Source of the DNA: Pseudomonadota bacterium
Lineage (GTDB): Bacteria; Myxococcota_A; Polyangia; Fen-1088
Length of the DNA stretch: 64,000 nucleotides
Assembly (NCBI GenBank): GCA_023438785.1
Contig: JAEXQJ010000307.1
Location: 2,093 to 66,092, forward strand
Direction: 5' to 3'
In this document: piece after piece, positions 1 through 64,000 of the stretch
Layout of the letters: every line of letters starts with the position of its first letter
Position numbering within the stretch: position 1 is the first letter of the stretch
Made by a program: the position numbers and the translations under genes
Notes under the pieces: generated by a model
Told to the model about the DNA's origin: nothing
Database searches by the model: none
Seen by the model: the letters and a program-made list of their open reading frames with translations, nothing else

Positions 1-350
1 ACGGCGATGTCCGCGCCCTCATCGAGCGCCTGCAGCAGTCTCGGTACGTCCTTGGGATCATGCGAGAAGTCCGCGTCCATCTGCACGATGCGCTCCCAGC
101 CCTCGTCCAGGGCCACCGCGAAGGCATGCAAATAGGCGGCGCCCAGTCCCGCCTTCTCGGTGCGGTGAAGGACCCGGACCTGCGCATCACGCTTGGCGAT
201 CGCGTCGGCCAGCTCTCCCGTACCGTCGGGCGAATTGTCGTCGACCACCATGACGGTCGCAGCGGGCACGGCGGCGCGCACGGCGGAGACGATGGCCTCC
301 AGGCAGTCGCGCTCGTTGTAGGTGGGAATGGCAATGATGGTCTTGGGCAC
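1..350 (-). CDS. Family-2 glycosyltransferase (dolichyl-phosphate mannose synthase-like). GTG start near 350; the 3' end runs off the window.
   Basis: Reverse-strand translation from ~350 reads VPKTIIAIPTYNERDCLEAIV...VVDDNSPDGTGELAD...QMDADFSHDP, the GT2 DxD/DAD motifs. It is not in the ORF track because the ORF is open at the window edge. Confidence 0.7.
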   Translation of the reverse strand, partial: MPKTIIAIPTYNERDCLEAIVSAVRAAVPAATVMVVDDNSPDGTGELADAIAKRDAQVRVLHRTEKAGLGAAYLHAFAVALDEGWERIVQMDADFSHDPKDVPRLLQALDEGADIA

Positions 351-406
351 GGTTCGGCGATCTTTCGGTGAATGGCCGGGACGTTGTGGTCTTCTCGATG
401 AAAGGC

Positions 407-1411
407 CTACGAGGTCGGCGCGCGCCCCTGCAGAGCGGCTCGCACGTCGGCTTCGTCGTGTTTGACCATCATCTGGATGAGCTCGCGGAAGCAAACGCGA
501 GGCTTCCACCCCAGGGCCTTGGCGGCCTTGCTGTAGTCACCCCGCAGGTGATCCACCTCGGTCGGTCGCAGGTAGCGCGGATCGGTCTCCACGTACTTCT
601 GCCAGTCCAAGTCCAAGGTGCTGAACGCCACCTCCAGCGCCTCGCGCACGGAGTGCGATTCGCCGGTGGCGATGACGTAGTCGTCGGGCCGCTCCTGCTG
701 GAGCATGAGCCACATGGCGTGCACGTAGTCGCCCGCAAAGCCCCAGTCGCGCTGAGCGTCTAGGTTGCCCATGTACAGCTTCTTGTCCAAGCCGTGCTTG
801 ATGCGAGCCACGGCGCGCGTGATCTTGCGGGTCACGAACGGAATGCCACGCCTGGGAGACTCGTGGTTGAAGAGGATGCCGCAGCAGATGAACATGCCGT
901 AGGCCTCGCGGTAGTTCTGGCAGAGCTGGTGCGCGAACACCTTGGCGCAGGCATACGGACTGCGCGGCCGGAACGGCGTCGATTCATTCTGCGGCGGCGG
1001 AGAGCCACCGAACATCTCGCTCGACGAGGCCTGGTACAGCCGGCAGCGCGCGCCCGTCTCCCGGACGGCCTCCAGCAACCGCAGCGTCCCCATGGCCACC
1101 GTATTGGCCGTGTAGTCCGGCACATCGAAGCTCACCCTGACGTGGCTCTGGGCGCCCAGGTTGTAGATTTCGTCGGGCGGTAGGGTCTCGATGATGCGGT
1201 TGAGTGAGCTCGCGTCGTCCAGGTCGCCGTACACCAATTTGAGCCGGTAGTCGGAGCTGTGCGGATCCTGGTAGATGGAATCGATACGCTCGGTGTTGAA
1301 CGAGCTGGAGCGGCGGATCACGCCCACCACCTCGTAGCCCTTCGCGAGCAGCAGCTCGGCCAGATACGAGCCATCCTGGCCCGTGATTCCGGTGATGAGA
1401 GCGCGCTTCAT
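407..1411 (-). CDS. gmd: GDP-mannose 4,6-dehydratase
   Basis: [22 protein letters not shown]...YGDL...SHV, the classic Gmd short-chain dehydrogenase N-terminus and catalytic motifs. GGAGGAG Shine-Dalgarno sits 6 nt upstream of the ATG at 1411. The track ORF carries a 25-codon upstream extension. Confidence 0.92.
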
Positions 1412-1501
1412 TAAGATCTCCTCCTTGCCGTCCTGGTCCTCGAAGTCGCCGCCGATGCGCCGACCGGGGCGCTGTTCATACCGCATGCGCCCCCCGCGAG
1501 G

Positions 1502-2707
1502 CTAGTTCCCCCCTGCCCCAGCGCCTCCATCCACGGGCAGCACGGCTTCGCGCAGCGAGCGTCTGCCCGCCACGACTTGGGCCGAAATGGTGGTCAGCTC
1601 GGCGAGCGTCCTGCTGGCGTCCTTGGGCAGAGTCGACGCCCCGCCCATCTGCACAGTCGCGCCGTAGGTGGTGACGACGAAGATGCGCACGACCTCGGCG
1701 CGTTCTGCGGGAAAGGCGGTACCGTAGGCCTCGATCAGATCCACCACGTCCCGCGGCGGCTTGCCACGCAGGACGGCCATGGCCCACGCGCCCAGGAGCT
1801 TGGCCTGTGAGTTCCTGAAGGGTCCCAGCACGGCCGCGGGACTCACGCCGGGGGGAAAGCGGTTCGACGCGAACTGGGCGTAGAAGGATTCGGGCGCCAC
1901 GCGGGCGCCGACGGATTTGGCCTGGGCCATGCGGTAGATGACCGTGGCGGCCACGCCCGGCTCGTTGAGCATCTGTCGCGCGCTCCGCAGCACGGTTCCG
2001 CCTTGGCTCAGAACGTAGCGGTTCTCACGCACGTCCCCGAACAGCGCGCGTTGGGACCCGGAGCCCTCGTTGTACTGCACCACGCCCGCCGGACCCGTGC
2101 CCAGGCGCCACTCGCGCGCGATGACCTCCATGGCCATCCGATAGCCATCCACCAGAACACGCGGAGGCGCAGCGGCCTCGTTCAGCATGCCGCCCGTGGC
2201 CACAAGGTGTGCCGCGAACTCGGCCAAACGTCCTGACACGGTCTGGACCAGCGCTCTGTCGCGCGACGGATCCGCGGCCAACCCAATCCACGGCAACCCG
2301 GGCCGCGGCACCGGCTTGCCGAAGCTTGCGGTCTGCGCCAGTCCCATCCCGTAGCCCGGCCTATCGAGCCCCAGCAACAGGCAGACCGTGTCTGTGGCGG
2401 CGGGGCGCTGGGCTCCTGGGAAACGGCGCCCCTCGACCACGGCGTCTCGCAGAAACTGCTTGGCCACGTAGATGGTACGCAGCATTTCGGAGGCGAAACC
2501 CTCCTCAAGCAGGCGCGGCAAAGGTTGTACAGACTCGTCTTTGATCTCGAGGCGCCGAACCGTGGGCAGAGCGTTGCCGGGTTCCGTCACCGGGGCCATC
2601 AGCGTGTACGAATCGGGCGCGCCCATGGGCTTGTTGGGATCCGGTCGGCAGGCACAGGCCAGGGCGATCGCCACCCAGGCCACCCAGCGGGGAATTCCTT
2701 GGAGCAT
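1502..2707 (-). CDS. Hypothetical secreted/lipoprotein (about 400 aa)
   Basis: N-terminal hydrophobic segment with Cys (VAWVAIALACACRP). High-GC codon usage. I recognise no family. Confidence 0.55.
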   Translation of the reverse strand: MLQGIPRWVAWVAIALACACRPDPNKPMGAPDSYTLMAPVTEPGNALPTVRRLEIKDESVQPLPRLLEEGFASEMLRTIYVAKQFLRDAVVEGRRFPGAQRPAATDTVCLLLGLDRPGYGMGLAQTASFGKPVPRPGLPWIGLAADPSRDRALVQTVSGRLAEFAAHLVATGGMLNEAAAPPRVLVDGYRMAMEVIAREWRLGTGPAGVVQYNEGSGSQRALFGDVRENRYVLSQGGTVLRSARQMLNEPGVAATVIYRMAQAKSVGARVAPESFYAQFASNRFPPGVSPAAVLGPFRNSQAKLLGAWAMAVLRGKPPRDVVDLIEAYGTAFPAERAEVVRIFVVTTYGATVQMGGASTLPKDASRTLAELTTISAQVVAGRRSLREAVLPVDGGAGAGGN

Positions 2708-2828
2708 GCGCGGACTCTACAACGCCCCCGCGGTCCGCACAGAACGCTTCCCGGCACCGTCAGGCGCGGATGACGTGAGCCACCGGGCCACCGGGTCTCG
2801 GTCTGGCGGCTCTGGCCCCGCGGCGAGA

Positions 2829-3755
2829 TCAGCGCTGGGCCACGTAGGCGATCACGCCGTAGCGCTTCTCGAAGGCGACCTTGCCGGCGAGTGCGTCTTT
2901 GGCGCTGGCAAAATCGCCCAATCGGACGCGGTACCACGTGCCCTTACCGGGGATTTCGGAGACCACCATGTAGGTCTTTTCCGCATCGAACTTCTTGGCG
3001 AACGCCTCGGCTTCGCCGCGCGTCTGAAACGAGCTGAGCTGCAGGGTGAAACGCGTCTTGCTTTTGGCGGCCTCGGTCGCAGTCGCGGCGATCACCGGGA
3101 CGGCCGCAGCCTTGGCTTCGGTCGGCTTGGGTGCGAGCTTGGTCTGGGGTACCGCATTGGCGGACTCGGGTGTCTTCACGTCGAGCTTGGCCACCTGCTT
3201 GGCCTCGGGCTTGGCTGCTTCGGCGGACTTGGGTGCCGCGGCTCTGGCCGGCTCGTCCTCGGCGACGGGCCTGGCGACGCCCTTGGCGCCCTCCCCGGCC
3301 TTGTCCTCAGGCTTGGCGGTCTGAGCGGGCTTGGCCGGCTCGGGCTTGGCCGGCTGAACGAGCTTGGCCGCCTCGGGCTTCGGCACATCGAGGCTGGTCG
3401 TCTCCACCGGCTTGGGATCTGGCTTCGCTCCGGCCTTCTTGCCGGTGGCCCCGGTCTTCCCGAACAGCGTCTGCGGGAACGTCACGGCCACGGCCTGACT
3501 GGCGCGCGGCGCGGCCGCGACCTTGTCGAGCAGAGCCAAGGGGTCCTCGGCTTCGGGCGCCACCGCGCGACCGCGCGACTCCAGTCGCTTGCCCACGATC
3601 ACACCGAGGACGAACAGCAGGCACGCCACCAGCGCACTGCCGAAGAACAGGAAGAAGACTTGCCGGTTGTCGAGGCGGACTTCGATCTTGTCGCGCCAGC
3701 GCTCGATATCGCGGAGGCCTCGCTCATCCATCGCTGCTCCGGAAGTGTAGCTCAT
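2829..3755 (-). CDS. SPOR-domain cell-division/peptidoglycan-binding protein with a TM anchor and a PAKPE-rich linker
   Basis: One TM segment (VFFLFFGSALVACLLFVLGVIVG), a long Pro/Ala/Lys/Glu low-complexity linker, and a C-terminal SPOR fold (FTLQLSSFQTRGEAEAFAKKF...GTWYRVRLGDF). The start was re-set to the ATG at 3755, which has a GAGGAG Shine-Dalgarno, so it does not overlap argS. Confidence 0.75.
   Translation of the reverse strand: MSYTSGAAMDERGLRDIERWRDKIEVRLDNRQVFFLFFGSALVACLLFVLGVIVGKRLESRGRAVAPEAEDPLALLDKVAAAPRASQAVAVTFPQTLFGKTGATGKKAGAKPDPKPVETTSLDVPKPEAAKLVQPAKPEPAKPAQTAKPEDKAGEGAKGVARPVAEDEPARAAAPKSAEAAKPEAKQVAKLDVKTPESANAVPQTKLAPKPTEAKAAAVPVIAATATEAAKSKTRFTLQLSSFQTRGEAEAFAKKFDAEKTYMVVSEIPGKGTWYRVRLGDFASAKDALAGKVAFEKRYGVIAYVAQR
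3290..3420. repeat. Imperfect short tandem repeats (gcttggccggctcgggctt-like) encoding the PAKPE linker of the SPOR protein
   Basis: Repeated ggcttggcc/ggcttcgg units are visible in the sequence. They match the AKPEPAKPAQTAKPE low-complexity peptide. Confidence 0.5.
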
Positions 3756-3792
3756 GGGCCGCTCCTCAGGAAAAACGCTTGCTGCCGATCGG

Positions 3793-5577
3793 CTAGGACG
3801 CATCCTCCGCTTCCCCTTCGCCAATGCGCTTCATGGCCTGCGGCGCCGAGACGCCCAGCAGGCCGAGCGCGATCTCCAGCACCTGGCGGATTGACTCGAC
3901 CCACAACAGCCGGGCGCCAGTCTTCTGCCAATCCCAGGTGGCGCGCCAGTCACCCACGCGCTGGCTCTCCTGGGGCAGGATGGTGTCGTTGCGGTTCTTG
4001 GTGACGGTGTAATAGCTCTGGAACAGGCCGGCCAGCTCCTGAATGTACTGCACCAGCCGGTGCGGCTCGCGCGCCGCTGCCGCGTCGGCCACGAAGTCCG
4101 GGAAGTCGGACAGCCGGCGCATGATGGCGATTTCCTCGGGCAGGGCCAGTTGAGCGGTCACCGCAGGCGAGGCGGCGAGGCGCGGCGCCTGCAGCTCGTC
4201 TGCCCGACGCAGAATCGACGCGCACCGGGCGTGGGCGTACTGCGCGTAGTACACGGGATTGTCCATCGACTGACGCTTGGCCAACTCGAGGTCGAACTCC
4301 AACGGCGTATCGTGCCGCCGCATGAGGTAGAAGAAGCGCGTGGCATCGCGGCCGATTTCCTCGATGACCGCGTCGAGCGTAACGAACTCGCCCTCCCGCT
4401 TGCCCATGGGCACCGGCTTGCCGTTGCGGAGCAGGCTGACCATTTGGATGAGCAACACGGAGAGCCGGTCCGGGTCGTGCCCGAGGGCCTTGAGGGCCGC
4501 CTTCATGCGCGGCACGTGGCCGTGGTGGTCGGCGCCCCAGATATCACAGAGATCGTCGAAGCCTCGCTCGATCTTCTTGCGGTGGTAGGCGATGTCGGCC
4601 AGCAGGTACGTGGGCAGGCCCCCCGTTTTCACCACCACGCGATCCTTGTCGTCACCCCACAAAACGGTGGTCTTCAACCACACCGCATCGTCGCGGCGAT
4701 CGATGTAGCCGGCCCTGTCCAGCACGTCCAGTGTCCCCGTCACGTCGCCGCTGTCGTGCAAGGCACGTTCGCTCTGCCACACGTCGAAGCTCACGTCGAA
4801 GCGGCCGAGGGTGCCCTTGATCATGTCCAGGCAGCGCTGGATGCCGAACTGCTTGATGGGCTCGATGTCGGCCGGCGGCTCAGCGCTGATCCACTTGCCG
4901 CCGTCACGCTGGAACAACTCGCGTCCCAGCCCCTTGATGTAGTCACCGCGGTAGCCGTTCTCGGGAAACGCCACCTCGGGCACGGATGCATCGGCGGCGC
5001 GCGCCTCCTCCATATAGCGGGTCCACACGGACAGGGCCAGCATGGCCACCTGGTTGCCCGCATCGTTGATGTAGAACTCGCGGACCACGTCGTAGCCCGC
5101 AAAGCGCAGCAGGCGGGTCAGAGAGTCGCCGACCGCCGCGTGGCGGCCGTGGGCGAAGTGGAGGGGCCCGGTGGGGTTGGCCGACAGGTACTCGACCAGC
5201 ACGCGCGGTGCCTTCTTCGCCTCTCCCCTGCCCCATTCCTTCCCGGCGCCCAAGATGTCCAGCAGGCGCCGCTGCCAGAAGGAATCGGAGAACTTCAGGT
5301 TAATGAACCCGGGGCCGGCCACCGAAACCTCGGCCAGGTCGACGCCACCCACCGCACGCAATCGCTCTGCCAGGGCCTCGCCCAGCACGCGCGGCGGTTT
5401 GCCCGCGCCCTTGGCCAGAGCAAGGGCCACGTTGGAGGCGAAGTCGCCATGCTCGGGGCGCTTGGCTCTCTCGACGGGGATGGAGGCCGGGAGCTCGGTG
5501 AGCAGTCCATCGGCCTTCGCCTTCTCTAGAGCGGCCTGCAAGAGGCCTCGGGCTGTGCTGCGTACGCTGGAGGTCAT
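3793..5577 (-). CDS. argS: Arginine--tRNA ligase
   Basis: 594 aa. Has the Arg-tRNA synthetase N-domain, the class I HIGH-like motif (PTGPLHFAHGRHA), the KMSK-like region and a DALR anticodon-binding C-terminus. Confidence 0.95.
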   Translation of the reverse strand: MTSSVRSTARGLLQAALEKAKADGLLTELPASIPVERAKRPEHGDFASNVALALAKGAGKPPRVLGEALAERLRAVGGVDLAEVSVAGPGFINLKFSDSFWQRRLLDILGAGKEWGRGEAKKAPRVLVEYLSANPTGPLHFAHGRHAAVGDSLTRLLRFAGYDVVREFYINDAGNQVAMLALSVWTRYMEEARAADASVPEVAFPENGYRGDYIKGLGRELFQRDGGKWISAEPPADIEPIKQFGIQRCLDMIKGTLGRFDVSFDVWQSERALHDSGDVTGTLDVLDRAGYIDRRDDAVWLKTTVLWGDDKDRVVVKTGGLPTYLLADIAYHRKKIERGFDDLCDIWGADHHGHVPRMKAALKALGHDPDRLSVLLIQMVSLLRNGKPVPMGKREGEFVTLDAVIEEIGRDATRFFYLMRRHDTPLEFDLELAKRQSMDNPVYYAQYAHARCASILRRADELQAPRLAASPAVTAQLALPEEIAIMRRLSDFPDFVADAAAAREPHRLVQYIQELAGLFQSYYTVTKNRNDTILPQESQRVGDWRATWDWQKTGARLLWVESIRQVLEIALGLLGVSAPQAMKRIGEGEAEDAS

Positions 5578-5710
5578 TTGCCTACACTGTAGGGCTTGGT
5601 CGCACCGGGTGTCAAACTTCCCAACGCGGGCGCCATGCCTGGCCCCTCACATCGGGAGATTCCGAGCCCTGCTGAGGGCTCCATCCGCTCAGCGGCGCGC
5701 CCCATGGCGC

Positions 5711-8700
5711 CTACTGAATCTGGAAGGTAGCGCTGCCCGTCACCGCCGGGCTGAACGCGGCATAGGCATCGGACGAACGGCGCGGGTTGATACGCAGGAT
5801 TTGACCGCGGGCTGGACTGAGCGACGAGCTGAGCGCCGTGCGGCCTTGGTCCACGAGGTACAGGTAGGGGTACTGAGTGGAGAACGGTGGCTGTCCCTCG
5901 ACTGGCACGAAGCTGCTCTGCCGGAAGGGACTCTCGGGAGTCCGCGTGGGCCCCACCACGATGCGCACGCCCTGGCTCAGCATGATGTCGTACGAGGGAA
6001 TGAGCACCGTCTCGGGGGTCACGCCGTCGGACACGTCCAGCCGGAAGCCCAGCCCGTCACCTCCGTATTGCTCCAGATTGGTCAAGACGAACCGAATCTG
6101 GGTGTTCTGGAAGACCGCCTTGGTGTGAATGCCCAGCGCGGTTCCGTTGGTTAGTGTCACGTTGGCCATAAGCAGGCAGGGGTCGGGCGCGACCACCCGG
6201 TCGATGGAAAGCGAAGCCTCGGGCGGCGTGTTCACCTGCCCGGGTTGGTTACCCTGGGCCGGCTGGTCATCCTGGAAGCTCGTGCAGAAAGGCGCGGAGA
6301 GCGGGATGCGGTCCGGCGGCACGCTCGTGTCGCGCACACACTGCCCGCCGACCGTCTTGGCCGTCGGGGTCCTGGGCAGTGAGCTCCCGGTCACCACGAA
6401 GCTGCGTCCCGCATGCACGTTGTACGTGACGGAGGGCTGCGGCCAGCAGGCCGTATCCACCGGCGGCGCTTCCACGCAGAGCGGCCCGATCTCGGGCAGC
6501 ACCCCGGGCACGCTTTCGCACACGTTCCCAGGACGACAGAAGTTGTCACCTTGGGGCGACCCAGCCGCGGGACACCTCTTCACGCAGCGCCGAGGACCGC
6601 CCGCCTGGATCTGCAGACATTGGAATCCCGGGTCAGCTTGGCCGTCCGGCCAGTCAGCTCCGCTTGGCCGGTGCGCTGACGTGACATAACAGTCCGTGTC
6701 CGCCGCACACTCGTCCAGGGTCTGGCGCGACAGCGGCGGCCGCGATACGTCGTCCAATTTGAGCCCAAGCGTGAGTTGGGTGGGCGTTGCGGTTTGAATC
6801 TCGTATCGCCGGCGGCTGTTGAGCAAACGCGTGCACCGCTGCACCAGAGGCTTGCCGGCGGCGGAGTCCTTGGGCAGGCAAAGGCCTCGCACCCCGCCCG
6901 AGACGCGTCGACAGACGAACTCGTCTTGCGGCACGCAATCCGTGTCCTTGAGACAACCGGGCATCACGACCAAGTCGCCTGCCAGAACGCTGTGCGAGCA
7001 GAAGTCGCCTCCCGCATCGATGAGCGTCCCGGCCAGGTTCTCGGCGCCAGGGAGCACGGTCCCCGAGTCTCGACTCGTCTGCGGGAGCAACTCCTCCCAG
7101 ACGATGGTCCAGCGGTGCGAGACCGGCGACGTGGGGTCGGGGAACGCGGCCCACGAATGCTCGATGTTCCCGGTCGCTGACTGGTTCGCGCTCAGGGTGA
7201 TGGAATCCACGTAGGGCCCCTGCGTGGGCGACAGGGATGCGGTTGTGGCGAACAGCAGATCCGATGCGTTCTGCACGCGCAGGGGCGCCGTGTAGGTGGT
7301 GGGCTGTCGGGCACCGGCGTAGCCGGTCGAGCGGGCCTCGCGGAACGCGTGGGTTGCCGTGGAGCGGATGAACTCGAGCGCGAACTTGGCCGGGTCCGGA
7401 TCCTCGTTGGACCGCAGAATGAGCGGCTCAGGATTGGGCGCCAAATTGGTCACGTAGACCGTGCCGTTGGAGGCGAGCAGGAACCCGAACTGGCCCGTCA
7501 GGCCCTGGGGTTTGCTCAGCCAATTCGCCTCCGGGACATCCAACTCCGCGAAGGCAATGTCGCGCGCCAAGGGCGGCTGCACATCCTGTGAGGATAGGAC
7601 GGGGATGGTGATGCCCGGCCCAGAGGCCAGTGGACGCCGCGTTGCGCCCGGCGTTCCCACCGGAATGCACGGCCCGCTGAAGGGATCGGGCAGCCCGGTC
7701 ACGGGATCGGTCTCGGTGAGCCCGGACACGCCCAGGGTCTGGCGCAAAACGGCCTTGTTGGCTTCGCTCGGCTCGATGTTGACGTCGCACTCCCGGCCAA
7801 TGCCGTTGGCCAGGGTGGAATCGAGCTGAACAACGCGTACGGAAGCGTCGCGCGCGAAGGCGTACACGAACCGCCCCCGGTTGTCCAAGAAGTCCCCTTG
7901 CCCCACCTGCTGCCCATTCTCGACCCGCGGCTTGAAGGGATCGACCGTCAGGCGCAGCCGGTCAACGCCCACGGCATTCCCCGCCAGAAGCAGGCGGCCA
8001 CGGTCGACCAGCGCGGCCCCTTGCAGATCGAAGACCGAGATGAACGGAAGCTGGCTTGAGCCCACGTAGACGCGCGTGCCATCGGGGCTGACCGCCAGCG
8101 CGCTCACGCCGAGCGGGCCTGCCGTGGCGGAGCCGGCATTGTCCATCGCGGCGGCGTCGGAAGCGCCGCTGTCGTCCTCCTGCCCCGCGTCCTCCGCGCC
8201 TGCATCGACGAGGCTCGCGTCTGCAGGGCTGGGCGCGGCGCCTCCGTCCAGTGTGCCGAGGCAGTCATTCGCACACTCCGGCTCTGCCCCCGCTCGCACG
8301 GCGCCGCCCGCCTGGATGTAGTAAGAATCGAGGATTCGCCCCGAGGGCAGGTCGAGCAGCGCGAGCAGGTTGCAGTTCGGGAACGTGACCAGGGCCCTGG
8401 GGGCCTGGGTGGCGGAGCACAGCTGAGCAGGCTCAGTCGTCGGCAGAAAGGCAACCTCCCCGGGCGCGGCACGAAGCACGCGCCCTGAGGCCGTGGTCGG
8501 TTGAATGCGGGTCACCACCGCGCCCGCGCCGGAGGCGGCGCCCACGTCGTTGAACAGCGGCGAGAGCAGACGGGACGGATCGATCAACGCCAGATCGCAG
8601 GACTGCCGATTGGCCGTGGCCACCCAGCAGCCGTCCTGGCTGGCCGCTAGAGACTCGGGCATCGTGCCGACCGGGACGGTTCCGAACCCGGGGACGATCG

Positions 8701-9040
8701 GGTCCAGGTCCACCAGACGGTTCCGATCCAAGTCCACCACCGACAACTCGCCTCGGGAGGTGTTGGTCACCACGGCGAAGGTCCCCAGAGTGCGCGGCGA
8801 GGTCAGGCCCGGGCAGCTGTTGCTCGCCGTGGCCTGCGCGCAGGCCCCAGCGGGTTGGCACACGCGCATGGGCTGGCCCGTGAGCACCTCGGTGCCATTC
8901 CCATCCTGCACGGTGGCCAGGCAGAGGAAGCCCATATCCGAAGGCCGTTCCAGATTGCGCGCCGGAATGACCGTGGGCGTATCGCTGCAGGATGAGAGCA
9001 GCACGAGCAGGGAGACAGAGACAAGGGCGTAACGCTTCAT
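5711..9040 (-). CDS. Very large (1109 aa) lipoprotein with beta-propeller (YVTN/NHL-like) repeats and Cys-rich modules
   Basis: Lipoprotein signal (LLVLLSSCS). Repeats of the LAVSPDGTRVYVGS and GTVYVTNL type, plus many paired Cys in the distal half. Its ATG overlaps the stop of the upstream gene (ATGA). Confidence 0.7.
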   Translation of the reverse strand: MKRYALVSVSLLVLLSSCSDTPTVIPARNLERPSDMGFLCLATVQDGNGTEVLTGQPMRVCQPAGACAQATASNSCPGLTSPRTLGTFAVVTNTSRGELSVVDLDRNRLVDLDPIVPGFGTVPVGTMPESLAASQDGCWVATANRQSCDLALIDPSRLLSPLFNDVGAASGAGAVVTRIQPTTASGRVLRAAPGEVAFLPTTEPAQLCSATQAPRALVTFPNCNLLALLDLPSGRILDSYYIQAGGAVRAGAEPECANDCLGTLDGGAAPSPADASLVDAGAEDAGQEDDSGASDAAAMDNAGSATAGPLGVSALAVSPDGTRVYVGSSQLPFISVFDLQGAALVDRGRLLLAGNAVGVDRLRLTVDPFKPRVENGQQVGQGDFLDNRGRFVYAFARDASVRVVQLDSTLANGIGRECDVNIEPSEANKAVLRQTLGVSGLTETDPVTGLPDPFSGPCIPVGTPGATRRPLASGPGITIPVLSSQDVQPPLARDIAFAELDVPEANWLSKPQGLTGQFGFLLASNGTVYVTNLAPNPEPLILRSNEDPDPAKFALEFIRSTATHAFREARSTGYAGARQPTTYTAPLRVQNASDLLFATTASLSPTQGPYVDSITLSANQSATGNIEHSWAAFPDPTSPVSHRWTIVWEELLPQTSRDSGTVLPGAENLAGTLIDAGGDFCSHSVLAGDLVVMPGCLKDTDCVPQDEFVCRRVSGGVRGLCLPKDSAAGKPLVQRCTRLLNSRRRYEIQTATPTQLTLGLKLDDVSRPPLSRQTLDECAADTDCYVTSAHRPSGADWPDGQADPGFQCLQIQAGGPRRCVKRCPAAGSPQGDNFCRPGNVCESVPGVLPEIGPLCVEAPPVDTACWPQPSVTYNVHAGRSFVVTGSSLPRTPTAKTVGGQCVRDTSVPPDRIPLSAPFCTSFQDDQPAQGNQPGQVNTPPEASLSIDRVVAPDPCLLMANVTLTNGTALGIHTKAVFQNTQIRFVLTNLEQYGGDGLGFRLDVSDGVTPETVLIPSYDIMLSQGVRIVVGPTRTPESPFRQSSFVPVEGQPPFSTQYPYLYLVDQGRTALSSSLSPARGQILRINPRRSSDAYAAFSPAVTGSATFQIQ

Positions 9041-10602
9041 TCGGTCACCGCGTGCGGGAATCCAAGCCTCTGTACCACCCGGAACTCGGTCGGGCTGCCC
9101 GGCACAAGGTCAATCACCGAAATGGAGTTGTCGGCGTAGTTCGCCACATAGGCCGTCTGGCCATCGGGTGAGAAGACCAAGGCGTTGGGACTTCGCCCTG
9201 TCTCGATGATGGCGGTCACCTCCAGCAGGGCGGGATCGATCACGTACATCTGCCCGCCTTCGAAGCAGGTGACATACAGCATGTTGCCGCGGCCGGCGTC
9301 ATGCATCTGCAAATCCGTGGGCCCCAGACAGACCTCCACGACCGCCACGGGCCGGTTGGCCGGCTGGCCGGTCTCGTCAGGGCGCCGGTCGAGGACGACC
9401 AGCGCCGCAGGGTCACTGGTGCCCTCATTGCGGTGCAGGACGTAGGCCTCTTGGCGGCAGCTGGTTGCCGAACCGGTGCACGTCGTTCCTTGCATGGCCG
9501 CAACAGCTCCCGGCGACAACACCAGGCCGCGCAGAGATGTGCCGGCGGGCTGGAATGCCGAGGAGAGGATCCGCTGGCCGGGCACCACAGACAGGTCCAC
9601 GTCGGGCAGATTGGTGCGCGGCGCCGCCAAATCGCATGTGCCCTGGCTCGCGTCGCGTAGCACGAGCTCTTCGATCTCCGACCCGCTTCGCTCTATGGCA
9701 AAGAGAGGCGCGTTGGGTCCCGTGCCGTTGAGGCTGAGGTCGGTCACCGACTGTGAAGCGGCGCCGGGGAAGACCGTGCGAGAGACATTGCGGAAACGAG
9801 GCGAGCTCGCCACGTCGGGGCCACCGCACACATCGATGCTGGAAACACCGCCCCCGACGATCTGCCCGTTCACCGCTTGGGCCAGATGCCCCACGAACAG
9901 GATGCCGAGTTCTTCGTTGAGGGCGAGCGTATGCGGTTCCTCCGGCAGCACGTTGGCGTACACCTCCGAATTGGAGGGGCGCCGAATGCGCCAGTTGTCG
10001 TCACACGACGCATTCATTGGGGCGGTTCCTGTGTCGCTGCCGCGCTCTCCCGTACAGCGTATGCGCGGACCGCTATCGTCGACGGTCACGTCGGCGAATG
10101 TGATTGAGGGCTCGGCGCGCACCGTTAGGTACAGGCGCCTCCTGGTCGCGAGTTCCGGGTCTCGCTGCAACACCATCGCTCCACCAAAGCTGCCGATCTT
10201 CACGGTGGTGTCAGCCTTGACGTAGCCCCGATCGTTGCAGTTGAGGACGCGATCGTCGACCATGTCTCGACAGCAGAAGCGGTCGGCCACCTCCTCGTCT
10301 CCGGTGAAGCGGGTCCGGGTGCAGGTTGCCCAGGCCGCTGCCGCGGGATCGCTGCGGTCCTCGACCGCCTTCCGGAGATCCACGGCCGTGAGCGTCCCCG
10401 CGTTGTAGCGGAGGTCGCCGTTGGCGTTGACCACGTAGAGCCAGTCCCCGTTCGGATCGACCGCCAGCCCGGCCGGAAGCAAGATTTCGTCGAGTGGCGG
10501 GGCGATCCCGTCCTGCCCCACCCCGCACCCGGCGACGGAAGACAGCACGCCCACCACAGAGAACAGTCGAAACGTCAAACGGGCAGTCATGCAGGATCTC
10601 AT
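9037..10602 (-). CDS. Lipoprotein (521 aa) with YVTN-type beta-propeller repeats
   Basis: Lipobox (VLSSVAGCG). Motifs include LAVDPNGDWLYVVNANGD and SPDGQTAYVANYADNSISVIDL. It is translationally coupled to the 1109-aa lipoprotein. Confidence 0.7.
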   Translation of the reverse strand: MRSCMTARLTFRLFSVVGVLSSVAGCGVGQDGIAPPLDEILLPAGLAVDPNGDWLYVVNANGDLRYNAGTLTAVDLRKAVEDRSDPAAAAWATCTRTRFTGDEEVADRFCCRDMVDDRVLNCNDRGYVKADTTVKIGSFGGAMVLQRDPELATRRRLYLTVRAEPSITFADVTVDDSGPRIRCTGERGSDTGTAPMNASCDDNWRIRRPSNSEVYANVLPEEPHTLALNEELGILFVGHLAQAVNGQIVGGGVSSIDVCGGPDVASSPRFRNVSRTVFPGAASQSVTDLSLNGTGPNAPLFAIERSGSEIEELVLRDASQGTCDLAAPRTNLPDVDLSVVPGQRILSSAFQPAGTSLRGLVLSPGAVAAMQGTTCTGSATSCRQEAYVLHRNEGTSDPAALVVLDRRPDETGQPANRPVAVVEVCLGPTDLQMHDAGRGNMLYVTCFEGGQMYVIDPALLEVTAIIETGRSPNALVFSPDGQTAYVANYADNSISVIDLVPGSPTEFRVVQRLGFPHAVTE

Positions 10603-10672
10603 CGGGTCGGACCGCCCGCCGGGAATTCTGAGTTGCCGGACCGTGCTGCTCTCTGTGGCGCGTGTTCGAACA

Positions 10673-13591
10673 CTACTTCTTCACGACCGCCTGGGCCGCG
10701 GCCAGCCGCGCGATGGGCAGCCGGTACGGCGAGCAGGACACGTAGTTCAGACCCAGTTCGTCGCACAGCATGACGGAATTTGGATCACCGCCGTGCTCAC
10801 CGCAAATGCCGATCTTGATCTTCTCGCGCGTCTTGCGGCCGCCTTCGACCGCCACGCGCATGAGCTTGCCCACGCCGTCTCGATCCAGGCTGACGAAAGG
10901 ATCGACATCGTAGATGTCCTTGGCGACGTAGTCGGCCAGCACCTTGGGGACGTCATCGCGGGACAGGCCGAAGGTCGTCTGCGTGAGGTCGTTGGTGCCG
11001 AAGGAGAAGAACTCCGCGGTCTCGGCGATGTTGTCCGCGTTGAGCGCGGCGCGCGGCACTTCAATCATGGTGCCCACCAGGTACTTCAGCTTGCGGCCCC
11101 GCTCCTGGAAGACCTCCTCGGCCACGCGGCGAACGATGCTCGCCTGGTGATCGAGCTCCTTCTTGCTGCCCACCAGCGGGATCATGATCTCGGGCTCGAT
11201 CACGGTTCCCTCGGCAGCCACGTCGCACGCCGCCTCGAAGATGGCGCGCGCCTGCATCTCGGTGATCTCGGGGTACGAGATGCCGAGGCGGCAGCCGCGG
11301 TGTCCGAGCATGGGGTTGGACTCCTTCAGCTCGTCGATGCGAGCCTCGATGGCTTCGACGCTCTTGCCGCTGGCTTGCGCCAGCTCCCGAATGCCCGCCT
11401 CATCGTGCGGCAGGAACTCGTGCAGCGGGGGATCGAGCGTGCGGATGGTCACCGGGCGCTTGCCCATGGCGCGGAAGATGCCCGCGAAGTCCTCGCGCTG
11501 CACCGGCAGCAGCTTCTCCAGGGCCTTGCGGCGCGTGGCCTCGTCCTCGGCGACGATCATCTCGCGCATGGGGCCGATCTTGCCCTCGCCGAAGAACATG
11601 TGCTCCGTGCGGCACAACCCGATGCCCTCGGCGCCGAAGGCGACCGCGGCCCCGGCCTGATCGGGCTGATCCGCGTTGGCGCGCACGCGCAGGCGTCGAG
11701 CCGCGTCCGCCCAGCTCATCAGCTTGGCGTAGTTCTGATACACGGGCGCGCTCTTTCCATCGAGGTTCTTCTCGATGAGCACGCGGATGACCTCGGAAGG
11801 CGTCGTGTCGACGCGTCCGTTGAGCACCTCGCCGGTGAAGCCGTCGATGGAGATCCAGTCACCTTCCTTGATGACCAGAAGCCCGTTGGCCGAGTTCACG
11901 CTCATCGTGCGCTCGTGATAGTCGAAGCTGATCGCCTCGCAGCCCACGATGCACACCTTGCCCATCTGACGGGCGACGAGCGCGGCGTGCGAGGTCATTC
12001 CACCAAAGGCCGTCAGGAAGCCTTCGGAAGCGTTCATGCCGCGGATATCCTCGGGAGAGGTCTCGTGACGACACAGGATCGTCTTCTCGCCACGCGCGGC
12101 CCAGGCCTCGGCGTCGTCAGCGAAGAAAACCACGCGGCCGGTTGCGGCACCGGGCCCCGCCGGCAGTCCCTTGGCGAGCAGGCGCGCGTCCTTGATGGCC
12201 GCTGCCTTGGCGGCCGGCTCGAACACCGGACGCAGCAACTGATTGAGCGCCTCGGGCTCCACGCGGCGCAGCGCCTCGTTCTTGTCGATGAGCCTTTCGT
12301 CGACCATCTCGACGGCGATGCGGACGCTGGCGAAGCCGGTGCGCTTGCCGTTGCGGCACTGAAGCATGAAGAGCTTCGAGTTCTCGATGGTGAACTCGAT
12401 GTCCTGCATGTCCTTGTAGTGCTTCTCCAGCTTCTTGCGGATGTCGAGGAGCTGCTTGTAGGCCTTGGGGAAGCTCTTCTCCAACTCGACGATCTTCTGC
12501 GGCGTACGAATGCCGGCGACCACGTCCTCGCCCTGGGCGTTGACGAGGAACTCGCCGTAGAATTCGTTCTCACCGCTGGCCGGGTTGCGCGTGAAGCACA
12601 CGCCGGTGGCCGAGTCCTCTCCCTTGTTGCCGAAGACCATGGCCTGCACGTTGACGGCCGTGCCCCACGAGGCGGGAATGCCGTTCAGCTTGCGGTACGC
12701 GTTGGCGCGGTCGTTCTCCCAGGAGCTGAACACAGCCATGATGGCGCCGCGTAGCTGATCCAGGGGATTGGTCGGGAAATCCACGCCCTTGCGGCGCTTG
12801 ATCTCGGCCTTGAACTCCTCGACCAACTCCTTGAGAGCGGAGGCTGGAAGCTCAGCGTCGATCTGCACGCCGACCTCCTTCTTCTTGGCCGAGAGGATCA
12901 CCTCGAAGGGATCGTGGTCTTCCTTGCGCTCGGGCTTCATGCCCAGCACCACGTCGCCGTACATAGCCACGAAACGGCGATAGCTGTCGTAAGCAAAACG
13001 CTCGTTGCCGGACACCTGGGCTAGGCCCGCGGCCGTCTCGTCGTTGAGGCCAAGATTGAGGATGGTGTCCATCATGCCCGGCATGGACGCGCGCGCGCCC
13101 GAACGGACCGAGACCAGAAGCGGGTTTTGTGGATCGCCGAACTTGGCGCCCAGGAGCGACTCCATCTTGGCCACGGAGGCCTTGACCTCGTCCTCCAAGC
13201 CCTTGGGGAGCTTGCGGCCGTTGGCGTAGAACTCGGTGCACACCTCGGTCGTGATGGTGAAGCCGGGCGGGACGGGCGCGCCGATGTTCGTCATCTCGGC
13301 CAGGTTCGCGCCCTTGCCGCCGAGCAGGTTCTTCATGTCCTTGTTGCCCTCGGCCTTGCCACCGCCGAAGAAGTAGATGCGCTTCAGGCGCTTTTCGGCG
13401 ACGGGCTTGGCCGGCTTGGCGGCCTTGGGAGTCTTGGCGGCCTTGGGAGCCTTTGCAGCCTTGGGAGCCTTCGCAGCCTTGGGAGCCTTCGCAGCCTTGG
13501 GAGCCTTTGCAGCCTTGGCGGCCTTCGCGGCCTTCACAGGCTTGGCACTGGCCTTCTTCTTTTTGGGAGTGGGGGCTGTTTTCTTTTTCAT
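10673..13591 (-). CDS. ppdK: Pyruvate, phosphate dikinase with a ~70-aa N-terminal Lys/Ala/Pro-repeat (histone H1/AlgP-like) extension
   Basis: The body is canonical PPDK: [15 protein letters not shown], the catalytic [15 protein letters not shown], and a PEP-utilizing C-terminal domain. The start was re-set to ATG 13591 ([13 protein letters not shown]), in frame with the (KAAKAP)n repeat. The track ORF extends another 59 codons upstream. Confidence 0.88.
13423..13530. repeat. 18-bp tandem repeat (ccttgggagccttYgcag, about 5 copies) encoding (KAAKAP)n in the ppdK N-terminus
   Basis: Perfect and near-perfect 18-nt units are directly visible at 13441-13520. The period is a multiple of 3 and in frame with ppdK. 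Confidence 0.8.
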
Positions 13592-13841
13592 GGCTTTTTT
13601 CGGGGGTTGCGGGTGAAGGGAATCGGCGCAGTTTCTACCAGGGTGCGGCGAGGATGAAAAGCCCCGCGTCAGAGTGTGGCCCGTCGGAACCGCGAGGGAA
13701 AGCGCGCAGACGATCGCCGGACTCTCCGTCGCGGTTGGGTCATGAGCCCTTCGTTGCTCGTCGGTCAAAGACGTCGGGTCGTCTCCCTCCGCGCGCCTCG
13801 GGCGGCTGGCCTCTCCGCGTCTTCGCTCGGCGTTCAGCGCT

Positions 13842-15473
13842 CTAGCGACTCTTTCCGGAGAGGACGGAGGGCAACTCGCCGGCCTTGGCCCGCTCCTGTT
13901 GCATGCTGTCGCGGTCGCGCACGGTGACCGTCTGATCCTCCAAGCTCTGGAAGTCCACGGTTACGCACCAGGGCGTTCCAACCTCGTCCTGGCGGCGATA
14001 CAGCTTGCCGATGGCGCCGGTGTCGTCGTAGACGGCGCGCAAGCCGGCGGCCTGCAGATCACGCTTGATGCCCCGGGCGAGCTCCACCAGTCGGGGCTCG
14101 TTGCGCTTGAGCGGGAAGACGGCCACCGTGAGCGGAGCCAGACGCGGGTGGAGATGCAGAACCGTCCGGGTGTTCTCCTCGGCTAGTTTCTCCCCTACCC
14201 CGCGCACTTTCTTCATGACCTCGATCTTGCCGGCCTCCGTGTCCTCCATGAGGCCGATGAGGCGCGGCAGGGTGCCGGGCAAGCCGGCGGCGATGGCCTC
14301 GGCTTCTCCCACCAGGCGCGCCTTGACGTCCTTGTCCATGCCCTCGCGACGCCCCACCGACTTGGCGAAGCTTTCGACCAACTCGCGCAGCTTGGTGGTG
14401 TCCTCCGGGGACGGCTCCTTGACCAGGGCGTCCTCGTAGGCGTCGCACAGGAACGCCAGCGTGGCCCGGTCGGCACCCGCGGAGGGCTCGATGACGTAGG
14501 GCACGTAGTGCTTCTTCTGCTCGGGATCGAAGTAGCGAAGCTCGCCCACCGCATCGGGGTTCTCCGCGCTGCGGCTGTGCGCCTTGAGATCGAAGTCCGT
14601 GCGATTGGCAATGCCCTCCAACTCGCTCCAGCCCATGGGGAACCTGTACTCCAGGTCCACGCAGCGCTTGGCGTAGTGGGCCAGCTCCTCCTTGGCCTGC
14701 TCGCGCACGCGGAGGTTTTCGGGCCGCAGGCCCAGGTCGCGGTACCACTTCTGGCGTTCCGCAATCCACATCTCGTGGGCCGCCTCGTCCTCGCCCGGCC
14801 GCACGAAGTACTCGATCTCCATCTGCTCGAACTCGCGCGTGCGGAACGTGAAGTTGCCGGGCGTGATTTCGTTGCGGAAGGCCTTGCCGACCTGGGCGAT
14901 GCCGAAGGGCAGCTTGCGCCTCATGGTGTCGAGCACGTTGCCGAAATTGACGAAGATGCCCTGGGCCGTCTCGGGGCGCATGTAGACCAGCGCCGACTCA
15001 TCGCCGGTGTCCACCGGACCGACGGTGGTGCGGAACATCAGGTTGAACGGGCGCGCCTCGGTCAGGTCCTTCGAGCCGCACTTGGGGCAGGCCAGCTCCT
15101 TGGCCGCGATGGCCGCGTTGATCTCGGCAAGGCCCTTGGGATCGCGTCCCTTCTGGGCGGCGAACACGTGATCGGCTCGCGGCCGCGCCTTGCAGGCCCG
15201 GCAGTCCGTCATGGGATCGGCGAAGGTGGCCTCGTGCCCCGAGTACTTCCACACGAGGCGATTCATCAGGATGGCTGCATCCAGCCCCTCCATGTCGTCC
15301 CGTTCGTACACCACAGACCGCCACCAGGCGCGCTTCACGTTGTTCTTCAGCTCGACGCCCAGGGGACCGTAGTCCCAGGTGCTCCCCAGACCGCCGTAGA
15401 CCGAAGAGGAAGGAAAGACGAACCCGCGCCGTTTGGCGAGGCTGACGATGGTTTCGAGAGATGACGCTGGCAT
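13842..15473 (-). CDS. glyQS: Glycine--tRNA ligase, homodimeric alpha2 (archaeal/eukaryote-like) type
   Basis: Class II motifs ([23 protein letters not shown]; [10 protein letters not shown]) and an anticodon-binding C-terminus. The start was re-set to [10 protein letters not shown] at 15473. Confidence 0.9.
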
Positions 15474-15514
15474 GGGCCCGCAATCTACTCGAATTCCCAT
15501 GCAAGTCGATTCTG

Positions 15515-16273
15515 CTAAACGCGCCCGCCCATTTTCTCGATGAAGACAAGAGAGCGCAGCGGGGCGTCGGCGTGGTCGCGTACCAGCTCCAGCAGGGCGC
15601 GACGACAACCCGCGCCGGTGTCGCGGTCGAGGACGAGCTCATCAGCCTCGGACAGCGACATGCGCCCCAGGCTGAGCAGGGCCCGGCGAACCGGGGCGGT
15701 GAGCAGGTCACCGCGTGGGGCACAACCGGAGCAAACCGCGCCGCCGCGCGTGGGGTGCCAACGCATGGTCTGATCGGTCAAGTCCTCGCGGCCGCAGACC
15801 GCGCATCGATCGAGGGTCGGGCCGTATCCCAGCTTGGCCAGCAGGCCGAGCTCGAAGACGCGCAGCCGTTCGGCCGTGGCCCGGCCCGCTTCCAGTCGGT
15901 CCAGGAACTCCGCCAGCCAGTCGAACACGGCCGGCTCAGGATGTCGCGCGGGCAGCAGCCGCTCGCACAGTTCGAGGGCGTACGCCGCGTGAGCCGTCTT
16001 GCCGAGGTCGGCCGCCAGGCCCAGACGAGCCTGTGTGACGTCCAGGCCTTCGAGAATCAGAAGCTCGCTCCCCGCTCGCTCGCGCAGCAAGGCCTGTCCC
16101 GACGCGCCCATGCCCAGCCCGCCGGAGAATCGCCTGGCGCTCTTGCGCGCACCGCGGGCCAGCGCCGCGACCTTGCCCGTGCTGCGGCCCAATAGCGTGA
16201 CCACGCGATCGGATTCGCCATAGGCGACCGTCCGTAAGACGATGGCCCACGCAGTCGAACTGGTACGCACCAC
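15515..16273 (-). CDS. recO: DNA repair protein RecO
   Basis: [36 protein letters not shown] is the RecO N-terminal OB fold. The C-terminus has a CxxC...CxxC zinc motif (CAVCGRE...CSGC). GTG start. Confidence 0.85.
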
Positions 16274-16326
16274 CGCAGGTTAGCAGGAGAGCCGAAGTCT
16301 GCCGTCCTGCGGGGAAACGCCTGCCC

Positions 16327-16836
16327 TCAAACCGGGGCTGCGCGCCCCTGTTCTGCTGCCGCCTCGACGGGGGCGACTAGGCTCAGGCCCTCGCCCGACT
16401 GGGGCTGCTGACGCAGGAACAACGAGAGAGTGATGGTCGCGATGAGCAGCACGATGATGACGAAGACGGCCAGACCAATACCTCGCCGGGGCACCTGGCC
16501 CTCGTCGTCACAGAGCGGCTCCGGCGGGGTGGGCATCGGCGCGGGGCGAGACTGAAGAGCGAGGACCGGAATGACGGGCTGGTCCGCTCGCCGCTTTTCG
16601 TTCAGCGCATCGTCGAACAGAGTCAGCGGCTCGCTGTGCGGAATGCCCACGGCCTGGGCATAAGAACGAATGAACCCCCGGACGAACACCTCCGGGGGCA
16701 AATCGTCGAGTCTTCCCGCTTCGAGGAGCTGCAGCGAGCTGGCCGAGACTTTCGTGCGTCGCGCGAGTTCTGAGAGCGAGATCTGACGCCGCTCTCGCGC
16801 CGCCCTCAGGATCGTGCCGAAGTTCTCTGTTTCCAT
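16327..16836 (-). CDS. RodZ-like HTH (XRE-type) membrane protein
   Basis: N-terminal HTH (LRAARERRQISLSELARRTKV) followed by a single TM segment (IGLAVFVIIVLLIATITLSLFL). This is the RodZ N-terminal architecture. Confidence 0.7.
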   Translation of the reverse strand: METENFGTILRAARERRQISLSELARRTKVSASSLQLLEAGRLDDLPPEVFVRGFIRSYAQAVGIPHSEPLTLFDDALNEKRRADQPVIPVLALQSRPAPMPTPPEPLCDDEGQVPRRGIGLAVFVIIVLLIATITLSLFLRQQPQSGEGLSLVAPVEAAAEQGRAAPV

Positions 16837-16852
16837 GAGCCGAAGACCTCGT

Positions 16853-17689
16853 CTATCGAATCAATTGCGCGTACTGCCTGCACTCATCAGCGACGCAGCT
16901 TCGTGGCGCCATATCAGCGCAGCGCTGGAAAAGCTCCTGGGCCTTCTCTCGGGCGTTGGTCCGTTCGGAGACCAGCCCTCCCAGCAGGTACGCCTCCTGG
17001 ATGGGGCAACGCTTGCTGTCCGCGAAGAGCGGCTCGAGGATCTCCGCCGCCTGCCGAACGTCGCCTCGGTCCACGTAGACCTTGGCCAGACGGTACCGGC
17101 CCACGCAGAAGCCGGGGTTGCGGCTGAGCGCCTCGTGCAGTTCCTTCCAGGCGTTCTGGAGGTCTCTCTTCTGGTAATAGGCCCACCCCAAGTTCCCGCG
17201 CGCCAACTCCGGCGTGGCGTAAGAGGGATCCTTGAGCGCGTTCCTCGCGGCGTCGATGGCCGCTTCCCAGGCTTGCTCCTGCAGGAGGCTCACGGAGAGG
17301 TTGTTCCACGCCTCTGGGAATTCCGGCCGCAGGGTGACGGCCTTGCGAAACTCCTGCTCCGCCTGACGGAATTTGGCCAAGGCATCCGCTCGCACCATCT
17401 CGGCGTCCGTTCCCTTCAGACAAGAACTGGTCTCCAGCTGCATCAGATAGTCATGCCCCTGTTTGAGCGCGATGATCCCGAGCATGTTGTAGCTGTCAGC
17501 ATTGTCGGGGTCGGCCTGGATGGCTTTCTGGAGTTCCTCAATGGCAGCTTCCACCCGTTGGTCGCGGAAATACCCGGCGGCAAGCTGGAACCTGATTTGG
17601 GCTTGGTCGGGGTCTCGCTTCGGACGTGAAGCGCATCCCACAGGGAGCGCCACGAGCGCGGCCGCGACAAAAAGGTGAATACCTCGCAA
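16853..17689 (-). CDS. TPR-repeat lipoprotein (PilF/PilW/Tgl-like)
   Basis: Lipobox (ALPVGCAS) and at least 5 TPR units. TTG start. It lies immediately upstream of the RodZ-like gene, as in the pilF-rodZ synteny. Confidence 0.75.
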   Translation of the reverse strand: MRGIHLFVAAALVALPVGCASRPKRDPDQAQIRFQLAAGYFRDQRVEAAIEELQKAIQADPDNADSYNMLGIIALKQGHDYLMQLETSSCLKGTDAEMVRADALAKFRQAEQEFRKAVTLRPEFPEAWNNLSVSLLQEQAWEAAIDAARNALKDPSYATPELARGNLGWAYYQKRDLQNAWKELHEALSRNPGFCVGRYRLAKVYVDRGDVRQAAEILEPLFADSKRCPIQEAYLLGGLVSERTNAREKAQELFQRCADMAPRSCVADECRQYAQLIR

Positions 17690-17841
17690 GTTGACCGTGT
17701 GTGCTTCGTCTTTCCTAAGATTCTCGCCTATTTACGCCACCGTTATGCGGCCGGACGCTAACAGGGCGTGAAGTTCACTGTCAATGTGAAAGTACTGGGA
17801 AGTATTACGAAGCTCAACGGACATGGATGCGAAGCGGGGCT

Positions 17842-18477
17842 TCAAACGCCCTGCGCATCCGGGCCCCAAATCCACTTGTGCAGCTGGACGTTGACACGAA
17901 CCGGGAGTCGGTCCCGCAAGATCCACGCCACCAGCTCGCGGGCATCCAGGGCTCCTGCCACGGGCGAGAAGAGCAATTCCGCTCGTCCGGCTAGGGCGCG
18001 CTTGCGGATCTGGTCGGCTGCCCACTGGTAGTCCACCTCGTCGCACAGGACGAACTTGATGGCGTCGCACGGCCGCAAGTCGGATACGGTTTCCCAGCAC
18101 ATGCGGTTGGATTCGCCCGAGCCCGGGGTCTTGACGTCGACCACGCGCACCACGGCGGGCGGGATCCCTCCCAGCGGGTGGGCGCCCGAGGTCTCGAGCA
18201 TCACGCGGAATCCGGCTGCCAGGAGCTGCTCCGCGAGCAGAGTGATTTCGGGCTGCAGCAGAGGCTCGCCCCCGGTCAGCAGAACCAGGGGCACGGCAAG
18301 CCGCTGCACCTCGGCCACGATCTCGTCCACGGACAGTTCCCGGCCCCCGTGGAAGGCGTGCACCGAGTCGCAATACCTGCAACGCAGGTCGCAGCCCGTG
18401 GTCCGCACCAACGTACAAGGCAAGCCCGCGTACTGCGTTTCGCCCTGGATGCTGGCGTAGATCTCCGTGATGCGCAT
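17842..18477 (-). CDS. queE: 7-carboxy-7-deazaguanine synthase (radical SAM)
   Basis: CTLVRTTGCDLRCRYCDS is the CxxxCxxC-type cluster motif. Length of 211 aa is typical of QueE. Confidence 0.88.
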   Translation of the reverse strand: MRITEIYASIQGETQYAGLPCTLVRTTGCDLRCRYCDSVHAFHGGRELSVDEIVAEVQRLAVPLVLLTGGEPLLQPEITLLAEQLLAAGFRVMLETSGAHPLGGIPPAVVRVVDVKTPGSGESNRMCWETVSDLRPCDAIKFVLCDEVDYQWAADQIRKRALAGRAELLFSPVAGALDARELVAWILRDRLPVRVNVQLHKWIWGPDAQGV

Positions 18478-18519
18478 GCTCGTGCGCGACTATGGTCCGC
18501 GTGGCCGTGACAGTCCATA

Positions 18520-19371
18520 GTGGCGCGGCCCATGTTCGCCTCTGCGCCGGCTCCCTCTGCCGTCCGGGTCCTCGCCTCGGGCGACGTGTCTCTGCACGTC
18601 GAGCATTTCGAGGCCGTGGGCGCACCCCGGCTCTCGGTGGTCATGGTGCATGGCTTGGGGCTGCACTGCGGTCTGTACCGCCACGTGGCAACCGCCCTAG
18701 CCGAGCGCGGAGTGGCTGTCACCCAGTTCGACTGTCGCGGTCACGGCCGCTCGGGCGGACCAAGAGGGCACGTCGACGCCTTTGCCGATTACCTGACCGA
18801 TCTGCATCGTGTCGTCGAGCTCGCCCAAGAGCGTTTCCCTGGATTGCGCCTGGCGCTCATCGGCCACAGCCTGGGCGGCCTGATGGTGCTGTCGCACGCT
18901 CTCTTGGCCCGCCCCGCAGGCCTCCCCGCGCGCCTCGTGGTCGCGGCACCATGGTTGAAGTTGAACGTGAGTGTTTCCAGGCCAAGACCCGATGCCACCG
19001 AGGCTTTTCGCCGGTTGCGCCCTACCCTCGCCATGGACAGTCTCGTCAGGGTGGAAGACCTGTCGCGCGATCCCGAGGTGGTGGCCGCGCTGGCCTCTGA
19101 CCCCTTGGTCCACCATGTCGTGACCGCCCGGTGCTTCACCTGCGTGCTCGAACAGCAGGCCGAGTTGGCCGCCCGCCTGCCCATTCCGGGCCTCTTCCTG
19201 ATCGCGGGACAGGACCGGATTGTGTCCTGCGAGGCCGCCGTGACGTTCGCCCGCGACGCGGGTTGCGTGCCGCTCGTCTATCCGTCCGCCCGTCACGGCA
19301 TGTTCTTCGAGCCCGAATGGCAAAACATGGTGCGCGACATGGCCGACTGGTTGTTGCAGTCGGCCTTCTAG
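18520..19371 (+). CDS. Alpha/beta-hydrolase (lysophospholipase/monoacylglycerol-lipase-like)
   Basis: HGLGLH oxyanion region, GHSLGG nucleophile elbow, and C-terminal Asp/His. Confidence 0.8.
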   Translation: MARPMFASAPAPSAVRVLASGDVSLHVEHFEAVGAPRLSVVMVHGLGLHCGLYRHVATALAERGVAVTQFDCRGHGRSGGPRGHVDAFADYLTDLHRVVELAQERFPGLRLALIGHSLGGLMVLSHALLARPAGLPARLVVAAPWLKLNVSVSRPRPDATEAFRRLRPTLAMDSLVRVEDLSRDPEVVAALASDPLVHHVVTARCFTCVLEQQAELAARLPIPGLFLIAGQDRIVSCEAAVTFARDAGCVPLVYPSARHGMFFEPEWQNMVRDMADWLLQSAF

Positions 19372-19456
19372 GCACCCGGAAACAACAAACCCCAGAGGCC
19401 CGCTGCTTGCCAGACGGGCTCTCTGGGGTTGCCAGCCGCCTCTCGACGGCGTGAGA

Positions 19457-21187
<1,731 letters not shown>

Positions 21188-21364
21188 GAATATCCTTTTA
21201 CTGCGCTACGATCCGGCCCGGAGGGCCGTCTGGCGCGGAACCGCCCTGTGTTTCTTTCGGCTCCGCGCTGGGTTGTGCTTTTCGTACACTCCGACCACCG
21301 GAGTGCCGAAGGGCGGCGAAAACTACCGCCCCGATCCTGTTCTGTCAACGTGAGCGGGCGGCTG

Positions 21365-22042
21365 CTAGCCACCACGCGTCCGGACCACGGCGAGCATTTT
21401 GCCTACCACCTCGTCGGGGGTCAGGCCCGCCGAATCGATCTCTATCGCGTCTTCAGCGCGGCGTAGAGGCGCGACGGCACGGGTGCGATCGCGTTCATCG
21501 CGCGCGCTCATGTCCGCCAGCACCGCCGTGCGATCCACGACCCGCCCGGTCGCGGCGAGTTCCTCTGCCCTGCGGCGCGCCCTCTCCTCTATTGGTGCGG
21601 TCAGGAAGAACTTGGCTTGAGCATTCGGGAACACGACGGTCCCGATGTCGCGCCCCTCGGCCACCACGCGGCCCTCCGCCCCCATCCGGCGCTGGATATC
21701 GAGCAGTCCCGCTCGCACCGCCGCCTGGGCCGAGACGCGCGAGGCTCCCTCGGAGATTTCGGGGCGACGGATGTCGCTGGTCACGTCCGCGCCGTCGACG
21801 AGCACGCGGCTGGTGGTACCCACGAACGAGATGTCTAGCTGTCCCATCATGGCGCCCAAGGCCCCACCATCGTCCCAGGAGAGTCCGCGTTGGCGCGCCG
21901 CCAGAGCAACGGCGCGATAGAGGGCTCCCGAGTCCAAGAAGAGGTAGCCCAGGCGCGCGGCCAGGTTCCTGGCCACCGTGGACTTGCCCGCTCCTGCTGG
22001 TCCGTCGATGGCCACGACGAAGGATTGCGGATTGGCTGACAT
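21365..22042 (-). CDS. cmk: Cytidylate kinase
   Basis: VAIDGPAGAGKSTVARNLAARLGYLFLDSGALYRAVA. Start re-set to MSANPQSF at 22042. The track ORF adds a spurious 316-codon 5' extension. Confidence 0.9.
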   Translation of the reverse strand: MSANPQSFVVAIDGPAGAGKSTVARNLAARLGYLFLDSGALYRAVALAARQRGLSWDDGGALGAMMGQLDISFVGTTSRVLVDGADVTSDIRRPEISEGASRVSAQAAVRAGLLDIQRRMGAEGRVVAEGRDIGTVVFPNAQAKFFLTAPIEERARRRAEELAATGRVVDRTAVLADMSARDERDRTRAVAPLRRAEDAIEIDSAGLTPDEVVGKMLAVVRTRGG

Positions 22043-22102
22043 GAAGGGGCACCGTATCAGCCGGCTGGGGCGAACGCCAAGGGGCCTCCGGCGTCTGTTA
22101 CT

Positions 22103-23023
22103 ATGGTCACGCAAATGGCATTCCCGAGTTTGTGCGCGCCGCTTTGTCTTTCTCTGGTGATGGCGAGCTGTGCGGCTGGTGATTCGCTCACCGAGAGCGC
22201 CTGGTCCCCCTCGCCTGTCCCGGATCTGGGAGCCGTGGTGGCTCGGGTCGGCAGCGTGCCGATCTACGCGCAGCAAGTGAAGGCTCGCGCCGCGCAGTCG
22301 GGAATCCCGGTGCCCAATGCGTTGCAGGAGCTGATCTCGCTGCACGCGCTTGCGGAGCGCGCGCGGGCGAAGTCCCGCCTGGACGACGGAGATCCAGAGG
22401 TCCAGAGCATCTTGGTGCAACGTTTTCTGGAACGCGAGTTCGAGACGGTTGCTCGGCCGCAAGACGTTCCGGAGCAAGACCTCCGGCGTATCTACGACGG
22501 GGCGCGGGACCGATTCGTACATCCTCGTCTGGTGGAGATCGCCGTGCTGGAGCTGAATGTGCGCGCGAAGGCACCGCCATCGGAACGGGAGCAACAAAAG
22601 AAGTGGGCTCGAGATCTGCTCACCCGCGTGGCGGCAAGTCCCGACCAGTCGCTCCAGGGTTTTCAGGCCATCGCCGACGAGCCGACCTGGAAAGCCAGGG
22701 GACTGCAGCGGGCGCACGTCGTGCAGTGGCCGGACAAGCCCTTCTCCGCGCACGTGGGACAAGCCGCGGCGACGCTGAAGGCGCCGGGCGACATCACCGG
22801 GATCATCGAGGACGACTCTGGCTTCTACATCGCACGCTACGTCGGCGAGGTGCCCGCGTCTCAGATCACGTTCGAGCAGACCCGACAAGAACTGCTTGAC
22901 GGTTACTATCACCACTGGCGCGCCCAGCGGTTCCTGGAGTTCGCGAAAAAAACAACCGAGGCACATCGGGTGGAAATGCACCCGGGGCACCTCGGTTCAT
23001 CGAGCGGCACAAAGGGCTCCTAG
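22103..23023 (+). CDS. SurA N-terminal-domain lipoprotein (periplasmic chaperone/PPIase-like)
   Basis: Lipoprotein signal (LCLSLVMASCAAG) and a SurA_N-like helical segment (IYAQQVKARAAQSG...LQELISLHALAERA...VQRFLEREFE). It lies antisense to the spurious cmk extension. Confidence 0.65.
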   Translation: MVTQMAFPSLCAPLCLSLVMASCAAGDSLTESAWSPSPVPDLGAVVARVGSVPIYAQQVKARAAQSGIPVPNALQELISLHALAERARAKSRLDDGDPEVQSILVQRFLEREFETVARPQDVPEQDLRRIYDGARDRFVHPRLVEIAVLELNVRAKAPPSEREQQKKWARDLLTRVAASPDQSLQGFQAIADEPTWKARGLQRAHVVQWPDKPFSAHVGQAAATLKAPGDITGIIEDDSGFYIARYVGEVPASQITFEQTRQELLDGYYHHWRAQRFLEFAKKTTEAHRVEMHPGHLGSSSGTKGS

Positions 23024-23036
23024 GCCCCGACGGACT

Positions 23037-23342
23037 CTAGGCCTTGCGGAAACGGGACAGGCTGGCCGGCAGGTTGGCGAGGTCCGGCAGGTTCTTGTCC
23101 GGGTGAAGGGCCTTGGCCCGGGCCAAGAGGACATCCTCGGACTCCTTGTTGTTGGGATCGGGGCTGCAGGCCTCCGTCGGGCACACGGCCTGGCAGCGCT
23201 CGTGATCATCGAACCCAACGCACTCGCTGCACTTGGCCGGATCGATCACGTAGGTGCTGTCGCCCTCGCTGATCGCCTCATTGGGGCACTCCGGCTCGCA
23301 GGCGCCGCAATTGATACATTCCTCGGTGATGTGAGTCGCCAT
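23037..23342 (-). CDS. 4Fe-4S ferredoxin (YfhL/FdxA-like)
   Basis: CINCGACEPECP plus a second Cys cluster (CSECV...CQAVCP). 101 aa. Confidence 0.85.
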   Translation of the reverse strand: MATHITEECINCGACEPECPNEAISEGDSTYVIDPAKCSECVGFDDHERCQAVCPTEACSPDPNNKESEDVLLARAKALHPDKNLPDLANLPASLSRFRKA

Positions 23343-23446
23343 GATGCTCCTTTTTGAACGGAGCCGCGGGGCCGCGGCACCTTACTGGTTCGAAAGCACG
23401 GGGAGTGTAGTGAGGCACAGTGCGAGCGTCAACTCGCGATCCGCTC

Positions 23447-26400
23447 TCAGGCTGATGCGGACCCAGCCTGGGTGTCTTCCTCTTCCGCGTGCGCGGTTGC
23501 GCTCGTCTCCCCGTTCGGTGCCTCGGGCTGAGGTGCGGTTCCCGTCCTTCGGCCCCGCAGATTGACAGCCACCAACTTGGAGACGCCGGGCTCCTCCATG
23601 GTCACGCCGCACAGTCGGTCGGCGATCTCCATGGTGGCCTGGTTGTGCGTCACGATGATGAACTGTGAACGGTCCGTCATCTCGCGAACCGCATTGTTGA
23701 AGCGGTCCACGTTGGCCTCGTCGAGCGGCGCATCCACCTCGTCGAGAATGCAGAACGGCGAAGGCTTGACCAAGAAGATGGCGAAGAGCAGCGACACGGC
23801 GGTGAGCGCCTTCTCTCCGCCCGAGAGCAGCTCGATGTTCTGCATGATCTTCTTGCCTGGCGGGTTGGCGACGATCTCCACGCCGGTTTCGAGGAGGTCC
23901 TCTTCGTTGCTCAGCGCCAGATGAGCACGTCCGCCGCCGAACAGGTGCGGGAAGACCTCCTGGAACTTGGCATTCACCGCGTCGAAGACCTCGCGGAATC
24001 GTTTGCGCGAAGCGCGGTTGATCTTCTCGATGGCCGACTCGAGCCGCGCGATGGCCGATTCCAGGTCGGCCTTCTGTGTCGTAAGGAAGTCGTAGCGCTT
24101 CTGCAGCTCTTCCGATTCCTCGATGGCCATCAGGTTGATCTCGCCCATGCGCTCGATGAGGCCGCGCAACTCCTTCATGCGTGACTCGTCCTTGTCGCCG
24201 AAGAGCGGGCGCAGGTGATAGTCGGTGAGCACGCTGGCGATGAGGCCCACGTCGGGGTAGCGCTCCCGAACGTGCTCCTCAAGGGAGGACAGGCGCAGGA
24301 CGAGCTCCTGTCGCCGCAGCTCCAACGCGGAGAGGCGTTGGGCCAACTCGTTCACGCTGCTTCGCGCAGCCCGCAGCTCCGCCTCGCGGCGAGCCAGGTT
24401 TCCGCTCCGCTCTTCCGCGGCGCCTTGGCGCTCGGCGTGGGCACGGGCGCGCTCGTCAGCCTCGGCCTGCAGGAGCGAGGCCTCCTGCCGCATCTGCTCC
24501 GCATCGTGGCGCAACATCTCGGCCCGTTCCGCATCCGCGGTGGACTCTCGATCGAGCTGCTGCCGGCGGCTCTCGTATTCGGCGTTCTCGCGGCCCAAAC
24601 GCTCCAGGGTCTGGCGTGTGGAGCGCCGACGCTCGTCGGCCTGCGCGGCCGCGATCTTGCTCGTCGACAGCTCGGCGTTCAGCGCCTCCGCGCGTTCCTC
24701 CAGACCGGTCACCTCGCCGCGTAGACGGGTCGCGCCAAACTCGTGTTCGGCCACCGTCTCGCGCAGCTCGGCCAGGGAGGCCAGAGCCTCGGCCAGACGG
24801 GTCTCATTCTCGGCGGCGGATGAGCGCAGGGACTCCGCATTGCCCGCGAGCTGAGCCCGACGGTTCTCCAACTGGCTGCGCTCGCGCGTGAGGCGGTCGC
24901 TGTCCTTCTGGTGGGCCAGCAAATCCATTTCATCCCGCCGCAGGGTGGCCACGATTTCGTCGAGCTTGGTCCCCAACTCCGCCAGGGCCTGCTTGTTGCT
25001 CACGTGACGGGCCAGCGCGGCCTGGATGTCCGCCTCCAGGTGCGCAACCACCTCCTCCAGTTCGCGCATCTCGCGCTTCTGGGCCAACACGCCGGCCAGC
25101 GCGGATTCACGTGAACCGCCGGTGACCACGCCGTGCGGGTCGATGACCTCTCCTTCAAGCGTCACCAGGGTCTTGTCCGTCTGGGTCTGGCGCCACAAAT
25201 CGAGCGCGCGCTCCAGGTTCTCGACCACCACCACGTCACCCAGCAGATAGGCCGCCACTCGATCGTACTCTCGGTTGTAGCCGATGAGCTCGAGCATGGG
25301 ACCACGCACGCCCTCGCCGATGGGAAACACGGGCTTGGCCGCGGGCGCCTGCTCGACGGCCACCCCGTCCGCATCATAGACCACCGTGCCCACGGCCGCG
25401 CTGGTCAGGGCCCCCGAGGCGCGCAGCGCGACGGGGATGAAGCTCGAACGCCCCTCGCTCTTGCTCTTGAGGAACTCGATGGCTTCCACGCCCACGTCGT
25501 GGGACTCGACAATGACGTTCCCCAGCCGCTCGCCGAGCACGGCTTCGAGGGCGGTCTCCAACTCGGGCGGAGGCTGCACGATGTCGGCCACCACGCCCCG
25601 CACGCCGCGTGCCGCTGTCGACGTCGCGTCGGCCGCGCTCTCGCTGGCCCGCTGCATGATGGCGCGCACGCCACGCTGGAAGCTCTCGTAGCGGTTCTGG
25701 ATCTCAGCCAGCGAGAGCAGTCGCGAACGCCGGCGATGAGCTTCTTCGCGCAGAGTCTCCAACTCGAGCTCGCCACGCGCCACTTCGTCGCGCAGGGCCG
25801 CCGCCCGCCCCTCGGCCTCGGCCCGCGCCTCAGCCAGCTGCCCGGCTCGGGCCCGGATCTCCGCCACCACTTCCTGGACGGTGGCGCTCTCCAGGCTGAG
25901 CTGTTCGATCTGCTCGGTGGCGCCGGACTCTTCGCCGAGGACGCCCTCCAGACGTCGGGCCAGATCGTCCGCACGCAGCCGCGCGGACTCACTGTCCGAC
26001 TCGAGACGAGCCACGCGGGTCGCCGCGGCCGCCGCGGCGGCGTTGGATTGATCGAGCTGTTGGCGCATCACCATAAGCTCGGCGCGCGCCGCCGCGTAGG
26101 ACTGCTCCTTCTCCTGCAGCTCGCTGGCCCGCACCGCCGCCTCCTCGTCGTGGCGCCCGATGAGCTCTTGCTGCTCCACCAGGATGCGCGCGTTCTCCTC
26201 GATGCGCGCGGCGATGGACTCGACCTCGCGACGTGCACGTTCCGCCCGCTGGACCAGGCCCGCGGCCTCATCGGTGGAGTACTCGGCGCGCTGGGCCAGC
26301 AGCTTGGCCTTGTTCTCGACGGCCAGCAGCTCCTCGCGCGCCGTCGACAGCTCGGCCATTTCCTCGGCCAGAGCCAGACGCTCGACCTCGACGGCGCTCT

Positions 26401-27226
26401 CTTCCGTGAGCAGGGCCGTCGCCTGAGACGTGTGCCGCTGTTCGACGTCCTGATGCTCGACGGCGATGCACTTCTGTTCCGCCAAAAGGGCCAGGTGTTT
26501 CTGACAACTGGTCCACAGCTCGAGATCCTTCAGCTCGGCCTTGTAGCGTTTGTAACGCTCGGCCTTCTGCGCCTGCAGACGCAGCGAACGCAAGCGAGTT
26601 TCAATCTCTGCAATGATGTCCGACACGCGCAGCAAGTGTTGGCGAGTGGCCTCCATGCGCCGCTCGGCGACCTTCTTCTTGGCCTTGTACTTGGTAATGC
26701 CGGCCGCCTCGTCGATGAGGCCGCGTCGCTCCTCGGGACGAGAAGACACGATGAAGCCGATGCGCCCCTGCTCGATGATCGCGTAGGCCTTGGAGCCCAC
26801 GCCCGTGCCCAAGAAGAACTCCACGATGTCGCGCAGACGGCAGGGCACGCCGCCCAGGAGGTATTCGCTGTCTCCGGCGCGATAGAGGCGACGGGTAACC
26901 ACGACCTCGCTCGGCCCCGCGGCGCCCCAGGGGACGCCACCGGCCGTGGCGTCGCCAGGCATGGCGGACGTATCAAACGTGATGGACACCTCCGCCAAGC
27001 CGGCGGGGCCTCGGGTCTCGGAGCCCGCGAAGATCACGTCGTCCATGGCGCGGCCACGCAGGTGCTTGGCCGATTGCTCACCCATGACCCAGCGAATCGA
27101 GTCCACGATATTGGACTTGCCGCACCCATTCGGCCCCACGACGCCCGTGATGGGGTCCTCGAAGTTGATGACAGTTCGGTCAACGAATGACTTGAAGCCG
27201 CAGATTTCGAGTCGTTTGATCCTCAT
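23447..27226 (-). CDS. smc: Chromosome partition protein Smc
   Basis: N-terminal Walker A (GPNGCGKSN), a very long coiled coil, a hinge, and a C-terminal LSGGEKALTAVSLLFAIF signature with Walker B (ILDEVDAPLDE). Start re-set to MRIKRLEICGFKSF at 27226. Confidence 0.93.
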   Translation of the reverse strand: MRIKRLEICGFKSFVDRTVINFEDPITGVVGPNGCGKSNIVDSIRWVMGEQSAKHLRGRAMDDVIFAGSETRGPAGLAEVSITFDTSAMPGDATAGGVPWGAAGPSEVVVTRRLYRAGDSEYLLGGVPCRLRDIVEFFLGTGVGSKAYAIIEQGRIGFIVSSRPEERRGLIDEAAGITKYKAKKKVAERRMEATRQHLLRVSDIIAEIETRLRSLRLQAQKAERYKRYKAELKDLELWTSCQKHLALLAEQKCIAVEHQDVEQRHTSQATALLTEESAVEVERLALAEEMAELSTAREELLAVENKAKLLAQRAEYSTDEAAGLVQRAERARREVESIAARIEENARILVEQQELIGRHDEEAAVRASELQEKEQSYAAARAELMVMRQQLDQSNAAAAAAATRVARLESDSESARLRADDLARRLEGVLGEESGATEQIEQLSLESATVQEVVAEIRARAGQLAEARAEAEGRAAALRDEVARGELELETLREEAHRRRSRLLSLAEIQNRYESFQRGVRAIMQRASESAADATSTAARGVRGVVADIVQPPPELETALEAVLGERLGNVIVESHDVGVEAIEFLKSKSEGRSSFIPVALRASGALTSAAVGTVVYDADGVAVEQAPAAKPVFPIGEGVRGPMLELIGYNREYDRVAAYLLGDVVVVENLERALDLWRQTQTDKTLVTLEGEVIDPHGVVTGGSRESALAGVLAQKREMRELEEVVAHLEADIQAALARHVSNKQALAELGTKLDEIVATLRRDEMDLLAHQKDSDRLTRERSQLENRRAQLAGNAESLRSSAAENETRLAEALASLAELRETVAEHEFGATRLRGEVTGLEERAEALNAELSTSKIAAAQADERRRSTRQTLERLGRENAEYESRRQQLDRESTADAERAEMLRHDAEQMRQEASLLQAEADERARAHAERQGAAEERSGNLARREAELRAARSSVNELAQRLSALELRRQELVLRLSSLEEHVRERYPDVGLIASVLTDYHLRPLFGDKDESRMKELRGLIERMGEINLMAIEESEELQKRYDFLTTQKADLESAIARLESAIEKINRASRKRFREVFDAVNAKFQEVFPHLFGGGRAHLALSNEEDLLETGVEIVANPPGKKIMQNIELLSGGEKALTAVSLLFAIFLVKPSPFCILDEVDAPLDEANVDRFNNAVREMTDRSQFIIVTHNQATMEIADRLCGVTMEEPGVSKLVAVNLRGRRTGTAPQPEAPNGETSATAHAEEEDTQAGSASA

Positions 27227-27417
27227 CCAAGCCCCCGTTGAAGGACGTGATACTATGTGACCATACAAGCCGATGCGTGTGTGGCCACCGCTAGCTATCA
27301 CCCAGAGCCGCAGCTTGTAAAGGCAATCCTCTCCCCAGCGCCGGTTTTCCGGGGGCCGCGATCGACCCCAATTTTCATGGCCAATTTCTCCTCAGATTTT
27401 GGTAGGTTGCGCAGCGA

Positions 27418-28710
27418 ATGAATTGGGGGCTGAGCCCAGACCTGATTGCCGCCCTGGCCGCCGTTGGCGCGGTGGTGCTCACGGCTGCGCTGGCCATCGT
27501 GGCCATCTCGAGAGCGCGCGCCGCCCGGCGTCGCGAAATCGAGGGTGCGGGCACGGCCCGTGTGCATGGCGGCAAGCCGAAACGCCGGGCTCTCCGACCC
27601 GAGGACGTCGCGGGGGAGGCGCCTGAGGGCGAGCCGACCGAAGGGCCGTCCGGCGCTGCTCCGCAGGAGGTCGCGCAGGAGGCCACGAATGAGGCGGCCC
27701 AGGCGGAGGTCATCCCCCTGCCCCAACGGCCCGCCCGGGCTCGGGACGCGGCCGCCCTCCTGCCAGGACTGCAGCGCACTCGGGCCGGCTGGGTGGCGCG
27801 GCTGGGACAGATCTTCGTCGGCAAGAAGGAGATCGATCCCGGCCTCGTCGAGGAGCTGGAAAAGGTTCTTCTCACCGCCGACATCGGCGTCCGCACCAGC
27901 CAGAAACTGCTCGATGAGATTCGCGGCTCGCTCGACAAACGGGAGCTGCGAGATCCAGCGGCTGTCTGGTCGTACCTGCGCCGGCGCGCCATCGAGATCC
28001 TCACCCCCGCTAGGCCCGCTGTCGACTTTGGGGCGGCTCGGCCGTTCGTTTTGCTCGTCATCGGCGTGAACGGCAGCGGAAAGACCACGACCATCGGAAA
28101 GCTGGCCTCCAAGCTCAAGGCCGCGGGGCGCAGTGTTCTGCTCGCTGCCGGGGACACCTTTCGGGCCGCCGCAGCCGAACAGCTTGAGATCTGGGGCGAC
28201 CGCGTGGGAGCTCCCGTCGTGCGAGGCAAAGAAGGCGGCGATCCCTCTTCGGTCGTCTTCGAAGGGGTCAAGCGGGCCCGCGCCGAGAATACTGACGTGG
28301 TGATTGCAGACACGGCGGGCCGTCTGCACACCAAGGCCAATTTGATGGAGGAATTGCAGAAGGTTCGCCGGGTGACGGGCAAGGCCCTGGAGGGAGCGCC
28401 GCACGAGACCTGGCTGGTCATCGACGCCACCAGTGGCCAGAACGCCATCGCTCAGGCCCAGATCTTCGCGCAGGCGATGAACGTCACCGGCATCGTATTG
28501 ACCAAGCTCGACGGAACCGCCAAAGGTGGCGTCATCCTCGGCATCGCTGACCAGCTTGGTATCCCGGTTCGCTACGTGGGCATCGGGGAGCGGGTGGAAG
28601 ACCTGCGCGCCTTCGACGCCGAGGAATTTGTCGAGGCTCTTTTGGGCGACGGGGCTGAACCGGTGGTGCCGGTTCTCGACGGCGACCATGAGACACGACC
28701 ACACACATGA
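27418..28710 (+). CDS. ftsY: Signal recognition particle receptor FtsY
   Basis: NG domain with [22 protein letters not shown] and [10 protein letters not shown]. Divergent from smc. Confidence 0.93.
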
Positions 28711-28838
28711 CCCTTTTTAGTTGATCTGCTGAAATTGACCGTGTTACATTCGCCCGCACCCCTGCCTTCGCGGCCAAGTCTCTGAAATTAAAGCGATTTT
28801 CGTCGGGGGACGCAGGCAACACCCAAGCAAGGAACCGC

Positions 28839-29738
28839 ATGAAACGACTTGCGTTTGGCCTCTTCGTTGTACTTGCACAACTGGGTACTGGGACGTTGGC
28901 TCAAGCCCAGTCGCCATCGGAAGGCGCCGCCGCAGATCCCGCCCCGGCTGCCGACGCGCCCGCCGAGGCGACCAAGGACGAGCTCCCCGATTTGGGCGAC
29001 CTCAGCGAGGCGCCATCGGTCGAGGAGACCACGCCCGCCCCGCCGGTCAGCGCGAGGCGCTCATGGGAGGACATCGTCGTCGTCCCCCGGAAGGCCTTCC
29101 TCAAGGATCTCCGGGTGGAGCTCGCTCCCTTTACCGGAATCTCGGTCAACGACGTGTTGATTCGTCACTACTCGATCGGTGGTGACTTGAACTTCTACCT
29201 GACCGACGTCTTCTCGGTGGGCCTCGAGGGGCAGTACTTCATCAAGGAGCGCTCCTCCCGAGAGTCGCTCATCGGCCTCCAGTACAACCGCGTCACCACG
29301 CTCAACCGCTTCAAGTACCACGGCGCGGTGAACTTCGGGTACGCGGTCGGGTACGGGAAGTTCGCCCTCCTCAACAAGTACATCGTGCACTGGGACACGA
29401 CGGTCTCCGCCGGTATCGGAATGATCTGGACGGAAATCATCCCCCGCAACGTTGGTGATGAGGTGTTCCAGAACAGGAACCTGGCGCCGCACATTGGTCT
29501 GAGCAGCCGGATGTTCGTTCTCGACTGGCTGACGCTCAGCGTGGCCGTGCGCGACTACATCTTCCTCGACAAATTCGAGCCCCTCGATCGTGGACCTGAT
29601 GGCAGCGGCGGGACCCGATATGCCTCCGCCTCGGAAGCCAAGGCGCACGCCGATAGCCAGCTCACGAATAACGTCATGGTCTTCTTCTCGGTCGGGTTCT
29701 TCCTTCCCCCGAGCTTCTCCTACAAGACGCCCCGCTAG
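28839..29738 (+). CDS. Outer-membrane beta-barrel protein (Myxococcales OMP family-like)
   Basis: Signal peptide (LFVVLAQLGTGTLAQAQ). Alternating amphipathic beta-strand pattern with an aromatic-rich C-terminus (FFSVGFFLPPSFSYKTPR). Confidence 0.7.
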   Translation: MKRLAFGLFVVLAQLGTGTLAQAQSPSEGAAADPAPAADAPAEATKDELPDLGDLSEAPSVEETTPAPPVSARRSWEDIVVVPRKAFLKDLRVELAPFTGISVNDVLIRHYSIGGDLNFYLTDVFSVGLEGQYFIKERSSRESLIGLQYNRVTTLNRFKYHGAVNFGYAVGYGKFALLNKYIVHWDTTVSAGIGMIWTEIIPRNVGDEVFQNRNLAPHIGLSSRMFVLDWLTLSVAVRDYIFLDKFEPLDRGPDGSGGTRYASASEAKAHADSQLTNNVMVFFSVGFFLPPSFSYKTPR

Positions 29739-29750
29739 CGAGTTGATGTC

Positions 29751-30593
29751 ATGTCGAAGAAAGAACACGCCATGAAGAAGACAGTCGCCCTGCTCATTGG
29801 GTGTCTACTTGCTGTGCCCAGCCTGGCGCAAGCGGCGCCGGAGCGTCGTAGCCCCCTCGCTGGTGCGCCCGCTATTCGCAAGCGCGTCGAGCTGCGTGAT
29901 TCGCGCTTCGAGCTCGGAGCGGGAGCGGCCGTCACCATCAACCAGGACTTCTACAACGCCGTCCTGCTGAACGTGCGTGCCGCCTACCACTTCAATGACT
30001 GGCTCGGCCTCAGCGTCAACGCGGGCGTCTTCAACGCAACCCCCGATCTGAAGACATCATTTCACAATAAGTTGTCGGACGCCCTCGGGACCTCAGGGCG
30101 TTTGAGCGGAAACACGGGGGATCGGACGCCCACGCCTGCGGACGCAGAGGCGGCGGCGAACCGGATCAACATGATCATCTCGCCGCAGATCGACTGGACG
30201 TTCTTCACGGGCAAGTTTGCTCTCTTCAGCAAGCTGTTCATGAACTACGACGTTTACCTGATGACCGGAGCCAGCTTCATCAATCTGGTAAAGAAGGGCA
30301 CGGTGGATCCTGCCTACTGCTCCCCTACGGATGAGAACCCAGCGCCTCGATGTGAGCCCTTTACCGGCATGAAAGTGGGTGGGAACGTGGGTGTGGGCAT
30401 GCACGCCTTCGTCACCGATTACTTTGCGATCAACCTCGAGGCTCGGGACGTCATCTTCAAGAACAACCCGGCTGGACGCGACGTCAACGGCGACGGGGGG
30501 ACAGACAGCCGCGATTTGTCCTGGGGCCATAACTGGCTGGTTGGGCTGAACCTGACCTTCTTCCTGCCCGGCAAGGCCCGGATTAGCAACTGA
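29751..30593 (+). CDS. Outer-membrane beta-barrel protein, paralog of the gene at 28839
   Basis: Shared motifs with its neighbour: GKFALLNKY/GKFALFSKL; VAVRDYIF/LEARDVIF; FFLP. It starts 12 nt after the neighbour's stop. An alternative start lies at MKKTVALL (29772). Confidence 0.7.
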   Translation: MSKKEHAMKKTVALLIGCLLAVPSLAQAAPERRSPLAGAPAIRKRVELRDSRFELGAGAAVTINQDFYNAVLLNVRAAYHFNDWLGLSVNAGVFNATPDLKTSFHNKLSDALGTSGRLSGNTGDRTPTPADAEAAANRINMIISPQIDWTFFTGKFALFSKLFMNYDVYLMTGASFINLVKKGTVDPAYCSPTDENPAPRCEPFTGMKVGGNVGVGMHAFVTDYFAINLEARDVIFKNNPAGRDVNGDGGTDSRDLSWGHNWLVGLNLTFFLPGKARISN

Positions 30594-30603
30594 GGACTCG
30601 CCC

Positions 30604-30843
30604 GTGTCTCAGAAGAGGAAAGTCACCCTCTACTTCAACGCGGGCATGTTGGCTGATACCCAGAGAGAGGCCTTGCGTCAGGACCGATCCATCTCTTGGA
30701 TCATTCAGGCTGCCTGGCGCATCGCCCGAGATGAGATGAAGCGGATGCCTGCTGCCATCCCGCAGCAGGCGTCGCCCGATTCGGTCGAGCCGCAGCTCCC
30801 CGACGCGACGACGGGCAACGCCCTGCCCCACGGCCAGGCGTAG
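30604..30843 (+). CDS. Small ribbon-helix-helix (CcdA/CopG-like) protein with a GTG start
   Basis: KRKVTLYFN looks like a beta strand, followed by two helices (GMLADTQREALRQD; SISWIIQAAWRIARDEM), the RHH layout. A GAGGA Shine-Dalgarno sits 8 nt upstream. GC is about 58%, lower than neighbouring genes, so coding status is uncertain. Confidence 0.45.
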   Translation: MSQKRKVTLYFNAGMLADTQREALRQDRSISWIIQAAWRIARDEMKRMPAAIPQQASPDSVEPQLPDATTGNALPHGQA

Positions 30844-30871
30844 GTCGCGAAATCCACAGAGAGCGTGGCAA

Positions 30872-30885
30872 GCCCGGCGCCGGGC
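30872..30885. terminator. Perfect 14-bp GC palindrome (gcccggcgccgggc) between the convergent RHH gene and the kinase-activator gene. Possible bidirectional terminator.
   Basis: The palindrome is visible in the sequence. It lacks a T-tract, so it is at best a weak intrinsic terminator. Confidence 0.3.
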
Positions 30886-30892
30886 GGGAACG

Positions 30893-33800
30893 TCAGGCGA
30901 TTCGGTAGCGCTTGAGTTTTTTCTGGAGCCCGAACCGAGACAGCCCCAGCGCATCCGCGGCTTTGGTCTGGTTGCCGCCGAAGCGTTGCATGGCCTCCCG
31001 CACCAGGATCGTTTCGAGGCGTTCGACTCTGGGGCGCAGGCGAAGCCCGTCGGGCTCGTCACTGACGATGAGGCTGGGGTCCGAGGCTGCCGCGACGTGC
31101 GGAGAAAGATCGTGGGTCGTGATGGCGGTGCCTGAGAAGGCGGCCGCGCGGGCGATTTCGTTCTCCAACTCGCGCACGTTTCCCGGCCAACGGTAGGCGC
31201 ACAGTCTGGCCATGGCCGACGCCTCCACGGACTTCGGCGGCGTGTTCCCGCCGGCGAGCTTGGCCAGCAGATGGTGGATGAGCAGCGGGATGTCCTCGCG
31301 TCGCTCGCGCAAGGGCGGCAGGGTGAGACGGACCACGGCGAGGCGGAAGAACAGGTCCTGGCGGAACTTGTTCTGCTCAACCATGCGCGCCAGATCCTTG
31401 TTCGTGGCCGCCACGATGCGCACGTCGACCCTCTGGGCGCGCTCTCCGCCGACGCGGTGGAACTCGCCGTTCTGGAGCACACGAAGCAGCTTGCCCTGCA
31501 TACCGGGCGACATCTCGGCCACCTCGTCCAGGAACAGCGTCCCTCCATCCGCCACGGCGAACAGCCCCCGCGATTCGCGGTCGGCACCGGTGAACGCGCC
31601 CTTGACGTGTCCGAAGAGCGTGGATTCGAGCAGTGTCTCGGGAATGGCGGCGCAGTTCTCGGAAATGAAAGGCCGTTCGCGCCGCGGGCCGTTGAAGTGA
31701 ATGGCACGGGCCACCAGTTCCTTCCCAGTGCCGCTTTCGCCCTCGATGACCACGGGCAGAGAGGTGTCGGTTACGCGATCGAGCAGGTGGAACAACTCGA
31801 GCATGCGCGGGGTTTGGCCGACGATCTGTCGGTAGTCGTAGCGGAGGTTCGCGGCTTCGCGGCTGATCTTCAGTTCCTCCCGAGCGCCCTGCAGGTCGGC
31901 CTCGCGGCGCTGGAGCTCGCGCTCCAGGCGTCGATTGAGCGCCTGGACCTGGTTCTCGCGGCGGCGCAGTTCTGCGATCAGGCGCACGTTCTCGATGGCG
32001 ATCGCCGCCTGTTCGCCGAAATCCATCACGGTGGCCAGGGCCTCGTCGTCGAAGACGCCCTTGCGTAACCGGTGGTCGACATAGATCGTGCCCACCACGT
32101 TGCCCTTGACGGCGAGGGGAACGGCCAGGACGGAGCGCAGGTGGAGATCGCTGACCGACAGCGCCTCGCGAAAGCGTTGATCCCCAGCCGCGTCGACGGT
32201 CATGACCGGCTGGCCGCTATCCGCTGCTTGTTTGGCGATGGAGCGCGAGAGGGTGAACTCGGGGCCCTCCAGCGAGTGTTGGTCGATGTTGCGCGCCACC
32301 CTCACGGAGAGCTCGCCACTTCCGTCCTTGAGCAGAAGGAATCCACGCTCCGCGTCTGTGAGCTCGATGACGGTGTCGATCACTGTCTCCAGCACGCGGG
32401 CCAGGCGCAGATCGCTGTTCAGACGTTTGTTGATGCGAAGGAGGCGGCGCAGCCGAGCGTCGGCCCGGGTGGCTCGCTCCAACGCAGGGGCCAGGTTGGC
32501 TTCCGCGTCGCCGCGCCGGCGCGGGGCATCGAGGCCAGCGGCGAGGCCAGCGCGGAATTGTGGCGGTGTGTTCATTCTGATCTCCTCGAAGCGATGCTCC
32601 GCACGCGGCAGCTCGGCCGCGGCCCGCGCACTGCCGACCCGATCCCAGAGTCGCCAGGCCAGCCCCCCGGCACGCAGGGCCAGGGGAAGCCTCCCCTGCC
32701 CTTGCGCCGTCTCGGCCAAGCGGGACAGGGTGGACGCGAGGGCGTCGTCGGTCTGGGGATCCGGGGGCGATGCGAGAGCGATGCGTGCCTTGGCCAGAGC
32801 GGGCGCGGCGTGGCTGGGCGTGGCCATCGCCCGGTCTCCGGCAGCCGTGCGCCAGACCTCCTCCGCCGCCTTCACCTGACCGGCCTGAGCGAATGCTTCT
32901 GCTCGGGCGAAGGCGGCGGATTGGGCCATGGCCTGGTTGCCCTGCCTCGCGAACGTCTCACCGGCTTTCGCGTACAGGGCCGCGGCCCGGTCGGGCTGCC
33001 TGGGACGAATCACATCGCCGTCCAGGTGGTATGCGAAGGCCACGAAGCTGTCGCCGCGCGCGGTCTCGGCCTCGGTGTGCAGGCGTTCGGAAATCCGTCC
33101 GGCCCCATGCTCATCGCCCAGTTGGAGGAGCAACTCGCCCGTGTTGAAAAGCGCAAGAGCGAGGTCGGTCGCGACCCGCAGGCGCCCGAGCTCCCGGGTG
33201 GCCTGCGGCAGGTACTGCAGAGCCTCGCTGTATTGGCCTGTTTCGGCGAGCGTGCAGCCCAGGTTCGATTTGGCGGTGGCGAGGCCGTGCACGTCGCCGC
33301 TGGCCTGGTATCGCTCCACCGCCTCTCGGTACGCGGCGGCGGCCTCGCGCGGCCGACCGGCCAGTTGGCAAATGAGTCCACGCATGGCCGGAAGACGCGC
33401 ATCGTTCGCGGCGCCGGGCTGCATCCGCTTGAGGAGAGAGTCCGCTTCGTCACCGCGACCCAGGTAGGCCAAAGCGAGGATTGCCGCCTCGTGATCGGCG
33501 CCTTCCGCAGTGGCCGAGTTGGCGTGGACTGCCGGGGCGGCCGCGGCCAGGGCTTGGTTAAAGAGACCGGCGGAGATCAGCAAGCGAGCCAGACGGGCCC
33601 GCATGGGGACGCGCAGCTCGTCGTTCTCCTCGCCCAACTCGTCGAGCGCTTGTTCGAGGATGCGACGGGCACCGTTGAGAGCGCCGCTGCGGCCGAGTAG
33701 CCAGGCTCGCCGCTCGGCAAGATGCGCTCTCTGCCCTGGGCTGGCCGCGCACGCGTCGTCGAGCAGATCCAGGGCCTCACGGTAGCGGCCCGCGATGCCC

Positions 33801-35815
33801 AAGGCCCGACTCCAGTCCAGGCGATCTGCGAGAGTCGCCACGGTCGAGTCGATGCGGAGCGCGCGCAAACCCCACCGCGCGGCCTCCGCGTAGCGTTCGG
33901 CGTGGATGGCGGACCGCGCGGCCGCGCAGAAGGTGTGCGCCGCCTCGCCGTGCTGGCCGAGCGCCCACTGGCCTTCGCCTCGCCGCGGGTCATCCTGGGG
34001 CAGTTCGGTCGCGCAGAGCCCGGCCAGGTCGGCCAGCGCGGGGTCAGCGGCCAGCGCGCGGCACACCGATTCCAGGTGCTGCGCCCCGGGCAGAGCTTCA
34101 CCCGAGGGAGCCAGCCAACCGGCCGCCCTGGCCTCGCTGGCTGCTCTCTCGCTCCGTTCCGGATCGAACCCGGCGAGCTCGGCCGCGCGCATCGGTGAAG
34201 GCGCCAGGGCCAAGGCCGTCACCCAACGCCGGCTTTCGGGACCCAGGGAGGCGAAGCTTCGATCGAGCAAGCCAGGCAGGTCTGGAGGCTCATCCGAGGA
34301 AGGAGCCGAGAGCGCCTCTCCCCTGACCCATTGGCGGACCAGCAGGGCAGCCGCTGCGGCCAAGCCACCTGAGGCGCGCGCGATTCGCTTCACCGTGGCC
34401 TCGCTGGGCAACTCGCCGGCCGCACGCCGGGCCAGTTCCTGGATCTCGGCCTCGTCCAGGGGGCGAAGTGCGAGGTCCATGGCGTCGGTACGCGCCCAGC
34501 CCTGCTCCACGGGCAAGACGACCAGCAGCCGCCCCGTGTTCCCAGCCGACGCGACGGCTTCGGCCCAGGCCTCTTCATCTGCGCCCGGGCCGAGGACGAG
34601 GCACAGCGGGCGCTCCCGTGCGCGCTCCTCGAGCTCTTGAATCATGGCCGCTCGTCGCGCCTCGGCCTGGCGTCCTGGATCGTCCGCCTCGGCCCCGTCC
34701 GGGAGACGTGCCAGATGGCCCAGGCCGGCTTCGTCGATTTGGAGGGCCGGCATGGCGCCCGAGAGGAGGCCCAGGCGGGCGTCGCGCAGGACACGCGCGA
34801 TGAGCGAGCGGCGCCCCGAGCCCGGTGGGCCAGAGACGGTGACGACGGCGGTGGGTGCGGCGCCTTCGGCCAGCTGTTCCAACGTGCGCAGAAGGGCCCG
34901 TTGTTGCTCTCGCCGCCCGACCAGAACCCCAGCCAGCGGATCGCCCGCCGGGGCCGGCGGGCAAAGCTCGACGGTCAGGTTCGGGTCGGGGATGCGGTTG
35001 TGGATCAGGCGGAGGAGCTCACGCGCGCTCGCGGGGCGCGCCTCCGGGGCGAAGGCCAGAAGGCGACAGAGCAACTCGTCCCACTCGGGTGCAAGTCCCG
35101 GGCAGAGCGCCGACGGCGGCGTCGCGGGCGCCTCCCAAATCCGTCGCGCTGACTCCGTGCCGACGCCAAAGGGAGCCACAGCGGTCCAGGCGTGGTAGAG
35201 GGTCGCGCCCAGGCTGAAGAGGTCGCTGGCCGGTTCGGGCTCGCCCACCAGCGCCTCGGGGGCGATGAAACCGAGTGTCCCCGCGGCCCCTCCGAGGTGC
35301 CGACGCTCCAGCGAGCAAGCCAGACCGAGATCGAGGAGGACGGGTTCGTCCTGCGCGTTGTAGCGCACGTTCGCGGGACTGATATCGCCGTGGAGGATGC
35401 CGCGACCGTGCAGGTAGGCGAGTGCGTCGGCCAGGCGAAGCGCGGCCCCGGCCAGTTGCGCGAAGCGCTCAGGGCTGGCATCCAGACGGTCGCTGAGCGT
35501 GGGCCCTGGCAGCAGCTCGCTCACCAGGAAGAGGCGGCCGTCTGGCAGCCGGCCCGCGTCGCGAATGCGCACGATGTTGGGATGGCCGAGGTCGCTCAGG
35601 CGGCCGAACTCGTCCAACGCGCGGGCCGCGCCCCGGTCGTCTCCGGACGCGCGGAAGAGCTTGATGGCGCACGTCTCCCCCGTGTCCCGATCCCGAGCTC
35701 GGAAGACCTGACCGGTCTGTCCCGCTCCCAGTCGCGGTCCCAGCTCATAGCGACCGCCCAGGAGATCGGAGGTCCGCCCGGCGCCGCGCGTGCCAACCTT
35801 ATTGGCTGAATCCAC
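30893..35815 (-). CDS. Giant (1640 aa) fusion regulator with six modules in order: Ser/Thr protein kinase, STAND-like P-loop NTPase, TPR array, GAF, sigma-54 interaction AAA+ domain (with GAFTGA), and Fis-type HTH
   Basis: Kinase: GxGxxG (LGAGQTGQV), VAIK (CAIKLF), HGDISPANV, DLG, APE. P-loop: VSGPPGSGRRSL. About 450 aa of TPR-like helical repeats. GAF: LARVLETVIDTVIELTDAERGFLLLKD. Sigma-54 activator core: GESGTGKE, GAFTGA, LFLDEV, RVIAATN-like. C-terminal HTH_8 (QTKAADALGLSRFGLQKKLKRY). GTG start. Confidence 0.85.
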   Translation of the reverse strand: MDSANKVGTRGAGRTSDLLGGRYELGPRLGAGQTGQVFRARDRDTGETCAIKLFRASGDDRGAARALDEFGRLSDLGHPNIVRIRDAGRLPDGRLFLVSELLPGPTLSDRLDASPERFAQLAGAALRLADALAYLHGRGILHGDISPANVRYNAQDEPVLLDLGLACSLERRHLGGAAGTLGFIAPEALVGEPEPASDLFSLGATLYHAWTAVAPFGVGTESARRIWEAPATPPSALCPGLAPEWDELLCRLLAFAPEARPASARELLRLIHNRIPDPNLTVELCPPAPAGDPLAGVLVGRREQQRALLRTLEQLAEGAAPTAVVTVSGPPGSGRRSLIARVLRDARLGLLSGAMPALQIDEAGLGHLARLPDGAEADDPGRQAEARRAAMIQELEERARERPLCLVLGPGADEEAWAEAVASAGNTGRLLVVLPVEQGWARTDAMDLALRPLDEAEIQELARRAAGELPSEATVKRIARASGGLAAAAALLVRQWVRGEALSAPSSDEPPDLPGLLDRSFASLGPESRRWVTALALAPSPMRAAELAGFDPERSERAASEARAAGWLAPSGEALPGAQHLESVCRALAADPALADLAGLCATELPQDDPRRGEGQWALGQHGEAAHTFCAAARSAIHAERYAEAARWGLRALRIDSTVATLADRLDWSRALGIAGRYREALDLLDDACAASPGQRAHLAERRAWLLGRSGALNGARRILEQALDELGEENDELRVPMRARLARLLISAGLFNQALAAAAPAVHANSATAEGADHEAAILALAYLGRGDEADSLLKRMQPGAANDARLPAMRGLICQLAGRPREAAAAYREAVERYQASGDVHGLATAKSNLGCTLAETGQYSEALQYLPQATRELGRLRVATDLALALFNTGELLLQLGDEHGAGRISERLHTEAETARGDSFVAFAYHLDGDVIRPRQPDRAAALYAKAGETFARQGNQAMAQSAAFARAEAFAQAGQVKAAEEVWRTAAGDRAMATPSHAAPALAKARIALASPPDPQTDDALASTLSRLAETAQGQGRLPLALRAGGLAWRLWDRVGSARAAAELPRAEHRFEEIRMNTPPQFRAGLAAGLDAPRRRGDAEANLAPALERATRADARLRRLLRINKRLNSDLRLARVLETVIDTVIELTDAERGFLLLKDGSGELSVRVARNIDQHSLEGPEFTLSRSIAKQAADSGQPVMTVDAAGDQRFREALSVSDLHLRSVLAVPLAVKGNVVGTIYVDHRLRKGVFDDEALATVMDFGEQAAIAIENVRLIAELRRRENQVQALNRRLERELQRREADLQGAREELKISREAANLRYDYRQIVGQTPRMLELFHLLDRVTDTSLPVVIEGESGTGKELVARAIHFNGPRRERPFISENCAAIPETLLESTLFGHVKGAFTGADRESRGLFAVADGGTLFLDEVAEMSPGMQGKLLRVLQNGEFHRVGGERAQRVDVRIVAATNKDLARMVEQNKFRQDLFFRLAVVRLTLPPLRERREDIPLLIHHLLAKLAGGNTPPKSVEASAMARLCAYRWPGNVRELENEIARAAAFSGTAITTHDLSPHVAAASDPSLIVSDEPDGLRLRPRVERLETILVREAMQRFGGNQTKAADALGLSRFGLQKKLKRYRIA

Positions 35816-35889
35816 TGACTCTGAGTGTATGGATCCTTTGCGGTTTTTACAATCTGCCTATCGCGTTGCCAGGTGACCGGGGGCGGATG

Positions 35890-36801
35890 TCATGGAGCAT
35901 CGGCAGCGTTGCGTGCAAGACGCTGCAAGGCGGCGCGGGCCATAATGCGAAGCTCCTCATCTTCGTGCGCATCGGCCACGAAGCTCAAATAGTCCGTCGC
36001 CTCCTTGCCTCCGATGGCGGCCACGGCATCGATGATCTTGCGCAGCTCGCGCCGGTCTCGCATGGAGCGGCTTCGGGTCAATTCGGCCACGGCCCGCCGC
36101 TCACGCAGCCGCACCAGCGCACCCAGAGCGGTATCGCGGGTGACCTCGTCCTCGTCCGAGAGAAGCCGCAGCAGCGCCGGCACCTGGTCGAGCAGTCGGC
36201 GCTCGGCCACGACGCGGATGGCCTCCAACCGGAGCTCCCCTCCGCCACCTTCGAGCGCGGCTTTCACCTGGTTCACGTCGCCGAGCCACAGCCGCTGGCG
36301 GGCCAGGTAGGCGCCCACCAAGTCGTCGAGGCTTTGTTCCACCAAGCCGCGCAGAGTGGTGAGCGCGGCCTCCGGTGTCGAGGTCCTCTCGGCCTGGAAC
36401 TCGCCATTCTCCCGAAAACGGGGCGCAGCGCTGCCCTCGGGGTGAATGTCGATGCGTAGGCGTGCCCTGGCGCGCGCGGCGGTCTTGCCGGGCACGGACA
36501 CGAATTCGCTCGCCACGTCGACGCGCACGTTGGCGAGCGGGCCCGTCGCATCGGGAAGCGCGGGGGCGAAGAGCGCAAGCAGACGAGTCCGCACCCGATC
36601 GGCCAAGGCAGCGCGATCCAAGCCGGGTTTGGCATCGCTGTCGGAGAGCAGGGTGACTTGTACGGAGCCCAGCCTGGGCAGCGGCTCGACGGGCGCGCGC
36701 GCCGGCGCTCGTCGACAGGCAGCGAGCGCCAAGGCCAACCCGGTCAGCGCGGCCATCCACCAGCGCAGCTCACTTCGCCGCGGCGGGTGACGCTTCATCA
36801 T
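35890..36801 (-). CDS. HEAT/PBS-lyase-repeat lipoprotein
   Basis: Lipobox (LALALAACR). The C-terminal half has HEAT-like repeats (LRLEAIRVVAERRLLDQVPALLRLLSDEDEVTRDTALGALVRL). ATG-ATG start. It overlaps the GNAT stop in an ATGA arrangement. Confidence 0.65.
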   Translation of the reverse strand: MMKRHPPRRSELRWWMAALTGLALALAACRRAPARAPVEPLPRLGSVQVTLLSDSDAKPGLDRAALADRVRTRLLALFAPALPDATGPLANVRVDVASEFVSVPGKTAARARARLRIDIHPEGSAAPRFRENGEFQAERTSTPEAALTTLRGLVEQSLDDLVGAYLARQRLWLGDVNQVKAALEGGGGELRLEAIRVVAERRLLDQVPALLRLLSDEDEVTRDTALGALVRLRERRAVAELTRSRSMRDRRELRKIIDAVAAIGGKEATDYLSFVADAHEDEELRIMARAALQRLARNAADAP

Positions 36802-37280
36802 CCCAGGCGCTTGGCCAGCGTGACCAGATCGTCGCCCGGCCGGTAGAAGTCCTGGATGAGCCCCACGGTGGTGTAGCCGGCCCGCTCGTAAAAGCGCCGC
36901 GCCCCACCCTGCCCTTCGAGGCTGGAGGTCTCGATACGCAGCAGGCAGGCCTTGCGGTTACGCAGCTCCGTCTCCAGATCGGCCAGGAGCTTGCCACCCA
37001 AGCCGCGCCCGCGCTGTTCAGCCGCCGTCACCAGCCAGTACAGGTCGTAGGTGGCCTCGGTCATGGGCACGGCGCCGAAGCACGCGTAGGCCAGAGGGCG
37101 GTCGTCGTCGTCCACCAAGACGAGGGCCTCGTAGGTGTTGCCCTCTGGCGGGGCGAGCACCGCTTCGAGGAGCTCCAGCGCACACGCCACTTCCTCCGGG
37201 CGGAATGGATTGCCCGTGTCAGGGGCAATCAGGTTCGTGAGCGCAGATCGATCTTTGGGCGAGGGAATTCGTGTTTGCAT
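36798..37280 (-). CDS. GNAT family N-acetyltransferase
   Basis: Acetyl-CoA binding motif A (QRGRGLGGKLLADLE) and a length of 160 aa. Confidence 0.8.
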   Translation of the reverse strand: MQTRIPSPKDRSALTNLIAPDTGNPFRPEEVACALELLEAVLAPPEGNTYEALVLVDDDDRPLAYACFGAVPMTEATYDLYWLVTAAEQRGRGLGGKLLADLETELRNRKACLLRIETSSLEGQGGARRFYERAGYTTVGLIQDFYRPGDDLVTLAKRLG

Positions 37281-38316
37281 CCGAGTGCCTGGAAAGGGCC
37301 AAGCTGACGAGTCGCAAGACTACATCCTTGTACGCCAGGCCGCCCGCTTTGGCGGCTCGCGCGTACCCGCCGGCCACATGCGACAGGTCGCAGTTGGGAT
37401 TCACGTCGATGACGTAGGGCGTGCCGTCGGCGTGCAGGCGAATGTCGACGCGGCCGTAGTCGCGCAGTCCGATGGCCCGGAAGGCGTCTTGCGCAACTGT
37501 CTTCACCCGCGCCTGCAGGGCTTCGGACAGACCCGTGCAGGGGACCGGCTTGGTGCCTCGGTACTCGACCGAGTCCTCCACCCACTTGGCCTCGAATGAC
37601 ACGATCTTGGGGCGGTCCGCCGGCATGTCGCCAAAGTCGATCTCGAAAAACGGGAACACCTGGGGCTCGTCCCTCACGCGGCCCAGGAGGGAGACGTAGA
37701 TCTCGCGCCCGTCGACGAACTCTTCGACCAGCGCGGGCTGCCGGTAGTGTGCAAGCACGTGGGAAACGCGGGTGGCCAGCGCCGTGCGGTCGTGAACGAC
37801 GGAGGCGCTGCAGATGCCCACCGAGGCGTCCTCGCGGGCCGGCTTCACGATGAGGGGGAAGGCGAGGGAGAGCTCGTCCAGCTCAGTCACGGCACGCACC
37901 AAAACGCCGCGGGGCACGGGCACGCCGCGCGCCCACAGGATGTCTTTGACCTTCTCCTTGCGTAGGGCCAGCGACAGGGCGAACGCGGGCGAGCCCGTGT
38001 GGGGCAGGCCCTCCAGTTCCAGCAGCAGGGGCAGCAGGCACTCGAACCGGTTGTCGCCTTTGATCGATTCGCACAGGTTGAAGACCGCGGTGGGCTTCAA
38101 CTGGCGCAACTCGCTCACCGACGCGAGCACGTCATCGGTGATCCCAAGGGCGCACGCCTGGAAGTCGCTCTCGTTCAAGATGTGAACGATGTGCTCCGCG
38201 ATGTCCCGGATGTCCTCGCGCGCCTTGTTCTCCGGATCGGCGGTCGCGCCCTCGAAGTCGCGGTTGTAGGCCACGACGATTCGCGGCCGGCTGGGGGACT
38301 GCACGTGGTTGGGCAT
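37219..38316 (-). CDS. D-Ala-D-Ala ligase-family ATP-grasp ligase (divergent paralog, not the housekeeping Ddl)
   Basis: ATP-grasp core (FPLIVKPAREDASVGI, EEFVDGREIYVSLLG, IDVNPNCDLS) with a Ddl-like N-domain. It overlaps the downstream GNAT by about 60 nt as called. Confidence 0.8.
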   Translation of the reverse strand: MPNHVQSPSRPRIVVAYNRDFEGATADPENKAREDIRDIAEHIVHILNESDFQACALGITDDVLASVSELRQLKPTAVFNLCESIKGDNRFECLLPLLLELEGLPHTGSPAFALSLALRKEKVKDILWARGVPVPRGVLVRAVTELDELSLAFPLIVKPAREDASVGICSASVVHDRTALATRVSHVLAHYRQPALVEEFVDGREIYVSLLGRVRDEPQVFPFFEIDFGDMPADRPKIVSFEAKWVEDSVEYRGTKPVPCTGLSEALQARVKTVAQDAFRAIGLRDYGRVDIRLHADGTPYVIDVNPNCDLSHVAGGYARAAKAGGLAYKDVVLRLVSLALSRHSDANTNSLAQRSICAHEPDCP

Positions 38317-38317
38317 C

Positions 38318-39010
38318 TCAGTGGGGCGCTTTCGGCAAGGGCAATCGAGAGGCGGGAAATTCGTGGAAGTGGCGCTGCAGGTGTCGCTCGAAGATCGCGA
38401 TGGATGAGCGCGCCAGGGGCTCGACCCGCGGCGCCTCCCCCAGCTCGCGGGCCATGGAGGTCACGCCCGCGTCCGAGAGGCCGCAGGGCACGATGGTGGC
38501 GAAGCCGTCCAGGGCGGTGTGCACGTTGAGCGCAAAGCCGTGGATGGCCACGCCGTGGCGCACGTGCACGCCGAACGCGCAGATCTTGTCGTCCTTCACC
38601 CAGACGCCAGGCCGATCGGCGCGCCATTCGCCCGCGATATTGAAGGTGGCCAGCAGCTCGATCACGCCCGCCGCCATGGCCTCCACATGCGCGCGCACCC
38701 CACGGCGCAGGCGGAAGATGGGGTAGCCCACCAGTTGACCGGGACCATGGTAGGTCACGTCGCCGCCGCGGGTGCAGGGGTGCACTTCGATGCCGCGGGC
38801 CCGCAGCTCCGCGGGTGCAAGCCGCAGGTTCGCGGGGTCGGCATGGCGGCCCAGGGTGACCACGGGGCTGTGTTCGAGCAAGAGCAGGATGTCGCGGCCG
38901 CTCCCGTCTCGAATGCGACCGCGCAATTCCTCCTGCAGTTGGGCCACCGGGCCATACGGGGCAAGGCCCAACCACGCCCAGTCCGCGTCGGGCAGGGCCT
39001 CTCCCGGCAC
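38318..39010 (-). CDS. lipB: Octanoyltransferase (lipoyl/octanoyl transferase)
   Basis: LLLLEHSPVVTLGRH...GGDVTYHGPGQLVGYPIF...DKICAFGVHV, the LipB active-site region. GTG start. Confidence 0.9.
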   Translation of the reverse strand: MPGEALPDADWAWLGLAPYGPVAQLQEELRGRIRDGSGRDILLLLEHSPVVTLGRHADPANLRLAPAELRARGIEVHPCTRGGDVTYHGPGQLVGYPIFRLRRGVRAHVEAMAAGVIELLATFNIAGEWRADRPGVWVKDDKICAFGVHVRHGVAIHGFALNVHTALDGFATIVPCGLSDAGVTSMARELGEAPRVEPLARSSIAIFERHLQRHFHEFPASRLPLPKAPH

Positions 39011-39014
39011 GGAC

Positions 39015-40574
39015 TCAGCCTTCGGAGATCTCGGCGAAGAAGTCAGCGTCGACGAACTCCACGTTGACGTTCGCGCTGATCACTCCCACACCGTGGCGTG
39101 CGCAGGTCTCCGCGAGCGCCGGACCGTCCACCACCTCGACGGGCGGACCGGGCTGCTTCCACTCGCTGATGGCGTCGTCGGCCAGACGGCCAGCCAGAAT
39201 GAGCAGCCCCTCGTCTTGGTTGCGCGCCCGGATGCCTGCCCGCAGCTCGCCGATGGCACGGCGGCCCGCGGAGGACGACCCGGCACGTAGAGCGATGAGG
39301 CACTTCGAGGGCCGGAAGCCTCGCCCACGCAACGCCTCGACGTAGACCGTCGTCTCCACGCGCTTGACGAAGGTGGCCGGGCCAAAGCCCTCGCGCTGGA
39401 GCAACACGCGCGCGATGGCCTCGAAGGCCGCAGGAGCTAGCTCGCCCATGCGCTGCTCGATGGCCGCCATGGTCCGCTCTCGCAGGGCGCGGCGGGCTTC
39501 ACCGAAGACGTGCTCGGCCTTCTCCAGATCCGAGTCCGGAGGACGGCGCGCCAGGGCGTACAAACCGCTGCCCGCGGGCTTGATGCGCGGTCTCTGCCCC
39601 GCACGCAGCCGCTCCTTGCCCTCCGCCGCCAGGGCCGAGCGCATCACACGCCAAGCCTCGTTCGGTTCACCGTGAATCAGGCGACGGCGCACGGCCGCGT
39701 CGGCAATCTGGCGCACGTGCAGGCCTCGCCCCGGCGCCTGGCCGCGCAGGATCTCTGCCGCCGCATCGCCAGGGGCCATGATCTTGCGAGCCTGCTGGGG
39801 CGCCTCTGCGACCTGCGCCTCAGCGGCGCCGCTGGGCGCGGCGGGACGGCTCTCGGGCTCTTCGGCCTTGGCCTCACTGGGTTCCGCCTCGCTCGGCTCG
39901 CCCTCGGGAGCGGCTTCGCCGCCCTCTTCTGCACGGGCCTCCGCCTCGGGCGCTTCCTCGCCTGCCTCCGCGGACGGCGCCTCGCGCTCCTCTTCCTCTT
40001 CGCCCTCGACCGAACCTTCCAGGACGCCGGTCTCGGCCAGAGCCGCGGCTCGTGCCTCAGCGGACAGCGAGCCAATCTCGGGCTCCTCAGGACCTTCCTG
40101 GCCCTCGTGCTCCTCGGCCGACGGCGCGGCACCTGTCTCTGCGGCGGCCTCGCTGCCCTCGGTGGCTCGCTCGGCGGCTTCCGTGGTGCGCTCGGCCCCA
40201 CCCCGGCGCCGCCCCCGGCCTCCGCGCCGACGTCGCCTTCCGGTCCGGCCCTCGCCGGCTGCGGCCTGCGCCTCGCCCTTGGCGGCCGCCTCCTCCTGTG
40301 CCTCGGCGGGCGTCTCGACCTGTGGCTCGGGCTCAGGTTCGGGCGCGGCCTCCGGATAGCGAAGCAGGCCGAAAACCCCCGGCTTGACCCGAACGAACGG
40401 ATTGCCCGGCGCCTTCTTCACGGCGTTGGTGAGCTGGGTCTGCATGGTGACCTCAGGCGTTCTGCCCACGAAGGTCAACAGCTTCCGGTCCATGGCCTTC
40501 TCGGTCATCTCCTTGAAGTGCAGGGGCCGACGCTCGCGCTTCAAGATCTCAAGTGCTGCTTCCAGGAAAGTCAT
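39015..40574 (-). CDS. HARE-HTH domain protein with a long poly-acidic (E/A/G-rich) linker and a C-terminal Mrr-like restriction-endonuclease-fold domain
   Basis: N-terminus MTFLEAALEILKRERRPLHFKEMTEKAM...GLLRY is HARE-HTH. About 200 aa are highly acidic. The C-terminus (FEAIARVLLQREGFGPATFVKRV...CLIALR) has an Mrr_cat-like PD-(D/E)xK fold. Confidence 0.7.
   Translation of the reverse strand: MTFLEAALEILKRERRPLHFKEMTEKAMDRKLLTFVGRTPEVTMQTQLTNAVKKAPGNPFVRVKPGVFGLLRYPEAAPEPEPEPQVETPAEAQEEAAAKGEAQAAAGEGRTGRRRRRGGRGRRRGGAERTTEAAERATEGSEAAAETGAAPSAEEHEGQEGPEEPEIGSLSAEARAAALAETGVLEGSVEGEEEEEREAPSAEAGEEAPEAEARAEEGGEAAPEGEPSEAEPSEAKAEEPESRPAAPSGAAEAQVAEAPQQARKIMAPGDAAAEILRGQAPGRGLHVRQIADAAVRRRLIHGEPNEAWRVMRSALAAEGKERLRAGQRPRIKPAGSGLYALARRPPDSDLEKAEHVFGEARRALRERTMAAIEQRMGELAPAAFEAIARVLLQREGFGPATFVKRVETTVYVEALRGRGFRPSKCLIALRAGSSSAGRRAIGELRAGIRARNQDEGLLILAGRLADDAISEWKQPGPPVEVVDGPALAETCARHGVGVISANVNVEFVDADFFAEISEG
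39780..40360. repeat. GC-rich low-complexity coding repeat (gag/gcc/ggc-rich) encoding the poly-Glu/Ala linker of the HARE-HTH protein
   Basis: Runs of gcctcggc/ctcctc/ggcttc units are visible. Confidence 0.5.
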
Positions 40575-40684
40575 GGCGCCCCGGTCTTTACCACAAATCG
40601 GCCCGCCAGTGGCGCGACGGCACAGGGCAGATGCGCGTGAGTGCTTTTTTTGACCGCACCCGTCGCCGGGGGTACCCGTGAGGG

Positions 40685-41686
40685 ATGAGCTCGACGCGCA
40701 AAATTGGAGTGCTCCTCGGCGGTCTTTCGGTAGAGCGGGACGCCTCGATCCGGGCGGGCGAAGCGGTGCTGACCGCCCTGCGCGGCCTGGGGCACGATGC
40801 CCATCCTCTCTTCGTGGATCGGGACGTCGACATCGCGCTCCGACAGAGCCGCATCGACGTGGCCTTCTTGGCCGTGCGTGGGCGCTACGGCGCCGACGGC
40901 TGTCTGCAAGGAATGCTCGAGGTATTGGGCATCCCGTACACGGGCTCGGGGGTCCTGGCGTGCGGGCTCACCATGAATCGGGCCAAGACCAAGGACGTGC
41001 TCCGCCTGCACAACCTACCGACCGCGCCAGCCTATATCGTCAACTCCCATCAAGAGCAGAACCTGGCCGACCTTCATGGTTCTTTCGGCTTCCCCGTGGT
41101 CGTGCGACCGGTGGGGGCTTCCGTGCTCCTGGGCGGCACCCTGGCCCGGGACGAGATGGAGTTGGAGAGTGCCCTGGAGGACGTCTTCCGTCTGGAAGAC
41201 GAGGCCCTGGTCGAGCGCCTGGTGCAGGGCCACCCGCTGTGCGTGGCCGTGCTCGACGGCGAGCCATTGGGCGCGGTGGAGGTGCCACGGGCTGGCTCGT
41301 GGGTGGGACTGCGCTCGGTGGGCGCCAAGGGCCAAGAGATCTGCGCGCCATTGCGCCTCTCACCGGCGCGCCATGCCTCCGTGCTGCGTATGGCCTGCCA
41401 GGCCTACGAGGCTTTGGGCTGCGAGGGCGCGGCGTGTGTGGAGATGGTCGTCAGCGAGCGCCTCAACGAGACCATCGTCGACATCGATACGTCTCCCCTC
41501 CTCCTGCCGGGCAGCCCGTTTGCTCGCATCGCCGCCGACGCGGGCCTGGGCTTCGAGGAGTTGGTCGAGGAGCTGCTCAAGGGAGCCCGCGTGCGGGCCC
41601 ATGGATTGCGGCGCAACCGGCGTGCGACGCAGGTCGAGTTCGAGGGTCCGGACCGCCGTGCGTCGGCTGTCCCGGCCGCGCACTGA
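40685..41686 (+). CDS. ddl: D-alanine--D-alanine ligase
   Basis: KIGVLLGGLSVERDASIRAG...GRYGADGCLQGMLEVLGIPYTGSGVLA. 333 aa. GAGGGA Shine-Dalgarno. Confidence 0.92.
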   Translation: MSSTRKIGVLLGGLSVERDASIRAGEAVLTALRGLGHDAHPLFVDRDVDIALRQSRIDVAFLAVRGRYGADGCLQGMLEVLGIPYTGSGVLACGLTMNRAKTKDVLRLHNLPTAPAYIVNSHQEQNLADLHGSFGFPVVVRPVGASVLLGGTLARDEMELESALEDVFRLEDEALVERLVQGHPLCVAVLDGEPLGAVEVPRAGSWVGLRSVGAKGQEICAPLRLSPARHASVLRMACQAYEALGCEGAACVEMVVSERLNETIVDIDTSPLLLPGSPFARIAADAGLGFEELVEELLKGARVRAHGLRRNRRATQVEFEGPDRRASAVPAAH

Positions 41687-41742
41687 TCGACGATCAGCGG
41701 CGATGGCCTCATCGCCGCGGCTTTGCGGTACGATGGTCGCCC

Positions 41743-43785
41743 TTGACCCGTCGCCGCCGCACCATTTGGTTCATCGCCACGCTCGTCTCCGGCCTTCTGC
41801 TGTGCGCGGGGCTGGTGCTCCTGCGCGCCAAGATGTTGCCGCGGTTGGCGCAGCGCCTGGAGCAGGTCACCGGCCACCGCGTGGTCATCGGTGGCATCGG
41901 CATCGCGGGGTTGCGCACCCTGAGCCTGCGCGATGTGCGTGTGTTCGGCGCGCCGCCCTTCGACCGCGAACCCCTGGCCCGCATCGAGCGCCTGGACGTG
42001 CGGCTGGGTGGTCCCGGGCGCGGCGCGTGGGATGCGAGCGCCGTGACCCTGGACGGCGTGGACGTGGAGTTCCTCAGCACGGGGACCTCCGACAACTGGC
42101 GCGGCCGCCCAGGAGCCACCGTTGCATCGGCGGGACCGGCGGTCACCTCCCCGCCACGCCCGTCGCTGACCGTGAGCGTGCGCAGGGCGCGGGTGCACGG
42201 CACGGTCGTCTTGCCGCAGGCCGGGCGGATCGGCATCCGCATCGCCGACCTGTCCTTTGATCGCGGCCTGGACGGCCAGGAGAACACGTCCGCGCGAGGC
42301 GTGGTCATCGATGCGGGGCCCTTCGCGACCCTGCGCTTGCCTTCTCTGACCATCACCACCCATCGAGGAACCCCGGTGGCGTCTCAGGGCGAAGCGGCCA
42401 GTCTGAGTGTGCCGGGAGGTGGCGTGCTGGCCGAGGGCCTCACGGCGCGCGCCCAGTTTTCCGGTCAGGGCATCTCCTTCGAGCTCCAGGCCGAGGGAGC
42501 GGCGCCCATCCTCAAGCTGGCCTGTCACCTGTCGGGCGAGTTGGGCGATCTGGATCTGCAGATGGCGCGTTTGCCTTTGCGTGCCTTGGCACCCGTGCTG
42601 GAGCCTCGCGGTTTGGGGCTCGATCGGGCGGTTGCCGATGTGCACATCATGGCCTCCCTGGCCGGGGCACCACCGCGCGTCCCCTACCAGATCGACGCCG
42701 AGCTGCGGGACTTCGACATCCATCACGGGGCCGTGGATCGCGCGCCCTGGCGTGGATTGAGCGCGGAGGCACACGCCACCGGACTGCTTGACGTGGCCGG
42801 CAAACGTCTGGAGGTCGAATCGGCAGAGCTGAAGGCGCTCGGCGCTACGCTGCACATCAAGGGCTGGGCTGACTTCGCCCACGAGCCGCGCGGTGTCCTC
42901 AGCGTGACGACGCCGGCGCCCCTGCCCTGCGCGAACCTGCTGGCCGCCCAGGCCGAACCCGTGCAGCAGGTGTTGGCTGGTTTGGCACTGGATGGTTCGT
43001 TGGGCGTGTCCCTGGATCTGGGCTTCGATGCGGCGGATTGGGAGGCCTTGACCCTCAACCTGCGTTTGGATCCCCTCTGCCGGGTGAGGACCGAGCCGGG
43101 CGCGCTGTCTGCTCTGGCCATGGGGCTGGCCAGGGGGCAGCCGGCCGGCGCACCCGCGACACGGCTTCCGCTGGGGAAGTATCACCCCGATTTCGCATCG
43201 CTGAGCGAGATGCCCGCCCATCTCCCGGCTGCATTCCTGACGGCAGAGGACAGCCGTTTCTTCGCGCACAACGGGTTCGACCTGGAGATGATCCGGCGTG
43301 CCCTCGTGCAAGACCTGCAGGCCCACGCCTTCTCCCGCGGGGCCAGCACGATTTCCCAGCAACTCGCCAAGAATCTCTTCCTCTCGCCCCACCGGACGTT
43401 GGCGCGCAAGCTCGAAGAGACGGTGCTGACTTGGCGCCTGCAAAACCTGGTAGGCAAAGCGCGCATCCTCGAGCTGTATCTCAACGTCATCGAGCTGGGG
43501 CCGGGGATTCGAGGCGTCAAAGAGGCGGCCCGCGCTTACTTCGGCAAGTCGCTCGCCGAGCTGCGCCCCATCGAGTCGGCCCACTTGGCCGCGCTGACCC
43601 CCAACCCGCACGCCCTGGCCCGACGCTTTCGTGACGGCTACGTGGACGAGGGCTGGCTGCAGCGCCTCTATGATCTCTTGAGCATGATGCGACGGAGCGG
43701 GCGGCTCACGCCTGCCGATCTGGCCGCCGCTCGGGTGAGCAAACTGACGCTGCGCCGGCCGGTCAAGGACACCGCCGCGCCGTAA
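41743..43785 (+). CDS. AsmA-like N-terminal membrane-anchored protein with a C-terminal peptidoglycan glycosyltransferase (GT51 transglycosylase) domain
   Basis: Probable TTG start (M-TRRRRTIWFIATLVSGLLLCAGLVLL signal anchor). The C-terminus carries the GT51 signatures EDSRFFAHNGFD, STISQQLAKNLFLS, RKLEE, ELYLNV. The track ORF begins inside ddl in another frame. Confidence 0.7.
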   Translation: MTRRRRTIWFIATLVSGLLLCAGLVLLRAKMLPRLAQRLEQVTGHRVVIGGIGIAGLRTLSLRDVRVFGAPPFDREPLARIERLDVRLGGPGRGAWDASAVTLDGVDVEFLSTGTSDNWRGRPGATVASAGPAVTSPPRPSLTVSVRRARVHGTVVLPQAGRIGIRIADLSFDRGLDGQENTSARGVVIDAGPFATLRLPSLTITTHRGTPVASQGEAASLSVPGGGVLAEGLTARAQFSGQGISFELQAEGAAPILKLACHLSGELGDLDLQMARLPLRALAPVLEPRGLGLDRAVADVHIMASLAGAPPRVPYQIDAELRDFDIHHGAVDRAPWRGLSAEAHATGLLDVAGKRLEVESAELKALGATLHIKGWADFAHEPRGVLSVTTPAPLPCANLLAAQAEPVQQVLAGLALDGSLGVSLDLGFDAADWEALTLNLRLDPLCRVRTEPGALSALAMGLARGQPAGAPATRLPLGKYHPDFASLSEMPAHLPAAFLTAEDSRFFAHNGFDLEMIRRALVQDLQAHAFSRGASTISQQLAKNLFLSPHRTLARKLEETVLTWRLQNLVGKARILELYLNVIELGPGIRGVKEAARAYFGKSLAELRPIESAHLAALTPNPHALARRFRDGYVDEGWLQRLYDLLSMMRRSGRLTPADLAAARVSKLTLRRPVKDTAAP

Positions 43786-43821
43786 GGCCCAGCGCGACCG
43801 GGGTGCTCACGGCCTCGGCGG

Positions 43822-45378
43822 CTACCGTGCCGCGGGCGAGGGAGAGTGGCGCAGGCGGACTTCCAGCGGAGCGAGCGCCACCCCGCTCATGGCCCGCACG
43901 AGGGGATTGGATTGCGTCTGATAGCCGTTGGCGCGGAAACTGAGCGCGTAGTCTCCAGCCGGCACGCGCAGGGCGAATTCACCGTGCGGATCCGTGCTCA
44001 CGTGAACCGGGAGGCGCACGGACCGTTGCGTGGGACGCGCTTCCACCTGGGCGCCGTCGACGGGCTGGCCATCCTCGTCGAGCACGCGCCCCGTTAGGGA
44101 GACGCCGGGCCGTAGCACCGCCTCGTCCAACTCGCGACTCTCGCCGGGGCCGAGGAGAAGCGGCTCTCGGCGATAGGGCAACTTGTCCGGATGAACGAAT
44201 TCCAGGCGCGCCGGTCCCGGCGCCAGGCCCGTCAGACTGTATTCGCCCAGCAGGTTGGTGGTGGCCACGCGAGAGCTGCCCTGGAGGGCCACACTGCCCG
44301 CCGGGAGCTCGGCCGCCTCCGCCGCCGTGGGTAGGGCACCCGGAATGACGGTCAGTTCATCGCGTCCCCCCGCCAGCCTGACCACGGTCACCGCTACGCC
44401 AGCCAGGGGCATGCCCTGCTCATCGCGCACCCGGCCGGTCACGCCGGCCGCACGGGCCAGGCGCAGGTCGTACTTGGCGTGGCTGCCCGCGCTGAGCCGA
44501 GGTTCGGGCGCGTCGAGAGCGACGTGGCCCTCGGCTCTGGCCAGGATTTGGTAGCGCCCGGATGGCACGGGGCCGATCCGGTAATGGCCTGTGGCGTCCG
44601 CCACGCCGCTGGCCGGCAAATCGTCACTGGGAACGGTGAGCACGTCCACGGTGGTGCCCGCAACGGGCTCGCCTCGATCGTCCGTGACCCGTCCTTCCAC
44701 TTGCGCCCCTTGCGAAAGGACCAGACGAATCGGTGCGGATCGATCAACGCGCTCTCCTTCGTCAGTCAGGCTGATGACGGGTGAAACCCGGGGGCCGTGC
44801 GTGGCGCGAATGCTGAGTTTTCCCAGTCCCAGGCCGGTGAAGGTGAAGACACCGGCGTTGTCCGCCGTGGCCTCGCGGGGCCACCGCAGGGCGGGACCAC
44901 CCAGCACCACGCGCGCGTCGGGCCGGGGCCGACCGTCCGCGAGGACCACGCCCTGCAAGCGGCGGCTGCGCCCCTCCAGGGTCAGAACCAGCGCGCCCGC
45001 GTGGGGAACGACCTGTTCGCGCTCCAGCGTTCCGAGGCCAGCGGCCTCGGCCAACAGCGTCCACGTGCCCGGGTGCATGCGCGGCAGGACGAAGCGGCCG
45101 TCCTCGCGCGAGCGTGCCTGCACCACCGCCTTGCCGTGCTTGCCCTTGGGCCACGCGATGATCAGGGCGTCCGGCAGAGGCTCTCCCCCGCTGTCTTCGA
45201 CCACCCCCGTCAAATCGACCGGCAGGGCGACAGGTCTTGCGTCTGCCGGCGCGGGCCTGGACGGCGCAGGTGCCGAGGCTTTGCGTCTGCACGCGCTCCC
45301 GTATGAAGACGCGCAGCTCACGAGCAACGCGACAAGGACAAGCGGCCTCTGCCTCCTGGGAATGCTTGCGGTACGCAT
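43822..45378 (-). CDS. Lipoprotein with repeated carboxypeptidase-regulatory-like (CarbopepD_reg) beta-sandwich domains
   Basis: Lipobox (LLVSCASS). Repeated GxVxDxxGxPxxGAxV motifs (GVVEDSGGEPLPDALI; GRVTDDRGEPVAGTTV; GRVRDEQGMPLAGVAV; GRVLDEDGQPVDGAQV). Confidence 0.65.
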   Translation of the reverse strand: MRTASIPRRQRPLVLVALLVSCASSYGSACRRKASAPAPSRPAPADARPVALPVDLTGVVEDSGGEPLPDALIIAWPKGKHGKAVVQARSREDGRFVLPRMHPGTWTLLAEAAGLGTLEREQVVPHAGALVLTLEGRSRRLQGVVLADGRPRPDARVVLGGPALRWPREATADNAGVFTFTGLGLGKLSIRATHGPRVSPVISLTDEGERVDRSAPIRLVLSQGAQVEGRVTDDRGEPVAGTTVDVLTVPSDDLPASGVADATGHYRIGPVPSGRYQILARAEGHVALDAPEPRLSAGSHAKYDLRLARAAGVTGRVRDEQGMPLAGVAVTVVRLAGGRDELTVIPGALPTAAEAAELPAGSVALQGSSRVATTNLLGEYSLTGLAPGPARLEFVHPDKLPYRREPLLLGPGESRELDEAVLRPGVSLTGRVLDEDGQPVDGAQVEARPTQRSVRLPVHVSTDPHGEFALRVPAGDYALSFRANGYQTQSNPLVRAMSGVALAPLEVRLRHSPSPAAR

Positions 45379-45414
45379 CAGGTGGTGCTAATGGTACGCC
45401 CTCTCGGAGAACCC

Positions 45415-45606
45415 ATGTCTGCGCAGTGTGCAATTTGCGGCAAGCAGAGGCGAGTGGCCAACAACGTCAGCCACTCCAACATCAAGACCAAGTCCACGCA
45501 GCGGCCTAACCTCCAGCGTGTTCACATCAGCGTTGGAGGCTCGCGCGTTCACGTCCGCGTCTGCACCCGCTGCCTGCGCTCTGGCCGCGTCGCCAAAGCG
45601 ACGTAG
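45415..45606 (+). CDS. rpmB: 50S ribosomal protein L28
   Basis: MSAQCAICGKQRRVANNVSHSNIKTKSTQRPNLQRV. GGAGAA Shine-Dalgarno. There is no adjacent rpmG. Confidence 0.9.
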   Translation: MSAQCAICGKQRRVANNVSHSNIKTKSTQRPNLQRVHISVGGSRVHVRVCTRCLRSGRVAKAT

Positions 45607-45807
45607 TTGAGTCCGGGCGGGGGAGCTCCCGCGACCATACGCGGCCGGCCGTTCTGGCCGATCTTCGACGCGAGCGTTCAGAGGGCATTCCGCGCGCGAC
45701 GGGTGCTGTGCACTGCCGAGCAACGGGATGTTTCCGTCGCGGTCGCATGACCGCGCATGCGCTTCCGAACGGCCTGGCAAGTCCCTGCGCTTCGACGAGG
45801 CCACGGA

Positions 45808-46200
45808 TCAGTCAACCACGGCCACGGCTTCGATCTCGACCTGAGCCCCTCGTGGCAGAGCCGCCACTTGCACAGTGGAGCGCGCCGGCGGGTCGGACGA
45901 GAAGTGCGCGGCGTAGGCCTGGTTGACCAAGCCGAAGTTACCGAGGTCGGTCAAATAGATCGTGGTCTTGACCACGTCGTCTAGGGATGCGCCCGCGGCC
46001 TGCAGAACACCCGCCAGGTTGCGTATAACCTGCTGCGTTTCCAGGACCACATCGCCCTCGCCCACCATCTGACCGGTCTGCGGATCGAGCGGGATCTGGC
46101 CGGAGCAGTACACCAGGCGGCCGCCGGTGGCCACGGTGGCCTGGCTGTAGGGACCGATGGCTTGGGGGGCACGCGGGGTGGCAACCGGCTGTTTGGGCAT
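45808..46200 (-). CDS. ridA: RidA/YjgF family reactive-intermediate deaminase
   Basis: APQAIGPYSQA...GQIPLDP...TTIYLTDL...ARSTVQVAALPRGAQVEIEAVA. Start re-set to MPKQPV. Confidence 0.85.
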   Translation of the reverse strand: MPKQPVATPRAPQAIGPYSQATVATGGRLVYCSGQIPLDPQTGQMVGEGDVVLETQQVIRNLAGVLQAAGASLDDVVKTTIYLTDLGNFGLVNQAYAAHFSSDPPARSTVQVAALPRGAQVEIEAVAVVD

Positions 46201-46286
46201 CGGCGACGATGATAGCGCTGGCTCGGGTGCGAGCACGTTTTCAGATCGTTGCCAATCCGGCGACCACGGGGCTACGTTGGTGCGCT

Positions 46287-46625
46287 ATGCCTCCCTATCG
46301 ATCTCGACCTCGACGTCGCAATGCGGAGCCCGAGACGACCGCCTCGCTCATGACGACCCTCATGACGAGGCTGGGGGGCAATCACCGGGCCCGCGAGCAG
46401 CGCATCTTCGCCGCCTATTCCAGCGCGGTGGGCGAGGTGCTGGCGCGGCAGAGTCAAGCGGAGGGCGTGCGCGATACGACGCTCTTCGTGCGCGTGGACA
46501 GTTCGGCCATGGCGCACCAGGTGACTCTGCTCAAGGGCGAGATCCTCAGGCGCATGGCCCCCCAGCTCGATCCAGGCATGATCACCGACCTGCGCACGCG
46601 CGTGGGGCCCTTGCACGCCCGCTGA
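46287..46625 (+). CDS. DUF721 (DciA-like) small protein
   Basis: RIFAAYSSAVGEVLARQSQAEGVRDTTLFVRVDSSAMAHQVTLLKGEILRRM...ITDLRTRVG matches the DUF721 pattern. The start is uncertain (46287, 46350 or 46362). Confidence 0.6.
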   Translation: MPPYRSRPRRRNAEPETTASLMTTLMTRLGGNHRAREQRIFAAYSSAVGEVLARQSQAEGVRDTTLFVRVDSSAMAHQVTLLKGEILRRMAPQLDPGMITDLRTRVGPLHAR

Positions 46626-46637
46626 CCAGCGAACCGG

Positions 46638-47453
46638 TCAGCCGAGCGCGGCGCGCAGCTCAGAGACGAAGCCCTCCAGAGCGGGAACCGGATCCTTGCC
46701 CTCGTTGCGGGCTCGCTCGATCACGCGCACCGCCGCGCTGCCCACCACCACGCCGTCGGCAAAGCCGGCCACCGCGCGTACATCTGCCGGCGTGGCGATG
46801 CCAAAGCCCACGGCCACGGGCAGATGATCGCCACCGAGTCGGCGCACCTCGCGCACGCGTTCCGCGGTGCTGGCCAGATCGGGGAGCTGGGCGCCCGTGA
46901 TGCCGGTCAGCGAGACGTAGTAAAGGAATCCGCTCGCCAAGGCCGAGGCCGCCTTCACGCGCTCTGGGGTGGAGGTGGGGGCGAGCAGCGGCACCCAGTC
47001 CAGGCCCTGGGCAGCCAGCGCCTGGGCCAATTCGGGATCTTCATCGGCCGGCCAATCCACGCACAGCACCGCATCCGCGCCTGCCTGGCTGGCGAGGCCA
47101 GCAAAGGCGTTGGTGCCGCGGACGTAGAAGGGATTGGCGTAGCCGAAGAGAACCAGGGGAACGGCGCTGTTCTCCGCGCGGACGGCTCGGCATAGCTCGA
47201 GCGTGGAGCTGAGGCCCCCGCCCGCAGCGCGGGCCCTGTGCATGGCAGCCTGGATGGCCGGACCGTCGGCCGAGGGATCGCTCCACGGCACACCGACCTC
47301 CAAAACATCGGCGCCAGCGCGTGCTGCTGCCAGCATCAGGCGCCGGCTGGTATCGAAGTCGGGATCCGATGCGGTCAGATACAGGATGAGGGCCTTGCGC
47401 TTCTCCGCGCGTGCCTTGTCGAACGCGGCCCTGAGGCGACGGGGAGGCGTCAC
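46638..47453 (-). CDS. trpA: Tryptophan synthase alpha chain
   Basis: [13 protein letters not shown]...[21 protein letters not shown] start overlapping the trpB stop. Confidence 0.93.
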
Positions 47454-48733
47454 GGGGTCTCCTTCTTGTCAGACGAAAACAGGCGGCTGGCGATGGTGCC
47501 CATGTCCTTGTCGCCCCGGCCCGAGACATTCACGATCACGGTCGCGCCCTCGGCCAAGGTGGGCGCCACCTGGACCAAACCGGCCAAGGCGTGCGAGCTC
47601 TCCAGGGCGGGGATGATGCCCTCGGTGCGGGCCAGTAGCTGACAGGCGTCCAGGGCCTGGCCATCGGTGGCCGAGATGTAACGAGCCCGGCCGCTGTCGC
47701 GGTAGTAACTGTGCTCGGGGCCGACCCCGGGATAATCGAGGCCGGCCGAAATGGAGTGTGCCTCGGTGATCTGGCCATCGTCGTCGCACAGCACGTAGGA
47801 ACGCGTCCCGTGCAGCACGCCGGGGCGGCCCTTGCCCAGGGTGGCCGCGTGTCGAGGCGTATCGACGCCCTCCCCCGCGGCTTCCACGCCCAGGAGCTGC
47901 ACGCCCGCGTCGTTCACGAAACCGCGAAACAGCCCCATGGCGTTGGACCCGCCGCCCACACAGGCCACGCACAGATCAGGCAGCTGGCCCGTGGCCTTCA
48001 GGATCTGGGCGCGGGCTTCGCGCCCGATCACCGCCTGCAGTTCACCCACCATGCTCGGGTAGGGGTGCGGGCCGGCCACGGTGCCCAAAACATAGTGCGT
48101 GTTGCGCACGTTGGTCACCCAGTCGCGCATGGCCTCGTTCATGGCGTCCTTCAACGTGGCGGTTCCGTCCTGCACCGGGTGAACCTTGGCGCCCAGCAGT
48201 TGCATGCGAACCACATTGAGCGCCTGTCGTTCCACATCGACCGCCCCCATGTAGACCTCGCAGGCGATGCCGAAGAGAGCGCAGACGGTGGCCGTGGCCA
48301 CGCCGTGTTGGCCGGCCCCGGTCTCGGCGATGACGCGCTTCTTGCCCAGGCGTTGCGCCAGGAGGATCTGGCCGATGCAGTTGTTGAGCTTGTGCGAGCC
48401 CGTGTGGCAAAGGTCCTCGCGTTTGAGGAAGACGCGCAGACCGCGCGCGCCGTCCTTTTCCAGGTGGTGCGCCAACCGGCTGGCCTCGGTCAGCGGCGTG
48501 GGCCGTCCCACGTACTCGCTCAGCAGGCGTGTCAGGTCGGCCTGGTAGGCGGGATCCCGGGAGTAGCGCTCCCAGGCCTCGGTCAATTCGTCCAAAGCCG
48601 GGATGAGTGTCTCGGCGACGTATCGACCACCGTAGGGACCGAAGCGTCCGGGCTTGGACGCAGGCTCAGCGGGTGGACTGGTGCGTGAAGAAGTGGAGGC
48701 GTTTGCCACGGGAGCTTTGCCGGAGGTGGACAT
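47450..48733 (-). CDS. trpB: Tryptophan synthase beta chain
   Basis: [19 protein letters not shown], the PLP lysine region (HTGSHKLNN), and GGGSNAMG. Confidence 0.95.
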
Positions 48734-48793
48734 CGGACTCGCGCCACTATATGCCTTGGGACAGAGGACGGCTCAACCTACCGTTCGTGCATC

Positions 48794-49111
48794 ATGTCGG
48801 ATTTTGCGGAACAGGAATTCGATCCCAGCCGGCGGCGTCTGTGCCCCGATGGATCGTGCGTGGGCGTCATCGGCGATGACGGCAAGTGCCGCGAGTGCGG
48901 CAGGCTCGACCCTGACTGGACGGGCGAAAGGCCGTCGTCCACACCGGCCGAAGCCAAACCCGACATCTCGGTCCCTGCCCCGCCGAAAGCCACTCCCGAG
49001 TTCGACGCCGAAAGGCGACTCTGCCCGGACGGCGCCTGCCTGGGTCTGCTGGGGCCTGACGGGCGCTGCAACATCTGTGGTCTAGCCAGCTCCGAATACC
49101 CCAGGTCCTAG
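48794..49111 (+). CDS. Small (105 aa) protein with two tandem 4-Cys zinc-ribbon-like repeats
   Basis: RRLCPDGSCVGVIGDDGKCRECG and RRLCPDGACLGLLGPDGRCNICG. This is an internal duplication, each copy with C-x4-C-x9-C-x2-C. Confidence 0.55.
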   Translation: MSDFAEQEFDPSRRRLCPDGSCVGVIGDDGKCRECGRLDPDWTGERPSSTPAEAKPDISVPAPPKATPEFDAERRLCPDGACLGLLGPDGRCNICGLASSEYPRS

Positions 49112-49224
49112 GGAGTGCCCGCAGAGTCCCGAGGCGACGACGGCTGAGATTCGCGCCGGTGGCCGCGTCGGGCCCGCGCGGCTTTCGGCTCGCGGGAGGT
49201 ATCCGGGGAAGGTACAACTGCGCC

Positions 49225-50247
49225 ATGGGCTCGCTCTTTTTGGACGCTTGTCGGGGCCTGGCCACTGTCCGACCGCCGCTCTGGCTCATGCGGCAGGCGG
49301 GGCGCTACCTGCCGGAGTACCGCGAGGTGCGCGCGCGCGTGAGCTTCCTCGAACTGTGCAAGACGCCTCGTCTGGCGGCCGAGGTCACCCTGCAGCCCAT
49401 TCGCCGCTTTGGCTTCGATGCGGCGATCCTGTTTTCCGACTTGCTGATCCCGCTGGAAGCCATGGGGCTGGAGGTGACGTTCACCGAGACCGGGCCCACG
49501 CTGCCGCAACCGGTGCGAGGGGCGGAGGATGTGCAGCGCCTGTCTCTTTTCGATCCCGCAAAGGCGACGCCATTCGTGCTGGAGACCATCGGCCTGCTCC
49601 GGGGTCAGCTTGGCGAGACACCTCTCATCGGGTTCGCGGGCGCGCCGTTCACCACGGCGACCTACGCCATCGAGGGCAAGACGTCCAGGCGCTTCACCGA
49701 AACGAAGAAGCTGTTCTACCGCCACCCGGACGCGGCCCATCGGCTGCTCGCCACCATCGAAGCGGCCACGCGCGCCTATGTGCTGGCTCAGGTGGCGGCG
49801 GGCGCGCAGGCCGTCCAGCTCTTCGATTCTTGGGTGGGCGTGGTCTCGCCCGACGAGTGGGACGAATTCGTGGCCGGGCCGACCGCGGGGTTGATCGCGG
49901 CGGTCAAGGCGACGGGGGTACCGGTGATCTACTTTCCCAACGGGGCGACCACCATCCTCGACCGCGTGGCGCGCGTGGGTGCGGACGTATACGGCATCGA
50001 TTGGCGGCTGCCCATCGACGAGGCGCGGGCCCGTCTGGCCGCGGGAGGCGCCCACGCGCCGGCCGTGCAAGGGAATCTGGATCCAGCCGTCCTGTTGGGA
50101 ACGCCCGAACGCATCCGCCGCCAAGCTCTGGACGTTGTCCGTCGCGGCGGCGGCCGGGGCCACGTCTTCAATCTGGGGCATGGCATCTATCCCGAGACCC
50201 CGGTCGAGGCCGTCGAGGTGCTGGTCCGAGCCGTGCGCGAGGGCTAG
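49225..50247 (+). CDS. hemE: Uroporphyrinogen decarboxylase
   Basis: PPLWLMRQAGRYLPEYREVR...FSDLLIP. Start re-set to MGSLFLDA. Confidence 0.93.
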   Translation: MGSLFLDACRGLATVRPPLWLMRQAGRYLPEYREVRARVSFLELCKTPRLAAEVTLQPIRRFGFDAAILFSDLLIPLEAMGLEVTFTETGPTLPQPVRGAEDVQRLSLFDPAKATPFVLETIGLLRGQLGETPLIGFAGAPFTTATYAIEGKTSRRFTETKKLFYRHPDAAHRLLATIEAATRAYVLAQVAAGAQAVQLFDSWVGVVSPDEWDEFVAGPTAGLIAAVKATGVPVIYFPNGATTILDRVARVGADVYGIDWRLPIDEARARLAAGGAHAPAVQGNLDPAVLLGTPERIRRQALDVVRRGGGRGHVFNLGHGIYPETPVEAVEVLVRAVREG

Positions 50248-50252
50248 ACGAC

Positions 50253-51227
50253 GTGCTGGGCGTCATTGCCTTGAACATGGGCGGCCCCGATTCGCCCCAA
50301 GCGGTAGAGCCTTTTCTGCGGAACCTGTTCTCCGACCCGGACATCATCCAACTCGGGTGGGCCAGCCCCTTGCAGGGCTGGCTGGCCCGTCGCATTGCCC
50401 GTCGACGTGCGCCCCTCGCCCGCGCGGCCTACGCCCAGATTGGCGGGCGCTCGCCCATCCGAGAGGAATCCCAGGCCCAGGTGCAAGCCGTCACCGACGC
50501 CTTGAAGGCTCAGGGGGTGGCTGCCCTGCCCTTCCTGGCCATGAACTACTGGCATCCCTTTCCGCCTGAAACCGTGGCCCACTTGCGCGCCGCCGGCATC
50601 ACGCGAGCGGTGTTGTTGCCGCTCTATCCCCATCGCTCGCGCACCACGATTGGCTCGTCGCTGCGCACGTTCGGTGAGGCGGCGGCGGGTTCGGGAATCG
50701 AACTGACGTCAGTGGACGGCTACGCGACGGCGCCGGGCTACGTGGAGGCTGTCTGTGATCGGATCCGCGAGGCCATGGCCACCCTCCCCGCCGCCGAGCG
50801 CGACCGAGCCCCCGTCCTCTTTTCCGCCCATGGTCTGCCCGAGGCCTACTTGCGCCGCGGCGATCCTTACCTGGACGACGTGCGGGCCACGGTGGCGGCG
50901 GTGAGCCATCGGCTGCTTCTGGGGGAGCGGGCGCGACTGGCCTTCCAGAGCCGCGTGGGGCGCCTGCGCTGGCTCGGCCCCAGCACGGAACAGGCTTTGG
51001 AAGGGATGGCGGCGCAGGGCAATCGGGCCGTCGTGGTCGTGCCCGTGTCCTTCACCGGCGAGCACATCGAGACGCTTCAGGAATTGGACATCCAGTACGC
51101 GGAGCGTGCGCGCGGGCTCGGCATGACCTGGTTTGCGCGCGCGCGCACGGTGGGCTGCCATCCCGCGTTCGTGTCCGCGCTGGCTGCACGGGTGGCGGGC
51201 GCGGCTCGCGATCGAGGGTGGATCTAG
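50253..51227 (+). CDS. hemH: Ferrochelatase
   Basis: GVIALNMGGPDS...FSAHGLPEAYLRRGDPY...VPVSFTGEHIETLQELDIQY. Probable GTG start 6 nt after the hemE stop. Confidence 0.88.
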   Translation: MLGVIALNMGGPDSPQAVEPFLRNLFSDPDIIQLGWASPLQGWLARRIARRRAPLARAAYAQIGGRSPIREESQAQVQAVTDALKAQGVAALPFLAMNYWHPFPPETVAHLRAAGITRAVLLPLYPHRSRTTIGSSLRTFGEAAAGSGIELTSVDGYATAPGYVEAVCDRIREAMATLPAAERDRAPVLFSAHGLPEAYLRRGDPYLDDVRATVAAVSHRLLLGERARLAFQSRVGRLRWLGPSTEQALEGMAAQGNRAVVVVPVSFTGEHIETLQELDIQYAERARGLGMTWFARARTVGCHPAFVSALAARVAGAARDRGWI

Positions 51228-51235
51228 GCCGGCGG

Positions 51236-52531
51236 CTACTGGCGCGCGAAGCAGCGCGGGTCGGCGAACCCGTCCATGAAACGGAAGAAAGCGAAGACCC
51301 CGCTGTCCGATGCCGCGACCAGAACCCGCGTGTCCAGAGCGCCCTTCGTGCAGGTCGTATCCCTGAACGGCATGTCGGTGGCCGCGATGCCGAAGTAACC
51401 CGATCCGGTCGGACTGCTGTCCTGCACCTGGCCGAGCAATTGAGTGGTGAGGCCCACGCTCTTGCTGCCCGAGAGCCTATAGAGCAAGGCCTGGCCTGCG
51501 CTGGTCGTGCCACCCACCGGGGCGGTGATGGCGGAGACGAGGAGCTGAGAGGTGCCGCCGCCATCCAGGTTCACCGCTGCCACGCGGGCGCCGAAGTTGG
51601 TCGTGCGGTCCATGGCGAGTTCCGCGTCGGGCAGACCACCCGTGAGCGGTCCGAGGTAGATGAAGACGCGATCCGGGGGCGCGCCCACGGCCAAGTCTTG
51701 GAGCCCATCGCCATCGAAATCGGCGGTGGCCAGCGAGGCGCCAAAACCCGGGCCGCCGTTCGGCGTGTCGATGCGCATGGAACAGTACAGCTCGGCCGCC
51801 CCCGCGGCCGGCTTCGTGGGATCGATCCCGTAACTGATGAGTCGCACTTGGCCCCTGCCGCCCAGCACGGGGAAGCCGACCGCCACCTCGTCGTACCCAC
51901 CACCGAGCAAGTCGGCCACGACCATGGAGCGGAAGAAGTCCGTGGGCGTTTGCAGCGATCCCGCACAGGTGGTCAGTGGACCGATGAGCGTCGCGGGAGA
52001 GAGAACCGAGACGGACGAATCCGAAAGCACCGCAACCTCTTCCTCGCCGCCCGTGATTCGTCCCGCCGCCACAGCCAACCCGTAGTGGTCCGTACCTTCC
52101 TTGGTCGTACCCAGGTGAAACGCCGGCTTGGCCTCCTCGTTCGACAGGGTGAGCAGCGCCACCTGGCCCGCGCGCTCCTGGAGACCGTACTTGGGCATGC
52201 CCAGCAGCACAGCTCCGCTGCTCAGCCTGGCCATGCTGAGGATGGGGCCACTGTCGCCCAGATTGGCCAGATCCTCCCCGCTGGCGTGCGTGACGGTCGC
52301 GTTGCCGTCGCGGTCGAAATCTGCCACGGCCAGCGACCTGGATGAGCCCGACGAGAGCAGGAGGCGAGAGGCAATCTTGGGTTGCTCGGCCGGCGGTGTG
52401 AGCGCGGCCAGGCTGCGCACGGGTGCCATGTCGATGACCTGCACCGGTGCCTGTTTGAGCGTGTTCTGAAAATCGTAGGGGTTGCAGGCTGCCGAGAGCA
52501 GGCCCAGCGAGAGCACGAGAGAGCAACGCAT
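51236..52531 (-). CDS. FG-GAP (integrin-alpha-like) repeat lipoprotein
   Basis: Lipobox (LSLGLLSAAC). Repeats ADFDRDGN, ADFDGDGLQDLAVGAP, VNLDGGG. Start re-set to MRCSLVL. Confidence 0.7.
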   Translation of the reverse strand: MRCSLVLSLGLLSAACNPYDFQNTLKQAPVQVIDMAPVRSLAALTPPAEQPKIASRLLLSSGSSRSLAVADFDRDGNATVTHASGEDLANLGDSGPILSMARLSSGAVLLGMPKYGLQERAGQVALLTLSNEEAKPAFHLGTTKEGTDHYGLAVAAGRITGGEEEVAVLSDSSVSVLSPATLIGPLTTCAGSLQTPTDFFRSMVVADLLGGGYDEVAVGFPVLGGRGQVRLISYGIDPTKPAAGAAELYCSMRIDTPNGGPGFGASLATADFDGDGLQDLAVGAPPDRVFIYLGPLTGGLPDAELAMDRTTNFGARVAAVNLDGGGTSQLLVSAITAPVGGTTSAGQALLYRLSGSKSVGLTTQLLGQVQDSSPTGSGYFGIAATDMPFRDTTCTKGALDTRVLVAASDSGVFAFFRFMDGFADPRCFARQ

Positions 52532-52532
52532 C

Positions 52533-53990
52533 TTAGAACCCCCCCACGGCAGACATGCCGGCGCCCCCGGGCAGGGCCATGGGCGCGAAGCCAACCTTCT
52601 TCTGCTCAGGTTCGGCCATGTTGTTCCGTCTCATCCTGGCCGTGCTGGGAGGCCCCTCTTCCAAGAAGTGCCACGCAGACAGCAGCCCGGTCACCACGCT
52701 GGCGCTCAGGAGCACGTCCGCACCCAGGTAGTACAGCGCCCCCTTTACCCGTCGAGAATCGTCGCTGCCCGTCATCTTGCTGGCCACCGCCATGTCGTTC
52801 TTGATGTCGTCGTGAACGCGGCTGCCCAACACGGCCAAGTAGACGCCGCCCCCGAGGAACAGCCCCGAGAGCACGGCTTCCGTCCATGCCTTGGTCTTGG
52901 GCGGCTTGGGAATGAACTGCAAATCCAAGGCGACCTGATCGGCGCGCTGGAGCGGCAGCGGCCCCGAGTAGTTCTCCATCCCCTCTTTCTCGACGACCAG
53001 CCGGTGATCGCCCGCCGGGATCTGCTTTTCGCAAGGCAGGGCACAGGCAAACGCACCATCCACCGAGAGACGCGCCCCCTCGCTTCCCGCGCCGCCTGCG
53101 CGCAGGACGCCGTACTTGACCAACTCGATGTTGATGTTGTGGGTCGTGGCGGTGCCAGGCTGCACCTCGACCTCCTTCTCGCCCGGCTCGTAGCCCGGCT
53201 TCTGGACCCACAGCTTGTGCTTGCCCGGCTTGAGGTGGCCCGTATACGGCGTGCGTCCGATGGCCCCGAATTCGCGCTGATCGATGAACACCTCTGCCCC
53301 TGGGACGTTGGAGATCACCTCAATCCAGCCGAGGAAGTGCTGCTCGGACATCGAGATGAAGACCTCGACCACCTTGTCGGTGCGCGGGCTGATTTCGCGC
53401 TCCTCGGACTTGAACCCCTGGGCCTCAAGGATGAGCTTGACCGGCTTGGGTTCGAGGGAGCCCTGCCACGGCGTCTCGGCGAAGATGCCGGTGGACTTGT
53501 CGTCCAGGTAGATCTTGGCGCCCGCCGGCTTGGACTCGATGATCACCAGACCCTTGGTCGCGATCTTGGGCAACACCGCGACCTCGGCCGGCTTCTCGGT
53601 CTTTCCCTTGCTCGGCGTGGCGACGGGGGGCGCGAGCAGGGACTTGATGCCCTCGATGCGCGCCTTGACCTCGTCCGCGTCGCGGGCCTGAGGATCTTTG
53701 TCGACGTAGCGCTGGAACATCTCCAGCGCCTTTTCGAGCTTGTGGGCCCTCTCGTAGGCCACCGCCGCGTTGAAGAGAAACGACGAGAAAGGCTTCTTTT
53801 CGTACGCCGAGAGGAACTTGGCCGCGGCATCGTCCCACAGCTCCCTGGTGTACAGCGACTGGGCCTCCTCGAATTCGGCCTTGGCCGCTTGGAGCAGGGG
53901 ATCGCCCTCGGCCCGTGCCGCGGGCGCGGTGAGAAGCAAGAGCGCTGCACCGAGCATCACGGGCAACGCAAGAAAAGCGAGGCGTTTCAT
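52533..53990 (-). CDS. Secreted TPR/PEGA-domain protein with a C-terminal TM anchor
   Basis: Signal peptide. Three PEGA-like units (PAGAKIYLDDKSTG; GAEVFIDQREFG; ARLSVDGAFAC). A C-terminal hydrophobic helix. The stop abuts the FG-GAP start with a 1-nt gap. Confidence 0.7.
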   Translation of the reverse strand: MKRLAFLALPVMLGAALLLLTAPAARAEGDPLLQAAKAEFEEAQSLYTRELWDDAAAKFLSAYEKKPFSSFLFNAAVAYERAHKLEKALEMFQRYVDKDPQARDADEVKARIEGIKSLLAPPVATPSKGKTEKPAEVAVLPKIATKGLVIIESKPAGAKIYLDDKSTGIFAETPWQGSLEPKPVKLILEAQGFKSEEREISPRTDKVVEVFISMSEQHFLGWIEVISNVPGAEVFIDQREFGAIGRTPYTGHLKPGKHKLWVQKPGYEPGEKEVEVQPGTATTHNINIELVKYGVLRAGGAGSEGARLSVDGAFACALPCEKQIPAGDHRLVVEKEGMENYSGPLPLQRADQVALDLQFIPKPPKTKAWTEAVLSGLFLGGGVYLAVLGSRVHDDIKNDMAVASKMTGSDDSRRVKGALYYLGADVLLSASVVTGLLSAWHFLEEGPPSTARMRRNNMAEPEQKKVGFAPMALPGGAGMSAVGGF

Positions 53991-54080
53991 GGGCATCCAG
54001 ATTGCGACAATCGCCCAGCGCAATCAAGAATGGGCGCCCGCCCACAGTTCACCACAGCGAGCGCGGGCACGTGCTACACG

Positions 54081-55247
54081 ATGGGCATGCGAGACGTTGC
54101 CATCCTGTCTGCCGTGCGAACCCCCATCGGCCGGGCCCCCAAGGGCAGTCTGCGAAACACGCGTCCTGACGATCTGGCGGCCCTGGTCGTGCGCGAGGCG
54201 CTGGCCCGGGCGGGTCTGGACGGGAGCCGTGTCGACGACTTGATCCTCGGCTGTGCCCAGCCGGAGCGCGAGCAGGGCTTCAACCTGGCCCGGCTCGTGG
54301 GACTGCTGGCAAATCTGCCGCACGAGGTGCCGGGGGTGACGGTGAACCGTCTGTGCGCCTCGGGGCTGCAGGCCGTGGCCATGGGTGCCGAGCGCATCGC
54401 GTGCGGCGGCATCGACGTGGCCCTGGCGGGAGGTGTGGAATCGATGACCATGGTCCCCCTGGGCCCAGGTCCCGCCAGTCCCAATCCGGCCCTCGCCCAT
54501 CTGGCGCCCGCCGGTCTGTCCATGGGCCACACGGCGGAGGCCGTGGCGCGTCGGTTCGGCATCTCGCGCGACGAGCAAGACGCCTTCGCCCTCGACAGCC
54601 ATCGCAAGGCCGTGGCCGCGTGGTTGGCAGGGCGCATGGCGGCCGAAGTCGTGGCCGTGCGGACCCGCGTTCAGGTCGAAGACGGCAGCTTTGCGCCCTT
54701 GACCTTCGAGCGCGACGAGTGTCCGCGCGCCGACACCAGCCGTGCGGCTCTGGCCGCCTTGCGTCCGGCCTTCCTGGCGGACGGCTCGGTGACCGCGGGC
54801 AACTCCTCGCCCCGCAGCGACGGCGCGGCGGCGGTGGTGTTGATGGAAGCCGCGCGAGCCCACCGCGAGGGATGCCAGGCACGCGCCCATTTTCGCGCCT
54901 TCACCGTCGTGGGCGTGGACCCGGTCCTGATGGGCGTGGGCCCCGTACCCGCCGTGCGAAAACTGCTGGCCAAGGCAGGGCTCGCCGCAGACGACATCGA
55001 TCTCTACGAGCTCAACGAGGCGTTCGCCGCGCAGGCCGTCTATTGCGTGCGCGAGCTCGGTCTGCCGCTCGACCGGGTGAACGTGAATGGCGGTGCCATC
55101 GCCCTCGGTCATCCGTTGGGCGCCACGGGGGCCCGCCAACTCACCACGGCTTTGCACGAGCTCGAACGTCGCCAGGGCCGCTGGGCCGTCATCACCATGT
55201 GCATCGGCCTGGGCATGGGCGCCGCCGGTCTCATCGAGCGCACCTAA
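54081..55247 (+). CDS. Acetyl-CoA C-acetyltransferase (thiolase II)
   Basis: VAILSAVRTPIGRA...NRLCASGLQAV (active-site Cys)...GNSSP...CIGLGMGAA. Confidence 0.92.
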   Translation: MGMRDVAILSAVRTPIGRAPKGSLRNTRPDDLAALVVREALARAGLDGSRVDDLILGCAQPEREQGFNLARLVGLLANLPHEVPGVTVNRLCASGLQAVAMGAERIACGGIDVALAGGVESMTMVPLGPGPASPNPALAHLAPAGLSMGHTAEAVARRFGISRDEQDAFALDSHRKAVAAWLAGRMAAEVVAVRTRVQVEDGSFAPLTFERDECPRADTSRAALAALRPAFLADGSVTAGNSSPRSDGAAAVVLMEAARAHREGCQARAHFRAFTVVGVDPVLMGVGPVPAVRKLLAKAGLAADDIDLYELNEAFAAQAVYCVRELGLPLDRVNVNGGAIALGHPLGATGARQLTTALHELERRQGRWAVITMCIGLGMGAAGLIERT

Positions 55248-55251
55248 ACGA

Positions 55252-55285
55252 AACGGCCCCTCCCCTGCGAAGGAGAGAGGCCGTC
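55252..55285. terminator. Imperfect GC hairpin (ggcccctc...gagaggcc) between the convergent thiolase and gap genes
   Basis: An inverted repeat with one mismatch is visible in the sequence. There is no U-tract. Confidence 0.3.
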
Positions 55286-55303
55286 GACTCGCGTACGAGA
55301 GTC

Positions 55304-56473
<1,170 letters not shown>

Positions 56474-56516
56474 TCAAGCGTGTTTCGAGATTCCTTGGCG
56501 GGCATACTGCCCGGCC

Positions 56517-57524
56517 ATGGATCGAGTCCTGTCCGCGCGCGACGTGCGTGCCGCCGCGCGAGCTTGTCGCCTCGCTCTGGTGGGTCTTGCCAGGGCCGAG
56601 CCGCTCGATCCGGGCCCGCTCTCGCATTGGTTGCGCGCCGGATACTGCGCGGATCTGGCCGCCATGCACCGGCGCGTTTCGGAGCGCCTCGACCCGGGTG
56701 CCGTGGTGCCGGATGCGCGCACCGTAATCGCTCTCGGGATTCCTTACGGAGACCAGGGCCCGTCATCGGGCTCGCCCATCGCGCGCTACGCCCGGGGCCG
56801 CGACTACCACTACGCCCACCGTGATCGCATGCGCCTTCTACGCAACCGGTTGCGGGAGATGGAACCCACCATGCGCACCTATGCTTGCGTGGATGCGGGC
56901 ATGGCCATGGAGAAGGTCTGGGCCGAGCGGGCCGGCCTGGGATGGATCGGCAAGCACGGGCTGCTCGTCACGCGAGAGCACGGCTCCTGGCTCACCCTGA
57001 GCGTCATGATCATCGATTGCGCCCTGGACGAGTACGATCAGCCCCATCCTCGCCTGTGCGGTGATTGCGATCTGTGTCTGCGCGCGTGTCCGACGGGCGC
57101 CCTTCCCTCTCCTGGCGTGCTCGATGCGCGGCGCTGCCTGGCCTATCACACGATTGAGAACCGCGGAGCCATCCCGGAGGACGTGCGCGACCATTTGGCG
57201 TCGCGGGCCTTCGGTTGCGACGTCTGCCAAGAGGCGTGTCCGCACAACCGACGGGACCTGCCCGCCGGCGATCCCCGGCAGGCGCCTCGGCCGATCAGCA
57301 GCCTCGATGCGCTGGCCCTGGCCGGGTTGAGCCCGGAGGAATTCGCGGCCCTGGCGGGCGGAACGCCCTTGGTCCGGGCGGGCTACTCGGGTGTGCGGCG
57401 CAACGCCGTCCTCGCGCTGGGGGCGCAACGACGGCAGGACGCGCGCGCCCTGCTGCAGCGGTTGGCCAGCGAGGCCGACGCTGTGGTCAGCGAAGCGGCA
57501 CGTTGGGCGCTCGGCAGGTTGTAG
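56517..57524 (+). CDS. queG: Epoxyqueuosine reductase
   Basis: CGDCDLCLRACPTGAL...CDVCQEACPHN, the double 4Fe-4S motif, and a C-terminal HEAT-like tail. Start re-set to MDRVLSAR. Confidence 0.88.
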   Translation: MDRVLSARDVRAAARACRLALVGLARAEPLDPGPLSHWLRAGYCADLAAMHRRVSERLDPGAVVPDARTVIALGIPYGDQGPSSGSPIARYARGRDYHYAHRDRMRLLRNRLREMEPTMRTYACVDAGMAMEKVWAERAGLGWIGKHGLLVTREHGSWLTLSVMIIDCALDEYDQPHPRLCGDCDLCLRACPTGALPSPGVLDARRCLAYHTIENRGAIPEDVRDHLASRAFGCDVCQEACPHNRRDLPAGDPRQAPRPISSLDALALAGLSPEEFAALAGGTPLVRAGYSGVRRNAVLALGAQRRQDARALLQRLASEADAVVSEAARWALGRL

Positions 57525-57652
57525 CATCTGCTCGAGCGCCGGCCGAAACCCGGACAGCGTCCACGTGAGCCGCCATTCTCCGGACGAGTGAGCGGAAGAT
57601 CGGCGCGAATCAGCGGCTCCAATTCGGCATGCCCGTTGCTGTGAGCGGGCGC

Positions 57653-59446
57653 ATGCGTACCTTCCCTCTGGCGATGTGTAGCGTGGTGGCTCTCCTGTCG
57701 ACTTCTGCCCATGCGGGCTGGGCACGCGTCCTTCCCGGCTCCATTCAACGCGTGGCCGCCGCAGGTGATCGCGCGGCGGTCGTGCGCGACGGAACCGTCG
57801 TTCTTGTGCGGGAGGATGGTTCACCGCTTGGCCGCGTCGGGGGAGAGGACACATCGAGCGGGCCCCGCGAGCAAGGGGCGGCGGACACGGAGCGCCTGTT
57901 CGATCTCCTCGGAATCGAGGACAGCGAACGCGACGAGGATTGGGCGGCTGACGAGTTGGAGTCCGAACGCACCTTGCGTGCGCGGCGCGCGTCCCGTCGG
58001 CCCGCCTCGCTCAAGCCACGCGAGGCCGGTGTGCCCGTCGTGGCGAGCACGGATGGGCAGATCTGGATCGGCGTGCGCGGCGCTTTGTGGAGGCTGGACG
58101 AACGAGGTGAGTTGGCCAAGGTGATCAGCTCTGCACAGGCCATCGATCACCTCGCGGTGGGCTCGGGCGGCCGCATGGTCATGGCCAAGGGCGCACATCT
58201 CGTGTTCCTGGCCGGCCTGGATCACGTGCGCCACCACGTTGACAGCGAGGCTCCCATCCATCAGCTCGCCTTGTCAGCGAGCGGCCGTAGCCTGGCCTGG
58301 TCCGATGGCAGCAGCGTGATGCTCGCCTCTGACACCGACGCGCTTGCCGCGGTCTCGGTCTCTCTGCCCGGGCCAGCAAGGGCCCTGGCCTTCTGCGAAG
58401 AGACCCTGATGGTCCTCGAATCCGGAGGCCTGACGGCCATCGCATCGGACGGAACCACAGAGCCGCGCGCCTCCGACTTGGATGCCGAGCGGATCATCTG
58501 CTCCTCCGGCGAAAAAGGACCTTGGCTGGCGGTCGGTCCCGGGCTGCTGGCTTCCGGCGATCAGGGACGGACCTGGTCGAGTGTGCCCGGGCCGCCCCAT
58601 GCGCGCGTGATCGACGCGGCGGTGGGCGAGCGTTGCCTCTGGCTGGCCACAGACCGGGGCCTTTACTGCTCGTCCGCGCAGAGCCAACCGACGGAGGGAG
58701 CGGACGCGCCCACCCTGCCCCGACGACGGCCCCGCGCGGCACCCTGGTGGTCCGGGTGGCTGCCCGACATCGTCATCCAGGCGGGCCTGCACAAAAATGC
58801 GGGAGAGCGAGAGGTGCAGGGGCTGGTCTACGCGCGGCTACCCCTCGGCATTCGCCCTCTGGCCCCCGTCCTGGCCAGCGTCGAAGGGGAAGCTGCGCCC
58901 GCTCGTCCGTCGTTTTCCCTTCCGCCCGACGGCGAATCCCGATGCCTCGTCGAGTCTCGAGCACGCGCCGTGAGGTTGGCCATGGCCGAGCCCGAGCGCG
59001 CGCGCTCCTATGTACGTAGGGCGCGCCACGCGGCCTGGCTTCCCGAAGTGCGCGTGCGCGCCGAACGTCGCATCGGCCGCAGCGAGTCACTAGATATCCC
59101 TGCCGCCAACTCCTCGCTCTCTTCCCCTCTTGGGCTCGATACCGTAGATGACGTACGATACGAAGTGCGTGCGACTTGGGACTTGGCAAGGCTGGTGTTC
59201 AGCAGTGAGGAGCTCGCCGCGCAGACACAGGCGTTGCATATGGCAGAAGCGAGGCGAGACATTGAGACGACCGTGAGCCGGCTCTACTTCGAGCGCCGCC
59301 GGCTTCGCCTGGCGGAGGCGGTCGAGCCGCTCGCCGCCGCACAACGCGGGTTGCGAGTGAGCGAAATCGAATCCGAGCTTGACGCCTTGTCCGGAGGCAC
59401 ATTCTCGGCCTGCATCGAAGGCCGGGCCACACCAGGAGAGCCATGA
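57653..59446 (+). CDS. Secreted hypothetical protein (about 600 aa) with an N-terminal beta-rich region and a C-terminal coiled coil
   Basis: Signal peptide (MRTFPLAMCSVVALLSTSAHA). I recognise no catalytic motifs. An alternative ATG lies at 57629. Confidence 0.6.
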   Translation: MRTFPLAMCSVVALLSTSAHAGWARVLPGSIQRVAAAGDRAAVVRDGTVVLVREDGSPLGRVGGEDTSSGPREQGAADTERLFDLLGIEDSERDEDWAADELESERTLRARRASRRPASLKPREAGVPVVASTDGQIWIGVRGALWRLDERGELAKVISSAQAIDHLAVGSGGRMVMAKGAHLVFLAGLDHVRHHVDSEAPIHQLALSASGRSLAWSDGSSVMLASDTDALAAVSVSLPGPARALAFCEETLMVLESGGLTAIASDGTTEPRASDLDAERIICSSGEKGPWLAVGPGLLASGDQGRTWSSVPGPPHARVIDAAVGERCLWLATDRGLYCSSAQSQPTEGADAPTLPRRRPRAAPWWSGWLPDIVIQAGLHKNAGEREVQGLVYARLPLGIRPLAPVLASVEGEAAPARPSFSLPPDGESRCLVESRARAVRLAMAEPERARSYVRRARHAAWLPEVRVRAERRIGRSESLDIPAANSSLSSPLGLDTVDDVRYEVRATWDLARLVFSSEELAAQTQALHMAEARRDIETTVSRLYFERRRLRLAEAVEPLAAAQRGLRVSEIESELDALSGGTFSACIEGRATPGEP

Positions 59447-59886
59447 CCGAGAGGACCGAGGATCTTCGTCGTCACCGCCGCGTTGCCGTCGACGTGCAAG
59501 CCAACGCGCGCACGGAGGACGGACGAAAGCTGTTGGCTCGAACGCGCGATCTCTCTCGCTCGGGTATTTGCCTGCTGACGACCGATGCTCTCGTCCCCGG
59601 CGACAAGCTCGGCGTCGATCTGATCCTGTTGCTCGGGACCTCGTCCACATCGGAGCCACTGCCACTGCGTGCACGAGTGGTGTGGTGCACGCCCATCTCC
59701 GGTGCGTACCAGGTCGGCGCCATGTTCGAGGGCCTGAGCAAGAAGGAGGCGTCGTTCCTCGAGATGTTCTTGCGCTATCTCGACGGCACCATCTTGCCCA
59801 TGGGGGCGGAGATGGAGGCCGTCGAGGAGGGCGACGATCCTCTCACCCCACCTCCCGACATCGACAACGATCCCTTCCGCGGTTGA
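59443..59886 (+). CDS. PilZ-domain c-di-GMP binding protein
   Basis: RRHRR (RxxxR) followed by DLSRSG (D/NxSxxG), the canonical PilZ motif pair. Its ATG overlaps the upstream stop (ATGA). Confidence 0.75.
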   Translation: MTERTEDLRRHRRVAVDVQANARTEDGRKLLARTRDLSRSGICLLTTDALVPGDKLGVDLILLLGTSSTSEPLPLRARVVWCTPISGAYQVGAMFEGLSKKEASFLEMFLRYLDGTILPMGAEMEAVEEGDDPLTPPPDIDNDPFRG

Positions 59887-59895
59887 GCCGCCCGC

Positions 59896-61452
59896 TCAGC
59901 AAGCTCGCCGCAGGATGGCCTCCGCGATGCGCATGCCATCGAGGGCCGAACTGACGATGCCCCCCGCGTAGCCCGCGCCCTCGCCTGCGGGATAGACATT
60001 TTCAAGGGACGGCGACTGCAGCGACTCGGGATCGCGGAGGATCCGAACAGGCGCGCTGGTTCGTGTCTCGGCCGCTACCAGCACCGCATCTGCATGAAGG
60101 AAGTCCGGGAGGTGGTGAACCATGGCCGCCAATCCTTCCCGCAGGGACGCCGTAATGAATTCGGGGAGGACCTCATCCAACCGGGCATGCTGAAGGCCAG
60201 GTCGATAGCTCGACTTGGGAAGCTGCCCGCCTGGCCGATGGGCCAGAAAATCGGCCAGCTTCTCGGCGGGAGCCCTGAAGCCGCCGCCGCCCGCTTCGAA
60301 TGCAGCCGTTTCGATGCGGCGCTGGAAATCCACGCCGGCCAGCGGCCCCAGCGCATCGGGTCCAAAGTCGGCGGGATTCGTTGCCACGACAATGGCCGAA
60401 TTGGCGAACGGCGAGCTGCGTTTGGCCAGGCTCATTCCATTAACGACCACGCCGTCCATTTCCGTCGCGGCGGGGACGATCCAACCGCCCGGACACATGC
60501 AGAAGCTGTACACGCCGCGACCGCCGCCCGAGGCGCGCAATTCGTAAAAGGCGGGAGGCAGTTTTGGATGTCCCGCGGCCGCGCCGTACTGAATCCGATC
60601 AATGAGCTCCTGCGGGTGCTCGATGCGGACCCCGACGGCCGAGCCCTTTCGTTCAAGGGCGATTCCTGCCGAGGCGGCCCACGCGTAGACATCGCGTGCC
60701 GAGTGGCCGGTGGCCAGAATGACGATGTCCGCCGGAATTTCTTGTCCCGCGCGTGTGCACACCGCTCGGATTTTTCCCGCGTGTTGGGTAATCGCGCTGA
60801 ATTCGCTGTCGAACGAATACGCAACGCCCAGATTTTCCAAATGAGCACGAAGCGCCGTGAGAACCCTGGGCAATCGATTCGACCCGAGATGCGGCCGCGA
60901 ATCGATCTGAATGTCCTCGGGAGCGCCGAATCGAACGAGATCAATAAGGACTTGCGCAACACCCTGCCGGTCTTTCGATCTCGTGTAGAGCTTTCCGTCG
61001 GAATAGGTGCCAGCTCCTCCTTCTCCGAAGCAGTAATTCGAGTGCGGATTGAGCCGCCCGCGGTGCAGTTCGGCCAGGTCCCGACGGCGGGGCGCGACGG
61101 CTTGCCCACGTTCGAGAATCGTCGACGGCACGCCCGCCTCCGCGAGTCGCAATGCGGCCCACAATCCCGCGGGACCCGAGCCCACGATGACCACACGCGG
61201 GCGCGGAACACCGGCAGGCCAGATGCCCTCGCTCTTCCGAGGCGTCGGCGAGGAGAGCATTTCACCGGGACGGCCGATCTCGATGCGCATCTGATAGCCG
61301 ATCTCTCGGCGCTTGCGTGCATCCAGCGATCGGCGCAGCACCCGAACCGCGCCCACGTCTTCGCGGCGCCTGCCCAAGGCGCGCGCGGCGAGCCTCTCGA
61401 CGGGCTCGTCTAGAGAGTCAAGCGAAACGAAGATGTCGACGATGTCACTCAT
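59896..61452 (-). CDS. FAD-dependent oxidoreductase (COG2509-like)
   Basis: Rossmann GxGxxG (VVIVGSGPAGLWAALRLAEAG) and GEGGAGTYSDGKL. Start re-set to MSDIVDIF. Confidence 0.8.
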   Translation of the reverse strand: MSDIVDIFVSLDSLDEPVERLAARALGRRREDVGAVRVLRRSLDARKRREIGYQMRIEIGRPGEMLSSPTPRKSEGIWPAGVPRPRVVIVGSGPAGLWAALRLAEAGVPSTILERGQAVAPRRRDLAELHRGRLNPHSNYCFGEGGAGTYSDGKLYTRSKDRQGVAQVLIDLVRFGAPEDIQIDSRPHLGSNRLPRVLTALRAHLENLGVAYSFDSEFSAITQHAGKIRAVCTRAGQEIPADIVILATGHSARDVYAWAASAGIALERKGSAVGVRIEHPQELIDRIQYGAAAGHPKLPPAFYELRASGGGRGVYSFCMCPGGWIVPAATEMDGVVVNGMSLAKRSSPFANSAIVVATNPADFGPDALGPLAGVDFQRRIETAAFEAGGGGFRAPAEKLADFLAHRPGGQLPKSSYRPGLQHARLDEVLPEFITASLREGLAAMVHHLPDFLHADAVLVAAETRTSAPVRILRDPESLQSPSLENVYPAGEGAGYAGGIVSSALDGMRIAEAILRRAC

Positions 61453-61586
61453 CGGTCTCTCAGAGGGGAGGGAGGTTTCACGTTGGGAGCAAGAAGAGAG
61501 CCATACCATGGCCGAGGCGATTTGCAGTTGACTCAGCCCGTCTCGCCACGTAGAACGCCATCTTTCGACCCCGCAACATCATCTCC

Positions 61587-61602
61587 TGGCACGCTGCTGG
61601 CA
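61587..61602 (+). promoter_or_regulatory. Candidate sigma-54 (-24/-12) promoter TGGCACG-N4-TGGCA upstream of the lytic transglycosylase gene
   Basis: ctggcacgctgctggcat. GG and GC have the correct 12-nt spacing. There is one mismatch to TTGCA (TGGC). Confidence 0.35.
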
Positions 61603-61669
61603 TGTCAGGGACGTGAACCCGGCGCGCTCGCCGCGAGTTGCACGACAACCCAGATGTGAAGAGGTTTCC

Positions 61670-62593
61670 TTGCTATCGCGATTTGGTCAAACTCCTCTCC
61701 GTAGCGCCGTCGCCCTGTTCGCCGGCGCCATGACCCTGCCGGGGGTCGTGCAGGCCAACGTGGCCTCCCGTTCAGACTCGGGCGCGGTCGAGGCCGCGCC
61801 TGCCAGTCGCGCAGATCCAGAATGGCCCGACGAGGGCTGTCTCGCGTCGACGATCTGCGCTGTCAAGGACCGGGTGCGTTGGCGCACCCCGGCCTGGAAA
61901 CCAGATTTCTGCCAACAGATCGCGCATGGCGTGCTCAAGTCAGCGCGACGCCATCAGCTGCCGCCCGCTCTCATCCTGGCCATCATGATTAACGAGAGCG
62001 ACATGAACGAGAAGGCCTTCCGGACCACGGTGCGCGACGGTGCCGTGTACGCCAAGGACGGTGGTCTGATGGGCATCCGCTGCATCGTCGACAAGCACGG
62101 TCGTTGCACGAACGGCAATGTGCGTGGCCTCGCCTGGAAGGAGGTCATGGATCCGCTCACCAACATCGAGCTCGGCGCGCGGGAGTTGGCACGCTGGCGT
62201 GATGGCGGGGGCCTGACCAAGACGACGGTACGCGAGCGCGATTCGAATGGAATATCGACGGTGCGCGAGCGCTACGTTCCTTGCCAACACAAGACACACG
62301 CCTATTGGGCGCACTACAACCACGGTCCGGTGTACATCGACCACGGATCGCCTCGGCACTATCCGCATCGGATCGCGGTGCTGTATTACGCCCTGGCGCG
62401 CGCGATGGACATGGACACGAGTGCCCTCACCAACACGCGGCTCACCGTCAGGGATCCGGGCAAGCGACCGCGCACGGCGGACAGGCCGGTAGAGGCGCGC
62501 TACCGCAAGCTCTGCCAACAAATCCACGATGCGGGTTCAGCGTGCAGCGGGGTGCGGACCGCCGCTCTGCGGGCCCAGGCGGCCGCGAACTGA
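61670..62593 (+). CDS. Secreted lytic transglycosylase (SLT-domain) protein
   Basis: ALILAIMINESDMNEKAFR...GLMGI is the SLT catalytic Glu region. I prefer the TTG start at 61670 (GAAGAGG Shine-Dalgarno 5 nt upstream; signal peptide LLSRFGQTPLRSAVALFAGAMTLPGVVQA) over the track's GTG at 61613. Confidence 0.75.
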   Translation: MLSRFGQTPLRSAVALFAGAMTLPGVVQANVASRSDSGAVEAAPASRADPEWPDEGCLASTICAVKDRVRWRTPAWKPDFCQQIAHGVLKSARRHQLPPALILAIMINESDMNEKAFRTTVRDGAVYAKDGGLMGIRCIVDKHGRCTNGNVRGLAWKEVMDPLTNIELGARELARWRDGGGLTKTTVRERDSNGISTVRERYVPCQHKTHAYWAHYNHGPVYIDHGSPRHYPHRIAVLYYALARAMDMDTSALTNTRLTVRDPGKRPRTADRPVEARYRKLCQQIHDAGSACSGVRTAALRAQAAAN

Positions 62594-62645
62594 GTGCTCA
62601 GCAGCGGCGGGCTCTGCCCGATGGCACGAGCCCGCTATCTCCGTC

Positions 62646-63239
62646 TCAGGTCTTCGGCGTGAGCGTGATCTTCTGCGCGACGACCACCGGCTGCCCCGCG
62701 AAGGCCGGGAACCTCCATCGCATGGCCGCTGTCTGCATACAGCTCGTCATATCGGCGTCGACGGCCGGCTTCACCGCAACATCCTTGACCGCCCCCGTGG
62801 GTTTGACGGTGAGCTCAAGAACTACGGCCAAGCCAGCCTGGTACTGCAACGAAGAGTTCTTCTTGAGCGCGCGCTCGTAGCAGACCTGCATGGCCTGCGC
62901 GCCTTGCTTGACGACACGGCTCGCGTCCTTGGGGTTGAGATCCCCTTGGCCAATGGTGAGCTCATCGCCCACGGCGGGGCCGTCCTTCTTCCTGATCTCC
63001 GCGATGAGGTTGATGATCTCGGGGTCGGTCAGCTCAAGGCGGTTGGCGGCCCCCGCCACCGCGTGAGCGAGTTGCCCCTTGACCGTGGCGAGCTGAGTCT
63101 TCAGTTCGTTTGCCTCGCTTTTGCAGGCGACGACCTTGTCATTGGCTTCACTGACCCGCTTGATCAGGTCCGGGTCCGCTTCCCCTTTGCAGCCGACGAT
63201 GGAGAAGCCGAGGCCAAGCCATACCAGAGTGCTTTTCAT
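62646..63239 (-). CDS. Lipoprotein with a TonB-C-like / Myxococcales-specific C-terminal domain
   Basis: Lipobox (LGLGFSIVGCKG). The C-terminus is LELTVKPTGAVKDVAVK...MRWRFPAF. Start re-set to MKSTLVWL. Confidence 0.6.
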   Translation of the reverse strand: MKSTLVWLGLGFSIVGCKGEADPDLIKRVSEANDKVVACKSEANELKTQLATVKGQLAHAVAGAANRLELTDPEIINLIAEIRKKDGPAVGDELTIGQGDLNPKDASRVVKQGAQAMQVCYERALKKNSSLQYQAGLAVVLELTVKPTGAVKDVAVKPAVDADMTSCMQTAAMRWRFPAFAGQPVVVAQKITLTPKT

Positions 63240-63351
63240 GCTGCTAACGCTCCGTTGCGTGCTCACGTTGAGGCGATGAAGCGCCCGAGTCGACGAGCAA
63301 GAAGAGGGCTCAGGATCGCGCGTTTTGGACGTCTCCGCCAGTCCGCTGCCG

Positions 63352-63891
63352 TCAGCGCTGGCGAGCTTCTTCGTCCGAGAACTCGACCTTGCCGCTGTAC
63401 TGGGGCCCCTTGCCTCGAAGCCAGAACTCGGTCCTGGCCAGCACACGTGAGCCAGACTCCACGGTCATGAGGTACTTCTTATTGACCTCGAAATCGGGGC
63501 GCGCGACCGTCATGCTCGACGCGAAAATGCGGCTGCCCTTCTCGCGTGTGTATTGCTCGTCACCGGCCACGTAGCGCTGCACGCCACCGCCGACCTCCCA
63601 AAACTTGACGGTGATCTCGTTGTCGTTGAGCGGCCGGGCGAAGAAGGCGATGTATTCGAAATTCCAAGTCGCCACCTCGGTCCCCTTCTCTTCGGTGGGC
63701 CAGATCTTGTCGATGGAGTTGGCGCGCAAGGCGGACACGAACGCGCCCGCGGAGGAGAAGTGGCTCGGCAGCCGCTTGGCCGTGATGATGATCCTGCCCT
63801 TGAAGATATCCTCCGGCTTGGCGGCGTGGGCGCTGGCACAGAACAGGAGCGTTCCCAGAACGACCGCCACGATACGGTGAAGCTTCGACAT
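63352..63891 (-). CDS. Secreted hypothetical protein (179 aa)
   Basis: Signal peptide (VAVVLGTLLFCASAHA). No recognisable family. Confidence 0.55.
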   Translation of the reverse strand: MSKLHRIVAVVLGTLLFCASAHAAKPEDIFKGRIIITAKRLPSHFSSAGAFVSALRANSIDKIWPTEEKGTEVATWNFEYIAFFARPLNDNEITVKFWEVGGGVQRYVAGDEQYTREKGSRIFASSMTVARPDFEVNKKYLMTVESGSRVLARTEFWLRGKGPQYSGKVEFSDEEARQR

Positions 63892-64000
63892 CGCGACCCT
63901 CGTGCAGTGGTTGAAAGGACGTCAACCATAGCCGTTTTCACCGATCCGCGATGAGGCTTTTTTTGACCGAATCCCCCTCGCTGGTAGCGTCTTGCAAATG

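Follow-up and report, generated by a model that had tools for sequence, protein, structure and literature searches.

The C-terminal domain of histone H1, chlamydial Hc1 and Hc2 and the tails of mycobacterial HupB are rich in Lys, Ala and Pro (K/A/P-rich), disordered, and belong to dedicated chromatin proteins. Basic peptides have also been described on proteins of other kinds. The N-terminal basic peptide of the Myxococcus xanthus chemoreceptor FrzCD binds DNA without sequence specificity and positions the protein on the nucleoid, and its sequence varies among species while the charge is kept (PMC5716589). The KPAA tail of AlgP in Pseudomonas is associated with polyphosphate (polyP) granules and with DNA (PMC9239181), and the disordered KPAA region of PhaF binds RNA (PMC12818456). 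The Lys-rich region of T. cruzi histidine ammonia lyase (HAL) binds polyP electrostatically, which affects the localisation and activity of the enzyme, polyP being inhibitory (PMC8561398).

The locus analyzed here lies in a 64-kb stretch of Polyangia (Myxococcota) DNA, referred to below as the window, and encodes a pyruvate, phosphate dikinase (PPDK). An initial annotation, made from the letters of the window, had noticed an 18-bp tandem repeat in frame with ppdK and had proposed that the enzyme carries a histone-H1/AlgP-like N-terminal tail. We followed up this proposal computationally. The coordinates of the features discussed are collected in Table 1.

Results

A canonical PPDK with a polycationic N-terminal tail

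All three Pfam domains of PPDK (PPDK_N, PEP-utilizers, i.e., the mobile His domain, and PEP-utilizers_C) were found in the window protein. It scored 1318.7 bits against the NCBIfam equivalog TIGR01828 (cutoff 843.45), with residues 70–969 matching profile positions 2–864 of 865, and comparisons with the solved PPDKs 1DIK, 1KBL, 1VBG and 5JVJ gave E = 0, with alignments beginning at query residue 70–80. In the homologue alignment, G530-G531-M532-T533-S534-H535 and C930-G931-E932-H933-G934-G935 are invariant, and K70, F74, F75 and G76 show little or no variation. From PPDK biochemistry, we take GGMTSH to be the catalytic phospho-histidine motif and GICGEHGG the C-terminal motif of PPDK. Judged by its sequence, the enzyme that bears the tail is an otherwise canonical PPDK belonging to the TIGR01828 equivalog. 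An exact look-up found no record of the identical protein. The gene order HTH - recO - glyS - ppdK is kept in relatives (gene tables of loci L081–L084, L086 and L090).

Table 1. Features of the ppdK locus (positions in the window)
Feature	Position	Strand	Basis or remark
PPDK coding sequence	10673..13591	-	ORF list; 972 aa including tail
First β-strand of PPDK core, RIYFF, residues 72–76	13364..13378	-	AlphaFold2 strand E72–76; homology to other PPDKs begins here
N-terminal polycationic tail, residues 1–70	13382..13591	-	Translation, composition, charge
In-frame CTG, L of KRLKRIYFF	13385..13387	-	Non-canonical; only possible start after repeat
15 consecutive Lys-x-x triplets (KAA/KAP/KTP/KPA/KPV)	13400..13534	-	Tandem Repeats Finder, period 9 and 18
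Four near-identical 18-bp units AAGGCTGCRAAGGCTCCC, (KAAKAP)4	13445..13516	-	Differences synonymous (GCA/GCG) only
In-frame GTG, V of AKPVKAAK	13535..13537	-	Only other canonical start downstream of ATG; still upstream of repeat
ATG start codon of tail-bearing protein (MKKKTAP...)	13589..13591	-	First in-frame ATG
Conserved non-coding stretch (GCGGGGCTTTTCATC...CCCTGRTAGAAAC...)	13592..13667	-	Alignment with L081/L083; probably glyS terminator remnant, ppdK promoter and 5′ UTR
glyS (glycyl-tRNA synthetase), upstream neighbour of ppdK	13842..15608	-	Pfam

Ahead of the core, the same frame does continue on the minus strand, and the peptide string given in the initial annotation is exact; the tail extends a little past the 13420 boundary assigned to it, to 13382. 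The 70 tail residues comprise 25 K, 25 A, 10 P and 1 E, for a net charge of +25, and Lys residues are spaced by exactly 3 residues over 15 successive intervals. Tandem Repeats Finder reported an 18-bp period at 13422–13534 (6.3 copies, 90% matches), and a 9-bp period can be read in the array as well, at 13406–13547. The near-perfect, frame-preserving 18-nt units noted earlier are indeed present: the four central ones are in frame and differ only by GCA/GCG. When seven units are compared with their consensus, 8 codon differences are synonymous and 4 non-synonymous; out of 13 nucleotide differences, 9 fall at codon position 3 and 0 at position 2. The tail contains 8 KAAK, 4 KAPK and 0 KPAA motifs.

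Such a Lys-rich frame is, as had been argued, very unlikely to arise by chance: the 70 codons include 25 for Lys, where base composition predicts ca. 0.012 Lys per codon. GC content was measured at 67% for the 64-kb window, not the 70% originally given. In all six frames of the window, 88 of 57,011 stop-free 70-codon windows hold at least 13 Lys, and these belong to a single sliding series, with the Lys count of the tail itself as its maximum. A separate K-rich scan of the 64 kb found no second Lys-rich tract. Two Lys codons (PPKKA) are located just ahead of the ATG; otherwise, Lys enrichment starts at the ATG.

AlphaFold2 modelled residues 1–67 at pLDDT 26–43 and without secondary structure. 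The tail is predicted by this model to be disordered and outside the enzyme fold, since neither the TIGR01828 match nor the solved PPDK structures start before residue 70–80. No Pfam family matched the tail at E ≤ 1. A search with the tail only against 5.8 billion proteins returned nothing at E ≤ 0.001, low-complexity correction removing everything, so that homology to AlgP, H1 or Hc2 cannot be claimed.

Since anionic lipids are known targets of polybasic stretches, and tandem repeats a known means of phase variation, the tail might be taken for a membrane anchor, an export signal or a phase-variable contingency switch. We regard this as extremely improbable. Besides the initiator Met and the 25 Ala, its hydrophobic residues amount to 2 Val and 1 Leu, Pro is found at every sixth residue, neither an amphipathic helix nor the hydrophobic core of a signal peptide is present, and the AlphaFold2 model is coil; this speaks against an anchor or signal peptide. 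The 9/18-bp period is a multiple of 3 and lies inside the coding sequence, where slippage cannot switch the frame.

The repeat lies downstream of every canonical start codon

The in-frame starts of ppdK (TTG 13768, ATG 13591 and GTG 13537) are all located upstream of the repeat, and no in-frame ATG, GTG or TTG occurs between the repeat and the PPDK core. The next ATG past the repeat would remove the conserved first strand, RIYFFGGG. An alternative GTG start had been suggested at VAEKR, but the V codon there is GTC (13400–13402) and cannot start translation. In a DNA-level check of six loci, the same arrangement of canonical in-frame starts was seen in relatives L081, L086 and L085; two of the six, L090 and L092, have a GTG 9–14 codons ahead of the core. 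PPDKs of other phyla begin 2–6 residues ahead of RIYFF among the matches listed in a genome contig scan.

One can imagine that the repeat is untranslated and belongs to the 5′ UTR, with PPDK starting at the non-canonical CTG at 13387. A 70-codon open frame alone is not rare at 67% GC, no Shine-Dalgarno-like sequence is visible upstream of ATG 13591, and the ppdK frame stays open further upstream, to 13960. However, the sole start codon on offer after the repeat is this CTG, whose Leu is absent from relatives, which read KRAKRIYFF, KRSKRIYFF and similar. Lys enrichment is kept in all 119 relatives (see below) despite complete sequence turnover, and indels and both of the independent repeat expansions preserve the frame. 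An Rfam search of 13200–14000 on both strands at E ≤ 1 found no known 5′ UTR RNA element. An untranslated repeat is, in our estimate, barely credible. Since every canonical in-frame start lies upstream of the repeat, since a basic tail is kept in frame in 119/119 complete homologues and since repeat-unit differences fall mostly at codon position 3, the repeat is, as far as sequence can tell, almost certainly translated as an N-terminal extension of PPDK; the original preference for a true extension over a 5′ UTR was well founded. Whatever the role of the tail, the start codon of tail-bearing ppdK genes should stay at the far ATG.

ATGAAAAAGAAAACAGCCCC and ca. 75 nt upstream of it are conserved in relatives L081/L083 (88–90% identical). 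The terminator-like hairpins found, among them one at 13674–13662, are weak and at chance level, and a promoter scan gave no match to a σ70 consensus promoter upstream of ppdK. The conservation of ATG AAA AAG AAA ACA in the relatives' DNA, together with the lack of a Shine-Dalgarno sequence and a lowered tail GC at codon positions 1 and 2 (0.57 and 0.59), fits the idea that A-rich Lys codons prevent folding of the mRNA 5′ end in a genome of high GC, the peptide being irrelevant. This could explain the first few codons at most, not tails of 21–142 residues that are 63–67% GC downstream; the Lys codon of the repeat is AAG rather than AAA, and C-terminal tails in Treponema (genomes of 41–42% GC, see below) cannot be accounted for in this way. 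We consider an mRNA-level role very unlikely.

Basic N-terminal tails are kept in Polyangia while the repeat is not

The set of close homologues consisted of 119 complete PPDKs at 76–90% identity, from uncultured Polyangia where named. A basic N-terminal tail is present in 119/119, their N-termini being taken from automatic gene calling, with its preference for long ORFs. The single candidate for a tail-less homologue, P0078, was rejected, its N-terminus being cut by the contig end. The tails that could be delimited (n = 113) are 21–142 aa long (median 46), with a median charge of ca. +14. Acidic residues make up 32 of 5,310 tail residues (0.6%) versus 13.7% in the core, and there are no conserved columns in the tail region of the alignment.

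The orthologue comparison proposed in the initial annotation thus bears out a basic in-frame tail in all 119 proteins but not conservation of (KAAKAP)n. In the nearest relatives (90% identity), the tail is a basic, non-repetitive stretch of 23 residues, in whose codons the very few differences are 2 synonymous and 3 non-synonymous. Since the closest relatives have just these 23 residues, the (KAAKAP)n expansion appears specific to the lineage of the window. Relative L090 carries an in-frame 21-bp × 8.3 repeat, (AAKAGKV)n, an expansion that, by its sequence, is independent of the one in the window. What is conserved at the sequence level is positive charge, not the (KAAKAP)n repeat, and the distribution marks the basic N-terminal tail as an old, stably kept trait of the Polyangia PPDK lineage.

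A metagenome scan for two repeat units recovered no PPDK of the same species; its 3 hits are all an unrelated small repeat protein. In a gene unrelated to ppdK that has a repeat of this kind, copy number differs between near-identical contigs L087–L089.

The question arises whether the extra (KAAKAP)n copies are a tolerated product of slippage, i.e., neutral length variation, while a short basic N-terminus may matter. The repeat-free 23-residue tails of the nearest relatives, the near identity of the four central units (which suggests a recent origin), the copy-number variation among L087–L089 and the range of tail lengths without conserved columns are all compatible with this. On the other hand, basic acid-free tails persist throughout two separate PPDK clades at 66–90% core identity, long tails are the rule in both (medians of 46 and 109 residues), and in the window the lengthened tail goes together with a more acidic core. 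Moreover, slippage would cover the extra length only, not the existence of the tail. We judge neutral slippage to be improbable.

Tails in PPDKs of other lineages

The tail was called unusual for PPDK, and this is confirmed: out of 86 diverse representatives in which the conserved motif was located, 70 have at most 10 residues ahead of the core, and a tail is absent from all 11 distinct solved PPDK sequences that were matched. Distant PPDKs from the genome contig scan have canonical short N-termini among the matches listed. Forced basic N-terminal tails occur sporadically, at an Ignavibacteria locus (L005) and an alphaproteobacterial locus (L079).

A second clade with tails was found in Treponema/Spirochaetia, where 119 of 121 PPDKs carry a C-terminal (AKKPA)n tail (median length 109 aa, median charge +33) and the N-termini of the tailed proteins are canonical. 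Many of these tails have a precomputed Pfam HC2 (PF07382) hit. They are encoded by in-frame tandem repeats with periods of 15, 30 and 45 bp, in genomes of 41–42% GC. In two Treponema ppdK neighbourhoods (18 kb and 23 kb), the PPDK tail is the only Lys-rich acid-free tract. In the three genomic neighbourhoods scanned, PPDK is singled out locally for such a tract. On sequence grounds, the N-terminal tail of Polyangia and the C-terminal tail of Treponema are of independent origin and represent convergence, not homology, and the PPDK tail appears atypical yet to have arisen repeatedly. We found no published report of such PPDK tails in the searchable literature.

Tail and core charge are anticorrelated in Polyangia

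Among the 113 homologues with delimited tails, the net charges of tail and core are anticorrelated (Spearman −0.68, uncorrected for phylogeny). In the window protein, the tail is +25 and the core −10; in the 90%-identical relatives, the tail is +10 and the core −2 to +1; in P0104, the values are +42 and −18. The SD of total charge, 4.0, is narrower than independent variation of tail (4.4) and core (4.6) predicts. This coupling is as compatible with an intramolecular or charge-balancing role as with tethering: the tail may offset an acidic core (in charge, pI or solubility), or it may fold back and contact acidic surfaces or phosphate-binding sites of its own enzyme, modulating activity or oligomerisation. 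However, one subclade combines cores of −12 to −15 with tails of just +14 to +17. In the 11 Treponema-clade proteins measured, the correlation is absent, and Treponema cores are near neutral (median +1) despite tails of median +33. The usual PPDKs, which have no tail, are more acidic (median about −16 to −18) and get by without one. Charge balancing is, on the whole, an unlikely primary role.

Discussion

The explanation we prefer, with confidence somewhat above even, is that the translated polycationic tail tethers PPDK to a cellular polyanion. The 18-bp repeat is coding DNA and specifies part of a 70-residue, +25 Lys/Ala/Pro tail, predicted to be disordered, at the PPDK N-terminus. A short ancestral tail (ca. 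23 residues, +10) would have been lengthened in the lineage of the window by in-frame duplication of the 9/18-bp unit, and sequence and length of the tail would drift freely while positive charge and the scarcity of acidic residues are kept. The tail may bind its polyanion electrostatically and independently of sequence, with nucleoid DNA, RNA and polyP as candidates; we infer such binding because the tails of FrzCD, AlgP, PhaF and T. cruzi HAL work in this way. Binding would hold the PPDK dimer on a scaffold, and how strong or multivalent the interaction is would depend on tail length.

A more specific version of polyanion tethering can be offered tentatively, as possible rather than probable: PPDK may be parked on the nucleoid, RNA, the translation machinery or polyP in at least two unrelated lineages, where it recycles AMP and PPi to ATP. 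Polyangia would achieve this via an N-terminal tail and Treponema via a C-terminal one. The parked enzyme would use PEP to make ATP from the AMP and PPi that aminoacyl-tRNA synthetases and polymerases set free, and might also use polyP-derived phosphate, with tail length, altered through in-frame tandem repeats, tuning its residence time.

The enzymes of bacterial central metabolism are commonly regarded as diffusing freely. If PPDK is indeed parked, central metabolism would here be organised in space, convergently, by disordered tails of a histone-H1-like type. Should the tail be a mere charge or solubility appendage, the finding shrinks to a modest annotation note. An enzyme handling PPi and AMP keeps a histone-H1-like tail across a whole myxobacterial clade, and the convergence of tails on a single enzyme points to selection for a function at the protein level. 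The tail also provides a simple experimental handle on the placement of metabolic enzymes on nucleoid, RNA or polyphosphate, and the case illustrates tail lengthening by in-frame micro-repeats and flags an apparent coupling of tail and core charge.

How does the PPDK tail compare with the systems described? It shares with the C-terminal domain of H1 and with the Hc1/Hc2 and HupB tails a K/A/P-rich, disordered character and ca. 36% Lys, but those are chromatin proteins, whereas PPDK is an enzyme without a globular H1/H5 or HU domain. PPDK was rejected as a linker histone, as Pfam detects no winged-helix globular domain and only the composition of the tail resembles H1; a tail of the chlamydial Hc2 type (PF07382) was rejected as well, there being no HC2 match at E ≤ 1. 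The Treponema tail belongs to the same enzyme family and is likewise a K/A/P polycationic low-complexity sequence, clade-wide and variable in length; it differs in being C-terminal, in its phylum, in its pentapeptide unit, in its greater length (median 109 aa) and in that many of its members reach Pfam HC2, which the window tail does not.

AlgP and PhaF have in common with the PPDK tail Lys/Ala/Pro tandem peptides that are predicted to be disordered, highly cationic and encoded by DNA repeats; in AlgP/PhaF, these repeats vary in copy number, and the tails either link a non-chromosomal function (polyP or PHA granules) with nucleic acid or polyP or are RNA-binding. Their unit is KPAA, with Lys at every fourth residue, unlike the KAA/KAP of PPDK with Lys at every third, and they are C-terminal on small helical domains, while the PPDK tail is N-terminal on a 900-residue enzyme. 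The likeness to histone H1 and AlgP first proposed for the tail holds for K/A/P composition and predicted disorder; membership in the AlgP/PhaF KPAA family was rejected, given the lack of KPAA, the other terminus, and the absence of HMMER/Pfam similarity and of an AlgP or phasin domain. T. cruzi HAL is, like PPDK, a metabolic enzyme with a terminal Lys-rich region, though its region is eukaryotic, C-terminal, short and non-repetitive, is borne by a different enzyme and acts in the acidocalcisome.

FrzCD, also from Myxococcota, is like PPDK a cytoplasmic protein outside DNA metabolism with a positive, unstructured N-terminal peptide, and in both the sequence of the peptide varies while positive charge is kept (for PPDK, across 119 homologues). 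The FrzCD peptide has ca. 30 residues and is non-repetitive, compared with 70 residues and a (K-x-x)15 array in PPDK, and FrzCD is a signalling receptor for which binding has been demonstrated, whereas PPDK is a metabolic enzyme for which binding is suggested by analogy. At the level of sequence, the PPDK tail has the features of the FrzCD-type class: it is terminal, predicted to be disordered, net positive and conserved in charge among orthologues.

A Lysine-Rich Repeat in the Frame of an Otherwise Ordinary PPDK

The initial annotation described a tail repeat, made of 18-bp tandem units, in frame with the pyruvate phosphate dikinase (PPDK) gene. The repeat is real and lies on the minus strand within the ppdK open reading frame (Table); its four central units differ by GCA/GCG only. 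Tandem Repeats Finder reported the array both with an 18-bp period (6.3 copies, 90% matches) and with a 9-bp period, and 15 successive Lys-x-x triplets run in frame. In translation, the tail comprises the first 70 residues (25 Lys, 25 Ala, 10 Pro and one acidic residue), after which the core motif stretch continues to MKNLLGGKG. The net charge of the tail is +25 versus −10 for the 902-residue core.

Table. Coordinates of features in the window and in related or compared loci
Feature	Position	Strand	Remark
ppdK ORF	10673-13591	minus	product of 972 residues
18-bp period	13422-13534		
9-bp period, same array	13406-13547		
Lys-x-x triplets	13400-13534		
Four central repeat units	13445-13516	minus	AAGGCTGCRAAGGCTCCC; variation GCA/GCG only
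glyS-ppdK intergenic region	13592-13841		250 bp
Same region, nearest relatives	L081:2905-3000		96 bp
Large gene downstream of ppdK	9037-10680	minus	
Large gene downstream of ppdK	5711-9109	minus	
Repeat in the tail of a relative	L090:1731-1904		21 bp x 8.3
Treponema ppdK tail tract	L093:12740-12898		
Treponema ppdK tail tract	L094:12698-13054		
Unrelated repeat-protein locus	L087:~1800-2200		
Unrelated repeat-protein locus	L088:~200-500		
Unrelated repeat-protein locus	L089:~3400-3800		

A Lys-rich frame had been called unlikely by chance, and the counts agree. The GC content of the window is 67% and not 70% as given. Base composition predicts ca. 0.012 Lys codons per codon. At least 13 Lys were found in only 88 of the 57,011 stop-free 70-codon windows in six frames of the 64 kb, and these 88 form a single sliding series with its maximum at the tail's own Lys count. 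A separate scan of the 64-kb window retrieved no further K-rich tract. The Lys-rich tract is thus far beyond chance expectation.

Judged by its sequence, the enzyme apart from the tail is an ordinary PPDK. It contains the Pfam domains PPDK_N, PEP-utilizers and PEP-utilizers_C and matches the NCBIfam equivalog TIGR01828 with 1318.7 bits (cutoff 843), residues 70-969 covering profile positions 2-864 of 865. The alignment with relatives shows both catalytic motifs, GGMTSH and GICGEHGG, to be invariant. Alignments to all of the solved PPDKs (Clostridium symbiosum, maize, Flaveria and Trypanosoma) begin only at query residue 70-80, opposite residues 2-9 of those proteins; the tail is therefore an add-on beyond the known fold. 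From an alignment of 69 sequences, AlphaFold2 gave residues 1-67 a pLDDT of 26-43 without secondary structure and placed the first strand at residues 72-76. The tail is thus disordered by prediction, and it is polycationic.

Downstream of ppdK lie two large genes that can hardly be assigned to families: Pfam finds nothing in the 1132-aa product and only a weak SGL/beta-propeller match in the 547-aa product. Relatives keep both genes in position (527 aa and ~1110 aa, no Pfam match).

Translation of the Tail

The in-frame start candidates TTG 13768, ATG 13591 and GTG 13537 are each upstream of the repeat; downstream of it, only the non-canonical CTG at 13387 could serve as a start. An alternative GTG start proposed earlier does not exist, as the V of VAEKR is encoded by GTC. 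At the DNA level, no ATG, GTG or TTG follows the distal start before the core is reached in the window and in the relatives' loci L081, L086 and L085, and initiation at the next ATG would cost the conserved first strand; in two relatives, a GTG occurs 9-14 codons ahead of the core. Differences among repeat units are 8 synonymous versus 4 non-synonymous; of 13 nucleotide changes, 9 affect third codon positions and none a second position. Conservation with relatives extends over the ATG, the first seven codons and ~75 nt of upstream sequence. No Rfam family matched in the repeat/5′ region. The homologue comparison below and these DNA-level features together indicate, with high confidence, that the tail is translated. 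Weaknesses of the case are the GTG in those two relatives, the reliance on automatic gene calls for homologue tails, and the fact that no Shine-Dalgarno-like sequence is visible.

The proximal ~75 nt of the glyS-ppdK spacer (glyS encodes glycyl-tRNA synthetase) are conserved, including a terminator-like GCGGGGCTTTTC as well as CCCTGRTAGAAAC, and the extra ~150 bp are found in the window only, not in nearest relatives.

Tail Charge Is Kept among Close Homologues

We compared the 120 best homologues (76-90% identity; where named, Polyangia or Deltaproteobacteria metagenome-assembled genomes), with tails delimited from automatic gene calls. A Lys/Ala-rich N-terminal extension precedes K-R-[IV]-Y-F-F-G in 119 of them; the exception, P0078, is truncated, as its sequence starts at contig base 2. 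Every complete close homologue thus has a basic tail, which bears out the earlier reading of a real N-terminal extension. In the 113 homologues with a delimitable tail, its length ranges from 21 to 142 residues (median 46) and its net charge from +10 to +42 (median +14). Acidic residues number 32 of 5,310 in tails, versus 13.7% in cores. Apart from a recurrent start, MPSLxK or MKKK, the alignment contains no conserved tail columns. Since tails are basic and acid-poor throughout and lack conserved columns, charge is kept and sequence is not, which shows that selection targets the former.

An MPSLxK or MPSVxK start is present in 44 of 119 Polyangia PPDK tails (N-termini of P0029-P0120), and NG[VIH][KRH] motifs, e.g., NGVKAK or KNGHKNGH, lie inside 53 of 119. 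In some subclades, these motifs hint at a tail with more to it than composition.

In the nearest relatives (88-90% identity, 28 clusters), the tail consists of MKKKTAPASKKAKAKTAAPKRAKRIYFF only, 23 residues with a charge of +10; one relative has a 33-residue tail. The order HTH - recO - glyS - ppdK is common to the window and relatives. Orthologues thus keep a basic tail but the nearest ones not the (KAAKAP)n array, and since their tails are short in a shared gene order, sequence comparison indicates that the array arose within this lineage, when a short basic tail of older date was expanded in frame. The Polyangia relative L090 lengthened its tail independently, to 142 residues, with another unit that encodes (AAKAGKV)n; in-frame tandem duplication thus appears to be a recurring route of tail growth. 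Neither exact protein look-up nor a metagenome scan for two repeat units retrieved a same-species sequence.

A 32-nt exact match to the window repeat occurs in the gene of an unrelated small protein (~214 aa), which consists of a helical part at the N-terminus, a repeat in the middle and, at the C-terminus, a domain without Pfam match. The copy number of this protein's repeat varies among three near-identical metagenome contigs.

The main rival explanation is that the tail compensates core charge or pI, or interacts intramolecularly. Tail and core charges are indeed anticorrelated in the set (Spearman −0.68, n = 113), as computed without regard to phylogeny. Compared with 90%-identical relatives, whose cores carry −2 to +1, the window core (−10) is 8-11 charges more acidic and its tail 15 charges more basic. 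However, one subclade contradicts compensation, and Treponema cores are near neutral although their tails are +33.

Polycationic Tails on PPDKs Elsewhere

Across 80 genomes of other phyla, the N-terminus of PPDK lies 2-6 residues ahead of [KR][VI]YxF. A search of 1.84 billion proteins yielded 150 best 50%-identity representatives, with the motif located in 86. Seventy of these 86 have 10 or fewer residues upstream of it, so that the tail is, as had been suggested for a central enzyme, unusual for PPDK; a Lys-rich N-tail of the Polyangia-clade type was found in none of the 86.

C-terminal K/A/P tails are present on two of the 150, one being P0122. Among P0122 and its 120 best homologues (P0271-P0390; 66-82% identity, 930-1115 residues; where named, Treponema sp. 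or Spirochaetia, including isolates R8-4-B8 and R80B11-R83G3), an (AKKPA)n-type C-terminal tail is present in 119 of 121, the other two being partial. These tails have a median length of 109 residues, a median charge of +33 and a Lys fraction of 0.33; the N-termini are canonical, and many of the proteins have a precomputed Pfam HC2 (histone H1-like nucleoprotein) match. At the DNA level, they are encoded by repeats with periods of 15, 30 and 45 bp. Apart from the PPDK tail, no Lys-rich acid-free tract is present in the 64-kb window, nor in the 18 kb and 23 kb that surround two Treponema ppdK genes. Sporadic forced basic N-tails occur at an Ignavibacteria locus (L005; 27 aa, no alternative start) and an alphaproteobacterial one (L079; at least 16 and up to 44 aa). 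Also in other lineages, a 49-aa C-tail (+23) is present on P0130, and P0162 carries a basic N-tail.

Polycationic H1-like tails were thus gained independently on PPDK, at either end, and then kept; the genomes concerned have 41% and 67% GC. Such gain and retention speak for a function that resides in the peptide, and against a 5′ UTR, an effect on the mRNA or mere junk. Further rival explanations are an untranslated repeat, a translation ramp, neutral slippage giving extra length only, a membrane signal and phase variation.

Proposed Function and Comparison with Known Tails

By analogy, the tail would bind a polyanion electrostatically, which may localise or concentrate PPDK. The enzyme converts PEP, AMP and PPi to ATP; AMP and PPi are by-products of aminoacyl-tRNA synthetases, and PPi of polymerases. 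Speculatively, PPDK on RNA or DNA would sit at the source of AMP/PPi. In all Polyangia loci ppdK is directly downstream of glyS, an adjacency that may be coincidence.

Several basic tails offer precedents. The N-terminal basic peptide of Myxococcus FrzCD, whose charge is kept across species while its sequence varies, must be present for DNA binding, which is sequence-independent, and for localisation to the nucleoid (PMC5716589). The KPAA tail of AlgP associates with polyP granules and DNA (PMC9239181), the disordered KPAA region of PhaF binds RNA (PMC12818456), and a Lys-rich region of T. cruzi histidine ammonia lyase binds polyP electrostatically (PMC8561398).

The window tail may work like those of H1, AlgP, PhaF and FrzCD, and the H1/AlgP resemblance seen in the initial annotation holds for its composition. 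Membership of the KPAA family, to which AlgP and PhaF belong, or of HC2 was rejected: the tail has no KPAA motif, neither Pfam nor a protein search with the tail alone gave a profile match, and tails of these families sit on another terminus and another host protein. We found no description of such PPDK tails in open-access full-text literature, where this combination of a known enzyme with a known tail type is apparently undescribed, and its occurrence in a second phylum is, from the sequences compared, convergent. Enzyme and tail type are each ordinary; what is unexpected, and directly testable, is that a central metabolic enzyme carries such a tail clade-wide and by convergence.

Follow-up and report, generated by a model that had tools for sequence, protein, structure and literature searches.

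Gene Structure and Reading Frame

The 64 kb stretch of DNA analyzed here (the window) carries a 1640-residue open reading frame that is a real, single gene for a sigma-54 activator with a kinase/STAND/TPR module at its N-terminus. The coding sequence (30893..35815, minus strand; 1640 aa plus stop) was taken from the ORF list and its translation, and the plus-strand translation of the same interval is crowded with stops. The strand is a point to be added to the earlier description, which had left it unstated. A first-pass annotation, made from the letters of the DNA, had described one polypeptide of six modules in the order kinase, STAND-like, TPR, GAF, sigma-54 AAA+ and HTH, and both the single chain and the module order proved correct. 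The GTG start that it proposed also stands, and the N-terminus is conserved in the relatives. When the modules were compared with Pfam profiles, Pkinase, TPR, GAF, Sigma54_activat and HTH_8 all scored above their cut-offs, as had been expected, while AAA_16 fell just below.

The unusual length of the gene raises, by itself, the question of whether two or three adjacent genes have been joined by an assembly or sequencing artefact, via a frameshift or a lost stop codon, and no support for this was found. The query is covered to 100%, in the same domain order, by more than 115 full-length relatives (1640–1740 aa, 47–70% identity) that come independently from many metagenomes, so that the continuity check against orthologs revealed no hidden frameshifts, and these relatives, together with the same gene order in seven loci, exclude a frameshift artefact. 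The identical protein is recorded on three contigs, gene calls agree in the seven distinct orthologous loci fetched, the GC3 of the gene (0.81) is uniform and matches that of neighbouring genes, and the AlphaFold model is confident through the junctions between kinase, NOD and TPR regions. An artefact is, on these grounds, vanishingly improbable.

The architecture occurs in hundreds of Myxococcota MAG proteins and in a few from Planctomycetota, all under generic NCBI/JGI names, and the family is conserved in many uncultured myxobacteria. The earlier remark that this is not a characterized system was accurate in that no published study was found, and needs amending in that the arrangement is not rare. 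Full-text literature, including papers on myxobacterial genomes, kinome classification, the phosphatome and the sigma-54 regulon, yielded no published description of a fusion between a kinase and a sigma-54 activator. A scan of genome contigs with the window protein returned only distant kinases from other phyla, the patterns being over-specific.

The Sigma-54 Activator Half

The C-terminal 540 residues form a complete NifA-type output, consisting of a GAF domain, a long helical linker, an AAA+ domain with GAFTGA, and HTH_8. This agrees with the annotated set of GAF sensor, Walker A and B motifs, intact GAFTGA and C-terminal HTH, all of which were confirmed. The GAF domain (residues 1138–1275; 31991..32404, minus strand) scores 67.4 bits over residues 1138–1274 against a Pfam cut-off of 22.4 and is the most conserved part of the protein, at a mean of 79% identity. 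It is followed by the linker to the AAA+ domain (residues 1276–1325; 31841..31990, minus strand), which in the second AlphaFold model is part of one continuous helix of about 56 residues, from roughly 1257 to 1312 (model residues 698–753); the pTM of this C-terminal model is 0.60 and the packing between its domains is uncertain.

The sigma-54 interaction AAA+ domain and lid (residues 1331–1579; 31079..31825, minus strand) were recognized from Pfam, motifs and PDB matches. Sigma54_activat covers residues 1331–1497 (230.2 bits, Pfam cut-off 20.2) and AAA_lid_14 residues 1503–1579 (77.1 bits), and the best PDB matches of this half are NifA, ZraR, FleQ and NtrC1 (E values of 1e-66 to 1e-86). The GAFTGA sigma-54 contact loop lies at residues 1406–1411 (31583–31600) and is kept in 31 of 36 aligned relatives, with GAYTGA in four and GSFTGA in one. 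Walker A, Walker B, arginine fingers and sensor II are represented by GESGTGKE, LFLDEV, FRQDLFFRL and PGNVRELEN, which are invariant or nearly so; GESGTGKE, LFLDE and PGNVRELEN are each present in all 36 relatives. The Fis-type HTH_8 DNA-binding domain (residues 1597–1637; 30905..31027, minus strand; 43.2 bits, cut-off 22) has a recognition helix, GLSRFGLQKKL, that is invariant among relatives. Judging from its family, this half would be expected to attach to DNA, assemble into hexamers and spend ATP on opening sigma-54 promoters. The gene for sigma-54 itself, rpoN, was not seen within the window.

The N-Terminal Kinase/STAND/TPR Module

The N-terminal 1100 residues constitute a PknK-like module, in which a Hanks kinase is followed by a NOD fold of STAND type and then by a TPR solenoid. 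Among relatives this half is 42–53% identical, compared with 76–79% for the GAF and AAA+ domains. The kinase domain (residues 23–267; 35015..35749, minus strand) scores 111.6 bits for Pkinase (Pfam cut-off 31.7), and the kinase motifs listed in the annotation were all located: the G-loop GAGQTGQV, CAIK (Lys52), the catalytic loop HGDISPAN (35369–35392), DLG and APE. K52, E69, D144, N149, D162 and E187 (of APE) are invariant or at least 90% conserved among relatives, while the G-loop varies across the clade (for example, SGGAFGEV and AAGPGGEV). The kinase is of the non-RD type, as annotated, with HGD instead of HRD in 124 of the 139 family proteins scored.

With the register of the catalytic loop fixed against PknB, the position of the catalytic-loop lysine is occupied by Ser146, and in all 36 aligned relatives the HRDxKxxN motif has become HGD[ILV][SCA]PxN, with Ser, Cys or Ala in place of Lys. 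With this lysine missing, kinase activity, which the annotation had suggested in speaking of phosphorylation signalling, cannot be assumed. We infer that the kinase of the window's clade would be a weak or atypical enzyme; with all its other catalytic residues kept, it could also be fully functional through a compensating mechanism.

The STAND/AAA_16-like nucleotide-binding-domain fold (residues 298–500; 34316..34924, minus strand) was assigned from the AAA_16 score, AlphaFold and profile matches. AAA_16 matches residues 298–408 with 31.2 bits, under the Pfam gathering cut-off of 32.6, while distant family members reach up to 48.9 bits. In the model, five beta strands alternate with helices, and weak profile matches were obtained to Cdc6/ORC, Apaf-1 and NRC1 (E values of 1e-4 to 3e-3). 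The second P-loop of the earlier annotation is present as GPPGSGRRS (34805–34831, minus strand), and is degenerate. The Walker A lysine is replaced by Arg335, which all 36 aligned relatives share and which is at least 90% conserved in a set of 116; the pattern within the clade is G-x-x-G-x-G-R-[RH], so that the residue after the arginine is Arg or His and not Ser/Thr. No Walker B acid is conserved after the strand in the window protein (PLCLVLGPG) or in the aligned relatives, where the position varies among G, A, D, E, S, P, R, T and Q. The nucleotide-switch scaffolding proposed earlier is undermined by the clade-wide arginine and the missing acid. The NOD of this clade is probably not an NTP-driven switch; it probably serves as a static scaffold or, at most, binds nucleotide, with no ATPase switch. 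An arginine at the Walker lysine position may still bind nucleotide, which would allow a binding-only switch.

Residues 501–1095 (32531..34315, minus strand) comprise a helical, winged-helix-like region and then a TPR-type alpha-solenoid, as assigned from TPR_12, AlphaFold and Foldseek. TPR_12 matches residues 812–873 with 35.4 bits (Pfam cut-off 30.1), and TPR_MalT matches occur in distant family members. The approximately 450 aa of TPR-like repeats noted from the sequence are backed by AlphaFold rather than by HMMs, the model showing helices only, in one unbroken solenoid, from about residue 578 to 1092 with pLDDT mostly above 90; over kinase, NOD and TPR together, the pLDDT is 90.5 and the pTM 0.89. 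Foldseek matched the STAND-TPR protein 6mfv over 712 columns (E value 7e-11), and this match and the model topology give the order NOD fold, helical/winged-helix region and repeat sensor. A PDB sequence search with the central 861 aa found designed or kinesin-light-chain TPR proteins alone, and no STAND protein.

Paired Replacement of Two Lysines

Distant members of the same architecture have a canonical P-loop (GxxGxGK[ST]R) and a canonical catalytic loop (H[RH]DVKPxN). With both lysines kept in these relatives, the window protein is unlikely to have a working nucleotide switch, and its kinase is atypical. When proteins that carry GAFTGA and are 1500 aa or longer were sorted by the residues at the catalytic-loop and P-loop positions, 122 were non-K/R, 8 K/K, 4 K/R, 2 non-K/K and 1 non-K/V. 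Both lysines are therefore lost together in 122 proteins and neither in 8, with 7 mixed, which suggests a joint change of mechanism in the window's clade. The family is thus a natural experiment, in which some clades have a canonical kinase and P-loop and others have both altered together. On a more speculative reading, the paired loss would imply that catalysis by kinase and NOD was mechanistically coupled in the ancestral protein.

Genomic Locus and Candidate Regulatory Sites

The activator gene is chromosomal, apparently single-copy at its locus and, within a lineage of uncultured Polyangia, keeps its place among housekeeping genes. The genes run Ddl–HARE-HTH/Mrr–LipB–ATP-grasp–HEAT–activator gene–...–FtsY–SMC, and this housekeeping order holds in seven fetched relatives from 70% down to 48% identity. 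The gene directly upstream on the same strand (35890..36801, minus strand) encodes a HEAT-repeat protein (HEAT_2), and is found at the same position in all seven distinct orthologous loci fetched.

Within codons 4–8 (A-N-K-V-G) of the activator gene is an inverted repeat, GCCAAT-AAG-GTTGGC (GCCAATAAGGTTGGC; 35792..35806, minus strand), that is a candidate operator. The form G[CT]CAAT-N3-GTTG[GT]C occurs at +9 in 8/8 loci (the window and the seven orthologous loci), and it is spelled with AAT and GTT, codons that the rest of the gene seldom uses (1 of 33 Asn and 3 of 76 Val codons, respectively). Selection against structure in the mRNA can also favour AT-ending codons close to a start. A related site, GGCAAC-GCG-ATAGGC (GGCAACGCGATAGGC; 35856..35870, minus strand), lies 55 nt upstream of the start codon, where it abuts the -35 hexamer, and is conserved at -54 to -56 in six of the eight loci. 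The more general motif GNCAAY-N3-RTWGNC is found at only 20 distinct positions in the 144 kb of the eight loci, and 19 of these are at -55, at +9 or just past the stop codon; counted by strand there are 33 matches, a palindromic site being matched twice, once per strand. On position only, GCCAA-N5-TTGGC is put forward as the candidate site of the protein's own HTH rather than of another regulator.

A positionally conserved, sigma-70-like promoter (TTGTAA, 17 nt, TACACT; 35824..35852, minus strand) lies between the two sites, and its -10 hexamer is TATAAT in three of the orthologous loci (L007, L010 and L013). With 8 nt between the end of the hexamer and the GTG, the transcript may lack a leader. 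A consensus scanner for promoters and terminators reported neither a sigma-70 promoter nor a terminator for the gene, the window copy of the promoter being too weak for it. The upstream string TGGCAAC...GGCA was considered as a sigma-54 promoter and rejected, as the distance from its GG to its GC is wrong by one nucleotide and the relatives carry GA at that place. When the window was scanned for the sigma-54 consensus, 10 matches with up to two mismatches were obtained where 11 were expected, which makes the scan uninformative; none of the matches adjoins the gene.

In five relatives the repeat is also found upstream of a small lipoprotein gene, in four of them with a sigma-54-like promoter. 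These GG-N10-GC motifs, with one to three mismatches, precede the lipoprotein gene by 18–53 nt in L007, L008, L010 and L013, and L014 showed no such motif at the right spacing. The adjacent lipoproteins (about 130 aa) in related loci are homologous to one another. The lipoprotein gene is absent from the window, and in this the window's sub-lineage differs from most of the orthologous loci.

Proposed Mechanism and Alternatives

The reading we favour, with somewhat better than even confidence, is that of a cytoplasmic, one-polypeptide sigma-54 enhancer-binding protein that uses the N-terminal kinase/NOD/TPR module as a sensor, has NOD and kinase motifs that look crippled, and regulates itself via GCCAA-N5-TTGGC. 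The N-terminal module would act as sensor and regulator of sigma-54 output, with the TPR solenoid binding a protein or peptide partner and the GAF domain a small ligand, and these two signals together might release the hold of the GAF/coiled-coil region on the AAA+ ring. Autoregulation would proceed via the site at -55 and the site in the gene's own codons 4–8. In most orthologous loci the protein would activate the sigma-54 promoter of the adjacent lipoprotein gene, a target that would be missing from the window's sub-lineage. It is possible, rather than probable, that the clade represents a self-contained regulatory unit of an undescribed type, in which both lysines have been replaced together, pseudo-enzymes sense a ligand or partner, an operator is located in the unit's own codons on a leaderless mRNA, and a lipoprotein gene is driven.

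How much catalysis the N-terminal half retains separates this reading from its two main alternatives. In one, which we rate at about one chance in four in plain terms, every module is fully active: the NOD would cycle between ADP and ATP for oligomerisation, the kinase would phosphorylate itself or the activator and so gate sigma-54 transcription, and the GAF domain would be active. In its favour, selection has maintained all six modules, the kinase still has Lys52, Glu69, Asp144, Asn149, Asp162 and APE in place, the P-loop glycines and following arginine are conserved, so that the loop is not decaying freely, and the canonical motifs of distant relatives indicate that the ancestral protein probably worked in this way. 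The clade of the window has, however, exchanged the Walker A lysine for Arg and the next Ser/Thr for Arg or His, has no conserved Walker B acid, and lacks the catalytic-loop lysine in all 36 close relatives, and the coupling of the two losses suggests a joint change of mechanism. The opposite alternative, in which kinase and NOD are both dead and the N-terminal 1100 residues serve purely as a binding or oligomerisation platform for a GAF-regulated activator, would fit the loss of both lysines, the variable G-loop and the lower identity of the N-terminal half relative to the GAF and AAA+ domains. It is the more doubtful of the two, because the catalytic Asp and Asn, DFG Asp, beta-3 Lys, alpha-C Glu and GT...APE are near-invariant, a degree of conservation seldom seen in a dead kinase.

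PADLOC/NCBIfam matches of the kinase to PD-T4-6 and mad6, and of the AAA-HTH part to RtcR/PspF models, suggested another alternative, namely a STAND (Avs-like) or kinase (PD-T4-6, MADS) system for anti-phage defence or conflict that also has a transcriptional output. The matches are confined to single domains and far below family cut-offs (MADS6, 132.8 versus 460 bits), the NOD-TPR part has no PADLOC match, and the gene belongs to a conserved housekeeping block, not a variable island, where its presence and order are stable down to 48% identity. A defence role is accordingly very improbable. On the favoured reading, the candidate site GCCAA-N5-TTGGC, together with the adjacent lipoprotein gene, makes the regulon predictable from MAG sequence alone, and both are open to study in a surrogate host although no family member comes from a cultured strain.

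Comparison with Known Systems

The usual switch of a sigma-54 activator is a receiver, GAF, PAS or V4R domain. The window protein shares its GAF domain, GAFTGA-bearing AAA+ domain and Fis-type HTH with NifA, NorR and FhlA, the GAF-type bEBPs, and its C-terminal 540 aa can be aligned over their full length with NifA of A. vinelandii (9qq6_C, 5e-86). The window protein is not a NifA orthologue, scoring 391.9 bits for the NifA equivalog TIGR01817, below the cut-off of 528.85, and no nif genes were found in the window. It differs from the GAF-type bEBPs by the additional 1100-residue kinase/NOD/TPR module and by a GAF-to-AAA+ linker that is a long single helix.

PknK of M. tuberculosis consists of a Hanks kinase and an AAA_16/MalT-like region. 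The likeness, drawn by description, is in the kinase, P-loop NOD and TPR_MalT-like solenoid, which follow in the same order, and many relatives carry the automatic JGI name 'serine/threonine-protein kinase PknK'. Unlike PknK, the window protein has this module fused to a sigma-54 activator and, again compared by description, its clade has both the Walker A and the catalytic-loop lysine replaced. The best Foldseek match over kinase and helical repeats was PknG (7mxb_A, 806 columns), with low TM-scores of 0.20 and 0.32; unlike the window protein, PknG has no NOD, GAF, AAA+ or HTH.

The MalT/LAL and AfsR/SARP-STAND activators work with sigma-70 RNA polymerase via LuxR or SARP domains, and require ATP binding by an intact P-loop. 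They share with the window protein the presence of a NOD, a TPR sensor and a DNA-binding output on one chain, but the output of the window protein is a second, AAA+ ATPase acting on sigma-54, and its NOD P-loop is degenerate.

Both Ser/Thr phosphorylation and sigma-54 activators have expanded strongly in myxobacteria and are thought to be coupled; alongside the activators, the two other large families of signalling proteins to have grown there are eukaryote-like kinases and STAND NTPases. In the Pkn cascades and FHA-domain activators of Myxococcus xanthus, kinase and activator are separate proteins, while kinase–activator fusions were reportedly noted in the Sorangium cellulosum genome and kinome papers. 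General background on this signalling is given in two reviews (PMC4880591, PMC8538405). The window protein involves no new principle of regulation, as all of its parts are known and the proteins are already public under a generic name. It differs from kinase-to-activator signalling in myxobacteria in holding kinase and activator on one chain, and this conserved chain, which joins a sigma-54 activator, a kinase and a STAND module, offers a handle on how Ser/Thr kinases and STAND proteins are wired to transcription.

Integrity and Genomic Setting of the Activator Gene

The 1640-aa activator is specified by a single unbroken ORF on the minus strand (window positions 30893-35815; 1640 codons plus stop), and the interval is riddled with stops when read on the plus strand. 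Base composition by codon position gives a GC3 of 0.81, the same as in the adjacent genes. All the motifs quoted in the first-pass annotation were recovered when coordinates were re-derived, and the GTG start it proposed is borne out by the ORF. A search of 5.8 billion proteins returned 476 matches at E ≤1e-10, one of them identical to the window protein. Almost all of the best 120 of the 476 extend over the full length (1640-1740 aa; identity 45-69%, coverage 96-100%) and carry the same Pfam domain set. Gene order was compared in seven distinct orthologous loci, whose proteins range from 70% down to 48% identity (Ddl / HARE-HTH/Mrr, LipB, ATP-grasp, HEAT protein, activator gene / 2-3 convergent genes, FtsY / SMC); it is kept on the upstream side in all seven and on the downstream side in six, the exception being L007. 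The remaining genes of the window belong to core metabolism and information processing.

An artefactual origin of so long an ORF, such as the hidden frameshift raised in the first-pass annotation, was rejected, as relatives of full length have the same domains and lie in a conserved gene order. Origin in a mobile or defence island was also rejected, given the core-gene surroundings, the shared gene order and the single-domain matches that were all PADLOC returned for the protein. Because gene order persists over 70-48% identity amid core genes, the activator gene is a stable chromosomal orthologue.

Several other ORFs of the window were also recorded. A 79-aa ORF without a Pfam match (30604-30843, plus strand) is convergent with the activator gene; of the seven related loci, six also have a called gene at this position, 58-86 aa long (a match of position only). 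A GNAT acetyltransferase ORF (36798-37280, minus strand) lies between the ATP-grasp and HEAT genes, overlaps both, and is peculiar to the window, being missing from all seven related loci. The HARE-HTH plus Mrr-type endonuclease-domain protein (39015-40574, minus strand) adjoins lipB in all related loci, an unusual setting for a restriction-like protein. No Pfam match was obtained for several sizeable ORFs whose GC3 resembles that of genes, at 5711-9040 and 1502-2707 (minus strand) and at 57629-59446 and 28839-29738 (plus strand); the 299-aa one lies between the FtsY and outer-membrane beta-barrel genes and is conserved in related loci.

Domain Architecture and Motif Conservation

Pfam searches detected Pkinase (residues 23-267, 111.6 bits), TPR_12 (812-873, 35.4 bits), GAF (1138-1274, 67.4 bits), Sigma54_activat (1331-1497, 230.2 bits), AAA_lid_14 (1503-1579, 77.1 bits) and HTH_8 (1597-1637, 43.2 bits). 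For the middle P-loop domain (NOD), AAA_16 at residues 298-408 scored 31.2 bits, slightly under the cut-off of 32.6. Residues 1-1135 were modeled confidently by AlphaFold from 116 relatives (pLDDT 90.5, pTM 0.89); from the N-terminus onward the model has a kinase fold, an alpha/beta P-loop domain of five strands, a helical stretch and an all-helical solenoid extending to about residue 1092.

Conservation was read from two alignments, one with 36 relatives and one with 116, and is highest in the activator half, with mean identities of 79% (GAF), 76% (AAA+) and 73% (HTH) compared with 53% for the kinase, 43% for the NOD and 42% for the TPR region. The motifs GESGTGKE, LFLDE and PGNVRELEN are each present in 36/36 relatives and GAFTGA in 31/36, the remainder having GAYTGA or GSFTGA. 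The kinase retains Lys52, Glu69, Asp144, Asn149, Asp162, Thr180 and the APE glutamate. Since its catalytic loop reads HGD[ILV][SCA]PxN in place of the HRDVKPAN of PknB, it is non-RD, as first annotated, and also lacks the catalytic-loop lysine, which is missing in every close relative. With two classical kinase-loop residues lost, the kinase of the window's clade appears at best atypical.

The description of the middle region as a STAND-like NTPase fits the modeled fold of the P-loop domain; two motifs that define STAND proteins are altered in it. The P-loop consensus is G-x-x-G-x-G-R-[RH]-[TSA]: an arginine, invariant in the 36-sequence alignment and present in ≥90% of the 116-sequence alignment, stands in place of the Walker A lysine. 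After the Walker B strand (PLCLVL-) the aligned relatives have G, A, D, E, S, P or still other residues, and an acid is thus not conserved there. The NOD in this clade is, on these motifs, most likely unable to hydrolyse NTP.

The Wider Family and a Paired Lysine Change

An exhaustive HMMER search with the family-specific central 861 residues matched 119 proteins at E ≤1e-10 among 1.84 billion cluster representatives. Matches to the whole query were almost exclusively proteins of 1590-1722 residues, starting at about residue 270-305. Distant members, with only 28-32% identity in the central region, carry an identical set of six Pfam families, and a search seeded with one of them added 317 proteins, named 'sigma 54-interacting transcriptional regulator' by NCBI, from Polyangia, Kofleriaceae, Nannocystaceae, Polyangiaceae, Myxococcota and two Planctomycetota MAGs. 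Both motifs have their canonical form in these distant clades, GxxGxGK[ST]R and H[RH]DVKPxN. In GAFTGA-containing proteins ≥1500 aa long, the two substitutions co-occur: 122 combine a non-Lys catalytic loop with Walker A Arg and eight have Lys at both positions, while four have Lys/Arg, two non-Lys/Lys and one non-Lys/Val, although these are kin sequences and the counts are not of independent events. Judged from the sequences, the direction of change is clear, with both catalytic lysines altered in the window's clade.

Promoter and Inverted Repeats

A sigma-70-like promoter (TTGnAA, 17 nt, TAtAaT; 35824-35852, minus strand) precedes the activator gene in the window and all seven orthologous loci. 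As its -10 hexamer ends 7-8 nt ahead of the GTG/ATG start, and no Shine-Dalgarno sequence precedes the start in the eight loci, the sequence suggests a leaderless transcript, its mRNA beginning with GTG in the window. Adjoining the -35 hexamer is G[AGC]CAAC-N3-ATAGGC (the -55 site, 35856-35870). Codons 4-8 read G[CT]C AAT NNN GTT G[GT]C in 8/8 loci (the +9 site, 35792-35806), forming the inverted repeat GCCAA-N5-TTGGC. In the window gene, AAT is used for one of the 33 other Asn codons and GTT for 3/76 other Val codons. Because these AT-ending codons, rare in these genes, are fixed across proteins only 48-70% identical, codon usage indicates that the constraint here is on the DNA.

A scan of the eight loci (144 kb) with the degenerate motif GNCAAY-N3-RTWGNC found only 20 distinct positions (33 strand-wise, as palindromic sites match both strands), 19 of which are at -55, at +9 or directly past the stop codon, with one elsewhere. 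The -55 and +9 repeats are candidate binding sites of the activator itself and would fit autoregulation of a leaderless gene. A second exact GCCAAT-N3-GTTGGC lies at 7796-7810, within the 1109-aa Pfam-less ORF (5711-9040, minus strand), and no sigma-54-like promoter was found near it.

A Candidate Target Gene

Five loci (L007, L008, L010, L013 and L014) have an extra same-strand gene downstream of the activator, and in 5/5 the repeat, here reading GACAAC-N3-GTTGGC, directly follows the activator stop codon. In four, a sigma-54-like GG-N10-GC motif comes next (TGGCCCGTCCGTTGCT in L007, GGGCGCGATTCTTGCT in L008, TGGCGCGTCGCCTGCA in L010, and a version with three mismatches in L013), 18-53 nt before the start of the downstream gene. 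This gene (L007:13278-13667, L008:13249-13671, L010:13193-13609, L013:9176-9571, L014 about 9190-9600) codes for a conserved secreted protein or lipoprotein, about 130 aa long, with a signal peptide, no Pfam family, and a lipobox-like C-[NGT]-[SAP]-P-[FV]-[IY]-P-[IV]-P-P-P motif that is clear in 4/5 loci. L006 and L012, the nearest relatives of the window, lack this gene, as does the window itself, where no homologue was found anywhere in the 64 kb. The top sigma-54-like match in the window (TGGCACGCTGCTGGCA, 61587-61602, plus strand) has one mismatch and ends 11 nt ahead of an SLT-domain ORF (61613-62593), the total of such matches in the window being at chance level.

Proposed Mechanism and Comparison with Known Systems

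By analogy with NifA, NorR and NtrC1-type activators, the GAF domain and a long helix probably keep the AAA+ domains inactive; their release would allow hexamers to form on the repeat and to open sigma-54 promoters at the expense of ATP. The kinase/NOD/TPR module would be a sensor added to this activator. Proteins or peptides are the usual partners of TPR solenoids. In clades with canonical motifs, ATP-dependent oligomerisation of the STAND type, together with autophosphorylation, could act directly to assemble the ring. With an NOD that most likely does not hydrolyse NTP and an atypical kinase, the module in the window's clade is probably a scaffold or ligand-gated clamp.

Proteins of this family are already public in databases under a generic name, and papers on the Sorangium cellulosum genome and kinome reportedly mention kinase-activator fusions. 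No description of the kinase-NOD-TPR-sigma-54 activator architecture was found in the full-text literature or reviews searched; the present work contributes an analysis of its motifs, a candidate operator and a candidate target. Among known proteins, NifA-type activators come closest to the output half: the C-terminal 540 residues align along their whole length with Azotobacter vinelandii NifA (9qq6_C, 5e-86), and also with ZraR, FleQ and NtrC1. The NifA model is the nearest in NCBIfam for the C-terminal part, but its 391.9 bits fall under the cut-off of 528.85, and orthology to NifA was rejected. PknK and PknG are nearest to the kinase-plus-repeat half, and nearest in logic are the MalT/AfsR-type STAND activators, which join an NOD and TPRs to a DNA-binding output.

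Follow-up and report, generated by a model that had tools for sequence, protein, structure and literature searches.

A Ddl-like ATP-grasp ligase and the small GNAT acetyltransferase whose gene overlaps it in a Polyangia (Myxococcota) MAG are proposed here, with moderate confidence, to form a two-enzyme unit that makes an N-acetylated conjugate and corresponds to the B-ligase/GNAT half of a four-gene cassette of other phyla. The ligase is a member of a large and so far unstudied family whose enzymes form amide bonds and travel with a small acetyltransferase. Its subfamily comprises about 2,400 clusters at 50% identity (2,458 at E<=1e-30), labelled by NCBI solely as 'ATP-grasp domain-containing protein', and a literature search on the subfamily found no paper and no member with a known substrate. 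Judging by the retained catalytic residues, the enzyme would act as a carboxylate-amine ligase, generating an acyl-phosphate with ATP before making the amide bond, and the translationally coupled GNAT would use acetyl-CoA to N-acetylate the substrate or the product of the ligase. Together they would make a small N-acetylated conjugate of an amino acid or a peptide, with a substrate other than D-Ala-D-Ala. Operon-linked ATP-grasp ligases whose product may receive a GNAT-derived acyl cap provide a precedent (PMC4431377).

The gene string and its conservation in Myxococcota

The window, that is, the whole 64-kb stretch of DNA analysed, is a core chromosomal region, and core-genome genes (L28, FtsY, SMC, tRNA synthetases) surround the locus. 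A string of six minus-strand genes running from 40574 down to 30893 had been described from the sequence, and its ORFs, junctions and domains were confirmed by ORF, Pfam and NCBIfam analysis. The features of the locus are as follows.

39015-40574, minus strand: HARE-HTH/Mrr protein, first gene of the string (Pfam: two HARE-HTH domains, an acidic linker and Mrr_cat)
38318-39010, minus strand: lipB (octanoyltransferase; NCBIfam), upstream neighbour of the ligase
37219-38316, minus strand: B-type ('AGb') Ddl-like ATP-grasp ligase, 365 aa (Pfam Dala_Dala_lig_C)
36798-37280, minus strand: GNAT N-acetyltransferase, 160 aa, predicted cognate partner of the ligase (Pfam Acetyltransf_1/7/10)
37219-37280, minus strand: out-of-frame overlap of 62 nt where the 3' end of the ligase gene meets the start of the GNAT gene (putative translational coupling)
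35890-36801, minus strand: HEAT-repeat lipoprotein whose signal peptide has the lipobox LAAC (Pfam HEAT_2, 31 bits for a cut-off of 27.7)
30893-35815, minus strand: single 1640-aa protein with Ser/Thr kinase, AAA_16/TPR, GAF, sigma-54 activator and Fis-type HTH regions (Pfam, NCBIfam)
40685-41686, plus strand: degenerate Ddl ortholog, divergent from the string (both Ddl Pfam domains)
41743-43785, plus strand: transglycosylase-domain protein (Pfam Transgly), 56 nt downstream of the degenerate Ddl on the same strand

The remaining junctions consist of a 4-nt gap between the HARE-HTH/Mrr gene and lipB (TGAgtccGTG), a 1-nt gap between lipB and the ligase (TGAgATG), an ATGA overlap between the GNAT and the HEAT lipoprotein, and a 74-nt gap before the kinase-GAF-sigma54 activator. 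None of the PADLOC defence models matched the ligase, GNAT, lipB or Ddl, and the flanking genes gave only generic kinase, AAA and Mrr domain matches.

The arrangement of the string is more than chance. Among Myxococcota species loci, lipB adjoins the ligase in 67 of 70, the HARE/Mrr gene lies upstream in 61 of 64 (its C-terminal half mostly 65-83% identical among loci) and the HEAT gene lies downstream in 64 of 69, while the kinase-sigma54 activator is conserved downstream in most loci. Of the lipB-ATP-grasp-GNAT-HEAT order whose survey in relatives the sequence-only reading had proposed, the lipB-ligase-HEAT part is retained in more than 90% of Myxococcota loci, but only 26 of 78 contain the GNAT and 52 do not, so the GNAT is no obligatory partner there. 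With the order kept so widely and the GNAT in so few loci, the string seems to be class-level synteny with an old core of ligase and GNAT. Moreover, since two thirds of the relatives lack the GNAT and the ligase is highly conserved, acetylation is not essential to the role of the ligase in those organisms.

The tight or overlapping junctions and the order conserved among Myxococcota loci would also suit a six-gene unit making a modified amino-acid or dipeptide signal, its synthesis controlled or sensed by the kinase-sigma54 activator, and in a contig from Desulfobacterota (L087) an aminomutase and a ligase gene do have a different sigma-54 activator next to them. Against this explanation, which is improbable, the four additional genes (lipB, HARE/Mrr, HEAT and the kinase-activator) accompany the ligase only in most Myxococcota loci: none of the 10 contexts of other phyla contains them, and neither do the Myxococcota loci that diverge most (L063, L075, L077, L080 and L081). 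In addition, lipB encodes a genuine enzyme of lipoate metabolism (NF010925, 157 bits for a cut-off of 155; TIGR00214, 134.5 against 83.55), the HEAT protein is an exported lipoprotein and no sigma-54 promoter match rose above chance. The functional unit of six genes that had been suggested was thus not borne out: lipB is clade-specific synteny outside the ligase system, and in most Myxococcota loci the ligase sits inside a conserved housekeeping string (HARE/Mrr, lipB, ligase, in some loci the GNAT, HEAT lipoprotein, kinase-sigma54 activator) that reflects synteny and probably no six-gene pathway.

The ATP-grasp ligase and the divergent Ddl ortholog

The full Ddl-like fold attributed to the ATP-grasp protein was recovered in an AlphaFold2 model (pLDDT 93.4, three domains), whose top Foldseek matches in the PDB were all Ddl (TM 0.7/0.84, 20-26% identity). 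DdlB residues K97, K144, E148, K215, R255, D257, E270 (as D) and N272 are kept, and K120, K158, E162, K244, R289, D291, D304 and N306 of the ligase, assigned to ATP, Mg and catalysis, are conserved or invariant. The fold, the ATP/Mg Lys/Glu/Asp/Asn residues and the catalytic Arg are those of an ATP-grasp carboxylate-amine ligase, and since the Ddl-type fold is accompanied by the ATP/Mg/phosphate residues the same acyl-phosphate mechanism is expected. D304 and C309 (DdlB positions 270 and 275) are common to all Myxococcota ligases examined; outside this group, D270 occurs only in the GNAT fusions P0307 and P0491, and C275 only in the B-type ligase of L091.

The protein is nevertheless distinct from Ddl, as had been proposed, and no redundant copy of it. 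It shares 26% identity with the Ddl-family gene at 40685-41686, matches Dala_Dala_lig_C alone in Pfam with the Ddl N-terminal domain PF01820 unmatched, and falls below the cut-off of every curated Ddl or Van model (NF002378, 117 against 243 bits; TIGR01205, 97 against 245.65 bits). In a neighbor-joining (NJ) tree with 200 bootstraps, the Ddl clade, formed by E. coli DdlB and the syntenic ddl genes, was supported at 99% and excluded the ligase, and the Myxococcota ligases formed a separate clade with 86% support. Relative to DdlB the ligase carries E15A, H63E, S150A, Y216W and M259R, and N-P-N-C-D replaces N-T-S-P-G, with the result that the D-Ala sites E15, S150, Y216, H63, G276, S281 and L282 read A, A, W, E, D, G and G. 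Assignment as a D-alanine-D-alanine ligase was rejected on these three grounds, namely the missed cut-offs, the replaced D-Ala-binding residues and the position outside the Ddl clade. Most of the replacements in the pocket are acidic residues (E83, D163, E225, D310), which suggests that the substrate may be a basic amine, for instance a diamino acid.

The gene at 40685-41686 had been taken for the canonical, housekeeping ddl. It has both Ddl Pfam domains but scores 218 bits against the NF002378 cut-off of 243 and keeps only E15 among 15 key DdlB catalytic or substrate residues, the other 14 being lost (K97R, K144R, E148A, S150V, S151L, E187P, K215S, Y216V, R255C, D257E, E270D, N272D, G276L and L282P). 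These substitutions are conserved in 18 species loci. In 29 other loci the same position holds a Ddl with 13-15 of the 15 residues intact, including the syntenic orthologs of L022 and L030 (367-368 bits, 15/15 residues). The gene is accordingly a Ddl ortholog by position and descent and, as its residues indicate, a conserved pseudo-enzyme in this lineage.

This decay bears on the explanation that the ATP-grasp protein is a cell-wall ligase making D-Ala-D-Ala or a variant depsi- or dipeptide, and so offsetting the decayed Ddl. A protein of Ddl-family fold lies 2.4 kb from the catalytically decayed ortholog, which itself stands beside a glycosyltransferase; a redundant activity must have permitted the decay, and there is no further Ddl homolog in the 64-kb window. 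However, the real ddl may sit elsewhere in the genome, E15, S150, Y216, G276 and L282 of the D-Ala site are all replaced, and the active-site signature of the ligase is the same in intact-Ddl and dead-Ddl lineages. Furthermore, the companions of the family in other phyla are an aminomutase and the GNAT, not mur genes. A cell-wall role is therefore judged quite unlikely, and it is more doubtful still that, with the syntenic Ddl a pseudo-enzyme, the B-type ligase replaced it in, or always shared, the supply of the peptidoglycan terminal dipeptide; if true, this would be a non-orthologous replacement of Ddl. The D-amino-acid or cell-wall product raised by the sequence-only reading was not upheld: nothing points there, and the partners found elsewhere are a lysine-2,3-aminomutase and a second ATP-grasp enzyme.

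The GNAT partner and the cassette of other phyla

The comparison beyond Myxococcota covered 10 contexts. A lysine-2,3-aminomutase adjoins the ligase in nine of them, and seven hold the full cassette (ATP-grasp A, ATP-grasp B, GNAT and KamA), which occurs in Planctomycetota, Acidobacteriota, Desulfobacterota and Bacteroidota; no published description of such a cassette was located. The Polyangia ligase is of the B type, with A150, W216, R259 and N-P-N-x-D276, and lies directly upstream of and overlapping an orthologous GNAT. The NJ tree has an 89% split that places it with the AGb sequences, apart from the A-type ligases, and it is 37-42% identical to B-type and about 34% to A-type enzymes.

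The GNAT exceeds the gathering scores of PF00583 (42.2 bits against 20.7) and PF13508 (39.3 against 27), has the acetyl-CoA motif RGRGLG from residue 90, and shows 36-37% full-length identity to the cassette GNATs, with the motifs F.PEEV..ALEL, YDLYW, ETS and FY..GDD in common. A clear ortholog with shared motifs is PDB 2r7h (E 1e-25), a structural-genomics entry named 'putative D-alanine N-acetyltransferase of GNAT family', a name that is a prediction; no functional study of it was found in the literature. Identification of the GNAT as RimI was rejected (TIGR01575, 38.8 bits against an equivalog cut-off of 86.4), as was identification as AblB or Ngg, neither model being among its nine NCBIfam matches (E<=0.01). 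Ligase and GNAT genes overlap by 11-26 nt in the cassettes L085, L086, L088, L089 and L093 and by 116-173 nt in the other measurable GNAT-bearing Myxococcota loci, and the two enzymes are fused in P0307, P0317, P0332, P0343, P0359, P0382 and P0491. Cross-phylum orthology, overlaps in several phyla and fusions all argue that ligase and GNAT genuinely work as a pair, and the pairing first proposed from gene order survives in this form.

The aminomutase and second ATP-grasp partners outside Myxococcota point to beta-lysine-type chemistry. The cassette aminomutases match the lysine-2,3-aminomutase model TIGR03820 best (460-529 bits, one above the cut-off of 525), and the cassette product would most plausibly be an acetylated beta-lysine-containing peptide or solute. 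Searches by tblastn with three aminomutase and three A-type queries found neither enzyme in the 64-kb window nor within +/-8 kb in 80 Myxococcota loci, so the beta-lysine inference may not transfer to this organism; in Myxococcota only the B ligase, in some loci together with the GNAT, would be left of the cassette. It is put forward tentatively that the four-gene cassette is a new, widespread acetylated beta-lysine peptide pathway of which Myxococcota keep a core-genome derivative.

The housekeeping context and the high conservation fit a core cellular role, for instance in modifying proteins or the envelope, no less well than they fit solute synthesis. A protein-modifying pair has to be weighed, in which the ATP-grasp enzyme would attach an amino acid to a side chain or an end of a protein, like RimK or tubulin-tyrosine ligase, and a RimI-like GNAT would acetylate that protein or one related to it, such as a ribosomal protein or a translation factor. 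Beta-lysine serves EF-P modification in other bacteria. RimI is the best curated match of the GNAT, whose homologs are labelled 'RimI-like', the neighbourhood belongs to the core genome, and the ligase, 47-80% identical across Myxococcota loci, persists without GNAT and without aminomutase. Yet the RimI score lies far under its cut-off, the cassette aminomutases reach 233-261 bits with the EpmB model, well under the cut-off of 369, the nearest relatives in fold and sequence are small-molecule ligases (Ddl and the L-amino-acid ligase 3vot), and no candidate target gene is conserved beside the ligase/GNAT genes. This role is considered unlikely, although less so than a cell-wall or six-gene one, and a small N-acetylated conjugate is preferred as the product.

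Comparison with known systems

The ligase has the three-domain fold and the ATP/Mg/phosphate residues of Ddl enzymes (DdlB/DdlA and the VanA-type D-Ala-D-Lac and D-Ala-D-Ser ligases) but differs from them in its low identity and in lacking the Ddl N-terminal Pfam domain and the GGxSxE motif. The ligase domain of Ngg, N-acetylglutaminylglutamine synthetase, is an ATP-grasp as well. In the asnO-ngg system, GNAT acetylation is combined with peptide-bond formation to give an N-acetyl dipeptide osmolyte (PMC8070244), and the operon includes a peptidase, as do some cassettes (Peptidase_M24 in L084, L085 and L092). Ngg, however, is one protein with both functions and comes from another family, and neither the ligase nor the GNAT has an Ngg-type NCBIfam match at E<=0.01.

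AblA and AblB, a lysine-2,3-aminomutase and a beta-lysine N-acetyltransferase, produce N-epsilon-acetyl-beta-lysine (PMC3543383). The cassettes of other phyla likewise pair an AblA-like aminomutase with a GNAT, following the same logic of aminomutase and then acetylation, but their GNAT belongs to a different family of about 160 aa with no AblB model match, two ATP-grasp ligases are added, and the window itself holds no aminomutase. As for the A/B/GNAT/aminomutase cassette, the window and the 80 Myxococcota loci are without the A-type ligase and the aminomutase, and the GNAT has often been lost, whereas the ligase bears the B-type signature and the GNAT that overlaps it is orthologous to that of the cassette.

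Gene string and synteny in Myxococcota

The window (64 kb, ~68% G+C) belongs to a 77-kb metagenomic contig, and its relatives are Myxococcota throughout, mostly labelled Polyangia. It carries six head-to-tail ORFs on the minus strand, as the sequence-only reading had described, and all the domain calls were upheld by Pfam and NCBIfam.

Genes of the string and its plus-strand neighbours
39015-40574, minus strand: HARE-HTH/Mrr gene, first in the string, 4-nt gap to lipB
38318-39010, minus strand: lipB, 1-nt gap (TGAgATG) to the ATP-grasp gene
37219-38316, minus strand: ATP-grasp ligase, 62-nt overlap with the GNAT gene
36798-37280, minus strand: GNAT acetyltransferase, ATGA overlap with the HEAT gene
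35890-36801, minus strand: HEAT-repeat lipoprotein, 74-nt gap to the kinase-activator gene
30893-35815, minus strand: Ser/Thr kinase-GAF-sigma54 activator, last in the string
40685-41686, plus strand: Ddl-family gene, divergent from the string
41743-43785, plus strand: transglycosylase-domain gene, following the Ddl-family gene

The string lies among housekeeping genes (ArgRS, a class-II tRNA synthetase, PPDK, RecO, S1, SMC, FtsY, TrpAB, HemE and L28). The search for sigma-54 promoters upstream of or within the string gave 65 matches with at most two mismatches against 71 expected by chance, none of them well placed, and no riboswitch or other RNA element was detected in the window or upstream of the related cassettes of other lineages. 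A defence-system reading was ruled out, as PADLOC gave it no support. The HARE-HTH/Mrr protein contains a long acidic low-complexity linker, and in the C-terminal half, which holds the second HARE-HTH and Mrr_cat, identity across Myxococcota loci is mostly 65-83%, above most neighbours. Two further minus-strand ORFs (5711-9040, 1109 aa; 1502-2707, 401 aa) show coding-like codon usage and no Pfam match at E<=1e-5.

Neighbours were counted in 80 Myxococcota species loci, including for each count only those with enough flank. The gene order is kept in relatives: lipB adjoins the ligase in 67/70 loci, HARE/Mrr lies upstream in 61/64 and the HEAT lipoprotein downstream in 64/69. The GNAT follows the ligase in 26 of 78 loci and is repeatedly lost in the phylum. 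The most divergent loci (L063 of Nannocystaceae; L075, L077, L080 and L081 of Myxococcaceae) keep the ligase and the GNAT, the other string genes being absent; at L063 the ORFs place the pair between two convergent genes. Since these loci retain just the two genes, the ligase/GNAT pair is, on comparative grounds, taken to be the old core and the six-gene string its surrounding synteny block. The earlier proposal that the pair could make a signal or cell-wall precursor co-transcribed with its regulator, taken as a six-gene signal model, accords with the conserved order, but is not supported by the divergent loci, which keep the pair alone, or by the other phyla, where lipB co-occurs with the ligase in 0/10 contexts, and it is considered very improbable. 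A functional link between lipB and the ligase was likewise ruled out as clade-level synteny, and annotating the string as a single pathway is unwarranted.

The ATP-grasp ligase and the divergent Ddl

The AlphaFold2 model of the ligase (52 homologs, pLDDT 93.4) is confident and can be superposed on numerous Ddl structures (TM 0.7/0.84, identity just 20-26%), so the earlier claim of a full Ddl-like fold is correct. The Pfam Ddl match covers the C-terminal domain only, and the score on the NCBI Ddl model is 117 bits, the cut-off being 243. When mapped on E. coli DdlB, residues with ATP, Mg and catalytic functions are retained (K97, K144, E148, K215, R255, D257, E270 as D, and N272), whereas those that hold D-alanine are changed (E15A, H63E, S150A, Y216W, M259R); a loop reads N-P-N-C-D instead of N-T-S-P-G, and S281/L282 are replaced by G/G. 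In a neighbour-joining tree (200 bootstraps) the ligase falls outside a clade with 99% support that unites E. coli DdlB with the syntenic ddl genes. The catalytic apparatus of the ligase is intact and its pocket is unlike that of Ddl; scores, residues and phylogeny rule out a redundant housekeeping Ddl, in agreement with the sequence-only reading. The fold might suggest an alternative cell-wall dipeptide ligase; with the D-alanine-holding residues changed, this role, or any other on D-amino acids, is not supported and the dipeptide ligase is judged highly unlikely.

Among 1.84 billion cluster representatives, 2,458 clusters match the ligase profile at E<=1e-30, and the 150 best of them all carry a signature absent from Ddl: FNL(C/A)E, EDAS, K-W, R-x-Y-x-R-x-D-x-R and E/D-x-N-P-N-P/C-D. 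Their architectures include single ligases of ~340-390 aa, double ligases in tandem (640-730 aa) and fusions of ligase to GNAT (~500-545 aa). NCBI names most of them just 'ATP-grasp domain-containing protein', and the JGI pipeline 'D-alanine-D-alanine ligase', an automatic label that is almost certainly wrong for thousands of these proteins. The literature search found no study of the subfamily, its cassette or the GNAT structure 2r7h; Iyer et al. 2009, reportedly the key comparative study of amidoligases of the ATP-grasp/GNAT kind, lay outside its coverage.

An additional, unexpected find was the condition of the divergent Ddl ortholog (40685-41686), which had been taken as the 'housekeeping ddl' of reference. 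This standing is not supported, as the protein scores below the cut-off and has lost 14 of 15 key DdlB residues, keeping E15 alone (K97R, K144R, E148A, S150V, S151L, E187P, K215S, Y216V, R255C, D257E, E270D, N272D, G276L and L282P). The identical substitutions are shared by 18 species loci among the closest, and nine further loci show other degenerate patterns, whereas 29 Myxococcota loci have, at the same position, a fully intact Ddl (13-15/15 residues). On the Ddl model intact orthologs reach 367-368 bits and degenerate ones 207-218, under the cut-off of 243. Between the window and relatives with a degenerate Ddl, identity is 69-73% for this protein, the top of the block, and 64-71% for the ligase. 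Judged by this pattern, the gene encodes a conserved pseudo-enzyme and is not in decay. No further Ddl homolog occurs in the 64-kb window. A C-terminal extension of ~30 aa (window 41590-41686; RAHG..RRNRRATQ..FEGPDRRAS..AH), missing from E. coli DdlB, was seen in all six Ddl orthologs displayed (window, L018, L026, L027, L051 and L083), of which L083 is largely intact (10/15 residues) and the other five are degenerate. A degenerate Ddl conserved in about twenty Polyangia species, set against the intact enzyme at the same position in sister lineages, offers a natural experiment on how pseudo-enzymes evolve, and it prompts the question by what route D-Ala-D-Ala, the target of D-cycloserine and vancomycin, is made in these bacteria.

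Cassettes of other lineages and the GNAT partner

Ten family members from other lineages were examined for context; going by source names or an RNA marker, some of them belong to Planctomycetota, Acidobacteriota, Desulfobacterota and Bacteroidota. A KamA-family radical-SAM aminomutase adjoins the ligase in nine of the ten, and seven contain a four-gene cassette of ATP-grasp A, ATP-grasp B, GNAT and aminomutase. A-type ligases form a 95% clade in the neighbour-joining tree, where Ddl, A-type and double ligases stand on one side of an 89% split and B-type, GNAT-fused and Myxococcota ligases on the other; the window ligase carries B-type residues. Neither an aminomutase nor an A-type ligase was found in the window or in any of the 80 Myxococcota loci (+/-8 kb flanks). 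The sole radical-SAM gene seen in the window (17842-18477, minus strand, 211 aa) encodes a small protein without the LAM_C domain that aminomutase queries do not match.

Other features of these contexts were recorded. Small ORFs by some cassettes (L087, 71 aa, resembling a lipoprotein; L090, 74 aa; L086, 85 aa) were rejected as carrier peptides, being mutually unrelated. In a Desulfobacterota contig (L087:848-7017) one ATP-grasp gene is separated from the aminomutase-ligase pair by genes for a histidine kinase and a sigma-54 response regulator, and a one-mismatch TGGCAC-N5-TTGC site (3648-3662) is not significant alone (one match was reached in 54/200 shuffles). Four Acido-Lenti-1 small RNA copies downstream of the cassette region of L091 (12203-12688; <=500 nt, both strands) support its assignment to Acidobacteriota. 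A tandem double ATP-grasp of 693 aa (L090:6001-13941), with no GNAT or aminomutase adjoining, neighbours TANGO2, Peptidase_S58 (DmpA-type aminopeptidase) and Peptidase_S66 genes, and in L084, L085 and L092 the cassette is followed by Peptidase_M24 genes; together these genes hint that a peptide product is turned over.

Full-length identity between the window GNAT and those encoded after B-type ligases in other phyla is 36-37%, and they have in common the motifs F-x-P-E-E-V-x-x-A-L-E-L, Y-D-L-Y-W, E-T-S and F-Y-x-x-G-D-D. The ligase 3' end overlaps the GNAT start by 62 nt in the window, 11-26 nt in five other-phyla cassettes and 116-173 nt in other GNAT-bearing Myxococcota loci, where measurable. 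Because of the fusions, the orthology across phyla and the conserved overlap, the ligase and GNAT very likely constitute a functional pair, as had been supposed. The clear solved ortholog of the window GNAT, PDB 2r7h (E 1e-25), is a structural-genomics entry whose name is a prediction only, and RimI was ruled out (38.8 bits, cut-off 86.4). Many database homologs (P0168-P0237) measure just ~130 aa because gene callers start downstream, avoiding the overlap; since conservation across phyla extends to the N-terminal 30 residues, the ~160-aa form is the real one. A conserved basic tail (...RAPRGGAGSA or ...RRRARSG) closes most of the Myxococcota ligase ORFs; it overlaps the GNAT start out of frame (116-173 nt) where a GNAT is present and is also kept where the GNAT is missing; the window ligase (end at 37219-37280) and its two closest relatives lack it.

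Proposed pathway and precedents

The ligase would form an amide bond via an acyl-phosphate, and its cognate GNAT, of the acetyl-CoA type, would N-acetylate either the substrate or the product of the ligase, so that a small N-acetylated conjugate results. Extra acidic pocket residues and the aminomutase partner of other phyla suggest that the substrate may be a basic diamino acid such as beta-lysine, the weakest step for the window organism because no aminomutase lies nearby. The best model for the cassette aminomutases is lysine-2,3-aminomutase (460-529 bits; cut-off 525, one above), and they score well under the EF-P EpmB cut-off. That the ligase and GNAT instead modify a protein seems unlikely. 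Recognising the subfamily with its partners (GNAT, second ligase, lysine aminomutase) opens a concrete, testable route into an amide-ligase pathway, so far unstudied, that occurs in at least five phyla.

Precedents exist for the steps of the small-conjugate pathway: ATP-grasp ligases with a linked GNAT that may cap their product with an acyl group (PMC4431377), Ngg, an enzyme that both acetylates glutamine and ligates it into an osmolyte dipeptide (PMC8070244), and AblA/AblB, which synthesize N-epsilon-acetyl-beta-lysine (PMC3543383). The window pair is of a known kind, an ATP-grasp amide ligase with a GNAT, from an uncharacterised subfamily.
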